Virus record (IMG/VR): IMGVR_UViG_3300045003_000080
Span: 55,830-119,829 of that record
Origin: a virus
Strand: one strand, 5' to 3'
Length of the DNA: 64,000 nucleotides
Shown here: piece after piece, positions 1 through 64,000 of the stretch
How positions within the stretch are numbered: position 1 is the stretch's first letter
How the letters are laid out: each line of letters begins with the position of its first letter
The notes under the pieces: generated by a model
Seen by the model: the letters and a program-made list of their open reading frames with translations, nothing else
The model's database searches: none
What the model was told of the DNA's origin: nothing
Translations under genes and position numbers: made by a program

Positions 1-8970: not shown

Positions 8971-11900
8971 AGCCTCCGGTGTCATCGGCAAGATCGGGCA
9001 GGCGTTCACGAATCTCGGCGACACGCTGCAGAAGGCGTCGGACATCTCCGCGCGCACGGCTGAGGAGCAGGCGGCCCTCGACGATCAGGTCACGGCGTCG
9101 ACTGCCGCCTGGACTGAGGCGACGAATCTGCAGACCGACGCGCAGATGCGGCTGAGGGCCGCGAACGAAGCGGTCCAGGAAGCCCAGGCCCAGGCGGTCG
9201 AGTGGGCGCGCATCCAAATGGACACCGAAAAGGAACTCGCAGGTGTCACCAGGGCCCTGACGGAGGAGGAGCAGTTCTCCGCGAAGGTCGTCGAGGAGTC
9301 GTTCGCTGCCGCGACCGAAGCGGTCAAGGCTGCGACGACGGTGCAGATCGAGGCGCTCGACGCGTTGCAGGCGGCGCAGACAGAAGTCGCGATCAGGTCG
9401 CAGGAGATGGCGGCTGCCGAAAGCGCCGCGTCGAGGGAGACCGGGCTGGGCGCTGCCGCGCTCGGGGGGCTCAAGGTCGCGGCTGCGACGACCGCGATCG
9501 GGGTCGGCGCCGTCGCGTACATGAGTACGAAGGCTGCCGCGAACTTCCAGTCGATGACAACCACCTTGGCCACCTCAGGTGGCGAGATGGACAAGACGGG
9601 CGCGCTGCTGGCGACCGTGCGCAACGGCATCCTGAACCTCGCGCAGTCCACGGGTACCGCCACCGATCAGCTCACCAAGGGCATGTACATGATCGGCAGC
9701 GCCGGGTTCACCGGCGCGAAGGGCTTGGAGGTGTTGCGCGCAGCTGCTGAGGGCGCGAAAGCGGAGAACTCGGACCTGGGCACCGTTGCCAACGCATTAA
9801 CAACGGTGATGCTGGACTACGGCAACCAGATCGACAAAGGCCCTGTCCAGGCGATGAACCTGATGATTGCCACGGTGCAGCGCGGCAAGATGACCACACA
9901 GGATTTCGCTGGGAGCCTCGCGTCGATCCTCCCGATCGCGAACTCGGCTGGGCTCAAGTTCGCCGAGGTCGGTGGCGCCCTGGCGACCATGACGGCGTCG
10001 GGTATGACAGCGCAGCGCGCCACCGATGACCTTTCGAATTCGGTCAGGGCCCTGCAGAAGCCTAACAACGTCGCCATCCAGTTGATGCAGCAGATGGGCA
10101 TTGACAGCAACAAGCTGGTGATGGACCTGGGCAAGAACGGCCTGACCGGGACCCTCAATACCCTGTTGCAGGCGATCGCCGCGCACACCAAGGGTGGCCA
10201 GGTTCTGCTGAACACCTGGTACACGTCCGCGTCGGCTGCTGCTGACCTGAAAACCATGATCGCGTCGATGACCCCGGCCATGCAGGCTCTGGCGAACGGG
10301 TTCCAAACCGGTTCGCTGACCGCGAAGCAGTTCCGTGACGACCTGTACCAGCTTTCCCCGCGACAGCGCGATGTGATGATGCAGTTCGAGTCGCTCGCGA
10401 ACAAGGCCGACGGATTCAACCAGCAACTCAAATTGGGCAACCCGGCTGCAATCACATTCAATAACGCGCTCGGGACGATGATGGGCGGGGCGACCGGGCT
10501 CAACACGGCTCTCATTCTGTCGGCGAATAACGGCAAAACGTTCGCGAACAATGTTGCGGCGATCGGCGCTGCCGCGCAGAACACCGGCACGGATGTCAAC
10601 GGTTGGAGTCTGATTCAGCAAAACTTCAACCAGCAGCTGTCGCAGCTGAAGGAGACGGTGCAGGTCGCGGCGATCCGGATCGGTACGGCGTTGCTGCCGG
10701 CGGTGACGAAGATCGTCGAGTGGATCGCGAAGGTGATCCAGCCGATCGCGGAGTGGATCAGCCATCACCAGAAGCTCTCGGCCGTCATCATGATCGCCGT
10801 TGGGGTGCTCTCCACGCTGCTGGTGATGCTGATCAGCGCCGTGAAAATTTTCAAGGAAGTCAAGCTCGCCATCGAAGGGCTCGGAGTCGCGCTCGATTTC
10901 CTCGCGGACAACCCAATCATCCTCATCATTGCCGCGATTGCGGTCGCCGCGTATCTGATCATCACTCACTGGTCGACGGTGAAGAAATGGCTTGAGGAGT
11001 TCTGGGGCTGGATCGTCAAGGTCGCGAAGATCGCCGCCCATTATTTTGTCCAGGCGTGGAATGAGTCGGTCGAGACGCTCAAGCGCGTCTGGGGCGATAT
11101 CAAGAGGATATGGGACGACACGGGCGGTAAAGCGGTCACGTGGATCAAGGACCAGTTCGAGAAGATCGCCGAGCCGATTAAAAAGGAATGGGACCACATC
11201 GTTTCCGACCTGGAGTCGATCTGGGGTTCGCTCACCGAAATCTGGAACGGAACCGGCGGGAAACTCGTCCACCTTATCTCGGCGCACTGGAAAGCGATCT
11301 CGGATTTCACGAAACTGATCTGGCAGGGCATCTACACGATGATCAAGGTCCAAGTCGACATCATCGTGCAGATCCTGAAAGTCGCGTGGGAGCTTATCTC
11401 AAGCGCCGTGAAAGTCCAGTGGGACCTGATCAAGGGGATCCTGAAAACAGCGTGGGATCTCATCTACGGCCTCATCAAGGGCACCCTCGATGTGATCATC
11501 GGCGTGTTGAAAGCCGCGTGGGATATCGTCGTGGGGATTTTCCGGGCCGTGTGGGACATCATCAAGGTCGTTATCAACACGGCCCTGGACTACATTAAAG
11601 ACGTCCTGAAGTTGTTCGCGGACCTCGTGACCGGCCAGTGGGGCAAACTCTGGAACGACGTGAAGAAGATCTTCACGGACCTGTGGAACAACATCAAGGA
11701 TTTCTTCGTCAACATCTGGCACGATATCGAGGACACCGCGTCGAGCGCGGTCAGCAATGTGTGGAACGGGTTCGTCTCCGGCACGAAGGCCGCCCTCGGC
11801 GGTATTACGAGCGCGATCACCGACGTCTACAACACGATTAAGAACTTTTTCGCCGACGCCTACAACTGGCTGATCGACGCCGGCAAGGCGATCCTGAATG

Positions 11901-12331
11901 GTTTCGTCGATGGCGCGAAGTCCGTGTGGAACGACGTGACATCGTTTTTCGGCGGGTTCGGCGACTGGATTGCGAAGCACAAGGGCCCGATCGAGGTCGA
12001 CATGAAGCTGCTGGTCCCACACGGCCAGGCGATCATGAAGGGGTTGATGGACGGGTTGCAGGCGCAAATGCCCGCGCTGCAGGCGAAACTGGGCCAGGTC
12101 ACCTCCACCGTGACCGCGTCGGTCAACCCGGTGCTGCGCACCTCCGGCGCGCTGTCCGGGTTCGGGTCGGCGCCCACGTCGGCGTCGACGCAGCCACAGA
12201 TCGTGATCACGAACGATCTGCGCGAGTCGCGGATCATGTCGGACCGGGACATGGACATGCTCACGCAGAAGATCGGCAATCGGCTCGCGACGCAGCTGCT
12301 GCCTGCCGGTGGTGTACGCATCAGGTCATAG
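8921..12331 (+). CDS. Tape measure protein (TP901-type core)
   Basis: About 1137 aa (GTG 8921 likely; track start 8900). Ala-rich helical, TP901-like core, ~11-aa Trp-periodic repeats, C-terminal HKGP...LLVPHGQAIMKGL. Confidence 0.95.
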   Translation: MATDEITILLLLEAVDKASGVIGKIGQAFTNLGDTLQKASDISARTAEEQAALDDQVTASTAAWTEATNLQTDAQMRLRAANEAVQEAQAQAVEWARIQMDTEKELAGVTRALTEEEQFSAKVVEESFAAATEAVKAATTVQIEALDALQAAQTEVAIRSQEMAAAESAASRETGLGAAALGGLKVAAATTAIGVGAVAYMSTKAAANFQSMTTTLATSGGEMDKTGALLATVRNGILNLAQSTGTATDQLTKGMYMIGSAGFTGAKGLEVLRAAAEGAKAENSDLGTVANALTTVMLDYGNQIDKGPVQAMNLMIATVQRGKMTTQDFAGSLASILPIANSAGLKFAEVGGALATMTASGMTAQRATDDLSNSVRALQKPNNVAIQLMQQMGIDSNKLVMDLGKNGLTGTLNTLLQAIAAHTKGGQVLLNTWYTSASAAADLKTMIASMTPAMQALANGFQTGSLTAKQFRDDLYQLSPRQRDVMMQFESLANKADGFNQQLKLGNPAAITFNNALGTMMGGATGLNTALILSANNGKTFANNVAAIGAAAQNTGTDVNGWSLIQQNFNQQLSQLKETVQVAAIRIGTALLPAVTKIVEWIAKVIQPIAEWISHHQKLSAVIMIAVGVLSTLLVMLISAVKIFKEVKLAIEGLGVALDFLADNPIILIIAAIAVAAYLIITHWSTVKKWLEEFWGWIVKVAKIAAHYFVQAWNESVETLKRVWGDIKRIWDDTGGKAVTWIKDQFEKIAEPIKKEWDHIVSDLESIWGSLTEIWNGTGGKLVHLISAHWKAISDFTKLIWQGIYTMIKVQVDIIVQILKVAWELISSAVKVQWDLIKGILKTAWDLIYGLIKGTLDVIIGVLKAAWDIVVGIFRAVWDIIKVVINTALDYIKDVLKLFADLVTGQWGKLWNDVKKIFTDLWNNIKDFFVNIWHDIEDTASSAVSNVWNGFVSGTKAALGGITSAITDVYNTIKNFFADAYNWLIDAGKAILNGFVDGAKSVWNDVTSFFGGFGDWIAKHKGPIEVDMKLLVPHGQAIMKGLMDGLQAQMPALQAKLGQVTSTVTASVNPVLRTSGALSGFGSAPTSASTQPQIVITNDLRESRIMSDRDMDMLTQKIGNRLATQLLPAGGVRIRS

Positions 12332-12348
12332 AGGCACGGGGGTGAGCG

Positions 12349-13746
12349 GTGCCGATCTCACCCCCGAGCCTGACGCTCACGATCACCCCGCCGGGTGGTT
12401 CGCCGGTGAACTACACCAACAATCTGGCGTGGGCGGGCGCTGACGGACAGTTGCAGATCTCGCAGAATTTCGGGCGGCAGGGCGACACCGCGAGTTTGAC
12501 ACTCGTGGATGAGTTTTCCGGGACGCCGAATTTCTACATCCCGGTGATGAGCCAGATCAAACTGTTCGACAACACGGCGAACGTGACGCTTTTCGCAGGC
12601 GTTGTCAACGACCCGACACAGCATGTGAGCAGCCCGAACCGCAACGAGTGGCAGTTACAGTGCACTGATTACACCTTTTATGCGGATAATGCGATTGTTC
12701 ATGGTACGTTCGTCGGGCAGACCGTCGACCAGATCGTCATCTCGCTCACCGCGCAAGCCAACTGTGGGATCTCGGCCGCGTCCACCGCGTCCGGCGGGTT
12801 CGTGCGCACCGGCCCACAACTCGCCAACTTCGTGCTCAACTACACGACGCTGAGCCAGGCGTGGCGCACCCTCGCGATCCTCGCCGGATCGTCAACACCC
12901 TACGGCTGGTACGTCGACGAAAACCGGGCACTGCACTTTTTCGACTCCTCCACCGCCTTGCCCTCGGGTGTCACGTTCACCACCACCCCGACCACGTTCG
13001 GCTCCACCACCGAGGGCCACATCGCCCTGGACGGACAGAACGGGTGGGAGATCGACGGCACCTCCATCCACAACAGGATCCTGGTACAGGGCGCCTACCT
13101 GACCAAGTACTACGGGTCGACGAACAACGCGCCCACCGACACCTGGCGCGCCGACGGACACCAGGGCGCGTGGGCGCTGCGCTACACCGCGACCAGCCAG
13201 CAGGTCTCCGCCCCGATCCTGCACGTGAACGGCGTGAAGACGAGCGTGACGGTGGTCGTCGCCGGCACCGTTCCCCCCACCGGCGTGTGGACCGCGCAGC
13301 AGAACGCCAACGGCCAATGGTTCCTGGTCGCGCCCTCGACCCCGTCGGCAGGCACGCTCCTGCAAGCCTGGTACAACTACCAGACCCCGGTGATCGCGCA
13401 AGCCCAGTCCACCGCGTCGCAGGCCACATACACAGGCCCGAACTCGGGTGTTTTCGCCGAATACATCAACGACACCAGCGCCACGACCGTGCCGATGGCT
13501 CTGGCGAGGGCGCTTCGGGAACGCAACGAGTACGGGTTCGCGGCTGAACGCTACACGTTTACAACAACGGAAGACTTCCTGGGGCACGTGCGCGCCGGAC
13601 AAACATGCACGATCGTCAACCAGTTCCTGCGCGATTTCGACAGCAACACCTGGGGCGTCAACGACACGTTCATCATCGTCGCCAACACGATCTCGTTCAC
13701 TGGTGGCGGCTACCGCACCGCGCAGATCACTGCCATACGCGTGTAA
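12349..13746 (+). CDS. Minor tail / baseplate hub-like protein
   Basis: 465 aa directly after tape measure; GWYVDENRALHFF motif. Confidence 0.75.
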   Translation: MPISPPSLTLTITPPGGSPVNYTNNLAWAGADGQLQISQNFGRQGDTASLTLVDEFSGTPNFYIPVMSQIKLFDNTANVTLFAGVVNDPTQHVSSPNRNEWQLQCTDYTFYADNAIVHGTFVGQTVDQIVISLTAQANCGISAASTASGGFVRTGPQLANFVLNYTTLSQAWRTLAILAGSSTPYGWYVDENRALHFFDSSTALPSGVTFTTTPTTFGSTTEGHIALDGQNGWEIDGTSIHNRILVQGAYLTKYYGSTNNAPTDTWRADGHQGAWALRYTATSQQVSAPILHVNGVKTSVTVVVAGTVPPTGVWTAQQNANGQWFLVAPSTPSAGTLLQAWYNYQTPVIAQAQSTASQATYTGPNSGVFAEYINDTSATTVPMALARALRERNEYGFAAERYTFTTTEDFLGHVRAGQTCTIVNQFLRDFDSNTWGVNDTFIIVANTISFTGGGYRTAQITAIRV

Positions 13747-13755
13747 GGGGGCGAG

Positions 13756-13983
13756 ATGGCTGCCGGGTCGGGTGTGTTCCGTCCTTATACGTTCGTTGAT
13801 GTTCTCGGGACTATCAACCAGCAGTCGACGCAGTCGTCCAGCACCACGCAGATCGACGGGGTCGGGTTCGTCGGCGAGTCCGACGAGACGATGACCGGCG
13901 CCGACAGCGCTACGGACCTGTTGCAGACGGCTGCGATGAGCGTGTGGGACACGGCGCTGTGGGGGTCGGTCGCGTGGAGTTGA
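13756..13983 (+). CDS. Small tail-module protein
   Basis: 75 aa with RBS; WDTALWGSVAWS end. Confidence 0.65.
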   Translation: MAAGSGVFRPYTFVDVLGTINQQSTQSSSTTQIDGVGFVGESDETMTGADSATDLLQTAAMSVWDTALWGSVAWS

Positions 13984-14501
13984 ACGCCGGGGACCGTGTG
14001 GGCCTGCGCGGTCGGCTGAAACTGACGGTGGTGCGCCCGGACGGGTCGGTGCGTGAGCAGCGCGAGGGCGACAACGTGGTGTGCACCACCGGATACACGG
14101 CGATTACGTCAGCGTTGGTGTGGTCGGGGATCCAGGACCAGGCCACGAACCTGGGCGTGACCAGCCCCACCTACCTGACCCCCCTGTACGGGGCGGTCGG
14201 ATCCGGAACCGGAACCGTGCTGAAATCCGACACGGCGCTTCAGGCGGAACTGGGGCGGCAGGTCGTGGGCGCGGGCGCGTCGTCGCCGGCGTCGGCTACC
14301 GTCCCGGCGCAGACCACGTGGCTGTTTTATTTCGCGTCCCCGACGGTGACCTGGACGGTCGCCGAAGCGGGTGTGTTCGCGAATGCGACCTCTGCGATCA
14401 ACTCCGGGTCGATGCTGGACCACTGGAGCTTCTCGCCGACGATCACGGTGCCCACCGCCGACTCGCTGATCTTGCAGGTCTCTTTCCAGTTCGGCCCCTA
14501 G
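13980..14501 (+). CDS. Minor tail protein
   Basis: TTG overlaps upstream stop; NVVCTTG...AVGSGT...DTALQAELGR...EAGVF pattern of tail-fibre N-terminal-like proteins. Confidence 0.7.
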   Translation: MNAGDRVGLRGRLKLTVVRPDGSVREQREGDNVVCTTGYTAITSALVWSGIQDQATNLGVTSPTYLTPLYGAVGSGTGTVLKSDTALQAELGRQVVGAGASSPASATVPAQTTWLFYFASPTVTWTVAEAGVFANATSAINSGSMLDHWSFSPTITVPTADSLILQVSFQFGP

Positions 14502-14511
14502 AAGGAGCGGC

Positions 14512-15258
14512 ATGGCGACGGCGAGCTGGTTGGCGGCCTCAGCCGGGAACGCCGCGAACGCCGGGCAGATCAACCAGTTCCTTGGCACCCACTCCTCGAC
14601 GTGGACGTACGCCGGCACCCAGCGAGCGGCGCAAACCACCGGCTCTGGCGCGTACCAGTCCTCTGCCGGGATGTACCTGGCGCAGAGCTTCACCACCGGT
14701 TCCGGTCAGACCACGCTCGGGCAGGTGTGGCTGCAGCTAAGCACGGTGGGCGGTTCGCCGCTCACCCCCCTGATCGGGACTCTCGCGGTGTCGCTGTACC
14801 CGAACGGCGCACCCACCGGGACGGCCCTGGCCTCGACCACGCTGGCCGAGCAGTACGTCTACACCGCACCGTTCTGGGTGCGTGTTCCCCTGGTCGCCTC
14901 GGGGTTGACGCCGTCGACGACGTACCAGATCGTGACGGCCCCGGCCGGTGCGGGCGGCCACTACTACACCTGGCAGCAGTCGAACCAGACATCCGGGGCG
15001 TCCGCGTCCCCGGACGGTGTCACTTGGTCGGCGCAGACGTTCGGGTTGATGTACCAGGTGTTCGACGACACCCCGGGCAGTCAGCTGCAGTTGCTCTACG
15101 ACGACGCCGGCGCCCGGTGGGTGAGCTTCACCTATGACAGTTTCGGGCGTATCGCGACGTTGACGGAGTACTGCGTCGCCCAGAACCCGGCCGCACCGTT
15201 GGCGTCTGCCACGCGCACGTTCACCTACACGCAGGGTGTTTTGACGGGGGTGGCGTAA
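14512..15258 (+). CDS. Minor tail protein (paralog of 17851-18576)
   Basis: Shares QINQFLxTH, AQxFT and YxWxxSNQ motifs with 17851-18576. Confidence 0.75.
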   Translation: MATASWLAASAGNAANAGQINQFLGTHSSTWTYAGTQRAAQTTGSGAYQSSAGMYLAQSFTTGSGQTTLGQVWLQLSTVGGSPLTPLIGTLAVSLYPNGAPTGTALASTTLAEQYVYTAPFWVRVPLVASGLTPSTTYQIVTAPAGAGGHYYTWQQSNQTSGASASPDGVTWSAQTFGLMYQVFDDTPGSQLQLLYDDAGARWVSFTYDSFGRIATLTEYCVAQNPAAPLASATRTFTYTQGVLTGVA

Positions 15259-15260
15259 CG

Positions 15261-17834
15261 ATGGGGTTCCTGGTCGGGTACGTCACGCCTCAGGACTATG
15301 GGGCGAGCGGCAACGGCACCAGCGACGATCTGGCGGGTGTGCAGGGCGCGATCAACGCTGTGCAGAGCGCGGGTGGCGGCACCGTCTTTTTCCCGGTCGG
15401 CACGTACCTGGTGTCCGGGATTCCCACGATCACCGGGAGCGGTATCAGTATCCGGGGCGCCGGCTGGTCCTCGGTGATCAAGCTCGCGACCTCCGCGCTC
15501 AACGCGAGTGGCACAACGATCGGGTTGTGGGTCAACGGGGGCAGCAATGTGTTGATCGAAGAACTCTGTGTCGATGGGAACTTCGCGTCGATCGCGAAAG
15601 ACGGGGGTCAGGTCGTCGCGAGCACGACGTTCGGGTCCAGCGCGCTGGGCGCCGCGATCGTCACCGCCCCGACGCAGGGAACCACTGAGACGTGGACGGT
15701 CAACGCGGCTGCCGCGACCGCGACCAGCGCGTATGCCGGTATCCCGTTCGTGTTCCAGGTCAATTCCGAAGAGGTCATCTGCACCGGGGGGCAGGGCACC
15801 ACGTCGTGGACGGTAAGGCGCGGCTTCAACTCCACGACGACGGCGACGCACAGCAACGGCACGTCGATCACGAACACGCAGGGCACCCTGTTCGACACGG
15901 TGATATCCACCTACGGTATCAACTCGCCGAAAGACTACCTGCCCTCCACCTACGCCGGTGGCATCGACCCGACGACGTATCTCAAGCAGCGCATGCCGAT
16001 CCGGATCACCGGCGCGTCGAACGTCACGGTGCGCAACTGCCTGATCCAGAACTCGATCTCAGCCGGGATCCTGGCTGACGCCGCGTCGGTGAACGGTTGC
16101 ACGGACGTCCTGGTGACGAACAACAGGGTTAAATTAACCTGGGACAACGGCGTCTACTGCCATCAGGGCGTCCAGTACGCGACGGTCGCGAACAACGAAA
16201 TCAGCGACACGACATACAACGGTGTGTCTGCCGTGTACAGCGACCACATCCTCGTGACCAGCAACAACATCCGCCTCGCGGGCCCGTCCTACGCCGACAG
16301 TGGCGGCGTGCAAATCAACGGGTCGAGTAACTGCGAGGTCATGGGCAACCTGATCGACCAGTGCCAGTTCTACGGCGTCGAGGCCCTCTCCACAGTGGAA
16401 ACGAACATCACCGGGGGCGCGGGCGGCAACCAGGTGTGGGCGTCGAACACGATCATCGCGAACAATTCAATCACCGGATGTCATGCTGCCGACTTCCCGA
16501 CGCACACCTCACCCGGGGTGAATGTGTTCGGCGCGTCCAACACGGCGATCATCGGCAACACCATCGACAACTGCGACTACGGCGTCAGCATGGGCAGCAA
16601 ATCATCGCTCACCCAAATCCTGAACAACCGCATCACCCGGTCCACATCACTTGGTATCAATGTCGGTAACAGCGCGGACGTGATCGGCACGATCATCCGG
16701 GGCAACCTGATCGCGTACGGCAAGTCGCATGGTGTGTTCGCGAACGCTCCGACGCGGATCGAGGGCAACACGATCACCGCGAACGGGAGCGGTGGCACCG
16801 GGATGGGTGTCAACCTGTCGTCGCCGCCCACCGGCATCCCCAACAAGATCGACTGGGTGCTGAACAACACGATCACCGGGAACGCCGACAGTGGCCTGTA
16901 CGCCAACGCCGGCTCCGGGAACATCGCGTACGCGCAAGGCAACCTGTTCAGCAACGACCAGTTCGTGCTGTTCAACGACGCGTCGATCACGTTCAACTCG
17001 ACGACCATGACGTCCGCGACCGCGTCGTTCACCAACTCCGACGTCGGCCTGCCGATCGTGCTGATGGATCAGGGCTCCGGTGGTGTGACGACCGCGACGA
17101 CGGTCGCTTCGGTCACGAACTCCACCACGATCGTGCTCGCGTCAGCCGCGCAGGCCACCGAAACCGGGGTCACGTTCTGGATCGGGCGCGGCGTGGCGAG
17201 CTACACCGACGGGTCGACGACGAACGCCGCCAGCAGCGTCCTGACCAGTGCGACGGCAGGGTTCACCTCGTCGGATGCGGGCAAGCTCATCGTGCTGTTG
17301 TCGCAGTCGCTCACCCCGAGTGTGCTGTTCGTCGGCACGATCGCGAGCTTCACCAACTCCACGACGGTCACCCTGTCCGGGCCGGCCGGGTTGATCTCCG
17401 CCTGCACGTTGATCATCAACAGGAGTAACGCGCAGCAGGTACGCGGCATCAACAACGGATCAGGGCTCTGCATCGACAAGAACAACATCGTGTGGGGTAT
17501 CCCCGAAGTATTAACGGGTGGAAACACGTTCAACTTGCAGGCGCGTGACCGGTGGGAGGTGTACGACGCGGCGACCACCCTGGACCGCACCGCCCGGTAC
17601 GTCGCCTACGTCGCGCTCACGGCTGCGCGCACCCTCACCCTCGCCGACGCGACCACCGTCCCCCCCGGCGCCCTGGTCGTGATCAAAGACGAGGCGGGCA
17701 CAGCCGGCAGCAACACGATCACGGTCGCGACCCAGAACTCGCAGACCATCGACGGCGCGTCCACGAAAACGATCACGTCGAACTACGGGCTGCTGCGCCT
17801 GACCCCGTCGGCCGCGCAGTGGTTCACCACGTAG
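15261..17834 (+). CDS. Tailspike / receptor-binding protein with right-handed beta-helix (putative depolymerase)
   Basis: DYGASGNGTSDD...AIN...GGGTVFFPVGTY pectate-lyase-3-like N-terminus; many IxxNxI repeats; C-terminal IKDEAGTAGSNTITV...TIDGA. Confidence 0.85.
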   Translation: MGFLVGYVTPQDYGASGNGTSDDLAGVQGAINAVQSAGGGTVFFPVGTYLVSGIPTITGSGISIRGAGWSSVIKLATSALNASGTTIGLWVNGGSNVLIEELCVDGNFASIAKDGGQVVASTTFGSSALGAAIVTAPTQGTTETWTVNAAAATATSAYAGIPFVFQVNSEEVICTGGQGTTSWTVRRGFNSTTTATHSNGTSITNTQGTLFDTVISTYGINSPKDYLPSTYAGGIDPTTYLKQRMPIRITGASNVTVRNCLIQNSISAGILADAASVNGCTDVLVTNNRVKLTWDNGVYCHQGVQYATVANNEISDTTYNGVSAVYSDHILVTSNNIRLAGPSYADSGGVQINGSSNCEVMGNLIDQCQFYGVEALSTVETNITGGAGGNQVWASNTIIANNSITGCHAADFPTHTSPGVNVFGASNTAIIGNTIDNCDYGVSMGSKSSLTQILNNRITRSTSLGINVGNSADVIGTIIRGNLIAYGKSHGVFANAPTRIEGNTITANGSGGTGMGVNLSSPPTGIPNKIDWVLNNTITGNADSGLYANAGSGNIAYAQGNLFSNDQFVLFNDASITFNSTTMTSATASFTNSDVGLPIVLMDQGSGGVTTATTVASVTNSTTIVLASAAQATETGVTFWIGRGVASYTDGSTTNAASSVLTSATAGFTSSDAGKLIVLLSQSLTPSVLFVGTIASFTNSTTVTLSGPAGLISACTLIINRSNAQQVRGINNGSGLCIDKNNIVWGIPEVLTGGNTFNLQARDRWEVYDAATTLDRTARYVAYVALTAARTLTLADATTVPPGALVVIKDEAGTAGSNTITVATQNSQTIDGASTKTITSNYGLLRLTPSAAQWFTT

Positions 17835-17850
17835 ACGGGCGGGGGGCGCG

Positions 17851-18576
17851 ATGGTGAACTGGGTCGCCGCGTCGAGCGGCTCCGCCCCGTTGGCAGCGCA
17901 GATCAACCAGTTCCTGACCACCCACGCGTTCACGGCTGTGTACACGGGCGCCGAGCAGGATCATCAGGCCACAGCCGGCTCCGGCGCCGTGGACTCCAAC
18001 AGTCTGTACATCGCGCAGAAGTTCACCTCTGGCGGCACATACACGTCCGGGCGGGTCGTGCTCACCCTCGCGGTGACTGGGACGCCGGCGCCGTGGTCGT
18101 TGTCTTTGCAGTCAGACAACTCTGGGGCGCCGTCCGGGACGATCCTGGCCGGCCCGGTCGCGGTCCCCAACGGGTTCGTGCCCGCCAGCGCCGCGACCGT
18201 GTCGATTCCCCTGCCGGGCGCGTCGATCACGTCGGGCACCGTGTACTGGATCGTTGCGCACGCGGCCGGCGACGTGTCCAACTTCTACGCGTGGAGCAAA
18301 TCGAACCAGGCCACCGGGGCGTCGACGTCGGCGAACGGCAGCACCTGGTCGGCGCAGGCGTACGGGTTGCTGTTCCAGGTGTGGGACTCGACGATCGTCA
18401 CCCCCATGGTGCACACCTGGGAAGACTCGGCCGCAAGGTGGACCACCCTCGCGTACAACGCCCAGTCCACCCCGTCGAAGATCAGCGAGTACACCGTCGC
18501 GCAGGCCGCCAACGACTACGTGTCCAGTGTGCGCAGCTTCACCTACACCAACGGGCTGCCGACCTCGATCGCGTAA
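17851..18576 (+). CDS. Minor tail protein (paralog of 14512-15258)
   Basis: Visible end-to-end similarity to 14512-15258. Confidence 0.75.
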   Translation: MVNWVAASSGSAPLAAQINQFLTTHAFTAVYTGAEQDHQATAGSGAVDSNSLYIAQKFTSGGTYTSGRVVLTLAVTGTPAPWSLSLQSDNSGAPSGTILAGPVAVPNGFVPASAATVSIPLPGASITSGTVYWIVAHAAGDVSNFYAWSKSNQATGASTSANGSTWSAQAYGLLFQVWDSTIVTPMVHTWEDSAARWTTLAYNAQSTPSKISEYTVAQAANDYVSSVRSFTYTNGLPTSIA

Positions 18577-18585
18577 GGAGAGCCG

Positions 18586-20904
18586 GTGGCCACCACGAGC
18601 ACCCCCCAGTGGGCGGCGCGCCACGACGGGATCCTGGGCCAGGCCGACGCCACCGCCCGCGCAGCCGACATCAACCAGCTGCTCGGCACACACAGCGACA
18701 GCCCGGTCTACCAGGGCAACCAGATCGTCACCCCCACCGGACAAGGCGGCACCGACTGGGCGCTCGCGTTCGACACCCTCGACATCGACCAGCCGTTCAC
18801 CATGTCCGGAACCGCCATCGGCCGGGTGACCATCCCTGTCCTGCCGGTCGGCAACGGAGCCGACCTGGTGGTGTCCCTGTGCAACGACAACTCCGGCAAC
18901 CCGGGCGCCGTCATCACCCGCACACGGGTACCCGCGACGTGGATCAACCAGCTCGCAGCCGTAAACGGCATCACCGGGCCCAGCGTCCAGCCACCTTCGA
19001 CGCAGTACACGAACAATGCGCTGGCCGTCGCCCAGTTCAACGCCCTACACCAGGGCACGAGCACGAAGAAGGGATACGCCCCCCCGGCAGCTACGTCGGG
19101 TGGACCGTCGTCCGGTGCGATGAACACGGCTTACGGTAACTACCTGATCTTTGTCGGTGGCGTCATCAACGCAAACACTGCCGTCAGTGGCGTATTCACT
19201 ATCCCCTGCGACACGGCTGGCAACGTCGGGGCGGGCATCCCACAGCCCTCGCTCGTCACCCCGAACGACGGCTCCTGCGGTCTGGTCGTTAGTACGGAGG
19301 CGCCCGACGGGAACCTCTACGTCGTCATGACCGGTGGGGCGACGACGTTCAATGGCTCACCCACAACGGCCACATACACCGCACAGTTCGATGCCTCGTC
19401 GGGTTCGATCTCAGCCTGGTCAGCGCAGGCAGCACTGCCTCAGGCCCTTCAATGGCACGTCATGGCGGCGTGGAATGGGTACGTCTACACGGTCGGTGGC
19501 GGCAGCGCCGGGAACGCGGTCTACTACGGGCAACTGCAGAACGGGCAGATCACCGCGTGGAACACCGGCCCGTCCCTGCCGCAGGCGGCCACGTTCCTGT
19601 ACGCGACGGCGATCAACGCGTTCTTGTTCGCGATCGGTAACGCTGGCGCCGGTACTCAAACGAACGTGTACTACGCCCCGATCAACTCGGACGGGTCGCT
19701 CGGCTCGTGGCAGAACGGCCCGTCACTCCCCTCGTACGGCTGGACCGGCATCCCCGCGCTCAACGCGGACAGCTACGGCATCGTCGCGCAGATCGGCACG
19801 ACCCACCTCATGACGCTGGGCGTGTCCGGGAACGGCCCCGACATCGCGTGGCAGGTGTTCACCGAGCCCGCCCCGTTCGGGGGTGGCTTGTTCTCCGTGC
19901 TGGTGCCGGTGACGTCGGGGCAGTGGCAGTTCTACACCCTGTACGGGTCCACGTACCTCACTGTGCCGATCTACCTGACGCCCCGGATCTCGGTGCCCCT
20001 GCCGGCGACGGGCCTCACCAATAGCGCGACGTACCACATCCTGTTGCAGCAGCCGAACGGCAGCACAGCCGACTACCTACGCACCAGCGTTGACCTGGAC
20101 GCGCTGCCTGGGAATCCGACGCTGAGGACCAGCCCGAAGAACACCTGGACGTGGACGGCGAATCCGACGGCCGGAACCGCGATCCCGATCGGGATCTACG
20201 ACAACAGCAACGGCACCGCTAACGCGAACGGCGCGACGGGCAACAACGTGGTGTGGCACACGTGGCAGGACAACGGGGCGCGGATCACGACCCTGGTGCG
20301 GGCCACCACACCGGACCAGAGGCTGATCGGGATCTGCGAGTCGACGGTGAACCCCACGGCCCTGAACAGCAACACCGGGTTCGAGACGACGATCTCGCCG
20401 TGGACGACGGGCACCGGGACGCTGGTGCGCAGCAACACGCAGGCGTATGAGGGCACGTGGTCAGCGCGGATGACGCCGAACGGCACGAGCGCGAATGTGT
20501 TTTTCCAGTCGGAGAACCTGCCGTGTGTGCCCGGGGTGTCGTACACGGTGACGATGTGGGTGTACGCCGTCAACACGATCACCAGCAACTTCTCGGCGAC
20601 GTTGTTTTGGTACAACGCTGGCGGGACGTTCATTTCCGAGTCGGACAACCTGGTGAGCATCCCGGCGAACACGTGGACGCTGGTGAGTAACACGTTCACC
20701 GCGCCAAGCGGCGCGTATCAGCTCTCGATCAATCCGCGCCAGTCCGGCACGCCCCCGGTCGGCAACGTCTTCTACGTCGACAACGCGTGGGCGTATGAGA
20801 CGTCCGGTGGCGCCCCGAACGCGACGGTGTCGCAGGTCACGTATGCCGGCACGTGGCCGGGGTCGGCGATCTGGCCTGCGACCGGCGTCACCCGACTCGC
20901 GTAG
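18586..20904 (+). CDS. Minor tail protein with kelch-like repeats and C-terminal carbohydrate-binding (CBM4/9-like) domain
   Basis: YVYTVGG / VYYAPINSDGSLGSW repeats; NTGFETTISPW...AYEGTWSA...FYVDN. Confidence 0.75.
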   Translation: MATTSTPQWAARHDGILGQADATARAADINQLLGTHSDSPVYQGNQIVTPTGQGGTDWALAFDTLDIDQPFTMSGTAIGRVTIPVLPVGNGADLVVSLCNDNSGNPGAVITRTRVPATWINQLAAVNGITGPSVQPPSTQYTNNALAVAQFNALHQGTSTKKGYAPPAATSGGPSSGAMNTAYGNYLIFVGGVINANTAVSGVFTIPCDTAGNVGAGIPQPSLVTPNDGSCGLVVSTEAPDGNLYVVMTGGATTFNGSPTTATYTAQFDASSGSISAWSAQAALPQALQWHVMAAWNGYVYTVGGGSAGNAVYYGQLQNGQITAWNTGPSLPQAATFLYATAINAFLFAIGNAGAGTQTNVYYAPINSDGSLGSWQNGPSLPSYGWTGIPALNADSYGIVAQIGTTHLMTLGVSGNGPDIAWQVFTEPAPFGGGLFSVLVPVTSGQWQFYTLYGSTYLTVPIYLTPRISVPLPATGLTNSATYHILLQQPNGSTADYLRTSVDLDALPGNPTLRTSPKNTWTWTANPTAGTAIPIGIYDNSNGTANANGATGNNVVWHTWQDNGARITTLVRATTPDQRLIGICESTVNPTALNSNTGFETTISPWTTGTGTLVRSNTQAYEGTWSARMTPNGTSANVFFQSENLPCVPGVSYTVTMWVYAVNTITSNFSATLFWYNAGGTFISESDNLVSIPANTWTLVSNTFTAPSGAYQLSINPRQSGTPPVGNVFYVDNAWAYETSGGAPNATVSQVTYAGTWPGSAIWPATGVTRLA

Positions 20905-20911
20905 GAGGCGT

Positions 20912-21370
20912 GTGGCGACAACGTTCGAGGCACTGCTGCTTGCGCAGGTGAATTTTGTACTCAATCCGCCACGTTTCCGGGGTTCGATCCTGTCGGCGAC
21001 CGCAATCTCCGTGAGCACGAACATCCCTTATTCCACGATCAGCGAGGACTCCTACGGTGGCTGGAATTCCAGCAACCACTACTGGGTCGTGCCGGTCGCG
21101 GGGCTCTACCACGTAACGATTCAATTCAAATGGAGTGGCACGCCAAGCGCGGCACCATCCCCGGACCTGGTGAAAACCGGCACGAACGCGCTGAACGGCC
21201 CGAACGCGTCGGCCACGACCGCATCGACCGGCGTATCCATTTCGGGGCTCGTTCGGTGCAACGTGGGCGATCAGCTCGCCGCGCAGACACAGGCCGCCAG
21301 CAGTGGTTTCACCACAATCGCCGACCCGTCGGACAACAATTTCATGGAAATTTTCTTCGTTTCGTTGTGA
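20912..21370 (+). CDS. C1q/TNF-like tail-tip protein
   Basis: GTG after AGGAGG; DSYGGWN...VVPVAGLYHV...VRCNVGDQL. Confidence 0.65.
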   Translation: MATTFEALLLAQVNFVLNPPRFRGSILSATAISVSTNIPYSTISEDSYGGWNSSNHYWVVPVAGLYHVTIQFKWSGTPSAAPSPDLVKTGTNALNGPNASATTASTGVSISGLVRCNVGDQLAAQTQAASSGFTTIADPSDNNFMEIFFVSL

Positions 21371-21382
21371 CGGCTCCTGCTG

Positions 21383-21640
21383 TCACCGCGTCCACGGGTC
21401 TCGGCGTATTCCGATACGAGCGCGCACTGCTTCGTAGAGCCAGTACGACCACACGGGCCAGTCGTATGGCTCGGGGACGGGACGGCTTGAGGACCAGCCG
21501 ACGAGAGGCGGCATGATCAGGGCGAGCGCGACAAGGGGGAGGCACGCCGCGCCGAACACGGCAGCCGACGTTGTCGCGCTGGCGAGCAACGTGCCCCACA
21601 GGGCGAGGAACACCCGGTGTGCGGCGAGGCACTTTCGCAT
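21383..21640 (-). CDS. Small membrane protein inserted against the operon
   Basis: ATG 21640 with RBS AGGAG; two hydrophobic segments. Confidence 0.55.
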   Translation of the reverse strand: MRKCLAAHRVFLALWGTLLASATTSAAVFGAACLPLVALALIMPPLVGWSSSRPVPEPYDWPVWSYWLYEAVRARIGIRRDPWTR

Positions 21641-21727
21641 GGCTGCTCCTTCCCTTCGATTCATTCGCACGATAACACCGAGACGCCGAGATCACCGCGT
21701 TTTGTGACAACTCATACGGGGGGTGAC

Positions 21728-22216
21728 GTGGTGACTGACGCTGTCCATATCGAGCGCCGCACTCTTCATGAGGCGGTCGCCTATCCGCCACATGCCCCCC
21801 GTGAAACGGATCCGCACTATGGCGTCTTCCGTCACGCCCAACACCACCTCATCCACGTGCTCGGTGTGCCGTGCTGGATCGGTGGGGCGACGCTGGCGCA
21901 GATCAAAGCCGGGCTGTCGCCAGCCCATCGCTGCCACGGGGCGACGCAACTCGAAGCGCATCACGCAGTCGCCGAGTTCGCTGGCCTTTCGGAGATCGAC
22001 TGGCAGAAGGTCGCCAAGGACTTTCCATTAGCAGGGATCCATTCCGACGAGGATTTCCTGAATTTCGCAGAGTCGGAGGGCGGCCTCATGATCATATGCG
22101 ACAAGCATCATCGCGGGCCGAATCACGGAATTCATGCCATTACGTACCCGGCGTGGCTGCTCGACCGGTACGCCCGCGACGACTACGAGTTCCTACCCGA
22201 TCCGGCCGCCACGTGA
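21728..22216 (+). CDS. HNH-fold-like hypothetical protein
   Basis: CWIGG...LEAHH...LMIICDKHHRG...GIH. Confidence 0.6.
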   Translation: MVTDAVHIERRTLHEAVAYPPHAPRETDPHYGVFRHAQHHLIHVLGVPCWIGGATLAQIKAGLSPAHRCHGATQLEAHHAVAEFAGLSEIDWQKVAKDFPLAGIHSDEDFLNFAESEGGLMIICDKHHRGPNHGIHAITYPAWLLDRYARDDYEFLPDPAAT

Positions 22217-22578
22217 ATCTTTTGCGTCGGCTGCCCCGGTGGTTGCGTGTCGCGTTGCTCGGCGCGAATTTCGCGGCGTCGCTCGGGGTGCTGGTCAACT
22301 GGTGGCTGGCCGTGTGGCCGAATCTGGCGGCAGCCTGGTTTCAGACCTCTGCGATAGTCGCGCTCGCGATGCCGCTCAGTGTGTGGGTTGGGCGCGTGCT
22401 CGACACCCATCACGACCGGGTGGCGGCGCACCAGGAACGCGAGCACGCGGCGACACGGCAGCACGTGGAGGAGCGGCTGGCCACGCACGCTGCTGCACAC
22501 GACGAACGCATGGCAGTGATCTCCGACCAGATCGCGGCGTTGCACGCGAAGCTCGACCAGCCGGGAGGTACGCCGTGA
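22213..22578 (+). CDS. Putative holin-like membrane protein
   Basis: GTGA overlap with upstream stop; two TM segments; directly before endolysin. Confidence 0.55.
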   Translation: MNLLRRLPRWLRVALLGANFAASLGVLVNWWLAVWPNLAAAWFQTSAIVALAMPLSVWVGRVLDTHHDRVAAHQEREHAATRQHVEERLATHAAAHDERMAVISDQIAALHAKLDQPGGTP

Positions 22579-23621
22579 CCGTCACCTTTGGGATCGATAT
22601 CGCGTCGTACGAGGCGGGGGAGGTGCTCAGCGAGGTCCATAGCGAGGGGTTCACTTTCGCGTATGTGAAAGCGACTCAGGGCACGAGCTACGTTGACCCG
22701 TACTTCGCGGGGTGGGCGGCCGGCCCAGGCGGCCTGATCTTCATCCCGTACCACTACGTCACCACCGAGGACCCGGGGGCGCAGGCACGGTTCTTCCGGA
22801 GCGTTGCCGGGCCGGTGCCGGCAGTGATGCTCGACGTGGAGCAGGGCGCGCCCACGACCGGCGCCGGGGTGCTCGCGGTGATCGACGCGTTCACGGTGCT
22901 CGGCTACGTCGTCGACGTGTATCTGCCTCGCTGGTACTGGGCGCAGATCGGGTCACCCGATATGACGACGTGGCCGGTGCGTAACCTCATCGCCAGCGAC
23001 TACCCGAGCACCCAATCGGGGTACGCCTTCGACCTGTACCCGGGCGACGACTACAAGGGGTGGGCGGCGTACGGGAACAAGACGCCGGCGATTCTACAGT
23101 TCACCGACGCCGCCAAGGTGGGCGGGCAGCTCGTCGACGCGAACGCCGCGTCAGCGTCGGCGCGGTTCCTGACCCTACCGCCACCAGCGCCCCCGGTCGT
23201 CTCCGACGTGCCCCCCGGGTGGGCGGCAACCGTCGCGACGGTGCAGGCGCAGCTCAACCGGTGGCCGTTTTCTCCGGTGCTCGTCGTCGACGACGTGCTG
23301 GGCCCGAAAACTGACGCAGCCGTCAGGGTGTTTCAACACGCAGCCGGGATCACCGTGGACGGGATCGCCGGCCCGCAAACCGTGCGCCGGGTCACCGCCT
23401 GGTACGACCCGACCCGGCCACCCCTACAGCAGGGCGCGACCGGGTCGGCTGTGTCGTGGTTGCAGGCGGAGCTGAACCGGACGATCAGCGCCGGGCTCGT
23501 CGTTGACGGCGTGTTCGGACCCGTGACGCTTGCAGAAGTCGACCGTTTCCAGGCGGTGCGGGGCCTGGTCGCCGACGGGCTCGTTGGCCGCATCACAAAC
23601 GCTGCCGTGCAGATCCCTTAG
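22575..23621 (+). CDS. Endolysin: GH25 muramidase plus two peptidoglycan-binding domains
   Basis: GIDIASYE, YVKATQG, YHY, LDVE, LQFT; VDDVLGPKTDAAVRVFQ and VDGVFGPVT...FQ repeats; GTG 22575 after GGAGG. Confidence 0.92.
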   Translation: MTVTFGIDIASYEAGEVLSEVHSEGFTFAYVKATQGTSYVDPYFAGWAAGPGGLIFIPYHYVTTEDPGAQARFFRSVAGPVPAVMLDVEQGAPTTGAGVLAVIDAFTVLGYVVDVYLPRWYWAQIGSPDMTTWPVRNLIASDYPSTQSGYAFDLYPGDDYKGWAAYGNKTPAILQFTDAAKVGGQLVDANAASASARFLTLPPPAPPVVSDVPPGWAATVATVQAQLNRWPFSPVLVVDDVLGPKTDAAVRVFQHAAGITVDGIAGPQTVRRVTAWYDPTRPPLQQGATGSAVSWLQAELNRTISAGLVVDGVFGPVTLAEVDRFQAVRGLVADGLVGRITNAAVQIP

Positions 23622-23642
23622 CCGACACGTGGGAGGAAACGT

Positions 23643-24092
23643 GTGCGTGGTCGTCGCCTGCAAGGGCTTGGACACATCTTTCGGCAACAACCGTACGAGG
23701 TCGCGTTCGCGCTCGCGTGTTTGAGCGCGCTGTGGGCGTTGCGCGCAGGCAGTGGCTCGGGTGCGGTGGCCCGGGTCCTGCCGCATTGGGGTTTGGTCGC
23801 GACCGACCTGGTGCTCGCTGCTGGTGGCGCGTTGACCCTGTTCGGGCTGGTGGTGGCCGGGTCGACGCTTGATGATGTGCGCCGGGTTCTGGGGCGCCGG
23901 GTGGAGCAGGGCGGCCAGTTCCTGATCGCGGGTGTGTTCGCGGCGACGGCGATCGTGGTGTATTCGCTCGGGTCGGTCGGCACGGTCCCGGGTGCGGTGT
24001 ATACGGCGCTCGCTGCTGCGTCGGCGACCCGGGCTGCGATGATCGGGCACACGTTCGCGCAGGCCGGCCGGGATCGGACGGACCTGGGATGA
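23643..24092 (+). CDS. Four-TM membrane protein (holin-like, lysis cassette)
   Basis: Hydrophobic segments; follows endolysin. Confidence 0.65.
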   Translation: MRGRRLQGLGHIFRQQPYEVAFALACLSALWALRAGSGSGAVARVLPHWGLVATDLVLAAGGALTLFGLVVAGSTLDDVRRVLGRRVEQGGQFLIAGVFAATAIVVYSLGSVGTVPGAVYTALAAASATRAAMIGHTFAQAGRDRTDLG

Positions 24093-24523
24093 ACGCCACA
24101 GAGTTGAGCGCCTATGCGGCGCTGATCCTTGCGGTTGTGAGCGCCACGATGAGTGTGTATAGGGGTTGGCGTAAACGGATTCAGGACGCTGCTCAGCAGC
24201 CTTTTTTGGTGGGTAACGCGGCGATCGAGGAAGCGCAGACGGCTTTACGCCTTAAGAATGACAGGTTGGCGGAACTCACCGAGTCGGAGGCGCGGCTGCG
24301 TGTCGCCCTGGCGGAGGCGAAAGGGACGGCTGAGGCGCAGCAGCAGCAGATCGTCGAACTCCAGTCGCGGCTGTACCAGGTGGATGCGACGAACCGGGAG
24401 TTGCAGGTGCGGGCGGAGGCGGCTGAGCGTCGGGAGCAGGAGCAGGTGTCGCGTATCGCGACGTTGGAGCGTGATATCGCGGATTTGCGGGTGAAGCTCG
24501 CGCTGCAGAACCCGGGCTACTGA
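24089..24523 (+). CDS. N-terminal TM plus coiled-coil lysis accessory protein
   Basis: One TM then long heptad region; ATGA overlap with upstream gene. Confidence 0.7.
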   Translation: MNATELSAYAALILAVVSATMSVYRGWRKRIQDAAQQPFLVGNAAIEEAQTALRLKNDRLAELTESEARLRVALAEAKGTAEAQQQQIVELQSRLYQVDATNRELQVRAEAAERREQEQVSRIATLERDIADLRVKLALQNPGY

Positions 24524-24548
24524 GCACGCTGTAAGTGGGCTGGTTACC

Positions 24549-24572
24549 GTGCCGGGGCCGTAGCCCCGGCAC
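24549..24572 (-). terminator. 10-bp hairpin with C(UACG)G tetraloop at the 3' end of the downstream GGY-NN array
   Basis: Minus strand reads GTGCCGGGGC-TACG-GCCCCGGCAC. Confidence 0.7.
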
Positions 24573-24576
24573 CCCT

Positions 24577-24661
24577 GCCAAGCCGTGCCCGGCCATGCCC
24601 CGCCAAGCCGCGCCGCGCTCTGCCGAGCCCAGTCCTGCCACGCTGGGGCGGGCCCCGCCAC
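24577..24661 (-). ncRNA. GGY-NN pentamer array 2 (putative VIPR-type guide RNA)
   Basis: Plus strand GCCAA GCCGT GCCCG GCCAT GCCCC GCCAA GCCGC GCCGC GCTCT GCCGA GCCCA GTCCT GCCAC...: 17 units in unbroken 5-nt register, non-coding. Confidence 0.8.
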
Positions 24662-24707
24662 GTCGCGATCTAGTGCACTCACATTGTACTAACGTGCGTG
24701 GCCATGT

Positions 24708-25256
24708 TCAGACCCTCTGATCAAAGCGTGTTTCAAGGCGTTCGAGCCGGGCCAGGATCTCGGTGCGTTCTTCGGCTGTGCGCTCGTTTTCGCCTCGGAT
24801 CGCGGTGACTGCCGTTTCGAGGTTTCGCTGGCGGACGTCCAGGCTGCGAATGGCGTCAGCCTGACGCTGGAATGCGGCAGCCACTACTTCCAGTAGGTTA
24901 CGCACTCCCGGGTCGGCCCCCGTTAGGTCGACCCGGGTAGCGACTTCGTGTCCTTCGCGAACTGCAAGGGCGGCGCGGCCTTGTTGCTTGCGGGCGAGCC
25001 GTAGGTGACCTACCGCGTCGACGACGCGGTATCCCTTGTCACGTACAACCTCTATCGCGTGGTGGTCCTGTTGTAACAACTCCCGTTTGGCCCGGCGCAT
25101 CGGCCCTTGGATCGTGGGCCGGTCCCGAATTGGGTCCACGCCCAGAGCATCCCCGAGCGCCTCGTAACTCAGCACCTCGTTGACAGGAGTCTCTCGCAGA
25201 AGGTCATAGATGATGCGCCAACGCGCCAGCTCCCCGGTGGCTTGGAACGGGGACAT
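24708..25256 (-). CDS. wHTH plus coiled-coil accessory protein coupled to the RAMP-like gene
   Basis: TGATG overlap with upstream stop; LSYEALGDALG...EVVRDKGYRVV wing motif; C-terminal heptads. Confidence 0.8.
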   Translation of the reverse strand: MSPFQATGELARWRIIYDLLRETPVNEVLSYEALGDALGVDPIRDRPTIQGPMRRAKRELLQQDHHAIEVVRDKGYRVVDAVGHLRLARKQQGRAALAVREGHEVATRVDLTGADPGVRNLLEVVAAAFQRQADAIRSLDVRQRNLETAVTAIRGENERTAEERTEILARLERLETRFDQRV

Positions 25257-25846
25257 CACCGGTACTCGATTTCCGCCACGTAGGTGCCATTCTGTGGGCG
25301 CCAGTCGCCCAGTCCCACGTAAGCGCCAGCAGTGTCGGCGATGCGCTCGATTTCGTGCTTGTCAAGGACGGACGGATCGAACTGGCCCTCGACGTCGGTC
25401 GCCCACTGCGAGAAGCGGGCGCGGCATCGAACGGTCCGTGCGCTGTTGACTTTCACCACCTTGACGAACCGGAAGTTCTCGTTTTCCCAGAGCTTTTCAG
25501 GGTCGCGCGACCCAGGGTACGAAATCGGGTTGACGACGGTGTTGATCAGAAGGCCCGCCTTGACCTTCTCGCCTAGCTTGTGTTTCTTCGCGCCGTCGTA
25601 GAGCGAGCGCCATATGTTTTCCCCCGGCAGGTATGGGCCAGCGTCCGGGTCAGTGTAGAGCGAGCCTAAGAACTCAAGGTAGGCGATCTCCTCGTAGTTT
25701 TCCTCAGTCTTCGACCGCTTTGACGTGCGGGCTTTAAGCGCCTTCGCGGCCGGGTCGAGGGGGTTGGCGAGTCGGCCATTGTGCATCAGGAGCTGGCGCG
25801 TGCCTTCAATGTGGAGCGTGAATTTCTGCGTTTGGAATGTGTGCAT
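25256..25846 (-). CDS. Stand-alone RAMP/Cas7-like protein (Vipr-like)
   Basis: 196 aa from ATG 25846. FTLHIEGTRQLLMHN first strand, PYLPGENIWRSL (RAMP PxIPGSSLKG-like), C-terminal Gly loop AGAYVGLGDWRPQNGTY. No other cas genes adjacent. Confidence 0.75.
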   Translation of the reverse strand: MHTFQTQKFTLHIEGTRQLLMHNGRLANPLDPAAKALKARTSKRSKTEENYEEIAYLEFLGSLYTDPDAGPYLPGENIWRSLYDGAKKHKLGEKVKAGLLINTVVNPISYPGSRDPEKLWENENFRFVKVVKVNSARTVRCRARFSQWATDVEGQFDPSVLDKHEIERIADTAGAYVGLGDWRPQNGTYVAEIEYR

Positions 25847-25874
25847 GGGTGAGCCATTCGTCGGGATTAGTGTT

Positions 25875-25979
25875 GCCCCGCCTTGCCAAGCCACGCTAAG
25901 CCGGACCTTGTTCTGCCAAGCCGAGCCTAGCCGTGCCTAACCTAGCCGGGCCGGGCGTTGCCTGGCCAGGCCGCGCCAG
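25875..25979 (-). ncRNA. GGY-NN pentamer array 1 (putative VIPR-type guide RNA)
   Basis: 21 units starting every 5 nt from 25875 to 25975 on plus; 18 begin RCC, exceptions GCT, GTT, GCG. Preceded on minus by hairpin GCCCAC...GTGGGC (25985-26003). Confidence 0.85.
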
Positions 25980-26144
25980 GTGCTGCCCACCAGAGCTGTG
26001 GGCTAGAAAGACGATAGCGTGGACCGTTTGTTCATGCAAACACGTAGATAAATCATCTGATAATACAGCGCGATGTTGAGTAGAACGGCAATGCATTGTT
26101 TTGCTGGGTGGTGCGAGTGATCCACATGTGTTTACAATAAGCAC

Positions 26145-26342
26145 ATGGATACTATTGTCACGCGGCGCAGTGGCACTCCCGACGAAGCCGTCGAGGTCGC
26201 CATGTTCTCCGACGGTGTCGCTTTGCTCGACACGAAACAGGGCGGCTCGGGTGCGCTGTGGTTTAACCCCGCCACGTTCGCCCAGTTCGTCCGCGACGTT
26301 AAAGAAGGCAAATACGATCCGGTTCCGTCCGTTAATGGCTAA
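26145..26342 (+). CDS. DUF397-family protein
   Basis: SG...AVEVA...GVALLDTK...LWFNPATFAQFVRDVKEGKYD. Confidence 0.85.
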   Translation: MDTIVTRRSGTPDEAVEVAMFSDGVALLDTKQGGSGALWFNPATFAQFVRDVKEGKYDPVPSVNG

Positions 26343-26390
26343 GGCGCCGTCCCACCCCCACGGGGGTCGGGGCGGCGCCTTTTTCGTTTT
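26341..26390 (+). terminator. Intrinsic terminator
   Basis: AAGGCGCCGTCCC...GGGGCGGCGCCTT stem followed by TTTTTCGTTTT, between convergent genes. Confidence 0.8.
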
Positions 26391-26394
26391 CCCG

Positions 26395-26913
26395 CTAGTT
26401 CGCACCCACGGGCACGGCAACGCGCTTGGGGGACACGGGCCGGGTTGCCATGTAATGGGCGAAAACCCACAGGCCCATAGTGCCGATACTTCCGATCACG
26501 CCAGCCACCAGCCGATTGGGCGACGGGACGGCGAGGGTGTGGATGGGGTAGAGAAACTGGGCCGTGACGGACAGGACAACGAAGGCCGCGTAGAGGATGT
26601 CCAACGTGATGGCGGCGCGGGCCCAGCCCGGACGCACCACGAGCATGCCGCTACGACGGGGAGCCCGTACGGCCTTGTCGACGAAGTCAAGGGGATCACG
26701 GCCCCCTCGCGCAGCACGAGCCCCCGTGTAGACGACAGCGAGCGCGGCGAAGCAAGCCAGTATTGCGAGCGGAGCCGCGAATATATGCTGGATCAGGCCC
26801 AAGGTCGCCGCGACAGCCATGAAGAGGTGCGCGTAAGCACACCAACGGTGCGGGCACATGCGGGTGGGGGAGTGGCGGTGCTCGGTGATGGTCAGCTCCC
26901 TTCCGGTCGGCAC
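26395..26913 (-). CDS. Membrane protein (start uncertain)
   Basis: About four hydrophobic segments. Confidence 0.6.
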   Translation of the reverse strand: MPTGRELTITEHRHSPTRMCPHRWCAYAHLFMAVAATLGLIQHIFAAPLAILACFAALAVVYTGARAARGGRDPLDFVDKAVRAPRRSGMLVVRPGWARAAITLDILYAAFVVLSVTAQFLYPIHTLAVPSPNRLVAGVIGSIGTMGLWVFAHYMATRPVSPKRVAVPVGAN

Positions 26914-26929
26914 GCCTATTCGTCGTACT

Positions 26930-27343
26930 TTACCAGCGATCCCAGAGTGCTTGGTGTCGGTGGCGGCCTTCGGGTTCGAGTAGTTCGTCGAGGTCTTCGC
27001 CGGCGCGGTGGAGTTTGGCGGCGTCGCGGGTGTATTGGCGGGCTGCTGTGCGTAGGCCGCCTTCGAATTGGTTGGACCATGAGCGCCAGCCGCGTAGTCC
27101 TCCGTGTCCCCAGGTGTAGGGCCAGCCGCCCCAGTCGGGGGTGCGGTGGGCGAGGAGCTGGGGGACGCGTTTGCAGCCGGCGTAGTAGCGGAGGTCGTAG
27201 ATGACGTTCGAGATGATCCGTTCGTCTTCAGCGAGCCCGTCGCTGTTGATGTTCTCGCCGCGCCGCCACCAGTAAGCGGGGCGGATGCGGGTGGTGCGGA
27301 CGTTCCAGTGGTTGTATGGGGTGTGGTTGACGCTGCGTGCCAT
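26930..27343 (-). CDS. Arg/Trp-rich hypothetical protein
   Basis: ATG 27343 after GAAAGG; ends PEGRHRHQALWDRW. Confidence 0.7.
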   Translation of the reverse strand: MARSVNHTPYNHWNVRTTRIRPAYWWRRGENINSDGLAEDERIISNVIYDLRYYAGCKRVPQLLAHRTPDWGGWPYTWGHGGLRGWRSWSNQFEGGLRTAARQYTRDAAKLHRAGEDLDELLEPEGRHRHQALWDRW

Positions 27344-27430
27344 GGTTGGCCCTTTCGGGGCGGCCGGTGTTTCCGGCTCGGCCCCTAAGGCGGGTGGCAC
27401 TGTTTCATGTGAATCATCCTATAGTCATAC

Positions 27431-28366
27431 TCATGCGGCGAGGTGGGCCACGCCGTACGGACCACCGATCGCCGACGACAGGCCCGACCACAACCGACGC
27501 GGCCCGCCCACACTCGCTTCGGGGTACGACGCCGACACGTCGAACAAGTCGAGATCCAACACCACCCACGAATCCATCGGGTCGTAATCCGGGTGGAACA
27601 TCGGCTGATCGCAGTCCAACCCGATCACCCGCATCGTCGCGCCAGACGGGGCAAGCCGCACGTCCTGCTCGTATGGGTAGTGCAGATGCCCGTGAACGAG
27701 CAGCGTGGGCGTCACCAGGTCGGCGATCTGCTGAATCCGAACCTGGTTGCGGTAGCACTCCACCGGCTGCTTATACGTCCACCCGGGCGGCGTCGACCCG
27801 TCCGGCTTGTCGTGCGTCAAGAGCACGTCGACTCGGGTCCGGTCGCGCAGCACCCGCTCGAACTCCTCGTCGCTCGCCTCCTCCTCCGGGAACCACAACG
27901 TCCCGGACGCGTCGACGTTGACGTAGCGCAGCCCTGAGTTGCGCAGTTCGAGCGCGAGCTTGTGCGCCTGGTGTTCCTCGTCCAGGCGCATGAACTTGTC
28001 CACCGAATAGGCGCCACCGAACGCGAGGAACCGCTTGCTGCCCCACGTCCACCGGTGACCACGAGGCGCATACCGAAGGTTGGGGCGACAGATCAGGAAC
28101 CCCTCACTGTCGACGCAGTCGCCGTACTTCTCCAGCACCAACGACGTCTTGTCGTGGTTGCCGTCCAAGAAAAACACGGTGACCCCGGCCGCCTTCGCGG
28201 CCCCGTCGACGTCGTCGAAGAATCTGACGCCCTTCGCGGCGTGCTCCCACGCGCCAAAGTCCCCGACGACGAACACGATCGAGATGCCGCGTTGAGCAGC
28301 CATCCGGATCAGGTACCGCACATGCTTGATGTTGCCGTGCGTGTCGCCGGCGAGCAGGATCCTCAC
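27431..28366 (-). CDS. Calcineurin-like metallophosphoesterase
   Basis: GDTHG, GDFG, DGNHD, THD, HGHLH motifs; GTGA overlap with upstream gene. Confidence 0.9.
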   Translation of the reverse strand: MRILLAGDTHGNIKHVRYLIRMAAQRGISIVFVVGDFGAWEHAAKGVRFFDDVDGAAKAAGVTVFFLDGNHDKTSLVLEKYGDCVDSEGFLICRPNLRYAPRGHRWTWGSKRFLAFGGAYSVDKFMRLDEEHQAHKLALELRNSGLRYVNVDASGTLWFPEEEASDEEFERVLRDRTRVDVLLTHDKPDGSTPPGWTYKQPVECYRNQVRIQQIADLVTPTLLVHGHLHYPYEQDVRLAPSGATMRVIGLDCDQPMFHPDYDPMDSWVVLDLDLFDVSASYPEASVGGPRRLWSGLSSAIGGPYGVAHLAA

Positions 28367-28590
28367 GACGGCCCCAACCCGAACGCCCGCACTCGGTCGC
28401 ACGAGAGAAGACCAGCCGCGAGCAGGTCGTCGCGCACCCCCGCCATGTAGTCGGGCTCCACCGATTCGAGGTACGCGTACACCTCGTCCATCAACGTCTC
28501 AGGCACAGGCTCGCCCGGATGCTCAAGGTGGTGTTCGAGTAGCCGCATCAGCAGCCAGTTCGCGTCTACGCGGCGTGGACGGCGAGCCAT
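28363..28590 (-). CDS. Hypothetical protein
   Basis: 75 aa, coupled to neighbours. Confidence 0.6.
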   Translation of the reverse strand: MARRPRRVDANWLLMRLLEHHLEHPGEPVPETLMDEVYAYLESVEPDYMAGVRDDLLAAGLLSCDRVRAFGLGPS

Positions 28591-29264
28591 TCCAGCCCCT
28601 TGTCGGTGATGGTGTAGTCATGGCGACGCGGCCCCCCGTTTGGGGTCAGCACGTCGCCGAACTCGCCCCGAAGCAGCCCGTGTCTGGCGAGCCGGTCCAG
28701 GACGTTCGCGAACGACGACGTCGGCCGGGAGTGCAACGCCGACGCCTCCGACACGCTCATCACGACCCCGACCGGGTCGGCGAACGACGCGAGCGCTTCC
28801 CTCGCGATCGGGGTGAGCGGAAGATCAAGCACGCCGTGTTCACCCGGCCACCGGTACACCAGTTGCGGGCGCAGCAGCTGGGCGACACCGCCCGTGCCCA
28901 CGGCGTAACGCCACGGGCGCCCGTCGCCTTCGACGCTCGTGGCTTCAATGAACCCCTTGAACGAACGGGTGGGGAACTCTTCGCCGATCTCGTTGAGCTG
29001 CTCCAGCATGCCGGGTGCGGCGTAGGGTTCGCTGGTGCGGGGGACCAGGGCGACGGCGTGGTTGTACACAACCGGGCCGTTGCGGTTGCGGCCGGCTGTT
29101 TGACGCATCTGGAACACGACGTGGACGTCCGGGTCGTTCAAGGTCGCACGGAACCGGCTTTTGTCAATGCGTGGACGGGGAATCGGGGGGACGATCAGGA
29201 TCGCGCTGCTGTGTAGCGCAGGCGCCAGCTCGACGTCCGGGAGGGTTTCACAACTCGTTGTCAT
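28566..29264 (-). CDS. Hypothetical protein with C-terminal PadR-like wHTH
   Basis: LDRLARHGLL...GPRRHDYTITDKG. Confidence 0.65.
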   Translation of the reverse strand: MTTSCETLPDVELAPALHSSAILIVPPIPRPRIDKSRFRATLNDPDVHVVFQMRQTAGRNRNGPVVYNHAVALVPRTSEPYAAPGMLEQLNEIGEEFPTRSFKGFIEATSVEGDGRPWRYAVGTGGVAQLLRPQLVYRWPGEHGVLDLPLTPIAREALASFADPVGVVMSVSEASALHSRPTSSFANVLDRLARHGLLRGEFGDVLTPNGGPRRHDYTITDKGLEWLAVHAA

Positions 29265-29408
29265 GGCGGCTTCGGGAGAGAAGGGAATATGCGTAGGCGG
29301 CCCCGTGTGAGAGACAGCTGGGGCCGCCTACAGGGTTTCGCATCAGGAGCTGGCGCGTCATCGCAGCGCACCGATTGAATATTACACTGGTACTTGCGTG
29401 TGTGCACG

Positions 29409-30416
29409 TCACGGGGGTGCGTGTACCCACGGGGCGGCGCCGGTGCGCCATGCGGCGAGCGCGTTCGGGTCGTCGGCGAGTGTCCAGTCGGCGCGTTTGC
29501 CCTGCGCAAGCCCGTAGTCGAAGTACACCACGCCGACAACACGTTTATCCGCGAGAGCACCGGCGAGCAGAGCCGCGACCCACGTTGCCTTTGACGGGCC
29601 CGGCTGCGCACCCGTTTCGACGATCAACACGTTGTCGTTGGTGAAACGGGCGATCTGCTGCTCGGTGCGCCCGAACAGGGTCGGCCACGAATCCTCACCC
29701 AGCCGCCCGGTCCAGTACCCGACCAGGCCCACCCACGTCACGTACGCGTCCCCGGGCCAGTACGGGGCGAGCGCCACATCAGGCACGGGGTTGATCACGT
29801 TCGGCGTCCACACCCAGATGACGTTGTTCGCGCCGACTTTGCCGAACAGGTCGTGGATGTGGCGCCACGCCGCGACGAACGCCTGGGGGGATTCGGCTTG
29901 GGTGCCCCAGGGCTGCCAGTTGCCGTTGAACTCGTGGGCGAAACTGACCACGACCGGGTCCCGGTAGGCGGCGACCGCGTCGGCGACCCGGGTCAGATAC
30001 CCATCCTGGGTTCCGGACGCGATCGTTTCGAAACGCGTCTGGTCCGGATCCCAGTTCACCAGGGTCAGCGCCCCGTCCGCCTGGAACGTGTCGACTGACC
30101 AAATCGGGAACGGCTGCCCCCACCCCAGGTACAGTTCCGCGATCTGGGGCGACGTCCCTGTTTCCTGCGTGAACGTGGCGTACGGTCCCCACCCGGTGCC
30201 GGGTTCGGCGACCCCGAGCAGTCGGCGAAGCGGATGCGTCACGGTCGACGGGACCGGGGGCGCCGGCGAGATCGTGGGCGGCAGCGACGTCCACGTCGAC
30301 GCCCCGGGTACCCCGGGCGTGAGGGCCTGGTGGCTCAGGTAGTACAGCCATACGACCGTGACGACGCCGAACACGGCGAGCACGGCGCCGACTGCTTTCT
30401 GTTTGCGTGTCGTCAT
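29409..30416 (-). CDS. Membrane-anchored GH26-family glycoside hydrolase
   Basis: N-terminal TM; SFAHEFNGNWQPW, NVIWVWTPN, YWPGDAYVTWVG, IVETG. Confidence 0.85.
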   Translation of the reverse strand: MTTRKQKAVGAVLAVFGVVTVVWLYYLSHQALTPGVPGASTWTSLPPTISPAPPVPSTVTHPLRRLLGVAEPGTGWGPYATFTQETGTSPQIAELYLGWGQPFPIWSVDTFQADGALTLVNWDPDQTRFETIASGTQDGYLTRVADAVAAYRDPVVVSFAHEFNGNWQPWGTQAESPQAFVAAWRHIHDLFGKVGANNVIWVWTPNVINPVPDVALAPYWPGDAYVTWVGLVGYWTGRLGEDSWPTLFGRTEQQIARFTNDNVLIVETGAQPGPSKATWVAALLAGALADKRVVGVVYFDYGLAQGKRADWTLADDPNALAAWRTGAAPWVHAPP

Positions 30417-32419
30417 GGCGTCGGGGAGGGTGGTGGGGGAGTGGTGGTGATCACGGGCGGGTTCGTGACTGTCGGTGCGGGGGTGGTGGGTATCGCGAGG
30501 GCAGTGGCGGTCGATGGGGATGTGGTGGGTGTCGTCGCGGGCGCGCTCGACGCTGCCGACGCCGGGTGGCTGCTGGGGCCCGGTTTCGCCGAGCGGGTGA
30601 TCGGCGCCGCGACCAGCACCGGCGCTTTGCTGTAGGTGCTGGGTGACATGGACGGCAGGACCACGCGGGGTGCGGAGGTGGCTGCCAACGTCGGGGGTGC
30701 GATCTGTGCGACCTGGGGTACGGTCGGCAGCCCCGGCCCACGCCCGGTGAAGATCACCGCCAAGCCGATGGTCACGGCGACGACGAGGAACCCGGCCGCG
30801 ACGACCGGCAACGGGGGCAGGTGGTAGCGGTGATCGTGTCGCGCCGAGCGCACGCGGGGGATCGTGGTCACGGTGGTGTCGGTGGACGCCGGCAGGCGCA
30901 TCGTGTCGGCCAGGCTGAATGCGGGCACTGGTTCAAGCGGGTTGGGGTGGGTGTCTTCCGGGTCGTCCGGTGGCGCTGTCCATGTGACCGACGCGAGAAC
31001 CTCGCCCGGGATGGGCTTTCGGTGTTTGTCCATGCCGACTTCCACTTTCTTGCGCGTGCCCCAGTCGTTGTTGGCGCAGGTCAGCATCCCGTAGACGCGT
31101 AGCGGGCGCAGCACCAGCAGCGACCACAGCCACGAGAAGGGGGAGAGTAGGAACGTGTCGAGCTGGTAGAGAGGCGACTGATCCGAGCGCGCCACCAACA
31201 GCGAACGCACATTGCTCAGGTACGCGCTGAAGATCGCGGCCGAGAACGCCGACAGGCTCAGCCGCCCGTGCGTGGGCAGGTACAGGAACACGTATATATA
31301 GGCGGCGCTGGACACGGGCAACTGCCACCAGTTGATCAAGTTGATCCACCAGCCGTAGGAACGCACCGGCAGGTAGCGGGCCCGCCAGATCGACCGGATC
31401 GTGGAACCACGCATCCACCGGATCCACTGGCGCGTGATCGCGGACACGTTGTCGTGGTACTCGGTGAACTGGAACGCGCTCATCTGCTGGACGGCTTTGC
31501 CCCGCCCCAACGCGTACAACGTCAACAACGAATCGTCGGAGTAGCTGACCTCACGCCCCATGAACGTTTCAGCGACGTACGCGTCCACGGTTTCCCACAG
31601 AAGCTTGGCCCGGTAGCCGGCGAACGTGCCCCGATTGACCAGGACGTTGCCCCCGGTGACGTTCAGAGCGCAGCACTGCACCATCTGCCAGACCAACTGC
31701 CGCATCCCGTTGATCCGGGTGAGCACGTTCACGGCCTGGTTGCGGGCGAGTTCCACGCCCGCGACGGACTGCACGAGCCGGTCGTAGAACGGGATGAGAA
31801 TCTGTTCGATCGCGCGCCGTTCCAGGACCGTGTCGGAGTCGAGGGTGAGCACGACCCCGTCGCGCACCGAGCGGAACGTCCACGCCTGCGCGGTGCGTTT
31901 CCCTTTCTGCGCCATCAGCACCCAGTTGAATTCGATGCGCCGACCCTTGAACTTCGGCTCCCAGAAGCTACGTAGCTCCTCGTAGTTCGCGCCCCCGTCG
32001 GTGCACCCGTTGATGACGACGTCGACCCGGTTCGGGGGCCTGACCTGGTGGAACAGGGCGTACAGCACCCGGTCGACGATCTCGCGCGACTCGTTGAACA
32101 ACGGGATGTTCACCGTGACCGGCAGTTTGTCGAGGTACTCGCGTTTGCGGGCGGTCATGGTGAACGGCCGGTCGAGCCACGCGAGGATCGTCTGGTGGGT
32201 CGCGGCGAGCATCAGCACGGTCCATAGCAGCGCCTGGTGGTCGTGTCCGTGCAGCGCGAGCAGATCCTGTCCGGCCCGGTATGTGAACCACAACACGATG
32301 ATCAGCAGCGAGAGCCACATCGCGACCGGGACGCGGCGTCGGCGCAGCCGAGCGGTCGGGATCTTGTACCCGTCGGCGCTCAGCGCCGCTTCTTGGGTGA
32401 ATGTCATCTGTGTCGTCAC
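30413..32419 (-). CDS. Processive GT2 glycosyltransferase (hyaluronan/chitin synthase, NodC-like) with Pro/Thr-rich tail
   Basis: IPLFNE, GKR, TLDSDT, SDDSLLT, QWIRW (QxxRW), WGTR; multiple TMs. Confidence 0.9.
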   Translation of the reverse strand: MTTQMTFTQEAALSADGYKIPTARLRRRRVPVAMWLSLLIIVLWFTYRAGQDLLALHGHDHQALLWTVLMLAATHQTILAWLDRPFTMTARKREYLDKLPVTVNIPLFNESREIVDRVLYALFHQVRPPNRVDVVINGCTDGGANYEELRSFWEPKFKGRRIEFNWVLMAQKGKRTAQAWTFRSVRDGVVLTLDSDTVLERRAIEQILIPFYDRLVQSVAGVELARNQAVNVLTRINGMRQLVWQMVQCCALNVTGGNVLVNRGTFAGYRAKLLWETVDAYVAETFMGREVSYSDDSLLTLYALGRGKAVQQMSAFQFTEYHDNVSAITRQWIRWMRGSTIRSIWRARYLPVRSYGWWINLINWWQLPVSSAAYIYVFLYLPTHGRLSLSAFSAAIFSAYLSNVRSLLVARSDQSPLYQLDTFLLSPFSWLWSLLVLRPLRVYGMLTCANNDWGTRKKVEVGMDKHRKPIPGEVLASVTWTAPPDDPEDTHPNPLEPVPAFSLADTMRLPASTDTTVTTIPRVRSARHDHRYHLPPLPVVAAGFLVVAVTIGLAVIFTGRGPGLPTVPQVAQIAPPTLAATSAPRVVLPSMSPSTYSKAPVLVAAPITRSAKPGPSSHPASAASSAPATTPTTSPSTATALAIPTTPAPTVTNPPVITTTPPPPSPTP

Positions 32420-32549
32420 GTCTGCTCCAGTTCTTTACCGCGACGGAACCCGAACTTCGCGACGAGAGCGCCGACGACGCAGGACAGGAAACTGCCCCCC
32501 GCGACCAACACGTCTATCACCTGTTTGTGATTCAGGATCAGTGCCAGTT

Positions 32550-34067
32550 TCATGGTGTCCCCCCTGCGTGCAGTGGTGACGGATCAAGCTGCCACACCGT
32601 GTAGGGCGCGCCGGAGCCCAGGGTGTCCGGTGGCAGCTGCGCGATCGGTGTGTAGTCCCGGAATTCGCGGATCGCTGCGGTGACGACGCCGTCTTGCGGT
32701 TCGGCGCCGTCGAGGATGATCTCAGCGAACGCGCGGTGGCGCACGGCGTCGGTCAGGGCGGCGTTCCCGGTCAGGGACTGCCCGGTGGCCGGGTCGGTGT
32801 AGGTGTACGACGCGGCTTCTTTCCACTGCAGCGACGACACGTCCCCGACGTAGTATGCGGGGATCGCACTGTGGTCTTCGAGCAGGTACCGGTCGGTTCC
32901 CGGGTGTACGACCCCGGCGAGGGCGGTGATGAACGCCGGGTTCTCGTGCGGCCAGTCGACCAGGGCGCTCGCTTGGGTCGCGGTGAAACCGATCAGGATC
33001 GCAAGTCCTGCTGTGGCGAGCACGGTCGCGCGCCACCGGTGCGCACGCACGACCGGCCACAGTGCGTGCGCGGCGACGATCACCCCGAACCAGGCGCCGA
33101 ATACCACGTGTTTGTGCAGGGACACGGTGGTGCCGATCCGCGCTTGGTTGAGCGGGGCGAGGGTGACGGCGACCGCGAGGGTGGCGGCGAGCAGGGTGAC
33201 CGGTCCGAGTTTGTGGCGCAGGCCCGCGACGGCCACGCCGATGACGGCGAGCACGACGACGACACCCACCCATTGCCACGCGAGGTGTAGGACGAGCCCG
33301 GAGGGTTGGCCCATTCCGGGTTGTCGGCTGCCCCTGGCGACGGTGGTGTATGCGATCCCGGTCCAGTATTTCGGGCCGGCCAGCAGCAGTGCGGCGCCCA
33401 TGATGACGGCGACGCAGGATGCGTAGCGGATCGCTGCTTTCCATGCGTTGACGTGGTGCGCGCCCTGTAACGCGGGTGCGAGCGCCGCGAGGGCGATCAC
33501 GACCGGGTCGTAGAGCGCTGTCGCGTATTTGGTCGCGTTGGCCAGTACCAGCAGCACCGGTGAGGCGATGAACAGCCGGATGTTCGCTGCGAGGGATTCG
33601 TCGTAGGGGCGTCCGACAGCGAGTGTCGCGGCTGCCGCGAGCAGGAACAGCGCCATCGGGTCGTAGGTGGCGAACGCGGAGAGGAACTGTGTGCCGGCCA
33701 GTGACGCGAACAGCGCTGTCGCGAGGGTCGCTTCCGGGGCGCCGAACAGGGTTTTGGTGGTGCGGTACAGCAGTATGGTCGCGCCGAGCACGAACCCGAG
33801 GCCGAGCAGTCTTGCGGCGAGCAGCCCGCCCAGCGAGTCGGCTAGTGCGCCCAGGGGCGGGTACACGGCCGGGCTGCCGGAGAAGTACAGGGGGTAGTCC
33901 TGTACCACCGAACCGTGTAGCCAGTGCGCGAGCATCTGATGCCCGGAGTAGAGGTAGAGGGCCTCGTCGCCGAACGCGGAGTCGGCGTGCAGGAGCCGGA
34001 ACGAGAGGGCGACTTGGACGGTGAGGATCGCGAGCAGGGGCCAGGGAAGTCGGCGCAGGGCGGTCAT
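32550..34067 (-). CDS. GT-C fold glycosyltransferase (ArnT/PMT-like)
   Basis: TM1 followed by DEALY; FSGSPAVYPPL; KY motif; polytopic membrane protein. Confidence 0.85.
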   Translation of the reverse strand: MTALRRLPWPLLAILTVQVALSFRLLHADSAFGDEALYLYSGHQMLAHWLHGSVVQDYPLYFSGSPAVYPPLGALADSLGGLLAARLLGLGFVLGATILLYRTTKTLFGAPEATLATALFASLAGTQFLSAFATYDPMALFLLAAAATLAVGRPYDESLAANIRLFIASPVLLVLANATKYATALYDPVVIALAALAPALQGAHHVNAWKAAIRYASCVAVIMGAALLLAGPKYWTGIAYTTVARGSRQPGMGQPSGLVLHLAWQWVGVVVVLAVIGVAVAGLRHKLGPVTLLAATLAVAVTLAPLNQARIGTTVSLHKHVVFGAWFGVIVAAHALWPVVRAHRWRATVLATAGLAILIGFTATQASALVDWPHENPAFITALAGVVHPGTDRYLLEDHSAIPAYYVGDVSSLQWKEAASYTYTDPATGQSLTGNAALTDAVRHRAFAEIILDGAEPQDGVVTAAIREFRDYTPIAQLPPDTLGSGAPYTVWQLDPSPLHAGGTP

Positions 34068-34354
34068 TCGGCGTCCTGCCCTTTCTCGTCGGTGGTTTCC
34101 GGTTCGGGTTCACCCGGGGGGTACTGGTTGTAGGTGCCGCATTCGCACTGCCAGACGCTCTGCGCGACGATCTCCGGGGGCACACCCCGGGTGATGATCA
34201 CGCCGCACAGGAAGCACTTGGTGACCAAGGGCACTGCGTTGTTGGTCTCGTTCTCGCACAACGGGCCCCGGTGCATCTCGCCGTGCACGACGATGGTGTG
34301 CCTCTCGGCGAACTCGCTGCTGACGGCTCTGAGCGCGACCACTTGCATGTTCAC
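34064..34354 (-). CDS. Small Zn-ribbon protein
   Basis: CFLC...CECG. Confidence 0.6.
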   Translation of the reverse strand: MNMQVVALRAVSSEFAERHTIVVHGEMHRGPLCENETNNAVPLVTKCFLCGVIITRGVPPEIVAQSVWQCECGTYNQYPPGEPEPETTDEKGQDAE

Positions 34355-34704
34355 CGGTTGTCGTCCTTCCCGATGTACTCGTCGAGCAGTTCCGAGTAGC
34401 CGTCGATGGTTTCCGTCAGTTGCCCGGTACGGAACAGTCGCGCTATCTGCGCCGCCATGTCGGGGCCCGCCTCGTCGAGAACCGCGTCAAGTTGCTGTCG
34501 TGTCGCGTCCAGGACGGCTTGGCTGTGTGCGCGGCGCCACCACAGGGGGCGCCCTTCGTACAGGGCGTAGATGGTCAGGACGGCGCTGCCGATGCCGGCC
34601 AGGCGGGCGGTCGTGGCGTCGTGGCGTAGCGCGGCGATCGTGGCGGTGAACGCGAAGGCGATTCCCGGTGTGAACACGTCCAGCCGCCCGAGTAGCCGCC
34701 TCAT
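34351..34704 (-). CDS. Small membrane protein
   Basis: ATGA overlap at 34701-34704; two TMs. Confidence 0.6.
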   Translation of the reverse strand: MRRLLGRLDVFTPGIAFAFTATIAALRHDATTARLAGIGSAVLTIYALYEGRPLWWRRAHSQAVLDATRQQLDAVLDEAGPDMAAQIARLFRTGQLTETIDGYSELLDEYIGKDDNR

Positions 34705-34937
34705 TGCGGCCCCTTGCGGTCGATGTGGGTGGCGCTGTAGGCGAGGTCGCCGGCTGCTGCGACGACGAGCATATACACGGGCCAGGGCAGGTCGGCGATC
34801 CATGCGAATCCCCAGCCCAGGGCGATGGCGCACAGCATGAGGGCTATGCCGGCGTGGTCGCCGGTGGTGGTGTGGGCTTTGTGGGATGCGGGTTTCGGCA
34901 AAGGTGTTGATACATTCCGCGCGTGCGGAACCCCCAT
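34701..34937 (-). CDS. Small membrane protein
   Basis: ATG 34937 after GGAGG; two TMs. Confidence 0.6.
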   Translation of the reverse strand: MGVPHARNVSTPLPKPASHKAHTTTGDHAGIALMLCAIALGWGFAWIADLPWPVYMLVVAAAGDLAYSATHIDRKGPQ

Positions 34938-35262
34938 GGCGTGTTCCTCCCCCCTCAACCTGTGGTCATGGGTGTGTTGCGGCGTGCGGATTCGACGTCG
35001 TGTTCTAAACGCATGGAGTCGGTGAATTCGGCGCACAACCGTGCGACTGGCTTCATACCAGCTCCCCCCTTTCGCGCTATACAATTATGTCAAGCCGTTC
35101 CCCAGTGCACGCCGGGAGCGGCGTGGTTGCGGGGAGTGAGCGCCCCCACGTTACTGCTGACGGGGCGTCACGGAACCCCTTGTGACAGATTCGTCACACA
35201 ACTTGCGCGGGAATGCCAATCGGGGCCGCCTTCATGTGCGAAGCGACCCCGACCGGCTACGC

Positions 35263-36171
35263 TCAGTGCAACACCGACAAGGGCTTGGGGTAGCGCTGTG
35301 GCGCCCTGCCACCAGCCGCAAACCGAATGTATTCGACGCGCCTGCCGACGCGGTAGTGCTCCCACGCCACGAACACCCATGCGAGCCGAAGCCAGGTGGG
35401 CACCCGTTCCTTCGTGGCCCGCTTGTTCTCCAGCACCTGCCTGAGCGCGTACACCGGGTCGCCCCGCTTGATGTCCTGCCCGTCGATGAGGCGCTCCAGA
35501 AAATCCACGCTGTCCTCAGCGTCGACCTGGTCGAGCACGTACGCGGCGAGCATGCCGGCGCTGGCCGGGATGCGGGTGGCGCGGTAGATCTGCCAGCCGC
35601 GCGTCTGCAGGTCCGGGGCCAGGGGTTCCAGGCGCTCCTCCCACAGTTCCAGCAGCTCCGGCACCGACGGGTTGCCCTTGCTGCCGCCTTGGGCCTCGCG
35701 CAGGTCCCCGTCGTACATGTCGTACTCCCACATCAGCCGTGTCCAGGCGGCCAGGTTGCGGGTGTCGCCGTGTCCGGCCATGCGCAGCTCGTCCGCGAGG
35801 GTCCGCTTGCGCCCGATGTCGATGGTGCGCCGCACTTTGGGGTCCAGGCCGCGCACGATGATCACGGGGATCGAGAATTCGGCTTCGCCTTCGGCTTGTA
35901 GCAACTCGTTGGCGCGGATGAACGCGTGGACACGGTGTTGGCCGTCGAGGAACCTGCCGTTCACGTCGAGCCGAAGGGTGTCGCCGTTGAACAGCCACCT
36001 GTCGCCGAGCAGGTTGCGCACGTGGCGCTCGACCTCTTCGAGGCTGACGCGCCTGTTGGCGGCGTTGGCGTCGATCAGCTCGCGGGCGAGTTTGACGGTG
36101 AGGCGTTCGGTGGAGTGGGTGACGCCGACCGTGCTGATGGGTTCGGGCCTGGCGCATGAAGGTGTGGCCAT
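35263..36171 (-). CDS. ParB/Srx-superfamily (DGQHR motif) protein
   Basis: NRRVS...WLFNGDTL...LDGQHR...IDIGRKRT. Confidence 0.8.
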   Translation of the reverse strand: MATPSCARPEPISTVGVTHSTERLTVKLARELIDANAANRRVSLEEVERHVRNLLGDRWLFNGDTLRLDVNGRFLDGQHRVHAFIRANELLQAEGEAEFSIPVIIVRGLDPKVRRTIDIGRKRTLADELRMAGHGDTRNLAAWTRLMWEYDMYDGDLREAQGGSKGNPSVPELLELWEERLEPLAPDLQTRGWQIYRATRIPASAGMLAAYVLDQVDAEDSVDFLERLIDGQDIKRGDPVYALRQVLENKRATKERVPTWLRLAWVFVAWEHYRVGRRVEYIRFAAGGRAPQRYPKPLSVLH

Positions 36172-36238
36172 AGTTGTTCCTGGTGATTGGTGTGACGAAT
36201 GTGATCGATGTGACGCACGGCACCGTACGCGCGCAGTC

Positions 36239-36263
36239 TTATCATGTCAAGTTGACGTGATAA
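36239..36263. promoter_or_regulatory. Palindromic operator / back-to-back -35 boxes in a divergent intergenic region
   Basis: TTATCATGTCAA-G-TTGACGTGATAA (one mismatch). Confidence 0.65.
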
Positions 36264-36335
36264 TCGGACCAGGTACGGGGCTGTTTCGCTCTACTCCACG
36301 CGTTGACGAAACGCAGCAACACAACTCGTTGACGC

Positions 36336-36365
36336 TTGACAGCGTAAGGGAGCCGTCGCTAGCTT
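36336..36365 (+). promoter_or_regulatory. Sigma70/HrdB-like promoter
   Basis: TTGACA-N18-TAGCTT upstream of AAAGGAGG and ATG 36404. Confidence 0.6.
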
Positions 36366-36403
36366 CATAGGCAGCCCTATTTATTAAAGGAGGACGCCGC
36401 CCA

Positions 36404-36910
36404 ATGGAGACACCCGTCGTCGTCAAGCCGTACGTACGCAGCTACCGGCTCGCGACCATCGGGGACTTCCAAACCTGGCACGGCGACAGGAACCGGCAGA
36501 ACGCCCACATCCGCACCAAGAGGCCCTGGTTCCCCCCTGCGCTGCAGGTCGTGGGCGGCAGAACCCCGGTATGGCACGCACGCACTGCCGCACTCGCCCA
36601 CCTGAACCACGGCTTCGACCTACCCGGACTGCCCGAGGCCGTGCGGGAGCTGCTTGACGGCGACGACTACGACGTGCCCGCCCTGTGCGGCAACCTTGAG
36701 ATCGGCGAATGGCTCGGCTACGCCCGTGGCAGCGTAACCTATCTCACCCAGTTGGAATGGTTCATCCTGCCCTACGACACCGTCTCCGCGAAAAGCTCGA
36801 TCCCCGCATACGTCGAAGCGGACGCGATCGCGGTCCTCATGGAGCACGGGAAACTGTCCGACGAGGCGATCGAAACCCTCAAAGCGCAGGGCAAACTACC
36901 CAAAGACTAA
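36404..36910 (+). CDS. Hypothetical protein, possible DNA-binding regulator
   Basis: Strong RBS; two weakly similar halves (WFPPAL...PVW / WFILPY...PAY). Confidence 0.7.
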   Translation: METPVVVKPYVRSYRLATIGDFQTWHGDRNRQNAHIRTKRPWFPPALQVVGGRTPVWHARTAALAHLNHGFDLPGLPEAVRELLDGDDYDVPALCGNLEIGEWLGYARGSVTYLTQLEWFILPYDTVSAKSSIPAYVEADAIAVLMEHGKLSDEAIETLKAQGKLPKD

Positions 36911-36912
36911 AC

Positions 36913-36942
36913 GGGTCCCGTGTCGGCGCCGACACGGGACCC
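36913..36942. terminator. Perfect 30-bp palindrome between convergent genes
   Basis: GGGTCCCGTGTCGGC|GCCGACACGGGACCC. Confidence 0.7.
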
Positions 36943-37019
36943 TGACGTGCCGCTCCAGCCCAAGGGGGGGTGGACCCGTGCGGCACACACCCGTCGGAGA
37001 CTCAGTCTCGACAACGGGA

Positions 37020-37520
37020 TCATCCCTGCAGGGTAGCGTGCAACGCCGCGACCACGCCAGCGACACCCACACGCCGACGCGCCAACGCGAGCCCAAGGGT
37101 GCGCGTCACGCCAGCGTCCAGGCCGTGCCGGGTCGCGGCGTCGTCGACGCGTTCGAGCATCGCCGCCAGTTCGGCGCGCACGGTCAGCACGTGGCGGCGT
37201 TCGTCCAGGCGCATGCGCCGACTGGTGTCGGCTGCGACGCTGGCCAGGGTGGCGCTCAGGGCGCGCCGCAGCCGCATCAGCTGCTCGGGGTCGTACCAGC
37301 GCCAGCGCAGTGCGCGCCATGGCGTCGGCCGGGCGCGCAGCAGGTGTTCGTCGTCATCGTCGTCGGTGTAGAAGACCACCGGGTGGTTGTCCGCGAGGCG
37401 TTCCATCAACGCGTTGGTTCCGTCGTCGCGTAGTTCGGCGAAGAACGTGCGGGTGACGTGCTGCCCTTTTAGGGGTGTGGCGTGCAGTTGGAGGATCGGG
37501 TCGGAGCATGCTCCGGGCAC
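37020..37520 (-). CDS. Hypothetical protein (start uncertain)
   Basis: GC3-biased ORF. Confidence 0.5.
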   Translation of the reverse strand: MPGACSDPILQLHATPLKGQHVTRTFFAELRDDGTNALMERLADNHPVVFYTDDDDDEHLLRARPTPWRALRWRWYDPEQLMRLRRALSATLASVAADTSRRMRLDERRHVLTVRAELAAMLERVDDAATRHGLDAGVTRTLGLALARRRVGVAGVVAALHATLQG

Positions 37521-37729
37521 AATGGGTTGACTCCTTTGTCGGGGCGCTGTGGCCCCAGGGGCGAGCTGTCATTGGGTGTACGGGACATGTATGGCCCCTG
37601 GGGTTGCCCGGTGCCGCAACATCTTCGGGTAACGCACGTGGTACGGGCGCCGGGCGCGCCTGAATGTGTTGACGTGTTCGACGTTAACGCGTTGTGGTGC
37701 GTGTGCGCAAGGAAAACCCGGAAAACAAA

Positions 37730-37757
37730 TTGACGTGATTGCCGGGTGCGATAACGT
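37730..37757 (+). promoter_or_regulatory. Phage promoter motif, copy 1
   Basis: TTGACGTGATT-GCC-GGGTGCGA-TAACGT, also found at 41867. Confidence 0.6.
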
Positions 37758-37763
37758 GCCGCC

Positions 37764-37955
37764 ATGACAGAACAGGACGATTCCCTCGCCGGCCTCATCC
37801 CCCAGGTCGAGGTCTGGCCGGCCGACGCCTACGACCAACTCGCCGCACAGCTCGGCGAACCCGCACAGCCCGTCCCCGAACTGGTGGACCTGTTCGCACG
37901 CGACCGCACCCGGGCCGCGATACAGCGCCTCGACGACGTCGTGGACCGGCAGTGA
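37764..37955 (+). CDS. Hypothetical protein (possibly leaderless)
   Basis: 63 aa directly after the promoter motif. Confidence 0.6.
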   Translation: MTEQDDSLAGLIPQVEVWPADAYDQLAAQLGEPAQPVPELVDLFARDRTRAAIQRLDDVVDRQ

Positions 37956-38428
37956 GCGCCGACGTGTACCTGTATTTCTTCCCGGCCGACACCCCAGCCG
38001 ACGTGTATACGATCCCCACGTACAACGGGCCCGGCTGGTGCGATCGCCATGCCGAGTTCTGGCACCGCGTCCACGACACCACCACCGGCGAGCTGTGTAT
38101 CGGGCAGGGCAGTGGCGAACTGGACGAGACGCCGGGTTCTGAGTACTGCCCGGCAGCCGTGTGGTGGACGCGCCGCTACACCGACGACCGCCCGATCCTC
38201 ACCCCGGCGCTCGCCAAAGCGATCACCGTCGCTTTCAACTACCCGCACACCAGCAGCTACGAACAGATCGAATACCGTCAGCTGACGCGTGCAGACCCTT
38301 ACCGATACGGCAGACGCAGGGGCCGTTTCTTCGAGGCGCAACGTGGCGGGGGAGTGGCGAAGGCGCGCGAGGTGAAGCGGGAGCTGGCTGCGCACATCGG
38401 CGACCGGGTTGTGCCGTACGTGATGTGA
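37952..38428 (+). CDS. Hypothetical protein
   Basis: GTGA overlap; within track ORF 37739-38428. Confidence 0.65.
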   Translation: MSADVYLYFFPADTPADVYTIPTYNGPGWCDRHAEFWHRVHDTTTGELCIGQGSGELDETPGSEYCPAAVWWTRRYTDDRPILTPALAKAITVAFNYPHTSSYEQIEYRQLTRADPYRYGRRRGRFFEAQRGGGVAKAREVKRELAAHIGDRVVPYVM

Positions 38429-38516
38429 GACGGGGAGCCGTCGACTGGTCGATGCGGCGACATTGGCCACGACGACGGCTCCCCAGACTCCGCCTACGAG
38501 AGCGAAGACCCCCAGC

Positions 38517-38846
38517 CTACACGGCAACGGGATGATACGCACCCGTGTCGTCGAGCAACACGAACCCGCGCCACTTCACCCGCACCGGCACCCGCGAAAG
38601 GTCCCTGCCTGGGCGCACGACCCAGCCGAGTTGCCCGGCGCGCACCATGTTGTCGAACAGGTCCGACACGCAGCCCGCCCCGGCCGTCACGTCGCCGCAT
38701 ACCAGCAGCACGTTCGACGCCGCCTGGGGCCCGGTCTCGCAGCGCATCCACCAGGCGCGCGCCTGCCCGGCTGTGGGTTTGCCGCACTGTTCGCAGCATC
38801 CGGTGCACCGGTTCCACACGGTCGCGCGTAGTTCACGCGGCAGCAC
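38517..38846 (-). CDS. Degenerate HNH-like Zn-binding protein
   Basis: VWNRCTGCCEQCG...SNVLLVCG...GC...GWVV...VLLDDTG; the expected catalytic His is not seen. Confidence 0.6.
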   Translation of the reverse strand: MLPRELRATVWNRCTGCCEQCGKPTAGQARAWWMRCETGPQAASNVLLVCGDVTAGAGCVSDLFDNMVRAGQLGWVVRPGRDLSRVPVRVKWRGFVLLDDTGAYHPVAV

Positions 38847-39189
38847 GGGGAGATTGCTTTCGCGGTCGCGGCGTCCCCGGCGCCACGTCCACTGCACGGT
38901 ACCGCTCCTTCGCCTTCTTATCCGCTTTAGCTGGGGTTCCGACCTGCATCCAGGCGCGGCCCCCCGCGACCCCCTGGAAACGCTCCTGGCTGGCCGCCCA
39001 CCGGTAACACTCCTCCTGCACCGGGCACGAACGACACACCCCCACCGCCCACGCCCGCTCAGCAGGCGTAAGGGTCGCGGCGATGAACGGGCGCGACTGC
39101 GCCACCGGCAGCGACCCGCACGCCGCCCGCTTACGCCACTGCTCTCCCCCGAGCGGCGCACCCTCACGTTCCGGCGCGATCACCACCAT
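38833..39189 (-). CDS. whiB: WhiB-family transcription factor
   Basis: W..RAAC...VCRSCPVQEEC...GVAGG: four Cys plus turn motif. Confidence 0.85.
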   Translation of the reverse strand: MVVIAPEREGAPLGGEQWRKRAACGSLPVAQSRPFIAATLTPAERAWAVGVCRSCPVQEECYRWAASQERFQGVAGGRAWMQVGTPAKADKKAKERYRAVDVAPGTPRPRKQSPRAAA

Positions 39190-39198
39190 ACCGTGCGC

Positions 39199-39651
39199 CT
39201 ACACCCCGGTCTGCTGCTCGTACAGCTTCGCAGCCTTGTACAGGTCGTCGTACTCGCTCTTGTAGGTGTACCGCATCCACGCCGCGACACGGCGCGCCCG
39301 AAGGGCCCCGATGTTCTGGCGTTTCTTCGTGTCGGCGCCTTCGGGGATCGGGTATTCCTTCTCGGCCTCGCGCGCGAACGCCTCGTAGTCTGCCTGGTGG
39401 CTGTCGCGTAGGATCCGGTTCGCGGTCGAGGTGGCCCGGTAGCGGGCGTTGCGCAGATCCTGCGCGTCGGGGGTGAGCACACGTGACGAGCCCGGGTCTG
39501 TTGGCTGCCGGCTGCGTTCTTTCGACCGGCAGTCCTGGCAGAACCGGTCCCACCGGCGTGTGGTGACGCCCTGTTTGGTGACGTCCCTGAATGCGAACAT
39601 GCGCTCAGGTTTCGGTCCGCAACGCATACATGTTCGCGTTTTGTCGTCCAC
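39199..39651 (-). CDS. Zn-finger hypothetical protein
   Basis: CMRC...FCQDC. Confidence 0.65.
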   Translation of the reverse strand: MDDKTRTCMRCGPKPERMFAFRDVTKQGVTTRRWDRFCQDCRSKERSRQPTDPGSSRVLTPDAQDLRNARYRATSTANRILRDSHQADYEAFAREAEKEYPIPEGADTKKRQNIGALRARRVAAWMRYTYKSEYDDLYKAAKLYEQQTGV

Positions 39652-39701
39652 CCAAACCCCTCTCGCATGTTCGTGGGTTGTGGCGCAGAATACTGCCGAT
39701 C

Positions 39702-40415
39702 TTAACTCTGGGCCAATGGTGGCTGCGAATCATGGCGCGTAGACACGCGTCGACGGTCCGCCCCGAGTATCGCGACCTGCATCTGGCCGACCATTTCTGC
39801 CATGCGGGAGGCCACGCGTTCGCCGGTGATCGGGCCGAGTGACGACAACGGGTAGTTACTCGTCAGTAGCGTCGGTAGGCACCGTTCGTAACGCCCGTTG
39901 ATCAGCCGGTACACCACCTCCTCCGTCCAGTCCGTCAAATGCCCCGTACCCAGATCGTCCAAAAGTAGTAGCGGCGCGTCACGCAGCGCAGCCAGATGCG
40001 CCTCAGCCTGGGGAAACGGGCGCGAACGCAGCGCCCCGAACAGGTCGGCGAGGTTCGTGGAGCGCCACGCGTACGCCTTCGTCCCGCTCTCCGCGACCGC
40101 GCGCAACGCCCCATACGCCAGATGTGTCTTACCCGAACCGGTGGGCCCCGACAGCATCAGCGACGGGCACGAGCGCGCGTCGGCCGCGTACAGCGACGCC
40201 CAGTGCAGCACCGCAGGGTGCGTGGCGCGCGCGTCCCGGTACAACGGGGGCACCCGCTCCTCCCAGGCCGCCAGCGCGGCGCTACGAGCCTCCTGAGCGG
40301 CCTCCTGCGCGTCGACACCCACGGGCTCCGGCTCGGCGTCGGCAGTGTGGCTGTGGGCGGCCAACCGGGCGCGCCACCCCGACAACACCGGCTTACACGG
40401 ATCGGACATATTCAC
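39702..40415 (-). CDS. DnaC/IstB-like helicase-loader ATPase
   Basis: Walker A GPTGSGKT, Walker B LLLLDDLG, TSN, RVASR. Confidence 0.9.
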   Translation of the reverse strand: MNMSDPCKPVLSGWRARLAAHSHTADAEPEPVGVDAQEAAQEARSAALAAWEERVPPLYRDARATHPAVLHWASLYAADARSCPSLMLSGPTGSGKTHLAYGALRAVAESGTKAYAWRSTNLADLFGALRSRPFPQAEAHLAALRDAPLLLLDDLGTGHLTDWTEEVVYRLINGRYERCLPTLLTSNYPLSSLGPITGERVASRMAEMVGQMQVAILGADRRRVSTRHDSQPPLAQS

Positions 40416-41239
40416 CCATTGAGATAGTCGGCGTCGGTGAAGGTGTTACGCCAAGGCGTGTGACGCTTCGGGCCGTTCGGCGCCTCGATCGCGATACGCA
40501 GCGAATCGACCGTGACGGCGCGCTTGTCCTGCGCGATGCGCGCGAGCCCGATGGTGATCTGCTCGTCGCTGTGGCCGGCGCGCACGGCAGCGCGCACCAC
40601 CCCGGCGACCGCGACGAACTTCGACAAGGGCACCCGGTCGGTGTAGGTGCGCGCCAACCGGTTGACGCGCTGCCCTTCCGTCTCGGGAGGGTCGGGCAGT
40701 CCTTCGACGAGGGGGAGCTGCTGCGCGTTCGCCGGAGGCGTGCGCGCCGTAGTTGTCTTTTCCGTTCTTCCGTTAACTTCCGTTATATAAGGGTGGTACG
40801 GCTCCCGTACTAGTGGTGGTACGGCTCCCGTACTAGTACTGTCCGGCTCCCGTACTAGTACGTTCCCCGTACTAGTAGCGCTCCCGTACTGGGGGGGTGG
40901 TACGGGAGCCGTACTAGTGACTGGTACGGCTCCCGTACTAGTAGCGGGCCTGTGGGGCGCGGGCAACTCCGGTTGGAAGCCGGGCATCCGGTAGACAGAT
41001 CGCCCCTTAGGGCCGTTTTCACCCTCAATGCTCTCGATCTCTCCAAGTTTGCGCAGGGTGATGAGGGCAGTGTTGACGGTGCTGCGCGCCAGTCGCGCTT
41101 TGTGTTGCAGCTCCGTCATGGACAGCCACGCGCGCCCGGTTTCCCTGTTGAGGGTGTCGGCGATGGCGAGCAGGACGAGCAGGGCGGGGCCTTTGGCTTG
41201 GGAGTGTTCCCACGCCCAGGTGGTGGCGTAGACGCTCAC
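40412..41239 (-). CDS. Replication initiator (N-terminal HTH, lambda O-like organisation)
   Basis: LVLLAIAD...AWLSMTEL...STVNTALITL; internal iterons; coupled to DnaC-like gene. Confidence 0.85.
   Translation of the reverse strand: MSVYATTWAWEHSQAKGPALLVLLAIADTLNRETGRAWLSMTELQHKARLARSTVNTALITLRKLGEIESIEGENGPKGRSVYRMPGFQPELPAPHRPATSTGAVPVTSTAPVPPPQYGSATSTGNVLVREPDSTSTGAVPPLVREPYHPYITEVNGRTEKTTTARTPPANAQQLPLVEGLPDPPETEGQRVNRLARTYTDRVPLSKFVAVAGVVRAAVRAGHSDEQITIGLARIAQDKRAVTVDSLRIAIEAPNGPKRHTPWRNTFTDADYLNG
40795..40943. repeat. Iteron cluster, putative replication origin
   Basis: About 7 copies of (GGCT)CCCGTACTAGT spaced ~17-25 nt inside the initiator gene, next to an AT-rich patch (TTAAC...TTATATAA). 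Confidence 0.85.
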
Positions 41240-41320
41240 GCCGCGCCCCCCGGGCGTGCATGCGACGGGTATGCCGGATTTGCTATGGGTGAAGTCATCT
41301 GATACCGTCGCTTCTGGTCC

Positions 41321-41348
41321 GAGCCCCGTAGACGCGTCTACGGGGCTC
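41321..41348. terminator. Perfect 28-bp palindrome
   Basis: GAGCCCCGTAGACG|CGTCTACGGGGCTC between GntR gene end and initiator start. Confidence 0.65.
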
Positions 41349-41388
41349 TCTTTCTGAACGGTAGGTGATGTGGAGCGTGTGACTCGTG

Positions 41389-41829
41389 TTACGCGGCGAC
41401 CGGCTCAGGGGAGACGTCGGTGGCGGCGAGCGCGGGGTCGATCACGGAGAGCAAATGGTTCGTCAACGGGTTGTTTTTCGTCTTGGCCAGGTGGTCGCGC
41501 AGCGATCGGGCGTGGTCGCGCGTGGCCTCGTCGTGCGCGACAAGGGCGGCCAGCAGTTCGGGGTCGAACAGATTCCATTCCCCGCGTGACGCGACACAGG
41601 TGCCGGTGTGCGGCCGGGCGGTGACAACGCGTTTACCTTCGAGGATGCGCAGGGCCTCGCGCACGACGGTGCGGGACACGGTGTAGTCGCGTTCGAGATC
41701 CTCGTAGAAGAGGCGGTCGCCGGGGCGTAGTTGACCTGCGCCGATGAGGGCCAGGAGGGTGTCGGCGAGGTACTCCGCGCGGGTGCCGTGTCGGCGTGGT
41801 TGTGGTGGTGGAAGGGGAGGGGATTCCAT
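41389..41829 (-). CDS. GntR/FadR-family regulator
   Basis: LRPGDRL...VSRTVVREALRILE...GTCV. Confidence 0.9.
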   Translation of the reverse strand: MESPPLPPPQPRRHGTRAEYLADTLLALIGAGQLRPGDRLFYEDLERDYTVSRTVVREALRILEGKRVVTARPHTGTCVASRGEWNLFDPELLAALVAHDEATRDHARSLRDHLAKTKNNPLTNHLLSVIDPALAATDVSPEPVAA

Positions 41830-41866
41830 CCCTTGATGGTACTGCCGCCATGGTCACTGAGCCGCC

Positions 41867-41895
41867 TTGACGTGATTAGGGGGTGCGAGTATGTT
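41867..41895 (+). promoter_or_regulatory. Phage promoter motif, copy 2
   Basis: TTGACGTGATT-AGG-GGGTGCGA-GTATGTT, that is TTGACG-N17-TATGTT. Confidence 0.65.
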
Positions 41896-41927
41896 AAGGG
41901 GGGAAGTTTATTACAGGAGGAAACAGC

Positions 41928-43004
41928 TTGATCACGCCGACCGACGTACGCAACTGGCTCGTGCTAGGCGGCAAGACGCCAGACACGGACGAGGGAGCAG
42001 ACGAGCCGGAAGTGCCGTCGTTCGTGGTGTCCGCCAACGTGCAACTCGAACACGTGCGCACCAAATGCTTCATCGACCACGACGCCAGCTCCAACCCCGT
42101 GTTCCGCCCAGGCCCAGACGGGACGAACAGCGCTGCCGCCACCGCGAGTATCAGTTGCGCATGCGGAGTCGTAAACAAGTTGATGGTTTCGCGTCGCGTC
42201 GTCAGCGTCGACATCGTCGCCAACGACCTCGCCGCCCACGCCGGCCAAGACTTACGCGACGCCATCGCCGACGCTGAAAGCCACAACTATCTGGACGACC
42301 TGCTCTTTGAACTCGAACAAAGAGGCGTGATCAAGGACGACGGCAAAGGACACTGGGTCATCGCGGCAGCCGCATCAACCATCACCGCACCCCCCGAGCC
42401 TGAGATTGAGCAGCTTCCGATCCCGCAACCCGAGCCCGCCCCAGTCGTCGTCGACACCGTCGAAGAGGCCCCCGCACCCCCAGTCGCCCCCCCGGCGCCG
42501 AAGCCGAAGCCGAAGCCGAAGCCGCCAGCCGCCACTGTTACTACAGTGCCGCACCCCACAGCCGCCCCGACCACGCCGACACCAACACCGGTACGCGTGC
42601 ACGTCTCCCGCAAGCGGGCACGCGCACGCGCACGCGACACCGCACCCACACCACCGGCTGCTACACCCACGCCAGCCGCCCCACCCGCACCCCCGAAGCG
42701 GCCAGCCGCCCCACCCGTACCCGAACTGCCGCCCCTGCCAGCCAAGCGGCCCTTCAACAAACTCACCAAAGCGGAACGCGAAACGCCGGTCGACGACTAC
42801 CACACGCAGCGAGCGAACCGGCCGCGCAACCGGCGCCCGAAAGCCCGGTGCCCATACTGTGGCAACTGGTCCGACCTCACCCCCCAAAACACCGTGTGGA
42901 AACACCTACACGGCCTGGACCCGTGCCCTGGTATCGGCTACCCGCCCGAGAACCTGCGCATCACACCCCGCACGAACCCACCCGGCGTATATGATGCGAC
43001 GTGA
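41928..43004 (+). CDS. Pro-rich protein with terminal Zn-binding motifs
   Basis: RBS AGGAGG; CACG; long Pro/Thr linker; CPYC...H...CPG. Confidence 0.7.
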   Translation: MITPTDVRNWLVLGGKTPDTDEGADEPEVPSFVVSANVQLEHVRTKCFIDHDASSNPVFRPGPDGTNSAAATASISCACGVVNKLMVSRRVVSVDIVANDLAAHAGQDLRDAIADAESHNYLDDLLFELEQRGVIKDDGKGHWVIAAAASTITAPPEPEIEQLPIPQPEPAPVVVDTVEEAPAPPVAPPAPKPKPKPKPPAATVTTVPHPTAAPTTPTPTPVRVHVSRKRARARARDTAPTPPAATPTPAAPPAPPKRPAAPPVPELPPLPAKRPFNKLTKAERETPVDDYHTQRANRPRNRRPKARCPYCGNWSDLTPQNTVWKHLHGLDPCPGIGYPPENLRITPRTNPPGVYDAT

Positions 43005-43124
43005 ACCAGGGGCCAGGATCATCGTGTAGCCCGAACGCCGACACGGCACCACCAGCGCACGCACCTCGCCGGCGTCCCGCTCCGTCCCTGGCCGAAAACC
43101 AGAGATCGCAGCAGGGGGAGACAC

Positions 43125-43394
43125 ATGTCCAGGCCCAACAGTCCGCACGCCAAACCCCGGGTCACCAGTAAGCCGCGACCACGAGACGACACGGGTACCG
43201 GCCAGCTCCACACGTTGGTCGAGCCCGCACAGGGCGTGGTGACCTGCCCGATCTGCCAGGGCGAAGCGCTCGTCGGCGCGAACCGGCTCGTCCTGTGGCA
43301 CTCGGCTACCGACCATGACGGGGCGCCGATCGACTGCCCAGGGATCGGCACGTACATGCCCGGCGTCGACTCGCTCGGCAAGGAGGCCGCGTAG
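43125..43394 (+). CDS. Zn-ribbon protein
   Basis: CPIC...H...CPG, the same motif as the upstream gene's C-terminus. Confidence 0.65.
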   Translation: MSRPNSPHAKPRVTSKPRPRDDTGTGQLHTLVEPAQGVVTCPICQGEALVGANRLVLWHSATDHDGAPIDCPGIGTYMPGVDSLGKEAA

Positions 43395-43796
43395 ATGCTG
43401 GCGCAGGCCGACGCTGAGGCCCATTTCGCGGCGATACCCGACCGGGTCGAGCGCGGTTACGAATGGCTGGGCAAAATCGACCCGGAGCGTCACGTGCAGA
43501 TCCTCCCGGGCGAGATCAAGATGTGGAGCAACCGATGGTGCGTGCTGGGCCAGTACGCGCACGCGTTCCGGTTCGCGGGACCCAACGCTCCGTATCAACT
43601 ACTAGAAGCGGCTGGCGTCGACCCGGGGGACCAGGTGTTCCTTCAGGAGAACGGTTTCGCGTGCCCGATCGGGTGGGAGCATCACGCTGATTTCCTGGAC
43701 CTGCAGAGCTATTACGAGCTGCTGCGTGAGGCGTGGGTGAATATTCTGACGCACGAACCGACGCGTGTGCTTGACACCACGCCCGCGCATAGGTAA
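43395..43796 (+). CDS. Hypothetical phage protein
   Basis: RVERGYEWL...CVLGQ...GF. Confidence 0.7.
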   Translation: MLAQADAEAHFAAIPDRVERGYEWLGKIDPERHVQILPGEIKMWSNRWCVLGQYAHAFRFAGPNAPYQLLEAAGVDPGDQVFLQENGFACPIGWEHHADFLDLQSYYELLREAWVNILTHEPTRVLDTTPAHR

Positions 43797-43939
43797 TTTC
43801 ATAGTCAGGCCCATCGTCTGTTTTCGTCCACGACACGATGGTGCGTACCACCCCTCCGGAAACAAACAGTCAGACACGTACACTGGCTGGTACAACGCCG
43901 GGCCGTCCGTTTCCCCCGCGACGGGCGGCCCGGCACCAA

Positions 43940-44012
43940 GCCCCTGTAGCTCAACGGATAGAGCACTGCACTACGGATGCAGACGTTGCGAGTTCGAATC
44001 CCGCCTGGGGCG
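43940..44012 (+). tRNA. tRNA-Arg(ACG)
   Basis: Cloverleaf; anticodon arm CTGCA-CTACGGA-TGCAG; TTCGAAT; one mismatch each in acceptor and T stems. Confidence 0.85.
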
Positions 44013-44073
44013 CAAACCGGCGACCACAATACGTCCGAACCTATGGAAGTCACGTCGCCGGCCGCAATTCCCC

Positions 44074-44147
44074 GTCCCAGTAGCTTCAGTGGAAAGAGCG
44101 CTGCCCTCCGGAGGCAGAGGTCGCGAGTTCGAATCTCGCTTGGGACA
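44074..44147 (+). tRNA. tRNA-Arg(CCG)
   Basis: CTGCC-CTCCGGA-GGCAG; GCGAG-TTCGAAT-CTCGC. Confidence 0.9.
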
Positions 44148-44282
44148 CGCGCAGCCCGCCACACGCAGCCCGTCAGCGTAGGCACCTGCGCCGACGGGTG
44201 TGGCCCCTCCGGCTGCCCCCGGACTGGCCACACCCGCCCCACCCCGGGGAGCCGTCTGCTGCCAGGCGGCTCCCCACCCCGG

Positions 44283-44354
44283 TCCCCTGTAGCTCAACGG
44301 ATAGAGCGGGGGCTTCCTAAGCCTCGCGTCCCGGTTCGAATCCGGGCGGGGGAG
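44283..44354 (+). tRNA. tRNA-Arg(CCT)
   Basis: GGGGC-TTCCTAA-GCCTC; CCCGG-TTCGAAT-CCGGG. Confidence 0.9.
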
Positions 44355-44371
44355 CGTTAACATATGAATAC

Positions 44372-44445
44372 GGGCCCGTAGCTCAGCAGGTACGAGCGAT
44401 TTCCCCACAAGAAATAGGTCGTTGGTTCGATCCCAACCGGGCCCA
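44372..44445 (+). tRNA. tRNA-Val(CAC)
   Basis: ATTTC-CCCACAA-GAAAT (C at position 33); GTTGG-TTCGATC-CCAAC. Confidence 0.8.
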
Positions 44446-44510
44446 CTCGCCCCTGGTGGCTGTAGCGCAGGCGGTAACCTGCTGTCCAAGCGCCGTCGGG
44501 GGAGACGCAA

Positions 44511-44582
44511 CGCCCTGTAGCTCACCGGTAGAGCGCCGCCACGACAAGGCGGAGGTACCCTGACCAACACAGGGCGGGGCGA
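44511..44582 (+). tRNA. tRNA-Val(GAC)-like RNA with non-canonical T and anticodon loops
   Basis: All four stems pair; anticodon loop ACGACAA, T loop ACCAACA. Confidence 0.6.
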
Positions 44583-44669
44583 CCGGGTGCCACGCGCACA
44601 TCTGCTCCACGCGGTGCGCGCACCCAGGGTGGTCCCGCCCTGCCGCACAGGGACGGGACCACCCGTTAC

Positions 44670-44740
44670 GGACACGTAGCTCAACGGTAGAGCAGCCGGC
44701 TGATAACCGACCGACGTAGGTTCAACTCCTGCCGGGTCCA
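44670..44740 (+). tRNA. tRNA-Ile(GAT)
   Basis: GCCGG-CTGATAA-CCGAC; GTAGG-TTCAACT-CCTGC; some stem mismatches. Confidence 0.8.
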
Positions 44741-45000
44741 CGAGGGCCTGGACGCCGAAGCTGACACGGTGTTCTCCTGAACCCATAGCCGCGTCCGGGC
44801 CCGCACAAGGTTTCCCGGGGGCCGATATCGGGGCGGTGCCCTTACACTCTTCGCCTCTGGGAGCGTCGTTGCGGGAGGCTGTTAACAAAACGGTACCCAA
44901 AGTGCATTCGCTTCCTGCAGCCCCGTTTCTGGCGGCCATGGGTTCACGCGGTTCCCGAACTACGACCGCCGCCAGACCACTTGTAGTATCGTAGCTGGCT

Positions 45001-45558
45001 GTGACGGATCAGCTACCAGGCCACCTGTTGTCGGCGAAACCCGGCGAGGAAAAGATCACCGAAACATGGAGATCACTACTCGGGCAGCTCCAACAGGTGC
45101 GCCGGCAACGCCGCATCAGTCAAATCAAACTGTCTGGTGTGCTCAACTTGATGGTGCTGGAAGGGAAAGCCGCCCCTGCGCTCACCGCCTGGGAGACGGG
45201 CAAGGATCTCCCGGCACTGGGCAACCTCATCAACTGGGCCGAAGCGCTCGGCCTCACGTTAGTGATACGCGAGCCCGGACGGGTCGCGTCGCCTCTCGTG
45301 CCGGAGCGGAACGAAAGCGCGGCTCGTTTCCAGTGCCGCAAACTCGTACGACCACTCGTCGAAGCCCGCGTGGGCAGGGAATGGACGCAGGAAATGGTCG
45401 GCAAGCAGGTGGGCGCCAGCGCATGGTCGGTGCACATGTGGGAGCGAGGGCTGCGCAACCCGCGCCTGATGAAGCTGCTGAAATGGTGTCAACTCCTGGA
45501 GTGCGAGGTAGTGCTGATGCCGCATCACCAGGGAACGGGCACGACCACAGTACGATAA
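45001..45558 (+). CDS. Tandem XRE-type HTH protein inside the tRNA cluster
   Basis: Two HTH units: RRQRRISQ...AWETGKDLP and REWTQEMVG...WERGLRNP. Confidence 0.85.
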   Translation: MTDQLPGHLLSAKPGEEKITETWRSLLGQLQQVRRQRRISQIKLSGVLNLMVLEGKAAPALTAWETGKDLPALGNLINWAEALGLTLVIREPGRVASPLVPERNESAARFQCRKLVRPLVEARVGREWTQEMVGKQVGASAWSVHMWERGLRNPRLMKLLKWCQLLECEVVLMPHHQGTGTTTVR

Positions 45559-45578
45559 TCGTGTATGGTTCGCGTAGC

Positions 45579-45652
45579 GGCGCTGTAGCTCAGTTGGTAC
45601 GAGCGTCTGACTGAAAATCGGAAGGGCCCTGGTTCGATCCCAGGCGGCGCCA
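45579..45652 (+). tRNA. tRNA-Phe(GAA)
   Basis: TCTGA-CTGAAAA-TCGGA; CCTGG-TTCGATC-CCAGG. Confidence 0.9.
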
Positions 45653-45663
45653 CTGTTGTACCT

Positions 45664-45736
45664 GGGGCTGTAACTCAATTGGCAGAGTATTATACTTTTA
45701 ATATAAGAGTTGTGGGTTCGAGTCCCACCAGCCCCA
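45664..45736 (+). tRNA. tRNA-Lys(TTT)
   Basis: TTATA-CTTTTAA-TATAA; GTGGG-TTCGAGT-CCCAC. Confidence 0.9.
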
Positions 45737-45796
45737 CTGTGCTGGTCGCCGTGTTCACGAACGTGTGCCCGAAGCGCATGCGCGACCAGCCGCACC

Positions 45797-45869
45797 GCCC
45801 CCATCTTCTAGCGGCCAAGGATGCAACCCTCTCAAGGTTGTGGCGCGGGTTCGAATCCCGTTGGGGGTA
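45797..45869 (+). tRNA. tRNA-Glu(CTC)
   Basis: CAACC-CTCTCAA-GGTTG; GCGGG-TTCGAAT-CCCGT. Confidence 0.9.
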
Positions 45870-45923
45870 CTGGTCGGCGCCCACGAATGTGCGTTTCCCA
45901 GCCTTTTCCGGCGCCGGCCTCTT

Positions 45924-45996
45924 GCTCCGGTCGTCTAGCGGCCTAGGACGCCGCCCTTTCAAGGCGGTAGCGCGGGTTCGAATCCCGTCCGGAGCA
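45924..45996 (+). tRNA. tRNA-Glu(TTC)
   Basis: CCGCC-CTTTCAA-GGCGG; GCGGG-TTCGAAT-CCCGT. Confidence 0.92.
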
Positions 45997-46165
45997 CCGG
46001 CCGGCGCCCGTAAGCGAAACGTTCTCCGATCACGGTACGGCGCTGGCCGCCCGTTTCAGGCGTGCTACCGGTTAAGGCCAAATGGTAACACGTTTAGTTG
46101 CTGGTCGCGAGGGTGGATGTTATGGTGTTCCCATCCCATTGACCCCTTCGCAGGGAGCGAAAACC

Positions 46166-47071
46166 ATGGCTCCATCCTGCCCACCACCAACCACCCCACA
46201 AAGCACGGTCACGGCGCTGACCGCGACTTCGCTGCAGGTCGAACCCGTCAATTTCTTGCCAGGATTCAGCAACAGCCAGGCGTTCAGCCCCTACTCCCAC
46301 AGCTACGTCGAAATGATTGCGCCAGTCGTCAATGCGTTTCCACAGTGGATGTCGCCGGGCACCGCAACGCCGCGAGTGCTGGGCACAGGCGAAGGCGCCG
46401 ACTTCCGCCCCCGGCTGCGCGCTGGCGCCGGCTCTGCTATCCGGTTCGGTGGCTGCCTGATGCAGGTCGCCTCGTTCCTCGCCGACGGGGTGTCCTGGAC
46501 CGACCACCCGCTCGGCGCCGACGAATATCTCGCCGGCTACGCCCGCTCACTCAACGACTACGCCAACGACGAGGGTCGGCAGGAACTGCTGCCGCTTGCC
46601 CCACGTCTCGCTGTGTCGCAGGTGGGCTCGCTGTCCCGGCGCGCGGACGCGTGGACGCAGATCGCAGCCGACGAGATCGAGTTGTTCGCACGCGGCTACC
46701 CAGGTGAAGTGCATGAGCGGGCGCAAGCCCTGGCGAAGGGCACCTGGGAATACCTGCACGGTGGCCCGATGCCGTCGGTCGTGGAGTTGGACCTCCCGGC
46801 CCCGATGGGGCTCGCGCTCTCGCTGTTCGGGCAGGTGCTCAGCTTCCGGCGAAGCGGCTCACCGGAGGTGGTTGTGCAGTCGGCCCAGCAGGTGCTGTGG
46901 AACCTGATTCACGCGCACAACGTGTGGGCTGGGCCTCGGGGGCGTGAGGCGCTGGGGACCGCGCTCGACGCGCACGAGCGGGTCACGGGTCGGCGCCTGC
47001 GCACCTTGGAGGAGGTTCCGGGTGAGGTGTGGGAGCGGATGCACCGGGGGATGATGGGCCTGGCTGCGTGA
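46166..47071 (+). CDS. Hypothetical protein
   Basis: ATG after GGGAG; GCLMQVASFLA...WTDHP...ARSLND motif. Confidence 0.7.
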   Translation: MAPSCPPPTTPQSTVTALTATSLQVEPVNFLPGFSNSQAFSPYSHSYVEMIAPVVNAFPQWMSPGTATPRVLGTGEGADFRPRLRAGAGSAIRFGGCLMQVASFLADGVSWTDHPLGADEYLAGYARSLNDYANDEGRQELLPLAPRLAVSQVGSLSRRADAWTQIAADEIELFARGYPGEVHERAQALAKGTWEYLHGGPMPSVVELDLPAPMGLALSLFGQVLSFRRSGSPEVVVQSAQQVLWNLIHAHNVWAGPRGREALGTALDAHERVTGRRLRTLEEVPGEVWERMHRGMMGLAA

Positions 47072-47301
47072 CCGCTTCCTGGCAGTACCACTACGACCAG
47101 GCGGTGGAGGGACTGCAGGCGGCTGACCGGGATGCGGCGCAGCTGATCGCTGCGATGGAGTCCGGGAAGCTCACGGACGAGCAGATCGACGGGGTGATGC
47201 GGGCGACGCTGCTCGGGCTGATCGGGGCGTTGGTTCAGGCGACGTTGGCGTTGGCGGTTGCGGTGAAGCCGACGGGTCAGCTCCCAACCATCACACTGTA
47301 G
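47068..47301 (+). CDS. Hypothetical protein
   Basis: GTGA overlap; 77 aa. Confidence 0.6.
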   Translation: MTASWQYHYDQAVEGLQAADRDAAQLIAAMESGKLTDEQIDGVMRATLLGLIGALVQATLALAVAVKPTGQLPTITL

Positions 47302-47345
47302 TAATGTGCTGACATATTGTCGGTGGTTGATGCGACCATCGCATC

Positions 47346-48071
47346 ATGACCACCCCTACGACGGACGTCGCCGTCCGCACCACCACCGCGCCCGCCTCCC
47401 GCACTCCCGTGAATGTGGGTGTTCCGATCAAGGGCCTGGACGAGGCATTCCGACTCGCCCAGGCCCTTTCCATGGCCGGGCTGCTCCCCTCCGGGCTGCG
47501 CGGCAAGCCCAGTGACGTGCTCGCGATCATCCTGTACGGCTCGGAACTCGGCATCGGCCCCATGCAGGCCCTACAAGCCGTCCACATCGTGCAGGGCCGC
47601 ACTGTCGTCTCCGCACAACTGTGGCTCGCCCTGCTGCGCACGCGTGGCCACCGCGCCAAAGTGATCGAGAACACCGACACCGTGTGCACCGTCGAGCTGC
47701 AACGCGGCGACACCGGCGAAACCCACCGTGAAACGTTCACCTGGGACGACGCGAAGAAAGCCAAGCTGACCAGCAAGGACGTCTGGCAGAGCTACCCGAA
47801 GCGGATGCTGCTCGCGCGCGCTGTCGCGAACGCCGCCCGGTTCCTCGTCCCGGAAGCGGTGCTTGGCATCGCGGCTGAGGGCGAGTTCTTCGACGAGGAG
47901 CCACAGCCGGGAGTGATCCGGCGCATCGTCGAGCAGGTTCCGGAGCCGGTCGACGCCGCCCCGTCAGAGACGCTCGCGCAGGTGCAGGCGCTGGCCGACG
48001 AGCTGGCGTCGGAGGGCCTGCAGAAGGCGCCTGAGCCTGAGGGCGAGCCGGCGATGGTGTGGGAGCAGTAG
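47346..48071 (+). CDS. RecT-like ssDNA-annealing protein
   Basis: LLPSGLRGKPSDV...GSELGIGPMQALQAVHIVQGR...WQSYPKRMLLARA. Confidence 0.85.
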   Translation: MTTPTTDVAVRTTTAPASRTPVNVGVPIKGLDEAFRLAQALSMAGLLPSGLRGKPSDVLAIILYGSELGIGPMQALQAVHIVQGRTVVSAQLWLALLRTRGHRAKVIENTDTVCTVELQRGDTGETHRETFTWDDAKKAKLTSKDVWQSYPKRMLLARAVANAARFLVPEAVLGIAAEGEFFDEEPQPGVIRRIVEQVPEPVDAAPSETLAQVQALADELASEGLQKAPEPEGEPAMVWEQ

Positions 48072-48073
48072 CC

Positions 48074-48964
48074 ATGCCCACGACCAGCGAGCTGCTCCTG
48101 CTCGCGGATCGGCAGCGTGCCCGGTCGCAGCAGCGCCAGTTGGGCATGTCGCAGGTGGGTGGGTGTCGTCGCCGGGCCGGGTACACCCTGGCCGGGACGG
48201 ACCCGGTCAACGAGGTCGGCAGCGTGGTGGCAGTGATGGGCAGCGCGATCCATGAGGCGGTCGCGGCCGGGGTGCGCGCGTTGAACCGGCCCGGGGATCT
48301 GGTGGAGCGGGAGGTCAGGTTCGCCGGGCTGATGGGGCATCTGGACCGGTACGAGTGCGAGTCGCAAACGGTTGTCGACACCAAGACGGTGTCGACGCGG
48401 CGCCTGGAACAGGTGAAGCTGGAAGGGCCGAGCACGCAGCAGCGTTGGCAGGTGTCGCTGTACGCGGCTGCGCTGCTGACGGAAGGCATCCCGGTGACGC
48501 ATGTGCGCATCGACTACCTGGTGCGTGACACGGGCGTCGAACACAACGTGCAGTGGCCGTTCGACCCGGACGACGTGAAGGACGCGGTCGACTGGCTCCG
48601 GCAGGTGCGCGACACGCCGCTCGCGATGCTCCCCAGGGACTACGCGCCGGACTCCGTGTTCTGTCAGGGCTGCCCTTTCGGGGGTAAAAACGGGGGGGTG
48701 TGCTGGCAGGGGCATGTGCCCGATCGGGATTTTCGCAGTGTCGAGGTGGTCGAGGGCGCGGATGTGGCGCAGGCTGCTGATGAACTGTTTGCGCTGCGTA
48801 AGAAGCTCAAGGAGTTGAGAGAACGGGACGAGTGGCTGCGTGGTGTGCTCGACGCGGTGCGCCCGGTGCAGGAGGGTGCGCTGGTCAAGGCGGGTGACAA
48901 CTATTTGAAATGGACGGCGACGCGTACGGGTGGTCACGCGTTGAGGTTCGTTGCGCCGCCTTGA
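48074..48964 (+). CDS. PD-(D/E)XK Cas4/RecB-like exonuclease
   Basis: GMSQVGGCRR, GHLD...VDTKT, QVSLY, CQGCPF...C; next to RecT-like gene. Confidence 0.85.
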   Translation: MPTTSELLLLADRQRARSQQRQLGMSQVGGCRRRAGYTLAGTDPVNEVGSVVAVMGSAIHEAVAAGVRALNRPGDLVEREVRFAGLMGHLDRYECESQTVVDTKTVSTRRLEQVKLEGPSTQQRWQVSLYAAALLTEGIPVTHVRIDYLVRDTGVEHNVQWPFDPDDVKDAVDWLRQVRDTPLAMLPRDYAPDSVFCQGCPFGGKNGGVCWQGHVPDRDFRSVEVVEGADVAQAADELFALRKKLKELRERDEWLRGVLDAVRPVQEGALVKAGDNYLKWTATRTGGHALRFVAPP

Positions 48965-48997
48965 CCTGCAAAGCAATCATAACTAATATCGTCGCCC

Positions 48998-49306
48998 ATG
49001 AATAAGCAACAACTCGTGAACGAAGTCCGCGCACGCACCGACCTGCCCGAGAAGCAGATCACTGCCACCATCAACGCCACGCTCGACGCCATCACCGACG
49101 AACTGTTCCAGGGTCGGTCCGTCTCGCTCGTCAACTTCGGCACGTTCGAGGTCTACGATGCGGCGCCGCGAAGCGGCGTCAACCCGCGCACCAAAGAGAA
49201 GATCGAGATCCCCGCGAGGCGGCGCGCACGCCTCGACTGGAGCAAGACCCTGCAGCAGATGATCGCCGACACGGCACCGAAGACGAACGCCGAGACGGTG
49301 TCGTGA
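48998..49306 (+). CDS. hup: HU-family DNA-binding protein
   Basis: MNKQQLV...VSLVNFGTFEV...GVNPRTKEKIEIPA. Confidence 0.92.
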   Translation: MNKQQLVNEVRARTDLPEKQITATINATLDAITDELFQGRSVSLVNFGTFEVYDAAPRSGVNPRTKEKIEIPARRRARLDWSKTLQQMIADTAPKTNAETVS

Positions 49307-50085
49307 CCGATCTGGTCCGTTTCCTGACCTCCCTCCGGCAGCAGGTTGGCGAGCTGCCGGAGGGGGAGAAAGCCCTCGTCGACTACCTGGTCCAGCTGCC
49401 GGCCAAACGGTGGGACGTGGACTGCGAAGTCGTCGCGCTCTACATCCTGGACCGGTACCGCACCAGGATCCCGGATATCGGCCTGCGCCTGCCCCCGGTC
49501 GAAACCGACCTGGTCGCGCTCGCCTCAGCAGCCGAACGCATACGCCAAAGAGCTGAACGCTGGGCACGCGGATCGTTCACCAAACAGGTCGTCGCCATCC
49601 TCGACAGCGAGGGCGGCACCCAAGTTGTCGTAGTCGTACTGCCCTGGTTCCATCAGCGTTTCATCGAGGAACTCAGAAGCATCGACGGGTACCGATACGT
49701 CAACGCGTTCAAACAGCACAAGAAAGCGACGCTGTACCCGATCACAAGCGCGACCCAGGTCGTGCGCTGGTGCCGGCGCCGCCACATCACCCCATCGCCC
49801 GAACTGGAACGGCTCGCCGGTCCCGTCGGCGAGCAGCTCGACGTCGAACTCGACGTCACCCTGGTCGAGGACGGCACGAGGCTGCGTGTGTCGTTCGCGT
49901 ACAACCCCCGGGCCGTCGCAGAGATCAAACAGATCCCCGGCCGGAGGTTCGACCCGATTACGAAAGACGCCTGGTCCGTCCCGGTGGAGCAGTTGCCTGC
50001 CGTGCTCGCGTTCGCCGACGACTGGGGGCTGGCCTACGCCGAAGACCTCCCGGAGCAGGTGCAAGCCTCCCGAGGGGTATCGTAG
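49303..50085 (+). CDS. Protein with tandem HARP-like domains
   Basis: VSFAYNPRAVAEIKQIPGRRFDP...WSVP and an earlier similar unit. Confidence 0.6.
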   Translation: MTDLVRFLTSLRQQVGELPEGEKALVDYLVQLPAKRWDVDCEVVALYILDRYRTRIPDIGLRLPPVETDLVALASAAERIRQRAERWARGSFTKQVVAILDSEGGTQVVVVVLPWFHQRFIEELRSIDGYRYVNAFKQHKKATLYPITSATQVVRWCRRRHITPSPELERLAGPVGEQLDVELDVTLVEDGTRLRVSFAYNPRAVAEIKQIPGRRFDPITKDAWSVPVEQLPAVLAFADDWGLAYAEDLPEQVQASRGVS

Positions 50086-50121
50086 AAACACCTTTAAACG
50101 CTGGGTGTTTCCGGGGGTGCG

Positions 50122-50754
50122 ATGCTCGATTCGGGATGCCAGGTGTGCGGGCGCGGTACGCAGGCACGGGTGTGTCCCGGGTGCGTGGACCGGGTGGGTG
50201 ACGAGATCGTGTCGCTGCCGGCCTGGTATGCGCGCCTGGCTGGTGTGCTCGCCCCGAGTATGGGCGCGAGTAGCGGGGAGAAAGTCGCGTCGTCCCGGTA
50301 CGGGATGCTGAACCTGCGTGTTGAACCGCTCAATCTGCGCGCCTGGGGTGGGATACCCAGTGTGCTGCTCGGGTGGGAGGACGCGTGGCGTGATGAGCTA
50401 CGTTGGGAGCAGGCCCCGTTTCGCGGCAGCGCCGCGCAAACCGTCGACGGCTGCGCGCGGTTCCTGTCCACGAATTGGTTGTGGGCGGCCGATTCGTACA
50501 CTGCTGTCGCCGATTTCGCGGCTCAGGTGCACCGCCTGGTCGGGGAGTGTCGGTTGCAGGTCGAGGGGCCAAGCGGGACGCGGCAGGTGGGTGTGTGTCC
50601 TGTCGCGGCCCCTGACGGGTATGTGTGTGGCACCGCCTTGTATGCGCATCCGTACGTTGACGTGATCGAGTGTCGCGGGTGCCGTGCACGGTGGGAACGG
50701 CCCAGGTGGATCGAGTTGGCGACGCTGTTGCGGGCATCGAAGGAAACGGCTTAA
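50122..50754 (+). CDS. Zn-finger phage protein
   Basis: CQVC...CPGC N-terminus; CP...CG...CRGC C-terminus. Confidence 0.65.
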   Translation: MLDSGCQVCGRGTQARVCPGCVDRVGDEIVSLPAWYARLAGVLAPSMGASSGEKVASSRYGMLNLRVEPLNLRAWGGIPSVLLGWEDAWRDELRWEQAPFRGSAAQTVDGCARFLSTNWLWAADSYTAVADFAAQVHRLVGECRLQVEGPSGTRQVGVCPVAAPDGYVCGTALYAHPYVDVIECRGCRARWERPRWIELATLLRASKETA

Positions 50755-50791
50755 CATCGTGGCGCCGCTTGCCTCGCGAATGGAGGGCGTA

Positions 50792-51121
50792 ATGGCGCGG
50801 AAAACGATGGTGCGACTGGTCGACGATTTCGACGGGGGTGACGCTGACGGCACCCATCGGGTCGTGTTGGATGGGCGCGCCTACGAGTTCGACCTGTCGA
50901 AAGCCAACTGGCAGCAATTCGTTGACACGGTGGAGCCGTATCTGAAGTGTGGGCGCCGGGTGGCCACCGGGGGGCGTAACGGCACGCCGGCGCAGCGCCG
51001 TGCACAGTCGGCGAAGGAACGGGCGTGGGCGAAAGCGAACGGTTTCGTCGTGTCGGATCACGGGCGTGTGCCAGCGCACGTGAGAGCGGCGTTCAACCGG
51101 TCACAACAGGTTGAGGTATAG
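50792..51121 (+). CDS. lsr2: Lsr2 nucleoid-associated protein / xenogeneic silencer homolog
   Basis: MARKTMVRLVDDFDG...YEFDLS...RAWAKANGFVVSDHGRVP. Confidence 0.92.
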   Translation: MARKTMVRLVDDFDGGDADGTHRVVLDGRAYEFDLSKANWQQFVDTVEPYLKCGRRVATGGRNGTPAQRRAQSAKERAWAKANGFVVSDHGRVPAHVRAAFNRSQQVEV

Positions 51122-51206
51122 TCGTCCTGCCTCCCCGCGCCTGACGTAAGCGGTAACTTTTCGAGGCGGCGTCCGTGGACCGGGCGCAGGGAGGCACCCA
51201 ACACCA

Positions 51207-51557
51207 ATGGGCAGGCAAGTGGATGGCGTGCCGTTGACGGCGCGTCGGCTGGAAGTTTTGGAGCTGCTCGCGCAGGGGCTGACGACCAGCGAGATCGGGC
51301 GTCGGCTGTTTCTGGAGCCGAGTACCGTCAAGACGCACATCAAGTTCATCTACCGGGCGATCGGGGCGCGTAACCGGGTACAGGCCACTGCGTGGTGGCG
51401 GGACCATTATGTGGCGCCGCCCACGAGGGCGTATGTCGAGGTGCCGACCGGTTTGTGGCGGCAAGTGGTTGATGCTGTGGCGGATGGTGGGACGAGGCTG
51501 CCGGTACCGGTGTGCGCCAGGGTGCGGGAGTTCGAGGCCAGGCGTATCAACCAGTGA
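51207..51557 (+). CDS. LuxR-type HTH regulator
   Basis: LTARRLEVLELLAQGLTTSEIGRRLFLEPSTVKTH. Confidence 0.88.
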   Translation: MGRQVDGVPLTARRLEVLELLAQGLTTSEIGRRLFLEPSTVKTHIKFIYRAIGARNRVQATAWWRDHYVAPPTRAYVEVPTGLWRQVVDAVADGGTRLPVPVCARVREFEARRINQ

Positions 51558-52090
51558 GATCATGGGCCCGGAGGTGGCCCTGTGTGACGTGGGCGTTGTG
51601 CGTGCCGACGAATCTCAACTTGTTGACGATGAACGAGCGGGTGCACTGGTCGTCGCGTGCGTCGGCGACCTGCGCGTTGCGCGAGTGGGGCAAGTGGGCG
51701 GCGCGCCGTGAACGCATCCCTGCGTGTGAACAAGCGTGGGTGGCGTTGGTCGTGTACCCGAACAACCAGCGCCGTTTCGACGCGTCGAACTATGCGCCGA
51801 CGGCGAAGGCCCTGGTCGACGGGGCGTTGGTGGACTCGGGTGTGTTGCGGGACGATGACAATGCGTGTGTTCCGGTGACGGTTTTCGCGTCGGGGCCGCT
51901 CTGGCGTGGCGCACACAAACACGTTGTGCTATATATCATTGGTCGGGAGCCGGAGGCACTGTACTGGTGGCGCGACGCCGAGCGCGACGTCCACCCTGGT
52001 TCTGCCGCTCCCCTCACCCCTTCCCGTTCTCGCCGTCCGGCGCGCGTAGTCACGCCTCGCCGGCCGACGGGAACATTGTTCATCAACTAG
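51554..52090 (+). CDS. RusA-like Holliday junction resolvase
   Basis: RRFDASNYAPTAKALVDGALVDSGVLRDDD. Confidence 0.8.
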   Translation: MRSWARRWPCVTWALCVPTNLNLLTMNERVHWSSRASATCALREWGKWAARRERIPACEQAWVALVVYPNNQRRFDASNYAPTAKALVDGALVDSGVLRDDDNACVPVTVFASGPLWRGAHKHVVLYIIGREPEALYWWRDAERDVHPGSAAPLTPSRSRRPARVVTPRRPTGTLFIN

Positions 52091-52106
52091 TTAACGTCAG
52101 GAAGAC

Positions 52107-52700
52107 GTGACCATGCCGTCGTCGTCGGACCAACCCAGCGTGCAAGACCTGATCAACGAGGCGATCGACGCCGACCCGACCGCGAGCCCGGGTGAGCTTG
52201 CCGAGTTGGTGATCGGGGCGCTCGATCCGAGTCAGTACGCTGCCGCGTTGCGTCGCACGTTGCCGCAACTGGCGCGTAACGCCCTGGCGACGTACCGGGC
52301 GCAGACGCTTGCGCCGACGCCGTCGGGGTCAAGTGCGAAGCGCCTGGCCTTGCAGGGGTACGCGATGACGTTGGCGCAGCGTGCGCAGGCGGCGCGTGGT
52401 GTGCAGTTGCACGTGGGGGGCGGTGCGTATAAACAGCTTGGTGAGTGTACGGATCGGGATCTGTTGTTCGTGGTGCTGTCGCGTAAGCGTGCCGCGAACC
52501 TGTTGGAGGAGCGGGCGTACCGGTATGAGCAGCTGCGTTTGGCGATGCAGGATGCGGGTGCGGCGACGGTGGCGCAGTTGGATGACGACGTGCTGATGGA
52601 AACCCTCGCCGGTGATATGGTAACCTCCGAGCCTGGTTCCCTCGTGGCCGACACTCTCACGTCCCCCGACGTACCATCGCCCCGGGAACCCGACGCATAG
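52107..52700 (+). CDS. Hypothetical protein whose 3' end contains the first array unit
   Basis: 197 aa helical protein; YKQLGECT...DL motif. Confidence 0.7.
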   Translation: MTMPSSSDQPSVQDLINEAIDADPTASPGELAELVIGALDPSQYAAALRRTLPQLARNALATYRAQTLAPTPSGSSAKRLALQGYAMTLAQRAQAARGVQLHVGGGAYKQLGECTDRDLLFVVLSRKRAANLLEERAYRYEQLRLAMQDAGAATVAQLDDDVLMETLAGDMVTSEPGSLVADTLTSPDVPSPREPDA

Positions 52701-53312
52701 AACATCCACACATTGCCAAACCTCCCGGTGGCCGAAAGCGTTCCGGCGCCCGCGACCACACGCCACCGGGACCCATTAAGTCCGCGCCCGGGAGCCTGTC
52801 TCAATTCCCGCACCCAGAGACCCAACGCCCCGGGCGCACCCCAAACCTCCCGGCAACCACACAGAAGCGACAACCAATTGAGATCGCCTGCCGGGACCAG
52901 TCCCACGCTCAGGAGTCAATAGCGCTACGAACAGCCGAAATACCTGCGCCCCTGGGCGCCCCAAAACCTCCGGTCGGCCACGCGACAAACACTCGCCACT
53001 TGAATTCGCCGGCCGAAGCCCCCGTCCGGTGGCCACAGCAACGCACATCCCCGATGCGCAACGCCACCGGACCCCGATCCTCCGGCAGGCCGTACGACGC
53101 ACGACACCCCGTAGTCTGACGCCCACCGGACCGCGCCCCCTGCGACCATAATCAGGTCGGGTCCCACCCTAACCCCGTCGCAGGGGCGCACCACAGACCG
53201 CCCGCATCGCCCATGTAGTTCACTGGTTTCCATAACCGGCTCGCGATGCGGGCACCCGACCAGCCCCGCGCCCGTCTTCAAGTCCACACCCATACGATCA
53301 ACGGCGCGGGGC
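52635..53312 (+). ncRNA. Stem-loop TIGR-like guide array, 11 units
   Basis: Each ~45-57-nt unit is closing stem + CCR-N(8-10)-CG-loop(3-5)-CCR-N(8-9)-CG + stem. Example at 53133: GCGCCCCCTGCGA-CCA-TAATCAGGT-CG-GGTC-CCA-CCCTAACCC-CG-TCGCAGGGGCGC. Confidence 0.85.
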
Positions 53313-53340
53313 CCACGCCGCCCCCTTGAAAGACCACACC

Positions 53341-54261
53341 ATGCCGACTCCCCTGTGCGCCTACCGTCCCGAAGCGTCGCTGCTGGCCAAAGCCGTCGAA
53401 CAGGCCGAAACGATGCGCATCGCCGCCCAGAACAACCTGCGAGCGTTAACCCGTAACGAAGCAGACAAGGACGGCATCACCCGGGGACTCGGGTTCCCCG
53501 ACGACGCCCCCGTCGTGATCTACGCGCGTCGCATTGTTGACGACCTGCTCGCCACCGAACAGGACTACATCAAGACGTTGGAAGTCGTGATGAAACAGCA
53601 CCCGTTTGCCCCGTTCATCGCCCGCACCAACGGCGTCGGCGCCAAACAACTGGCGAGACTGCTGGACGCGATCCGTGACCCGTACATCAACGACCGTGAC
53701 GACCGGCCCCGTACCGTGTCGGAGTTGTGGTCGCTGTCCGGGTACGCGGTCGTCAACGGGGAAGCGCCGCGTCTTCGACGTGGGCAGCGCGCGAACTGGT
53801 CCCCCCAGGCCAGGATGCGCGCCTACCTGATCGCGGTGCAGGCCCTGAAATCCCGCAAGGCGACGTGCAAACCCGACGGGGACAGCGACGAGGCGCGCAC
53901 CACACACATTGAGAACTGCGGTTGCAGCCCGTACCGCATCGTGTATGACCAGGCGCGTGCGAAGTACGCCGACGCGGTGCATGTGAGCGAGTGTGTGCGG
54001 TGCGGTCCGTCCGGGTCGCCGGCGCAACCCGGCTCCCCGCTTGCGGCCGGGCATCAGCACGGGCGGGCATTAAGGAAAGCAGCCAAGGAACTCCTTAAAG
54101 ATCTTTGGCGGGAGGCGCGGTGGATCCACTGGCTCAACGATGGTCTCGACGTGGATGCGGCGCAGCGCCTGGCCGATGAAGCGGGTATGACCCTGGTGGA
54201 GGCGGCTGCGTGCCTGATGGAAGACGCCGCACAAGGCAACCGGGTGAGCGTCAACGCATGA
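53341..54261 (+). CDS. tasA: Nop-domain (IS110-related) RNA-binding protein without nuclease domain, TasA-like
   Basis: Coiled coil MRIAAQNNLRAL, GVGAKQLARLL, TVSELWSLSG, RRGQRANWSPQAR, YRIVYD, HGRALRKAAKELLKDLW. No N-terminal RuvC/DEDD or HNH. Directly follows the array. Confidence 0.8.
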   Translation: MPTPLCAYRPEASLLAKAVEQAETMRIAAQNNLRALTRNEADKDGITRGLGFPDDAPVVIYARRIVDDLLATEQDYIKTLEVVMKQHPFAPFIARTNGVGAKQLARLLDAIRDPYINDRDDRPRTVSELWSLSGYAVVNGEAPRLRRGQRANWSPQARMRAYLIAVQALKSRKATCKPDGDSDEARTTHIENCGCSPYRIVYDQARAKYADAVHVSECVRCGPSGSPAQPGSPLAAGHQHGRALRKAAKELLKDLWREARWIHWLNDGLDVDAAQRLADEAGMTLVEAAACLMEDAAQGNRVSVNA

Positions 54262-54881
54262 ACACACTCATCAAGGCGTTCACACCCAGGGCCCGGCCGC
54301 TCCCACCCACCGTGATCGTGTTGCCGATGCTGGACTACGACCAGCAGTACCCGGTTCCCGACTGGCATTTGGAGCATGGGGGCACCCGGGAGCAGTGGTT
54401 CGACCACTGGTTCACGGCGCAGGAGGACCGTGAGCGTGAGTGGCGTGAGATCGTGGACCGGTTCCTGACGCAGCCGGACGAGTTCGCGTACGCATGGGTA
54501 TACCTGGACAACCATCCGGTGTTTTGGCAGTTCGCCGAAGAGGGCAAGCTGTCGCCCCTGGAACGGCTCCACGAGCAGTACCTGTGCGACACCGACGGGA
54601 TCGCGAGGTGTGTGCGTATCCACGTGTGGCGTGGGCGGGGGCGGCGCCGTAAGGACACGGTCACGCAGGTGCGGCTCGAAGCTGGCAAGTGGCCTTGGCC
54701 GTGCGAGCCGACACAGGAGGAGCCGTACGAGGTGCGGCATGAGGATCCCCTGTTGTCGGTGCGGGAACCGACGGTCGAGGTGGCGTTTACCGCGCTCGCC
54801 GCCCGGGTGCACGAGTTGTACGGCGATGACCGGCGCAAATGCGGCGACCCGATCTACGTGTACCCGAGCGACTCGCAGTAG
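54258..54881 (+). CDS. Hypothetical protein
   Basis: ATGA overlap with the Tas-like gene. Confidence 0.7.
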   Translation: MNTLIKAFTPRARPLPPTVIVLPMLDYDQQYPVPDWHLEHGGTREQWFDHWFTAQEDREREWREIVDRFLTQPDEFAYAWVYLDNHPVFWQFAEEGKLSPLERLHEQYLCDTDGIARCVRIHVWRGRGRRRKDTVTQVRLEAGKWPWPCEPTQEEPYEVRHEDPLLSVREPTVEVAFTALAARVHELYGDDRRKCGDPIYVYPSDSQ

Positions 54882-54896
54882 ACGAGGAACAGCGAC

Positions 54897-55319
54897 ATGA
54901 ACGACGAAGAGGACGCGTTCGACCACATGCCGGCCTGGGCGGGGCAGGAGCTGAAGTGGGCCGACACCCTGCTCGACGCGATGGTCGAGTGCGCGTTCGC
55001 CCCGGACCTGACCGGGTTCGAGGAGATGTTCGCCTCGTCGCCGCCTATGGAGCGGCGTGAGGAGTACCTGCTTCGGCTACGCAGGCACGGCGATGGTTAC
55101 CGCATCCACGGTCACGCCGACGTGGTGTGGAACGGGGCGAGCTGGTCGCCGAACTGGGGCAGCAACATGGGGTTCATCTACCCGAGTCTGCGCGACGCGG
55201 TCGACGACGGGCTGCCGGCAGCGATGGCGTCACACACCAAGGTCGTGCACGCGATGCTCGCCCTCAAGCTCAAGGTCCGCCAGGATCTCGCGAACAAGAT
55301 CGGAGGCAAGGGTGACTGA
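54897..55319 (+). CDS. Hypothetical protein
   Basis: 140 aa, RBS GAGG. Confidence 0.65.
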   Translation: MNDEEDAFDHMPAWAGQELKWADTLLDAMVECAFAPDLTGFEEMFASSPPMERREEYLLRLRRHGDGYRIHGHADVVWNGASWSPNWGSNMGFIYPSLRDAVDDGLPAAMASHTKVVHAMLALKLKVRQDLANKIGGKGD

Positions 55320-55878
55320 TCTGGCGCAGGCAGTAGAGCCCGACGTGGTGGAAACCGAATCGGTGAAGACCGGTGCGCTGCTGCACATCAGTGAGCTGAT
55401 GCTGCTACCCGACGTGTCGCAGTGGGCCGGACGCGTCCCGGACCTGGAGACGATTCGCCGTACCCACGCGTTGCGTATCCGGGAAGTGCACCCGAACGAA
55501 TGGCGCGTGCATTTGGACGGCACGTGGGCCTGGTCGTATGAAGGGGGTTGGGTGGATCTTGAGAATGCGGACGTGATGGACCTGACGGACGCGACCGACA
55601 CTGCGCACGAGTTGATGGCGAAGCTCACCCCAAGCATCCACTCGGATCTTGATCGCGCGGCTAGGCGCGCCGAACTGGACGCCGCGAAGGAAGACGAGGG
55701 CTACGCCGCATTGGCCGCAAGCCGCAACGAGGAAGACGAAGCATTCGAACGGATGATGCGCGCTCGGCGCCGTGACGCAGACGAGGAGCAGGCGGCCGAC
55801 GCGATCAGCGAGTTCTACGGGGGACAGTCGGTGCCCCTGCCGGATGGTGTCGTGCCAGCCGATGACGCCGAGCCCTGA
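55312..55878 (+). CDS. Hypothetical protein
   Basis: GTG 55312 after GGAGG, within track ORF 55057-55878. Confidence 0.65.
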   Translation: MTDLAQAVEPDVVETESVKTGALLHISELMLLPDVSQWAGRVPDLETIRRTHALRIREVHPNEWRVHLDGTWAWSYEGGWVDLENADVMDLTDATDTAHELMAKLTPSIHSDLDRAARRAELDAAKEDEGYAALAASRNEEDEAFERMMRARRRDADEEQAADAISEFYGGQSVPLPDGVVPADDAEP

Positions 55879-56258
55879 TGGATGCGTTTCGCCTGTTCGC
55901 TGCCGGGTCGCGCACCTGGACGGACGCGAGGCTGATCTTTCTGGACCTGGACGGGTTCCTCAGTCGGCACCCGGAAGGTTTGGTGATCAAACATGGGGGT
56001 GCGCGTGGTGCGGACCGGATCGTGCACCACTGGTGCCAGCGCCACCCCCAGGTGCAGGTGGAGGTGTTCGAGGTGACCCGGTTGGAGTGGGCGGCGCAGG
56101 GCAAAGCGGCCGGGCCACGCCGCTCCGCCCGGATCGTCAACTCAGGGGTCGACGGCATGATCGCGTGGATGCGTGGCGTATCACCCGGCACCAGGGCCGC
56201 GATCACGATCGCCCGCAACTCCGGCATACCCACATGGGTCAGGCGCATGGAGACGTAA
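55878..56258 (+). CDS. SLOG / DUF2493 (YspA-like) protein
   Basis: GSRTW...HGGARGAD...W...GKAAGPRR...SPGT. Confidence 0.85.
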   Translation: MDAFRLFAAGSRTWTDARLIFLDLDGFLSRHPEGLVIKHGGARGADRIVHHWCQRHPQVQVEVFEVTRLEWAAQGKAAGPRRSARIVNSGVDGMIAWMRGVSPGTRAAITIARNSGIPTWVRRMET

Positions 56259-56267
56259 GGAGAGGGT

Positions 56268-56591
56268 GTGGTCAAACAGTCCCCGCATACGCGGTGGAAG
56301 GGCTGCCCCATGTGTTCCGAGCACAAGCACAAGGGGCACGGGGATGCGTACCGGCTGCTCACCCCCCAGGTGATGCGTGAGGTCGGCGTGAAACGCCGGT
56401 GGAACCGACACGACGTGCCCGACCGTGACGACCTCGTCGACGAAGACACCGTCGGGTTCGACGCCGACTGTCGGCATGGGTGCAACGGGGTGTGTGTTGT
56501 CACCGGGTCGGAGAAGTGCACCTTCACCTGCCACCTCGGGTTGAGTCCTGATGATCCCTGGCTGGCCAAATACACGGAAGCAACACGTTGA
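56268..56591 (+). CDS. Cys/His-rich hypothetical protein
   Basis: CPMC; CRHGCNG.C...CTFTCH. Confidence 0.6.
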   Translation: MVKQSPHTRWKGCPMCSEHKHKGHGDAYRLLTPQVMREVGVKRRWNRHDVPDRDDLVDEDTVGFDADCRHGCNGVCVVTGSEKCTFTCHLGLSPDDPWLAKYTEATR

Positions 56592-56791
56592 TGCAATACC
56601 ATGTGAAAAGCTCAGTCTCGGGGCTGCGTCCCGTCCCGGGCGGGATCGAGTTCCGGTGCGCGTGCATGCACACGATCCAGGTCGAGTTCACCGTCGAACC
56701 CGGCGCCACGACCTGGGAATTCGCCGTCACCTGCGACGAATGCATGCGGGCACACTGGTTCACCGTCACCATCGGGCAGGCGGCTACATAG
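56588..56791 (+). CDS. Small Zn-ribbon protein
   Basis: CAC...CDEC. Confidence 0.6.
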   Translation: MMQYHVKSSVSGLRPVPGGIEFRCACMHTIQVEFTVEPGATTWEFAVTCDECMRAHWFTVTIGQAAT

Positions 56792-56801
56792 GAAGAGGTT
56801 C

Positions 56802-57743
56802 ATGGTGGCGGGTGCGCAGACGGAGATCGACGTCGACCGGGTCGCTTCTCTCGTCGCCGACGCACACGCCTTGCTCGACGAAGCCATCGAACGTGAGGTG
56901 CGTCAAGCCAACCGGCAGTTGGGTGGCATAGTCGTCCTGTTCTCTGGTGGCAACGATTCGACGACCCTCGCCCACCTGTTCAAGGACCGGGCGACACACA
57001 TGGCGCACGCGAACACCGGCATCGGCATCGAACAAACCCGTGAATATGTACGCGACACCGTGTCGTCGTGGGGGCTGCCCCTGCTGGAGAAGCACCCGGA
57101 CCCCTGGGCGACGTACCGGCTGCTCGTGCTCGGCCGGGTCCGCGCCCGCTCGGGCCCGAACAAAGGGAAGATCGTCTACGCTGGCGGGTTTCCCGGGCCG
57201 GCGATGCACTACATGATGTACCAGCGCCTGAAAGAACGCTCCCTGGAGAAGGTGCGCCGCGACCTGGTCGAGTTCCCCATGCATCAACGGGTGATCTTCC
57301 TCGCGGGGCGGCGCGCCGACGAATCCGACCGGCGCAAAGGACTGCGCGTCAAGGACCCGATCGAGCGGCGCGGCTCCACGATCTGGGTGTCGCCCCTGCT
57401 GAACTGGACGAAGCTTGACCTGAACGCCTACCGGCGCGTCTACCCGGACGTGCCAAGCAACGAAGTCAGCGACCTGCTCCACATGAGCGGCGAGTGCCTG
57501 TGCGGTGCGTTCGCCCACACCGACGAACTCGACGAGATCGAAACCTGGTTCCCCGAAACAGCCCGAGAGATCCGCGAGCTAGAGCACGAAGTAGAAGCCG
57601 CAAGTGTCGCCCCCCCCCAACGCTGCAGGTGGGGTTGGGGAGCGGGCAAGGAACGACCATCGAAGGTGGGCCTGATGTGCTCGTCGTGTGACGCACGGTA
57701 CGAACAACTCGCGTTGGACGGGTTTGATGCTCCGGATCGGTGA
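56802..57743 (+). CDS. PAPS-reductase-family (PP-loop) protein
   Basis: LFSGGNDS, NTG, GRRADES..R, SPLLNW, ECLCG, CSSC. Confidence 0.88.
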   Translation: MVAGAQTEIDVDRVASLVADAHALLDEAIEREVRQANRQLGGIVVLFSGGNDSTTLAHLFKDRATHMAHANTGIGIEQTREYVRDTVSSWGLPLLEKHPDPWATYRLLVLGRVRARSGPNKGKIVYAGGFPGPAMHYMMYQRLKERSLEKVRRDLVEFPMHQRVIFLAGRRADESDRRKGLRVKDPIERRGSTIWVSPLLNWTKLDLNAYRRVYPDVPSNEVSDLLHMSGECLCGAFAHTDELDEIETWFPETAREIRELEHEVEAASVAPPQRCRWGWGAGKERPSKVGLMCSSCDARYEQLALDGFDAPDR

Positions 57744-58803
57744 GTTGTGCGCCGGGATCGGCGCGCTCGGCTACGCCGTCACCGACGTGCTCGACGCACA
57801 GGTCGTGTGGCACGCCCAGTACGAGCCGAAGGACAAGCACCAGTACGCGGCCAGGATCCTCGCGCAGCGTTTCCCTGGTGTGCCGAACCATGGGGACATC
57901 AAGCTGATCGACTACGAGTCGGTGCAGCCCATCGACATGCTCGTCGCAGGGTTCCCCTGTCAAAGCGTCAGCCTGGCCGGCCGACGGTTGGGCATGGTGG
58001 AGGGAACACCGTCCGGGCTGTGGCGCGAGGTCGCCCGTGCTATCAACGAGTTGAAACCCGAGCTGGTGTTCCTGGAGAACGTGAGGTCGTTGACGAGTGC
58101 GCGAGCTGATAGCGGTGTGGAACCCTGCGCGTGGTGTGTGGGAGACAAGCGGGGGGGGGTGCCTTTGCGGGCACTCGGAGCTGTTCTCGGCGATCTGGCC
58201 GATCTCGGGTTCGATGCGGAGTGGCAGGTCGTACAGGCCAGCGACGTCGGCGCCCCGCATCGACGTGAGCGCGTATTTGTCTTGGCGTGGACGCCCCGTT
58301 GCTCCCCAGGTTCGCGGTCGGCGACTGCTGAAGTCGCCGACCGCGAACCTGGGGAGCAACGGGGGGGCGCAGCACCCGGACAAGCGGAAAGCCGGGGGTC
58401 ATGGGCCGACGCTCGCGGACGAGGTCGAGTTCCTGATCCCCAGGACGCTCCTGCCGACGGTGCGCACGACGGACTCGAACGGGCCGGGGACGCACGGGGA
58501 CGGGGGGATGGACTTGCGGACGGTGGTGGCGATGCTGCCAGGTGGGGCGCGTTCGCAGCAGCCATAGCTCATTGGGAGCGGGTGTTGGGGCGGTCGGCGC
58601 CGAATCCGCACAACGAGCGGGGGAAGTTGTCGCCTGCGTTCGCGGAGTGGATGTTGGGGCTTGATGAGGGTTGGGTGACGGGGGTTGCTGGGGTGCCGGC
58701 GACGGCGCAGTTTGCGGCGTTGGGTAACGCGGTGGTGCCGGCGCAGGCTGCGTTTGCGCTTCGGTGGTTGTGGGATCGGTGTGTTGGGGCTGGCGCAGAG
58801 TGA
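57727..58803 (+). CDS. C5 DNA cytosine methyltransferase
   Basis: ELCAGIG (I), AGFPCQ (IV), LENV (VI), PHRRERVF (VIII), EWMLG and LGNAVVP (IX-X). Confidence 0.92.
   Translation: MLRIGELCAGIGALGYAVTDVLDAQVVWHAQYEPKDKHQYAARILAQRFPGVPNHGDIKLIDYESVQPIDMLVAGFPCQSVSLAGRRLGMVEGTPSGLWREVARAINELKPELVFLENVRSLTSARADSGVEPCAWCVGDKRGGVPLRALGAVLGDLADLGFDAEWQVVQASDVGAPHRRERVFVLAWTPRCSPGSRSATAEVADREPGEQRGGAAPGQAESRGSWADARGRGRVPDPQDAPADGAHDGLERAGDARGRGDGLADGGGDAARWGAFAAAIAHWERVLGRSAPNPHNERGKLSPAFAEWMLGLDEGWVTGVAGVPATAQFAALGNAVVPAQAAFALRWLWDRCVGAGAE
58097..58567 (+). CDS. Overlapping +1-frame ORF in the methyltransferase (LLxTP-type repeats)
   Basis: WPISGSMRSG...LLKSPTANLG...PTLADEV...LLPTVRTTD...DLRTVV reads more like a protein than the main frame over the same bases. 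Confidence 0.6.
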   Translation: MRELIAVWNPARGVWETSGGGCLCGHSELFSAIWPISGSMRSGRSYRPATSAPRIDVSAYLSWRGRPVAPQVRGRRLLKSPTANLGSNGGAQHPDKRKAGGHGPTLADEVEFLIPRTLLPTVRTTDSNGPGTHGDGGMDLRTVVAMLPGGARSQQP

Positions 58804-58866
58804 GTCATGAGATTACGATGTGATCTCTCAAGCAGTTTCCTCTCTCCAGGCCGAAAGTAGCCGTCA

Positions 58867-59361
58867 ATGGAGCCGATTCAAGCTGCCCCGATTCCCGCAT
58901 TCGCGACACGTATCCCGGGCAGAGTTACCCAGTTCAAGCCGCACAAGATGTTGAGTCACGTGAAGGTTGCCGTGACCGCGTCACCCGACTGGTTCCTCCC
59001 TGACAACGAGTTGATTCGCGAGTGGGACGGCCGGTTCACGCAGCGCATCGTCGTGTACCGGCTCGACCCGTTCACGGTGCGCTACGAACCCTGGCTCACT
59101 GTGCGCCCAGGCGATACCCGGTCGCAGCACCCAGCGTTGCTGCCCCTCTCACGCATCCACGTCCCAGGCGGCCCCGACTACAGTGCGGTCGCGCAGGATC
59201 CGGCCGTGCGCAGGCTGCGCCACTCAGTGCACGCCGCGATGCGGGGACTCGGTGTGACGTCGGCCCAGCTGAGGCAGAAGGCGGCAGCCGGCACGCTCGA
59301 CCCGGTCGAGTTGTCGCTGTGGGGCCTGGTGCGGGGCGGCCTACCGGAGTCACGACTGTGA
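58867..59361 (+). CDS. Hypothetical protein
   Basis: 164 aa after an AT-richer promoter-like spacer. Confidence 0.65.
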   Translation: MEPIQAAPIPAFATRIPGRVTQFKPHKMLSHVKVAVTASPDWFLPDNELIREWDGRFTQRIVVYRLDPFTVRYEPWLTVRPGDTRSQHPALLPLSRIHVPGGPDYSAVAQDPAVRRLRHSVHAAMRGLGVTSAQLRQKAAAGTLDPVELSLWGLVRGGLPESRL

Positions 59362-59594
59362 CCACGAAAACCCAGCCACGTCAGGCGCCAGCCGGGGGCG
59401 ACCAACAGAGAGAGATGCGGCACGTCGTGTGCTGCCGCGACATGGACACCGCCCTGTGCGGCCTCGACGTATCAAGACACGGATGGGCGACCGGCACCGA
59501 ACCCCCATGCCCGGCGTGTGAAGGGCTGGAAGCGGGGCGTGGCTGCCGACGCATGTTCGGGCGCCTGTTCGGCTGCCCAGTAAGGGGGATGTGA
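59358..59594 (+). CDS. Small Cys-rich protein
   Basis: HVVCC...ALCG...CPAC. Confidence 0.6.
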   Translation: MTTKTQPRQAPAGGDQQREMRHVVCCRDMDTALCGLDVSRHGWATGTEPPCPACEGLEAGRGCRRMFGRLFGCPVRGM

Positions 59595-59915
59595 ATGCTG
59601 GTCCCGGACGAGTTCGTGCAAGTGATGCGGCGCGCCGGCCGCCCCGTGCGCGTCGCTCCCACGCCGGTTCGGCCAAGGGAACGCGTCGCAGTGCTGCTCG
59701 CAGGGGCCCGCGCGCGCGTCGCAGAACTCGGAGAAGACTGCGTCGGCGTGCGAGGCGAAGACCTCGCGGACATCCTGGAGATCCTTTACACGGTGGGGGA
59801 TTGCCTGTCATGGCCGGAGGATGCGCTGGACGCGTTGCGCAGGTCGCGTCGCCAGACTCGGGGCGGCTACGGGCGGGTACTGACCTGGGACCCGGCCGAC
59901 GAGGGGGACACGTGA
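59595..59915 (+). CDS. MazG-like all-alpha NTP pyrophosphohydrolase homolog (possibly degenerate)
   Basis: ELGE...EDLADILEIL...RRQTRGGY. Confidence 0.6.
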   Translation: MLVPDEFVQVMRRAGRPVRVAPTPVRPRERVAVLLAGARARVAELGEDCVGVRGEDLADILEILYTVGDCLSWPEDALDALRRSRRQTRGGYGRVLTWDPADEGDT

Positions 59916-60178
59916 CCGGCTGCTCCGGGCAGACACGCACCTTTGAACTGATCCGCCACGAAGACGTCACCGGGATCTCCGGCACCGGCGTGGTCGCGTG
60001 GGGCTGCCAATTCCCCGACGGGTGCGCCGTCCTACGCTGGGCGACACAGCATTCATCGACAGCCGTGTACAACTCGATCGGCGACATCGAAGCGATCCAT
60101 GGGCACGAGGGCCGCACCGAAATCAGGTGGACGCCACACCAGGTACGCGACCCCTTCGGCGACGCTGCTACGAGTTGA
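59912..60178 (+). CDS. Conserved phage hypothetical protein
   Basis: FELIRHEDVTGISGTGVVA.G..F.DG...IHGHEGRT. Confidence 0.75.
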   Translation: MTGCSGQTRTFELIRHEDVTGISGTGVVAWGCQFPDGCAVLRWATQHSSTAVYNSIGDIEAIHGHEGRTEIRWTPHQVRDPFGDAATS

Positions 60179-60950
60179 TCGTGTACGCGTACGTCACGAC
60201 GCGACCTTCCTCATGCACGATTTCGCCGTACAGAACGACACCGACTTTGTCGGAGTAGGTGTATCCGACGGCGAGCACCGGGGCACCAGCCTCGACGTGC
60301 AACGCTTTCGCCTCCCGGTCGGGTGGCAAGCCACTGGCCGGTGTCCAGTCGCCGTCGACTCGCCGTGACTTGAGTTGGTCCAGGCCGAAACGGGGCCTGC
60401 GCCCGGTCGCTGCCCTGATCCACGCGACTGGGTTCCCGGGCACGGGTTCCAGGAGGCGGGGCACTGTCTGGGCGAATTCGGCCCTGATCCAGACCACCGA
60501 CAGGCGGAACGGGTTGGGGTTGGACAGGTCGGAGATGTCGTAGGTGATCGACTCGCGGCGAATGACCTGGAGTGCTCGTGTCGGTTCGATGCCGAGTAGC
60601 CCGGCGACGTACTCGGGGCACGCGACGAGCCCGGCCGCCCTGACCTCCTCGCGTTGGCCGGCTGGGAGTTCGGTGGCGTTGACCTGGTCCTGGGCGGACT
60701 GGGCGCGCCTACCGGAGGCGACGACGAAGGTGCCCTGGTTGTTCGAGAACACGACGCCTTCGCCTTGCAGAACCTGGACTGCCTTGTGGGCGGTGGCGCG
60801 TGAGACCCCCATGGCCTCGGCGATCTCGGGGATCGACGCGAGGCGGTCGGTGGAGGCGCCGGTGGCATCTTTGAGTTCGCCCCTGGCGATGAGGTCTCGG
60901 AGGAGGTCCGCGATCTGGAGGAAGGGCGGTTTGGGGCGTTGGATCGGCAT
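60168..60950 (-). CDS. GntR (HutC/UTRA-type) regulator
   Basis: PPFLQIADLLRDLI...GVSRATAHKA...GTFV plus UTRA-like C-terminus. Confidence 0.88.
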   Translation of the reverse strand: MPIQRPKPPFLQIADLLRDLIARGELKDATGASTDRLASIPEIAEAMGVSRATAHKAVQVLQGEGVVFSNNQGTFVVASGRRAQSAQDQVNATELPAGQREEVRAAGLVACPEYVAGLLGIEPTRALQVIRRESITYDISDLSNPNPFRLSVVWIRAEFAQTVPRLLEPVPGNPVAWIRAATGRRPRFGLDQLKSRRVDGDWTPASGLPPDREAKALHVEAGAPVLAVGYTYSDKVGVVLYGEIVHEEGRVVTYAYTINS

Positions 60951-61010
60951 CGGCGTCCCTTTTTCTGGGTAGTCGGTGCTTATTGTCCTCACCATACCCT
61001 TGCCGTTCGC

Positions 61011-61047
61011 GCACTAGTAGGCATACGCTCCAATCGACTACTAGTAC
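61011..61047. promoter_or_regulatory. Paired ACTAGTA operator-like sites in a divergent region
   Basis: GCACTAGTAG...CTACTAGTAC near-inverted repeat. Confidence 0.55.
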
Positions 61048-61077
61048 GCACGATTTGCGCATGCGAGGTGATCCACA

Positions 61078-61512
61078 GTGAGCGGAGCCGTCGAACTCGC
61101 ACCGGTACTGCCCTACCAACGCCCCCCGTGCCCACACAGGCCGCCATGCTCCGACTTCGGACGCGACGCGAAACCAGTCGACCGTCACAGCGAGTTCGGA
61201 TGGTCACTGCTCTGCAATGGCGGCATCCTGTTCGACGACGGCGCATTCCTACGTCCACGCCCGCGCGACGAGGCGCGACCGATCCGTGTGGTGCTGCACG
61301 TGTGGGGGCTGACCGTTGCCGACGCCCAGCACGCGGCCAAAGAGGCATACAGTTCCGAACGCACGCGCCGATGGCAGATCGAGGATCTCGCCATGACTAC
61401 CGGCGTGCCGTGCCCGATCCGTAGAGATGATCCACTCCTCGTCGGACACCACGCCGTCGAGGGACGCGTCTGGGCCGCCTACCCCGTGACGGTGACCCGT
61501 CTTGAGGCTTGA
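61078..61512 (+). CDS. DUF5999-like protein
   Basis: CPHRPPC...HSEFGWSLLCNGGILFDDG. Confidence 0.75.
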   Translation: MSGAVELAPVLPYQRPPCPHRPPCSDFGRDAKPVDRHSEFGWSLLCNGGILFDDGAFLRPRPRDEARPIRVVLHVWGLTVADAQHAAKEAYSSERTRRWQIEDLAMTTGVPCPIRRDDPLLVGHHAVEGRVWAAYPVTVTRLEA

Positions 61513-61783
61513 GGAGATATACGACGAGTTCGCGCCCCTCGTCGAAGCGGTCGGCTTCGACCCCACTCCGGCCGCCTTGGAGAAGTGGATCGTGCGCAGG
61601 CGTCGTGGCGAGGAGCCGATCCCGCTCAATGCAGTACGAGGCTTGGCGGATCTGTGCGCGCGCCTGCTTGGGGAGCCGTTGCGGGGGGCGACGCAACCCG
61701 ACGGCGATGGCTATGATACGCAGAATGGCGATCGCCCCTCCGTATGCCCTCTCGCAGCCACCCGGGAGAACCACCATGCCTGA
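61502..61783 (+). CDS. Hypothetical protein
   Basis: Overlaps both neighbours by a few bases. Confidence 0.5.
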   Translation: MRLEEIYDEFAPLVEAVGFDPTPAALEKWIVRRRRGEEPIPLNAVRGLADLCARLLGEPLRGATQPDGDGYDTQNGDRPSVCPLAATRENHHA

Positions 61784-62396
61784 CGTCGTCGAACTGCGCC
61801 CCGGATACACAAGCTTCACCGACCTGACGCGGTACGGCCTGGAGCCCATCCAACGTGAACTACTCGGCGCACACGCCGACACGCAGAACATCGAAGTGTT
61901 CTCCACCGTGCTGGTGCCTGGCATCCTGCAAACCCCGGACTACGCGGAAGCACGGCTGACCGAAGCCGGGAAGATGCTGCGCGTCCCCGTCGACGACGTC
62001 GAAGCAGCAGTGGACGCGCGTATGAAACACGGCGAGCTGCTCCAGACACGCAGATGCCATTTCGTGCTCCACGAGAACGTGTTGCGGACTGCGACGGCGT
62101 CGCCGGCAGTGATGCGGGCGCAGCTCGTGCGGTTGCTCGCGTACGCCGAAGACGAGTCCACCATGTTCGGGGTCATTGAGGCGTCAACGAGGTGCCACGC
62201 TCCGTTGCACGCGTTTTGGATGTTGGACGGGAAGGTCGTCGAGGTCGAGACGTTCTCGGGGCGGCTGGAGGTCGACGACCCGGAGGAGGTGGCGTTGTAC
62301 GCGCGGTTGTTTGCCCAGTTCGGGTCGCTCGCGGCGTATGGGGATGACGCGCTCGATCTGATCGGTGACGCGCTGGACTATTGGGCGGGGAAGTAG
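61776..62396 (+). CDS. DUF5753-domain protein lacking the usual XRE HTH
   Basis: LVPGILQTPDYA...VLHENVL...VMRAQLVRL...EVALY; ATG after GGGAG. Confidence 0.85.
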   Translation: MPDVVELRPGYTSFTDLTRYGLEPIQRELLGAHADTQNIEVFSTVLVPGILQTPDYAEARLTEAGKMLRVPVDDVEAAVDARMKHGELLQTRRCHFVLHENVLRTATASPAVMRAQLVRLLAYAEDESTMFGVIEASTRCHAPLHAFWMLDGKVVEVETFSGRLEVDDPEEVALYARLFAQFGSLAAYGDDALDLIGDALDYWAGK

Positions 62397-62492
62397 GGGT
62401 TTCGGCGTCGCCGTCAAACCCCTAATACAGCTATGGTATGACTAAAACAAGAGGCTTGCATAGTGCCCCCCGCGCGGCTAACGTGGGGGGCA

Positions 62493-62577
62493 CTTCGCGT
62501 TGCGAAGGGTACGGATTCATCACTCGTCTCTGGAACGAACCCGATGGCCACCCCGTACCCACTCCGTTCTCGCGAAG
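62493..62577 (+). ncRNA. Y-RNA-like unit 1 (no tRNA-like module)
   Basis: CTTCGCG-TTGCG...CGTTCT-CGCGAAG closing helix; inner GGGTACGG/CCGTACCC stem. Confidence 0.7.
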
Positions 62578-62589
62578 ACCCCTTTCCGC

Positions 62590-62700
62590 CCCCGAGCTGC
62601 GCAGGTACATCGCCTACTTCAAAGGTTCGATTCCTTTCACCCCCACCCATGGGGGTGTGCCCCTGGCGGGCACCGGCGACACCGACTCGTTCTCTCGGGG
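62590..62700 (+). ncRNA. Y-RNA-like unit 2 (permuted tRNA-like module)
   Basis: CCCCGAG-CTGCG...CGTTCT-CTCGGGG; AAAGG-TTCGATT-CCTTT T-arm then closed acceptor-like stem. Confidence 0.8.
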
Positions 62701-62709
62701 CCAGTAGTA

Positions 62710-62852
62710 GCCCAGCTGCGACGACGACCAGTTCATCCCTTATAGATCGATAGGTTGCACGTTCGAATCGTGCCCCCGCTACCTGGCGGGGTAGCTCAAC
62801 GGCTAGAGCAATCGAACCGGTTTAAACCTGGTCGCCACCCTGTTCTCTGGGC
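62710..62852 (+). ncRNA. Y-RNA unit 3 (YrlA-like)
   Basis: GCCCAG-CTGCG...TGTTCT-CTGGGC. Order is T-arm (GCACG-TTCGAAT-CGTGC), looped acceptor stem, D-arm (TAGCTCAACGGCTAGAGCA). Confidence 0.88.
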
Positions 62853-62869
62853 GCCCACAACTTGATATT

Positions 62870-62970
62870 CCTCCAGTTGCGTTGTTCCGGGTTCCTTCAG
62901 TTGGGAAACTGCAGCTCTTGCGGTGCGGTTCGAGTCCGCGCACACCCGGGACGCCCGTGTTCTCTGGAGG
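62870..62970 (+). ncRNA. Y-RNA-like unit 4 (T-arm only)
   Basis: CCTCCAG-TTGCG...TGTTCT-CTGGAGG; GCGG-TTCGAGT-CCGC. Confidence 0.8.
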
Positions 62971-62984
62971 GCTTGTGATGTGGC

Positions 62985-63130
62985 GCGCCAGTTGCGACGG
63001 TGTCGGCTTACTTCATTCACCCTGATTAGGTGAAGACCCGGGTTCGAATCCCGGCCCCCCACTCGTGGGGGAGTGGTGTAGCGGCCTAGCACGTCGAAGA
63101 CAACAGCTGGTGCCATGTGTTCTCTGGCGC
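62985..63130 (+). ncRNA. Y-RNA unit 5 (YrlA-like, retains an anticodon-like arm)
   Basis: GCGCCAG-TTGCG...TGTTCT-CTGGCGC; TCACC-CTGATTA-GGTGA, CCGGG-TTCGAAT-CCCGG, CCCCCAC-TC-GTGGGGG, D-arm GTGTAGCGGCCTAGCAC. Confidence 0.88.
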
Positions 63131-63166
63131 ACCCCGTCACGCCCTCCCTCCTATAAGGGGGTTGTG

Positions 63167-64000: not shown

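Follow-up and report, generated by a model that had tools for sequence, protein, structure and literature searches.

What does a lone gene for a CRISPR-type backbone protein do in a phage genome, flanked on either side by a tract of five-nucleotide repeats? The locus that raises this question lies in a 64,000-nucleotide stretch of DNA (the window, analysed here as a whole), part of a complete virus record of 119,829 bp that carries a single copy of the gene. The source is a soil actinophage, its host an actinomycete, and blastn of the locus against a phage collection returns no match. We find that the locus is a complete, intact VIPR system in a phage genome, a real one, but a new example of a kind already published. 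More specifically, we put at about 90% the probability that it is VIPR of the SUSP1/Pseudomonas kind (type II-like), carried by a soil actinophage whose 120-kb genome is complete. VIPR (Viral Interference Programmable Repeat), published in April 2026, is a CRISPR-like RNA-guided DNA silencer found in phages. The initial annotation likened the layout to VIPR, and rightly so; Vipr, vrRNAs of GGY/NN units and vap genes in phages are the subject of three preprints from 2026 (bioRxiv 10.64898/2026.04.26.720920 = PMC13142463; 10.64898/2026.04.26.720927; 10.64898/2026.10.15.759431).

The two-gene minus-strand cassette that had been proposed is present. It lies behind a GH25/PG_binding_1 endolysin and a pair of small membrane-type ORFs, and consists of vipr (25256..25846, minus strand), encoding a 196-aa RAMP/Cas7-like homologue of SUSP1 Vipr, and a vap1-like accessory gene (24708..25259, minus strand), encoding 183 aa, which overlaps the vipr stop by 4 nt. 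A weak promoter-like site upstream of the cassette (26011..26039, minus strand; TTGCAT, 17 nt, TATCGT; 8/12) was read by eye and falls below the threshold of the promoter tool, whose own match on the minus strand lies farther upstream, at 26134-26161. Another promoter-like site (24683..24710, minus strand; TGAACA, 16 nt, TACAAT) overlaps the vap stop and immediately precedes the downstream repeat tract. Could the cassette belong to a type III CRISPR-Cas system, with a CRISPR array and an operon of cas10, csm/cmr and cas6? The sequence speaks against it. The whole 119,829-bp genome is free of CRISPR-like regularly spaced repeats and no Cas Pfam family, neither cas6, cas10 nor any other, occurs among the 69 window ORFs scanned, in agreement with the absence of array and cas operon claimed at the outset.

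Residues 10-193 of the 196-aa protein align to residues 5-189 of the PDB entry 36pp_D, 'SUSP1 Vipr protein', with an E value of 6.8e-31, and the protein matches phrog_4652 (E 2.2e-51). By tblastn it finds 129 phage records, in 127 of which the match covers 80% or more of the query, including phiSUSP1 (33.9% identity, 5e-30) and Gordonia phage MakoManhole (54.3%, 3e-63); identity to the Vipr proteins of SUSP1 and of the Pseudomonas prophage LESphi2 is 34-40%. The protein is thereby directly homologous, by sequence, to the SUSP1 Vipr of known structure. Ten of the 14 published RNA/DNA-contact residues of SUSP1 are identical here, among them K33, K82, R138 and D177 (SUSP1 numbering), each of which abolished silencing when changed to alanine (cryo-EM preprint), plus R39. 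The eight residues that bind G1, G2 and Y3 or clamp the DNA are all identical (SUSP1=window: H17=H22, K33=K38, R39=R44, K82=K87, R138=R142, D177=D181, W178=W182, R179=R183). Two of the motifs by which the protein had been called a RAMP, LLMHN and GLGDWRP, include the positions that in SUSP1 Vipr contact G1, G2 and Y3.

The fold points the same way. An AlphaFold2 model of the protein (pLDDT 96.1), submitted to Foldseek as had been suggested, yields 79 PDB matches at E <=1e-3, and almost all of the matches listed at the top are Csm3/Cas7-type subunits of type III effector complexes, which bears out the RAMP/Cas7-like assignment. The best matches reach an E value of 5e-6 and a TM score of about 0.5, and identity among the matches listed is 9-16%. 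With these backbone subunits of type III CRISPR-Cas the modelled protein shares an RRM-based RAMP fold, a glycine-rich loop and a thumb. They differ in how the guide is read; Csm3/Cas7 holds 6-nt segments of a contiguous spacer, whereas the VIPR guide is read in 5-nt units as a gapped code (cryo-EM preprint).

The second gene is, by sequence comparison, a vap1 homologue, a putative DNA-binding helper. In hhalign, 28 homologues compared with the vap1 of SUSP1, LESphi2 and Medea1 give a probability of 96.8% (E 2.2e-10, 131 columns), and the predicted structure has a winged helix at the N terminus and long helices towards the C terminus.

Both repeat tracts described in the initial annotation lie on the minus strand; their unit counts stand in part. 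The upstream vrRNA array (25873..25987, minus strand) has 23 pentamer units by our caller, 19 of them GGY. Its core, read on the minus strand from 25977 to 25873, comprises the 21 GGYNN units claimed, 18 of which conform; the three others lack GG and carry the triplets CGC, AAC and AGC. For the downstream vrRNA array (24575..24661, minus strand) the caller counts 13 units at 24575-24639, with 11 GGY, and the claimed 17 units, to 24661, are reached only by admitting four degenerate ones (GCC, AGC, GAC, AGC). The arrays far exceed chance. They are the only ones of at least six units in the 119,829-bp genome, where nine further runs have 5 units of which 4 conform; among 200 surrogate genomes from a second-order Markov model none exceeds 6 conforming units, a number reached in 8/200.

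Homologous loci show the same pattern. Same-strand arrays occur in 39 of 41 such loci, and the dinucleotides differ from locus to locus, as the initial annotation had proposed to check. The 87 arrays of these 39 loci supply 1,179 units, in which the two NN positions hold 0.07 and 0.01 bits and all 16 dinucleotides occur; the G, G and Y positions hold 1.74, 1.55 and 1.09 bits, a conservation that is partly imposed by the caller. These data bear on the possibility that the repeat tracts function at the DNA level instead of encoding guide RNAs, for instance as binding sites for the Vap winged helix or as an origin-like iteron field. The adjoining gene does encode a predicted DNA-binding protein, and the two sequencing runs that contain the stretch, both of which may be the source sample, are both DNA. 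However, strand polarity relative to vipr is strict (87 arrays on the same strand, 0 on the opposite one), and the NN positions are free, unlike those of operator sites. Moreover, RNA of the homologous SUSP1 arrays has been seen by small-RNA sequencing, by co-purification and in cryo-EM of RNA-bound filaments (VIPR preprints). We therefore consider a role as DNA elements extremely improbable.

A hairpin was said to adjoin each tract, and this is borne out for the downstream one. There, a 3' tail hairpin (24549..24572, minus strand) with a 10-bp stem, a 4-nt loop and no U run after it starts directly after the GGG that trails the last unit, as in SUSP1 tails; the 41-nt stretch folds at -28.1 kcal/mol, better than 199/200 shuffles (z -3.6). 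The upstream array is bordered on its 5' side by a 6-bp hairpin (25985..26003, minus strand) that folds no better than shuffles (z -1.6, 11/200 shuffles folding equally well). The 3' flanks of the two arrays are dissimilar, whereas the discovery preprint describes an invariable tail after the repeat tract. In Rfam the sole match at the locus is a sub-threshold one, CRISPR-DR29 at the downstream tail, which scores 26.3 bits where the gathering score is 39 (E 0.008); because no CRISPR-DR match occurs in 31 relatives' loci, we take it as chance.

The upstream array has no structured tail. It sits in the vipr leader, and the 26 nt between its end and the ATG leave no room for one. Is this array, then, a relic? 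The locus might be decaying and partly inactive, the tail-less upstream array with its degenerate units being a leftover, with at most the downstream guide still functional. The 3/21 degenerate units, the missing tail and the failure to find a target for the upstream guide would fit such decay, and orphan arrays and losses of vipr are documented (VIPR preprints). Yet the vipr and vap ORFs are intact and functional residues are kept, and SUSP1's own vrRNA array contains degenerate units too. The layout itself also recurs; in 14 of the 26 loci with an upstream array, including one archaeal and one deltaproteobacterial, the array ends at most 40 nt from the first in-frame start codon, although four of these gaps, two of -2 and two of 25 nt followed by a tRNA-like element, are probably artefacts of start calling. 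Given this recurrence, the layout looks maintained, and we regard decay as quite unlikely. Besides any role as a guide gene, the upstream array of 21-23 units may form the 5' leader of the mRNA for vipr and vap. Filaments of Vipr on this leader might shut off translation of vipr, or else the array might need to be excised from the transcript to yield a guide without a tail. The vipr ATG has no recognisable Shine-Dalgarno-like sequence ahead of it, and filaments reaching to within 26 nt of such a start codon would, if the idea is true, amount to a built-in control of Vipr dosage. We offer this reading tentatively and think it unlikely; the available text of the VIPR preprints yielded no description of the layout.

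Set beside the type II VIPR (SUSP1/P. fulva clade) of Escherichia phage SUSP1, whose Vipr is 34% identical over its full length, the intact system of the actinophage has much in common. Both have the conserved GGY-binding and DNA-clamp residues, a vap1 homologue immediately 3' of vipr and same-strand GGYNN arrays on both sides of the genes, and both are phage-borne without self-targeting. They differ in host, high-GC actinomycete here, and in the arrays, which in the window are rich in GGC whereas those of SUSP1 are mostly GGT, and which are longer (21-23 and 11-17 units against the 9-16 or 10-12 reported in the VIPR preprints). The window has one downstream guide and SUSP1 three; the tail behind this guide is a simple hairpin of 10 bp, that of SUSP1 a pseudoknot; and the distance from upstream array to start codon is 26 nt against 95 nt. 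Among isolated phages the closest Vipr relatives are those of MakoManhole (54% identity), LittleE (45.5%), prophiBWHA-1 (43%) and Trine (40.5%), in which MakoManhole gp78/gp77, LittleE gp34/gp33, Trine gp41 and prophiBWHA-1 gp43/gp42 are unannotated VIPR loci of actinophages. LittleE is a Mycobacterium phage; Trine, like MakoManhole, is a Gordonia phage. MakoManhole has the same vipr-vap pair as the window, with a vap 27% identical (E 3e-10), and its upstream array likewise abuts the start codon. The arrays of these actinophage relatives are punctuated by tRNA-like T-arm minihelices (GGTTCGAnTCC), of which the window arrays have none.

By homology with SUSP1, the system would work as follows. 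The minus strand would be transcribed to give two vrRNAs, which Vipr would bind, its protomers polymerising one per GGYNN unit; one subunit per GGY unit has been shown for SUSP1 (cryo-EM preprint). Each GGY would be held via His22, Arg142 and the Asp181-Trp182-Arg183 loop, leaving the NN pairs displayed, and these would read double-stranded DNA two bases at a time, passing over the base that follows (NNx). An R-loop triplex would then form and block transcription of the target, presumably assisted by the winged-helix Vap1-like protein. Repression would most likely fall on genes of a competing mobile element in the actinomycete host.

A question remains, which element might that be? The published target line is 80% of read bases (discovery preprint). 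We find no self-targeting: the best NNx matches in the phage's own genome, 24/42 for the upstream guide and 16/22 for the downstream guide, lie inside the shuffled-guide nulls and below 80%. In the opposite direction, 82 guides from relatives match this phage genome at best at 19/26. For the upstream guide, an 8-unit core has 12 exact matches in IMG/VR, all in low-GC DNA (31-48% GC) and extending to at most 28/42, which we read as chance and not as targets; 18 units of the guide, allowing up to 3 mismatches, match 0/401 genomes. The exact NNx pattern of the 11-unit downstream guide occurs nowhere in IMG/VR, in 185,579 species genomes or in JGI metagenomes, and no target at 21/22 or better is found in these collections or in 787 sampled actinomycete genomes.

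The best foreign match is 20/22, within chance, between the downstream guide and the excisionase gene (xis, HTH_17) of pSAM2-type integrative conjugative elements. The VIPR system might immobilise these elements as SUSP1 VIPR does its satellite (VIPR preprints). The level of 20/22 is 91% of read bases, above the 80% line and near the 89.2% average on the SUSP1 satellite recombinase (VIPR preprints). Taken codon by codon on the complementary strand, the 11-unit guide encodes L-[KN]-V-R-[IM]-P-[KN]-A-A-L-[DE]. In 401 Actinomycetes genomes, 4/4 places at 20/22 coincide, in frame, with R-N-V-R-I-P-E-A-A-L-[DE] in a single xis family; in 391 genomes of one order there are 41 such places in 34 genomes, against 0 for a backward-read control. 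The motif is repeated in all 30 loci fetched, each with an ORF of 300 aa or longer downstream, and locus L054 has RepSA, HTH_17 and Phage_integrase. All these matches nevertheless weigh as one event because they belong to one gene family, and if codons were independent, 0.40 places scoring 20/22 or higher would be expected per 3.4e9 positions, which comes to about 1 across all sequence searched. Not one of the 41 places attains 21/22, the mismatches fall at two positions common to all 30 loci that were fetched and scored, and the exact pattern is missing from the three collections named above. Masking these two positions yields 2 metagenome matches, both to the same xis family at 20/22, a result that is circular by design. 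Six extra 5' units of the guide do not match, which brings the overall score to 23-24/34, and the upstream guide has no above-null match in 33 such rep-xis-int loci. A search of viral contigs for relatives of the xis protein gives 1 weak relative. We regard it as unlikely that xis is the target.

The system is already published and the locus opens no new category. What it contributes is a VIPR system, complete and intact, from a soil actinophage of high GC content, whose Vipr is only about one-third identical to that of SUSP1 yet keeps every residue shown to matter. The isolated actinophages MakoManhole, LittleE and Trine, with their unannotated loci, are possible experimental models in Gordonia and Mycobacterium smegmatis. 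The longer arrays and the tail-less leader array, for their part, bear on how vrRNAs mature and how Vipr levels are set.

The compact minus-strand cassette that lies directly after the plus-strand lysis block of this soil actinophage is, with a probability of about 0.9, a VIPR system that works or did so until recently. The lysis block consists of a GH25 and PG_binding_1 endolysin followed by two small ORFs with hydrophobic segments. In the order of transcription, the cassette comprises a weak promoter-like region, a 6-bp hairpin 5' of the upstream array, the upstream array of 21-23 pentamers (25987/25977-25873), the vipr ORF encoding 196 aa (25846-25256), a vap1-like ORF of 183 aa that overlaps the vipr stop (25259-24708), a promoter-like site TGAACA-16-TACAAT (24710-24683), the downstream array of 13-17 pentamers (24661/24639-24575) and, 3' of it, a perfect 10-bp hairpin (24572-24549).

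The virus record (119,829 bp, 65% G+C) is complete, with direct terminal repeats and a CheckV completeness estimate of 100%, and the window forms its right-hand 64 kb. Among sequencing runs, the stretch occurs in soil-metagenome DNA only. A DUF397 gene (26145-26342, plus strand) is divergent from the cassette; DUF5999 and DUF5753 genes are found at 61078-61512 and 61509-62396, both on the plus strand. All three families typically occur in Streptomyces-like actinomycetes, a hint at such a host. The window also carries a nine-tRNA cluster (43940-45998, plus strand; Arg x3, Val, Ile, Phe, Lys, Glu x2). One exact 20-mer recurs four times in the left genome arm (about 3897, 6624, 17823 and 19952 of the genome contig G000:C1) and another three times within 130 bp (window about 40794, 40817 and 40922); both may be regulatory or terminator-like motifs.

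Using an array caller that follows the published design (GG[CT]NN units, five registers, both strands), we find two arrays of at least 6 units in the whole genome, exactly the cassette pair, with 19/23 and 11/13 conforming units. Nine other genomic runs have 5 units each, 4 of them conforming, and 200 second-order Markov surrogates of the genome yield a maximum of 6 conforming units. The GGYNN arrays that the initial annotation described on both sides of the cassette are confirmed; they are the only ones of this length and lie beyond the surrogate maximum. The hairpin it placed beside each tract is likewise present in both cases, but only the downstream 3' hairpin is more stable than its shuffles (z -3.6), the upstream 5' hairpin not being distinct from them (z -1.6); the arrays themselves fold about as well as shuffles (z about -1.2). 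The downstream tail (24539-24575, minus strand) was considered, and rejected, as Rfam CRISPR-DR29, to which it aligns end to end (9-bp stem, 4-nt loop, part of the 3' flank) at 26.3 bits where the gathering score is 39 (E 0.008 in a 2-kb search). Given that the loci of 31 relatives contain no CRISPR-DR match, the likeness is probably a chance resemblance of a GC-rich hairpin.

The 196-aa protein has no match in Pfam and belongs to phrog_4652, of unknown function, in PHROGs (E 2.2e-51). Its sole strong match among PDB sequences is 36pp_D, 'SUSP1 Vipr protein' (E 6.8e-31, residues 10-193 on 5-189), from Escherichia phage SUSP1. Ten of the 14 SUSP1 residues named in the cryo-EM preprint are identical, namely the G1 contact (H17 in SUSP1, H22 here), the thumb arginine (R138, R142), the D-W-R of the G-loop (181-183) and K33, R39, E71, K82 and G87. 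The differences, from SUSP1 to the window, are M72N, K88E and C173V; at the position printed there as T175, the SUSP1 record has V and our protein L. An AlphaFold2 model built from 43 sequences (pLDDT 96.1) has 79 Foldseek matches at E <= 1e-3, and nearly all of those listed are subunits of the Csm3/Cas7 type from type III effector complexes (TM about 0.5), with no Vipr entry among them in a PDB copy ending 2026-04-08. Sequence and fold matches together bear out the RAMP/Cas7-like identity proposed at the outset.

The product of the adjacent gene has 59 relatives; it shares 27% identity with MakoManhole gp77 (E 3e-10), which carries the annotation 'DNA binding protein'. Its pairwise BLAST match to SUSP1 vap1 is marginal (E 0.028); at the profile level, 28 homologues match the SUSP1/LESphi2/Medea1 vap1 profile with 96.8% probability (E 2.2e-10, 131 columns). 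The model of the protein (pLDDT 89.4) shows a winged helix with two long helices after it, and the fold matches, weak as they are, recurrently involve winged-helix DNA-binding domains. SUSP1 requires vap1 for resistance to its satellite, according to the VIPR preprints.

A tblastn search with Vipr finds 129 phage records, 127 with at least 80% query coverage and all below 60% identity, among them phiSUSP1 and many Felixounavirus-like coliphages (about 34%), Pseudomonas prophages (39-40%) and four actinophages. In a large protein collection there are 105 relatives at E <= 1e-5 (top non-self match 60% identity). The nearest cellular relatives, which are prophage-borne, come from Planomonospora, Streptomyces, Streptosporangium and Piscicoccus. 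Vipr-strand arrays are present in 7/7 fetched phage-collection loci and 18/19 IMG/VR loci and, pooled with 15 cellular-genome loci, in 39/41, the two without being short or partial contigs. These 39 loci contain 87 arrays of 6 to 26 units on the vipr strand versus 0 on the other. Base choice at the two N positions is essentially unconstrained, homologues carrying arrays with varying NN. In MakoManhole, LittleE, Trine and prophiBWHA-1, vipr and vap bear no annotation beyond hypothetical or DNA-binding protein, and two 'hypothetical protein' CDSs drawn over arrays, LittleE gp35 (L002 2060-2449, opposite strand) and Trine gp40 (L004 3097-3900), are probably not genes.

Three 2026 preprints (bioRxiv 10.64898/2026.04.26.720920, PMC13142463; 10.64898/2026.04.26.720927; 10.64898/2026.10.15.759431) describe the phage layout to which the initial annotation likened the locus: a Vipr protein, vap genes and vrRNAs that consist of GGY/NN units and end in a structured tail, acting by a 1-nt-skip code, an R-loop triplex and transcriptional silencing against competing phages and satellites. 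Judged by its sequence, our locus appears to share every feature set out there save a common structured tail. The downstream tail is a simple hairpin that starts after GGG, as in SUSP1 tails; the 26-nt 3' flank of the upstream array has no tail and no evident Shine-Dalgarno sequence. This distance to the vipr ATG compares with 95 nt in SUSP1 and 112 nt in LESphi2; an upstream array is present in 26/39 loci and lies within 40 nt of the start codon in 14/26, some start codons being rough calls and two gaps of -2 artefacts. Feedback of the leader array on vipr translation, or a need to excise this array from the mRNA, is rather unlikely. A candidate A/C-rich, CAAC-like motif often occurs between leader array and vipr start (window 25847-25872, L001, L008, L010, L018, L019, L050, L052), and the first 8 bases of the window's flank resemble those of the flank in the Desulfosarcina locus L050. 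The arrays, at 21-23 and 11-17 units, are longer than the 9-16 or 10-12 reported for the VIPR clades studied, yet not exceptional, because relatives reach 26. Unlike the window, actinophage relatives have tRNA-like T-arm minihelices between guides, which in actinophage and related loci combine an acceptor-like stem with a T arm GGTTCGAnTCC (L001 1650-1693, 2990-3030; L002 2255-2296, 2400-2425, 3710-3746; L003 2395-2420; L004 3100-3139, 3215-3260; also L008, L009, L011, L012). ARAGORN calls one Trine minihelix region an odd tRNA (L004 3295-3363).

Within the phage's own genome the best 1-nt-skip matches are 24/42 (upstream guide) and 16/22 (downstream guide), below the 80% criterion stated in the preprint, and no guide of the relatives matches this genome above chance. 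The upstream guide, with 62% A+T at its NN positions, has chance matches only, in low-GC phage contigs, and none in 401 Actinomycetes genomes. For the 11-unit downstream guide, exact-match searches of IMG/VR, 185,579 species genomes and JGI metagenomes found nothing; allowing mismatches, 11 places score at least 19/22 in 10 of the 401 genomes (backward control 0). Four of these score 20/22, all in codon register on RNVRIPEAAL[DE] of one HTH_17 excisionase. A RepSA replication gene and a tyrosine integrase flank the gene of this excisionase, which thus belongs to a pSAM2-type integrative element. In the order of the actinomycete genome G003 there are 41 such places in 34/391 genomes, every score exactly 20/22, and in all 30 loci fetched and scored the mismatches fall at the same two positions. 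The module itself (RepSA, 80-aa excisionase with R[NK]VRIP[EQ]AAL[ED], tyrosine integrase) is very conserved, occurring in 34/391 sampled genomes of the order, at times twice per genome (L054 and 29 others: L062, L063, L069-L095). The lead is attractive because SUSP1 VIPR is reported to silence the excision recombinase of its satellite at about 89% of read bases. Nevertheless, we do not accept xis as a demonstrated target and consider it unlikely, since the matches represent one gene family, an independent-codon null gives 0.4 places of at least 20/22 per 3.4e9 positions, no copy reaches 21/22 and the upstream guide fails to converge on these elements.

If the SUSP1 work applies here, the cassette arrays would be transcribed, a Vipr filament would assemble on the GGY triplets, and the NN pairs would read DNA with a 1-nt skip, leading to silencing. 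The original observation is confirmed and its VIPR interpretation supported. VIPR as a kind was already published in 2026, and the locus described here is another example of it.

Follow-up and report, generated by a model that had tools for sequence, protein, structure and literature searches.

Probable stem-loop TIGR-TasA system of a soil actinomycete phage, with guide units dispersed over six loci and packed against tRNA genes

Introduction

Which system is formed by a row of hairpins of differing sequence that precedes a gene for a nuclease-free RNA-binding protein in a phage genome, and how far does this system extend beyond the locus itself? TIGR-Tas systems, discovered in 2025 and now being developed into tools, are compact, PAM-free and RNA-guided. 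Their stem-loop tigRNAs carry two spacers of 8-12 nt within box C/D motifs, variable palindromic stems and an inter-spacer segment of about 9 nt (PMC12045711; preprint 10.64898/2026.09.09.750476), the preprint giving 9 nt for this segment. Ribonucleoproteins of TasA were shown to bind their DNA targets and to repress reporters, with no cleavage (preprint 10.64898/2026.09.09.750476). Two questions were left open by the cited papers, namely the natural job of nuclease-free TasA and the maturation of stem-loop tigRNAs.

The locus was analyzed in a window of 64,000 nucleotides (positions 55,830 to 119,829 of the IMG/VR record IMGVR_UViG_3300045003_000080); coordinates refer to this window unless marked as genome positions. 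The whole is best explained, with a probability of about 0.8, as a TIGR-TasA system of the stem-loop type, carried by a soil actinomycete phage whose 120-kb genome is complete. Stem-loop TIGR-TasA loci were already published in 2025-26, and by itself the locus with its 11 units is one more ordinary member of that family. The multi-locus guide set, the units that abut tRNA genes and the conservation of this packing in a distant relative go beyond this single locus.

Main array

The main array consisted of 11 hairpin units at 52635-53312 on the plus strand (Table 1). All 11 unit starts listed in an earlier note on this DNA were recovered, with an offset of 0-4 nt. In each unit, a variable closing stem surrounded CCR, a 9-nt spacer, 2 nt, a 3-5-nt loop, CCR or CCN, an 8-9-nt spacer and CG. 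With CCR as anchor, spacer A was 9 nt long and spacer B 9 nt in six units and 8 nt in five; the four spacer pairs quoted earlier were located exactly as given. The proposed order of two CCR-spacer-CG halves around a loop was parsed in 11/11 units, but the first box D was CG in only five of them. CCR was present as box C in 9/11 units and as box C' in 11/11, and the final CG was present throughout (11/11).

The earlier note had assigned every unit a closing stem of its own. An inverted-repeat search returned perfect Watson-Crick arms of 7-11 nt, spaced 29-42 nt, in 8/11 units; the stems of the remaining three (starts 52906, 52971 and 53081) were closed by G-U pairs or 1-2 mismatches. The stem at 53137 was lengthened outward by arms at 53133-53139 and 53183-53189. 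Unit F1 overlapped the final 66 nt of the upstream ORF (52107-52700), and the end of unit F11 lay 28 nt before the ATG of tasA, the array thus being situated directly upstream of the tas gene.

Table 1. Features of the window, with positions, strand and remarks.
Feature	Position	Strand	Remarks
Array D, two tandem tigRNA units	37552..37656	-	243-nt gene-free gap; R1 E 0.0019 and 0.0054
Nine tRNA genes (Arg x3, Val, Ile, Phe, Lys, Glu x2)	43940..45998	+	interleaved with units E0-E8
tigRNA-like unit E0	44017..44061	+	3 nt past tRNA-Arg(acg); weak, R1 E 0.098 (3-kb search)
tigRNA unit E1	44450..44502	+	3 nt past tRNA-Val
Units E2-E5, four in tandem	44742..44978	+	E2 at base after tRNA-Ile, atypical; E3-E5 canonical
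tigRNA unit E6	45740..45791	+	2 nt past tRNA-Lys, 5 nt before tRNA-Glu(ctc); R2 E 0.21; R1 none at E<1
tigRNA unit E7	45871..45920	+	0 nt past tRNA-Glu(ctc), 3 nt before tRNA-Glu(ttc); R1 E 0.088
tigRNA unit E8	45999..46049	+	0 nt past tRNA-Glu(ttc); R1 E 0.0022 genome-wide
tigRNA unit F1	52635..52690	+	stem broken by internal loops; R2 E 0.04
tigRNA unit F2	52723..52771	+	perfect 10-bp stem; R2 E 6e-6
tigRNA unit F3	52784..52837	+	perfect 9-bp stem; box C CCT
tigRNA unit F4	52848..52896	+	perfect 8-bp stem
tigRNA unit F5	52906..52958	+	one G-U pair in stem; box C TCA
tigRNA unit F6	52971..53018	+	one G-U pair in stem
tigRNA unit F7	53024..53072	+	perfect 10-bp stem
tigRNA unit F8	53081..53131	+	2x2 internal mismatch in stem; R2 E 3e-5
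tigRNA unit F9	53133..53189	+	perfect 10-bp stem at 53137-53186, extended outward
tigRNA unit F10	53200..53253	+	perfect 11-bp stem
tigRNA unit F11	53263..53312	+	perfect 10-bp stem
tasA	53326..54261	+	311 aa from TTG 53326; ATG 53341 (306 aa) more likely

The fold z-score of the main array was -4.8 on the plus strand and -2.7 on the minus strand, and the plus strand also outscored the minus strand by far in searches with the model R2 (e.g. 41.2 versus 18.6 bits for unit F2). A strict descriptor gave 42 clustered matches genome-wide, compared to a mean of 10.4 in 20 shuffles; a loose descriptor (266 matches versus about 207 in shuffles) was dropped. The statement that the stems vary while their pairing is kept was borne out in 18 model-aligned units, an alignment biased towards structure because it was fitted to the model: 88.3% of the stem cells were paired, compared to 65.6% in shuffles (0/500 reached the observed value) and 35-48% with the partners slid, and 8/10 pairs had changed on both sides. 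The model R1 was built from 10 main-array units only. In MAFFT alignments some of the units were out of register, and R1 is weakened because four of its units have stems shifted by 1-2 columns.

Ordinary repeat finders were expected to miss the array, and Tandem Repeats Finder indeed returned 0 rows in the region at a minimum score of 30. A CRISPR array was rejected on the same result, near-identical direct repeats being absent.

It is highly improbable that the hairpins are protein-independent terminators, attenuators or REP-like stabilisers with a coincidental Tas neighbour. GC-rich hairpins are common in intergenic DNA of actinophages, but the loops here all follow one box-spacer-box arrangement, the 86 spacers of the genome being distinct, the hairpins have no T-tails, and arrays detected by the models adjoin tas homologues in four other phages. 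A scan of 51900-54500 gave no plus-strand terminator, one terminator-like site on the minus strand only, and 0 sigma-70-like promoter sites. Since there is no terminator between them, array and tasA are probably cotranscribed. The plus strand of 52635-53312 would accordingly be part of a precursor of 11 hairpin guides (tigRNAs), probably together with tasA. Each guide would comprise a unit-specific stem of 7-11 bp around box C (CCR), spacer A of 9 nt, box D', 3-5 nt, box C', spacer B of 8-9 nt and box D (CG).

TasA protein

The protein encoded downstream of the array comprises a coiled coil (residues 15-90), a Nop-type RNA-binding domain and two extra C-terminal helices (276-309). In a phmmer comparison with PDB sequences, it matched TaTasR (9mty) at E 1e-9 over residues 79-192 and 241-265, and TasH (21kl) at E 0.04. 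The AF2 model (pLDDT 93.6, pTM 0.87) was submitted to Foldseek and matched 9mty at E 4e-8 (probability 1.00) and TasH entries at about 1e-6. The best 10 matches were all TasR or TasH chains, with E values from 4e-8 to 1.4e-5 and about 255 aligned columns; IS621 came next at 1e-2. The comparison with Tas, Nop5 and IS110 that had been proposed was thus decided in favour of Tas (9mty, sequence E 1e-9, fold E 4e-8), with IS621 and Nop5 far weaker.

An IS110-family transposase was rejected, since an N-terminal RuvC-like (DEDD) domain was found neither in the model nor in Pfam and the IS621 match (E 0.01) covers a shared domain only. This fold match probably explains the label 'transposase' of PHROG 4285 and of gp72 of Mycobacterium phage SarFire. 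An archaeal or eukaryotic box C/D RNP protein (Nop5/Nop56/58) was likewise rejected, on the protein alone, for lack of a PF01798 match and in view of weak direct Foldseek matches to Nop5 (E 0.4-1.7). No Pfam domain was found at E<=1, the Nop model included. The term 'nuclease-less Nop-domain protein' used for this gene product was therefore retained in part: the protein is a Tas homologue, and neither RuvC nor HNH is fused to it (no Pfam domain at E<=1; the model opens with the coiled coil at residue 15), but its 'Nop fold' rests mainly on Tas homology, given the silent Pfam Nop model and the weak Nop5 matches.

A homodimer was predicted with a score of 0.59, compared to 0.30 for the best of three controls, with a symmetric interface at residues 15-41 and 55-88, a contact agreement between runs of at least 88% and a partner pLDDT of at least 82. 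A score of 0.59 was attained by 20 of 30 proteins solved as one-chain pairs and by one of 23 solved as single chains; because Tas dimers have already been solved, the predictor may have reproduced these or similar structures. The family of TasA homologues is large (1248 representative clusters at E<=1e-3).

Genome-wide guide set and relatives

The complete phage (119,829 bp, from soil) carries one tas gene and about 43 units in six loci. The earlier description as an 11-guide system is correct for the main array and undercounts the genome, in which about 32 further units were found in five other loci, up to 92 kb from tas. A six-frame search of the genome for a second tas gene that might serve the distant arrays gave none at E<=1, and the single TasA would also serve these units. 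One distant locus is an array of 15-16 units. In the first genome half, 13 of 19 R2 matches fell at genome 16251-17108 on the minus strand. With R1, units were found at 37552, 37605 and 45998 (E 0.002-0.005), more weakly at 44812, 44926, 44869 and 44450, and one at genome 16931. Two units lie directly downstream of an HNH endonuclease gene (genome 28124-28822); apart from this gene, only unknown PHROGs were found around the other arrays.

Based on a GC3 gene call, 41/43 units lie outside genes. The 86 spacers are all distinct and have a mean GC content of 46% in a genome of 65% GC; they represent a large natural guide set for target hunting. The inter-spacer segment was modally 9 nt (2+7; 21/43 units), box C was CCA or CCG in 26/43 units and deviated from CCR in 17/43, and CTT, corresponding to the CUU motif, occurred as box C in 0/43, all box counts over the 43 units carrying some circularity, since these motifs also enter the parser's score.

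Arrays beside tas genes were found with R2 in IMG/VR relatives with 48-49% identity, and units were found upstream of gp72, a tas homologue, of phage SarFire; in total, tas-adjacent arrays were detected with the same model in four other phages. A scan of genome contigs turned up a single relative, at 40% identity, on a contig of 146 kb from a Solirubrobacterales MAG, which leaves the host unsettled. A locus of this kind also precedes gp72 in Mycobacterium phages (Fromanvirus) that can be grown on M. smegmatis, so that both open questions are testable in an existing laboratory system.

Targets and mode of action

In the proposed mechanism, a TasA dimer, held together by the N-terminal coiled coil, would grip one tigRNA by its box C/D anchors. 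Each of the two spacers would base-pair with 9 nt of one DNA strand, the two stretches being adjacent and on opposite strands; the target would span about 18 bp and need no PAM. As TasA has no nuclease domain, the complex should bind without cutting; this DNA-binding, non-cutting mode and a role as RNA-guided repressor are proposed by analogy with homologues. The bound complex would most likely block transcription or replication of a target in the host or in a rival element.

An enrichment of bipartite targets (spacer A plus reverse-complemented spacer B) had been anticipated and was not observed in the phage's own genome, two relatives and a SarFire fragment. In the own genome, a search with 43 guides in both orders, with gaps of 0-2 nt and up to 3 mismatches, gave no excess: one match was found at 2 mismatches and 7-9 at 3, compared to 0.7-0.8 and 7.4-7.9 with re-paired controls. 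Self-regulation via perfect or near-perfect targets in the own genome was rejected, the counts being at control level. In the whole relatives G001 and G002 and the 6.4-kb SarFire fragment, no targets above re-paired controls were found.

A repression role without DNA targets in the own genome and two relatives leaves some room for a TIGR-TasA system with another job, such as the recruitment of a separate nuclease, aid to recombination or partition by DNA bending, or action on RNA. The HNH endonuclease gene directly upstream of two units could supply such a nuclease, and an HNH gene also lies two genes downstream of the tas homologue in SarFire; roles of TasA as integrase aid or in connection with ParB are raised in the available part of the Discussion of PMC12045711. 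These alternatives are considered quite unlikely: HNH genes are common in phages, TasR does not act on RNA substrates (PMC12045711), and the sole experimental data on TasA are DNA binding and reversible repression (preprint 10.64898/2026.09.09.750476).

Units adjoining tRNA genes

Nine units (E0-E8) are interleaved with the nine tRNA genes of the window, and a unit starts 0-3 nt after the tRNA gene in six of the nine cases. None of these tRNA genes (0/9) encodes the 3'-terminal CCA. An Rfam search of 36000-55000 gave tRNAs only, plus sub-threshold chance matches. The tRNA-adjacent units E0, E2, E6 and E7 had weak or no scores under the independent model R1.

In the relative G002, in which box D is UG, R1 detected four units (E 7e-4 to 0.03) that occupy the space between neighbouring tRNAs and leave margins of 0-4 nt, and two weaker ones. 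The tRNA-unit-tRNA packing is thus common to a phage whose TasA is only 48% identical. This conservation suggests that tRNA-flanked guides are released by RNase P and RNase Z, which become testable processing enzymes. For units between tRNAs, the end next to the upstream tRNA would most likely be made by RNase Z or 3' trimming, and the end next to the downstream tRNA by RNase P.

The positions next to tRNA genes might instead be places where units insert or duplicate, or reflect common promoters, and maturation would then depend on the same RNase as in the tandem arrays and not on tRNA enzymes. About 34 of the 43 units lie away from tRNAs and must mature otherwise, processing of tigRNAs in E. 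coli was observed in the absence of a tRNA context (preprint 10.64898/2026.09.09.750476), and a cluster of 10 tRNA genes in the first genome half has no units. However, the packing is tight on both sides, with 0-3 nt after one tRNA and 3-5 nt ahead of the next, and its recurrence with different tRNAs and spacers in a phage with a 48%-identical TasA is difficult to account for unless the junctions are under selection; this account was therefore judged somewhat unlikely. An even chance is given to the full proposal that this phage clade combines one TasA with a genome-wide guide set (about 43 two-spacer guides, six loci) and natural tRNA-tigRNA polycistrons that are cut at the tRNA borders by RNase Z or 3' trimming and RNase P. 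If true, this would be the first concrete maturation route for stem-loop tigRNAs.

Comparison with known systems

Published stem-loop TasA loci are those of a Peromyscus gut contig (Faure et al. 2025, PMC12045711) and of B. longum and Minisyncoccota TasA (Xu et al. 2026, 10.64898/2026.09.09.750476). The phage locus shares with them the solo Nop-type Tas and tandem hairpins whose palindromic stems vary; each unit has two spacers of about 9 nt, both lying between a box C and a box D and separated by a segment of about 9 nt. In both cases arrays occur upstream of tas, at other places in the genome and in part inside a coding region. It differs in that box C is CCR instead of CUU and box D is CG instead of UG, in the size and spread of the unit set (about 43 units in six loci, at distances of up to 92 kb from tas) and in the packing of units between tRNA genes. 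The CUU motif at the stem base, which was linked to processing, is a frequent site and not a defining one (preprint 10.64898/2026.09.09.750476). The word 'tRNA' has 0 occurrences in the text of that preprint and is confined to the reference list in PMC12045711, whose supplementary tables, like those of the preprint, may already list the contig or tRNA-linked arrays.

The TaTasR-tigRNA-DNA complex (9mty) and the TasH complexes (9vzx, 9w04, 21kl) are the best sequence and fold matches, covering the coiled coil and the C-terminal RNA-binding domain, and dual-repeat arrays of TasR have a CCA-type box C as found here (PMC12045711). Unlike TasR and TasH, the phage TasA has no RuvC or HNH domain and two extra C-terminal helices, and its guides are hairpin units instead of 36-nt dual-repeat units. 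IS110/IS621 with bridge RNA (8wt9, 8wt6) resembles the fold of the RNA-binding domain distantly (E 0.01-0.04); the phage system differs by the absence of a RuvC catalytic domain and by many-guide arrays in place of one bridge RNA. Box C/D sRNPs (Nop5-fibrillarin-L7Ae) are alike in that a two-guide RNA is held by a Nop-domain dimer, whereas the phage protein has no Pfam Nop match and its presumed target is DNA, not rRNA.

For the tRNA-abutting units, Kruszka et al. are said to have found in 2003 that dicistronic tRNA-snoRNA genes of plants are processed by RNase Z. Those genes are alike in that a guide RNA directly follows a tRNA, so that tRNA enzymes free it. Engineered polycistronic tigRNA-tRNA arrays were described for yeast, in which tRNAs are placed between tigRNAs and endogenous tRNA-processing enzymes release the guides (10.64898/2026.07.30.739390). 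According to the available part of that source, those arrays are man-made, carry dual-repeat TasR guides and operate in a eukaryote, whereas the arrangement described here is natural and conserved in two phages. If the proposed processing is correct, it would be the prokaryotic-virus counterpart of the plant tRNA-snoRNA genes and of the engineered tRNA-guide arrays.

Main array and its units

The source record is a complete virus of 119,829 bp with direct terminal repeats and a GC content of 65%, and the window is its second half (55830-119829). About 640 nt without a plausible gene lie between an ORF end at 52700 and the ORF start of tasA at 53326/53341. All eleven hairpins listed in the earlier note for this region were present in the sequence, and the closing stems, claimed to vary while keeping their pairing, did so: perfect arms of 7-11 nt, 29-42 nt apart, were found in 8 of the 11 units, and the remaining three were closed via G-U pairs or one to two mismatches. 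The proposed dual-spacer layout could be parsed inside every closing stem (11/11), in the order CCR, 9 variable nt, 2 nt, a 3-5-nt loop, CCR/CCN, 8-9 variable nt and CG. The first box D was CG in 5 of 11 units and the final CG was present in all 11. The stems were lengthened by the first C of box C and the last G of the final CG, the same box C/box D pairing as that described for the TasR structure (section 8 of Faure et al. 2025, PMC12045711). Compared with shuffled sequences, folding of the array region gave z = -4.8 for the plus strand and z = -2.7 for the minus strand. As predicted for an ordinary repeat finder, Tandem Repeats Finder reported nothing in the region.

The first unit (F1, 52635-52690) overlaps the final 66 nt of ORF 52107-52700. 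The PHROG 4604 match of this ORF stops at residue 162 of 197, so F1 lies within the unmatched C-terminal tail. Intragenic units at a similar position were reported in the TIGRFinder preprint (10.64898/2026.09.09.750476).

TasA protein

No domain was found in TasA with Pfam. PHROG 4285, labelled 'transposase', matched at E 4e-78, and a sequence search against PDB chains retrieved TaTasR (9mty, E 1e-9) and TasH (E 0.04). An AlphaFold2 model was built from 32 homologues (pLDDT 93.6) and compared using Foldseek; the best ten matches, at E 4e-8 to 1.4e-5, consisted exclusively of TasR or TasH chains and were followed by the IS621 recombinase at E about 0.01 and weak Nop5 entries. The predicted model starts with two long helices (residues 15-42 and 62-90) and contains no RuvC or HNH module, in agreement with the assignment as a nuclease-less Tas protein.

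Prediction with two copies passed the mark (0.59, best control 0.30); among proteins of solved structure, 20 of 30 same-chain pairs and 1 of 23 single chains reached this mark. The runs agreed in at least 88% of contacts, pLDDT was at least 82, and the symmetric interface was placed on the two N-terminal helices. Since Tas dimers have already been solved, the predicted TasA dimer shows likeness to these rather than independent proof.

At E<=1e-3 the tas family comprised 1248 representative clusters, and N-terminal extensions or insertions are present in many of them; the phage genome carries one tas gene only. Within residues ~199-243, a Cys/His cluster (H219, C223, C226, H243) is at least 90% conserved among 32 sequences, and the TasA clade consensus has a CxC about 20 residues upstream of it. 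The cluster may be a zinc site within an insertion of the RNA-binding domain.

Further guide loci in the genome

A strict unit descriptor gave 42 clustered matches in the whole genome, compared with an average of 10.4 across 20 shuffles. Covariance model R1 was trained on 10 main-array units alone and, besides the three window units marked R1 in the table, gave weaker matches at genome 16931 and at window 44812, 44869, 44926 and 44450. Model R2, built from 18 R1 matches and run unfiltered, added window units 45871 and 45739; 13 of its 19 matches in the first half of the genome fell into a single minus-strand block (genome 16251-17108). Altogether 43 units were parsed by coordinates, 41 of them outside genes according to a GC3-based gene call. 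Box frequencies over these units are partly circular, as the choice of units and the box counts depend on the same motifs; clustering, model matches and stems are not circular. All 86 spacers were distinct, with a mean GC content of 46% (genome, 65%), and 19 of the 86 began with 'TA'.

Locations of tigRNA units (genome positions refer to the whole record)
Feature	Coordinates	Strand	Basis and context
Main array, F1-F11	window 52635-53312	plus	upstream of tasA
Two tandem units	window 37552-37656	minus	R1 genome-wide, E 0.002-0.005
One unit	window 45998		R1 genome-wide, E 0.002
15-16-unit array	genome 16251-17167	minus	R2 matches; 1.7-kb gene-free gap
Smaller unit group	genome 26338-26479		
Two tigRNA units	genome 28902-29016		
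SarFire units	2423-2732 of SarFire fragment		upstream of gp72; four by R2, one more by eye

The 15-16-unit array terminates in a terminator-like hairpin near genome 16205-16240. Similar stem types return every two to three units as a higher-order repeat, and a conserved AT-rich linker, roughly 15 nt long and containing a TATTAT-like core, is found behind every second or third unit. Such a pattern suggests that the array grew by duplication of blocks whose spacers changed later; the linker could act as an internal promoter or provide an RNase site. An HNH endonuclease gene (232 aa, genome 28124-28822, plus strand, PHROG 338, E 3e-17) is located directly upstream of the pair of units at genome 28902-29016. 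In Mycobacterium phage SarFire, HNH gene gp70 is two genes downstream of the tas homologue.

Units packed between tRNA genes

Nine tRNA genes are located in the window at 43940-45998, none with an encoded CCA end. After six of them (Arg-acg, Val, Ile, Lys, Glu-ctc, Glu-ttc) a unit follows within 0-3 nt, and for two of these units the next tRNA begins 3-5 nt downstream, with tRNA-Lys, unit, tRNA-Glu, unit, tRNA-Glu and unit packed nearly base to base. In a 3-kb search, R1 detected 45998 (E 5e-5), 44450 (E 0.005), 45871 and 44014 (both E about 0.09) and, weakly, 44745 (E 0.69); 45740 was absent at E<1. Several hairpins that are strong and GC-rich occur in the longer gaps of the cluster (44149-44282 and 44503-44669), together with a tRNA-like stretch without an ARAGORN call. 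A sub-threshold Rfam match to YrlA (Y RNA-like) was obtained at 44294-44428 (30.9 bits; gathering score 69).

Relatives

Three IMG/VR contigs encode TasA proteins 48-49% identical to that of the phage, and R2 detected units in all three. In G002, a complete 145-kb record, units are spread over the genome, and the tRNA cluster comprises 22 tRNAs and a tmRNA. Four R1 units (E 7e-4 to 0.03) exactly fill tRNA-tRNA gaps with margins of 0-4 nt, namely Cys-unit-His, Lys-unit-Thr and twice Thr-unit-Thr. Two weaker R1 units follow the tmRNA and tRNA-Gly, and by eye the layout also recurs in a further gap, behind tRNA-Val, with UG as box D. Because the same packing recurs with different tRNAs, different spacers and strongly diverged proteins, the sequence comparison argues for selection on the tRNA-unit junctions. 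In the part of the cluster at 5509-5982 of the examined stretch lies the tmRNA, and the 53-nt gap between it and tRNA-Ala holds a tigRNA-like unit with box D UG.

SarFire (NC_022324) has a 336-nt gap upstream of gp72, a TasA homologue annotated as 'transposase', with four R2 units (E 2.5e-4 to 0.14). By distant blastn, the tas homologue was found in 77 Mycobacterium phage records, in which its annotation varies between hypothetical protein, transposase and DNA-binding protein. Such phages grow on M. smegmatis and thus offer a laboratory model. In a one-genome-per-species collection the only relative was 40% identical, on the 146-kb contig DATDLJ010000106.1 of a Solirubrobacterales (actinobacterial) MAG; this contig may be a binned phage or a prophage.

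Guide maturation, targets and function

The simplest reading of the packing is that tRNA-flanked guides would be released by cleavage at both tRNA borders. The 5' side of the guide would be freed by a cut behind the upstream tRNA's discriminator, and RNase P cleavage of the downstream tRNA would free its other end. RNase Z would be expected for the upstream cut because it is the expected route for cleavage after the discriminator in tRNA genes without encoded CCA. The packing mirrors a known natural arrangement, the plant tRNA-snoRNA genes, which are cited in PMC12045711. It also mirrors the engineered tigRNA-tRNA arrays of a 2026 yeast preprint (10.64898/2026.07.30.739390). Most units are located away from tRNAs, and therefore tRNA-border cleavage cannot be the sole maturation route.

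TasR cuts leave 8-nt 3' overhangs (PMC12045711, section 7), so the expected target reads, along a single strand, spacer A and then the reverse complement of spacer B. This order and its reverse were searched, allowing gaps of 0-2 and no more than 3 mismatches, using re-paired A/B spacers as controls. No excess of bipartite targets over these controls was found in the phage's own genome, two whole IMG/VR relatives (G001, G002) and the 6.4-kb SarFire fragment; the targets are therefore probably in the host or in unrelated mobile elements. By analogy with the TasA homologues of the TIGRFinder preprint, where TasA and dead TasR are reversible RNA-guided repressors, we infer that the phage TasA would bind without cutting and repress.

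Comparison with published TIGR-Tas systems

Stem-loop TIGR arrays with TasA were described in 2025 (section 9 and Discussion of PMC12045711), and 2,559 stem-loop arrays were catalogued in the TIGRFinder preprint of September 2026. According to the latter, they are located upstream of, downstream of or inside tas, have an inter-spacer segment of mostly 9 nt and no Y/H processing loop, and are often processed at a CUU motif by a maturation enzyme that is not known. The main text of that preprint makes no mention of tRNA, and a literature search of main texts found no paper joining tigRNA, tRNA and RNase P. A search for 'mycobacteriophage' with 'TIGR-Tas' returned the Science paper (PMC12045711) alone, via one citation.

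The phage locus fits the published stem-loop description, which bears out its identification as TIGR-TasA-like. The inter-spacer segment is alike (modally 2+7 = 9 nt), whereas box C is CCR, as in dual-repeat TasR systems, instead of CUU, and box D is CG instead of UG. The 11-unit locus itself is a further member of the published TIGR-TasA family. What sets the phage apart from an ordinary member is the guide set distributed over multiple loci and the conserved tRNA-guide packing, through which the maturation of stem-loop tigRNAs becomes directly testable by experiment.
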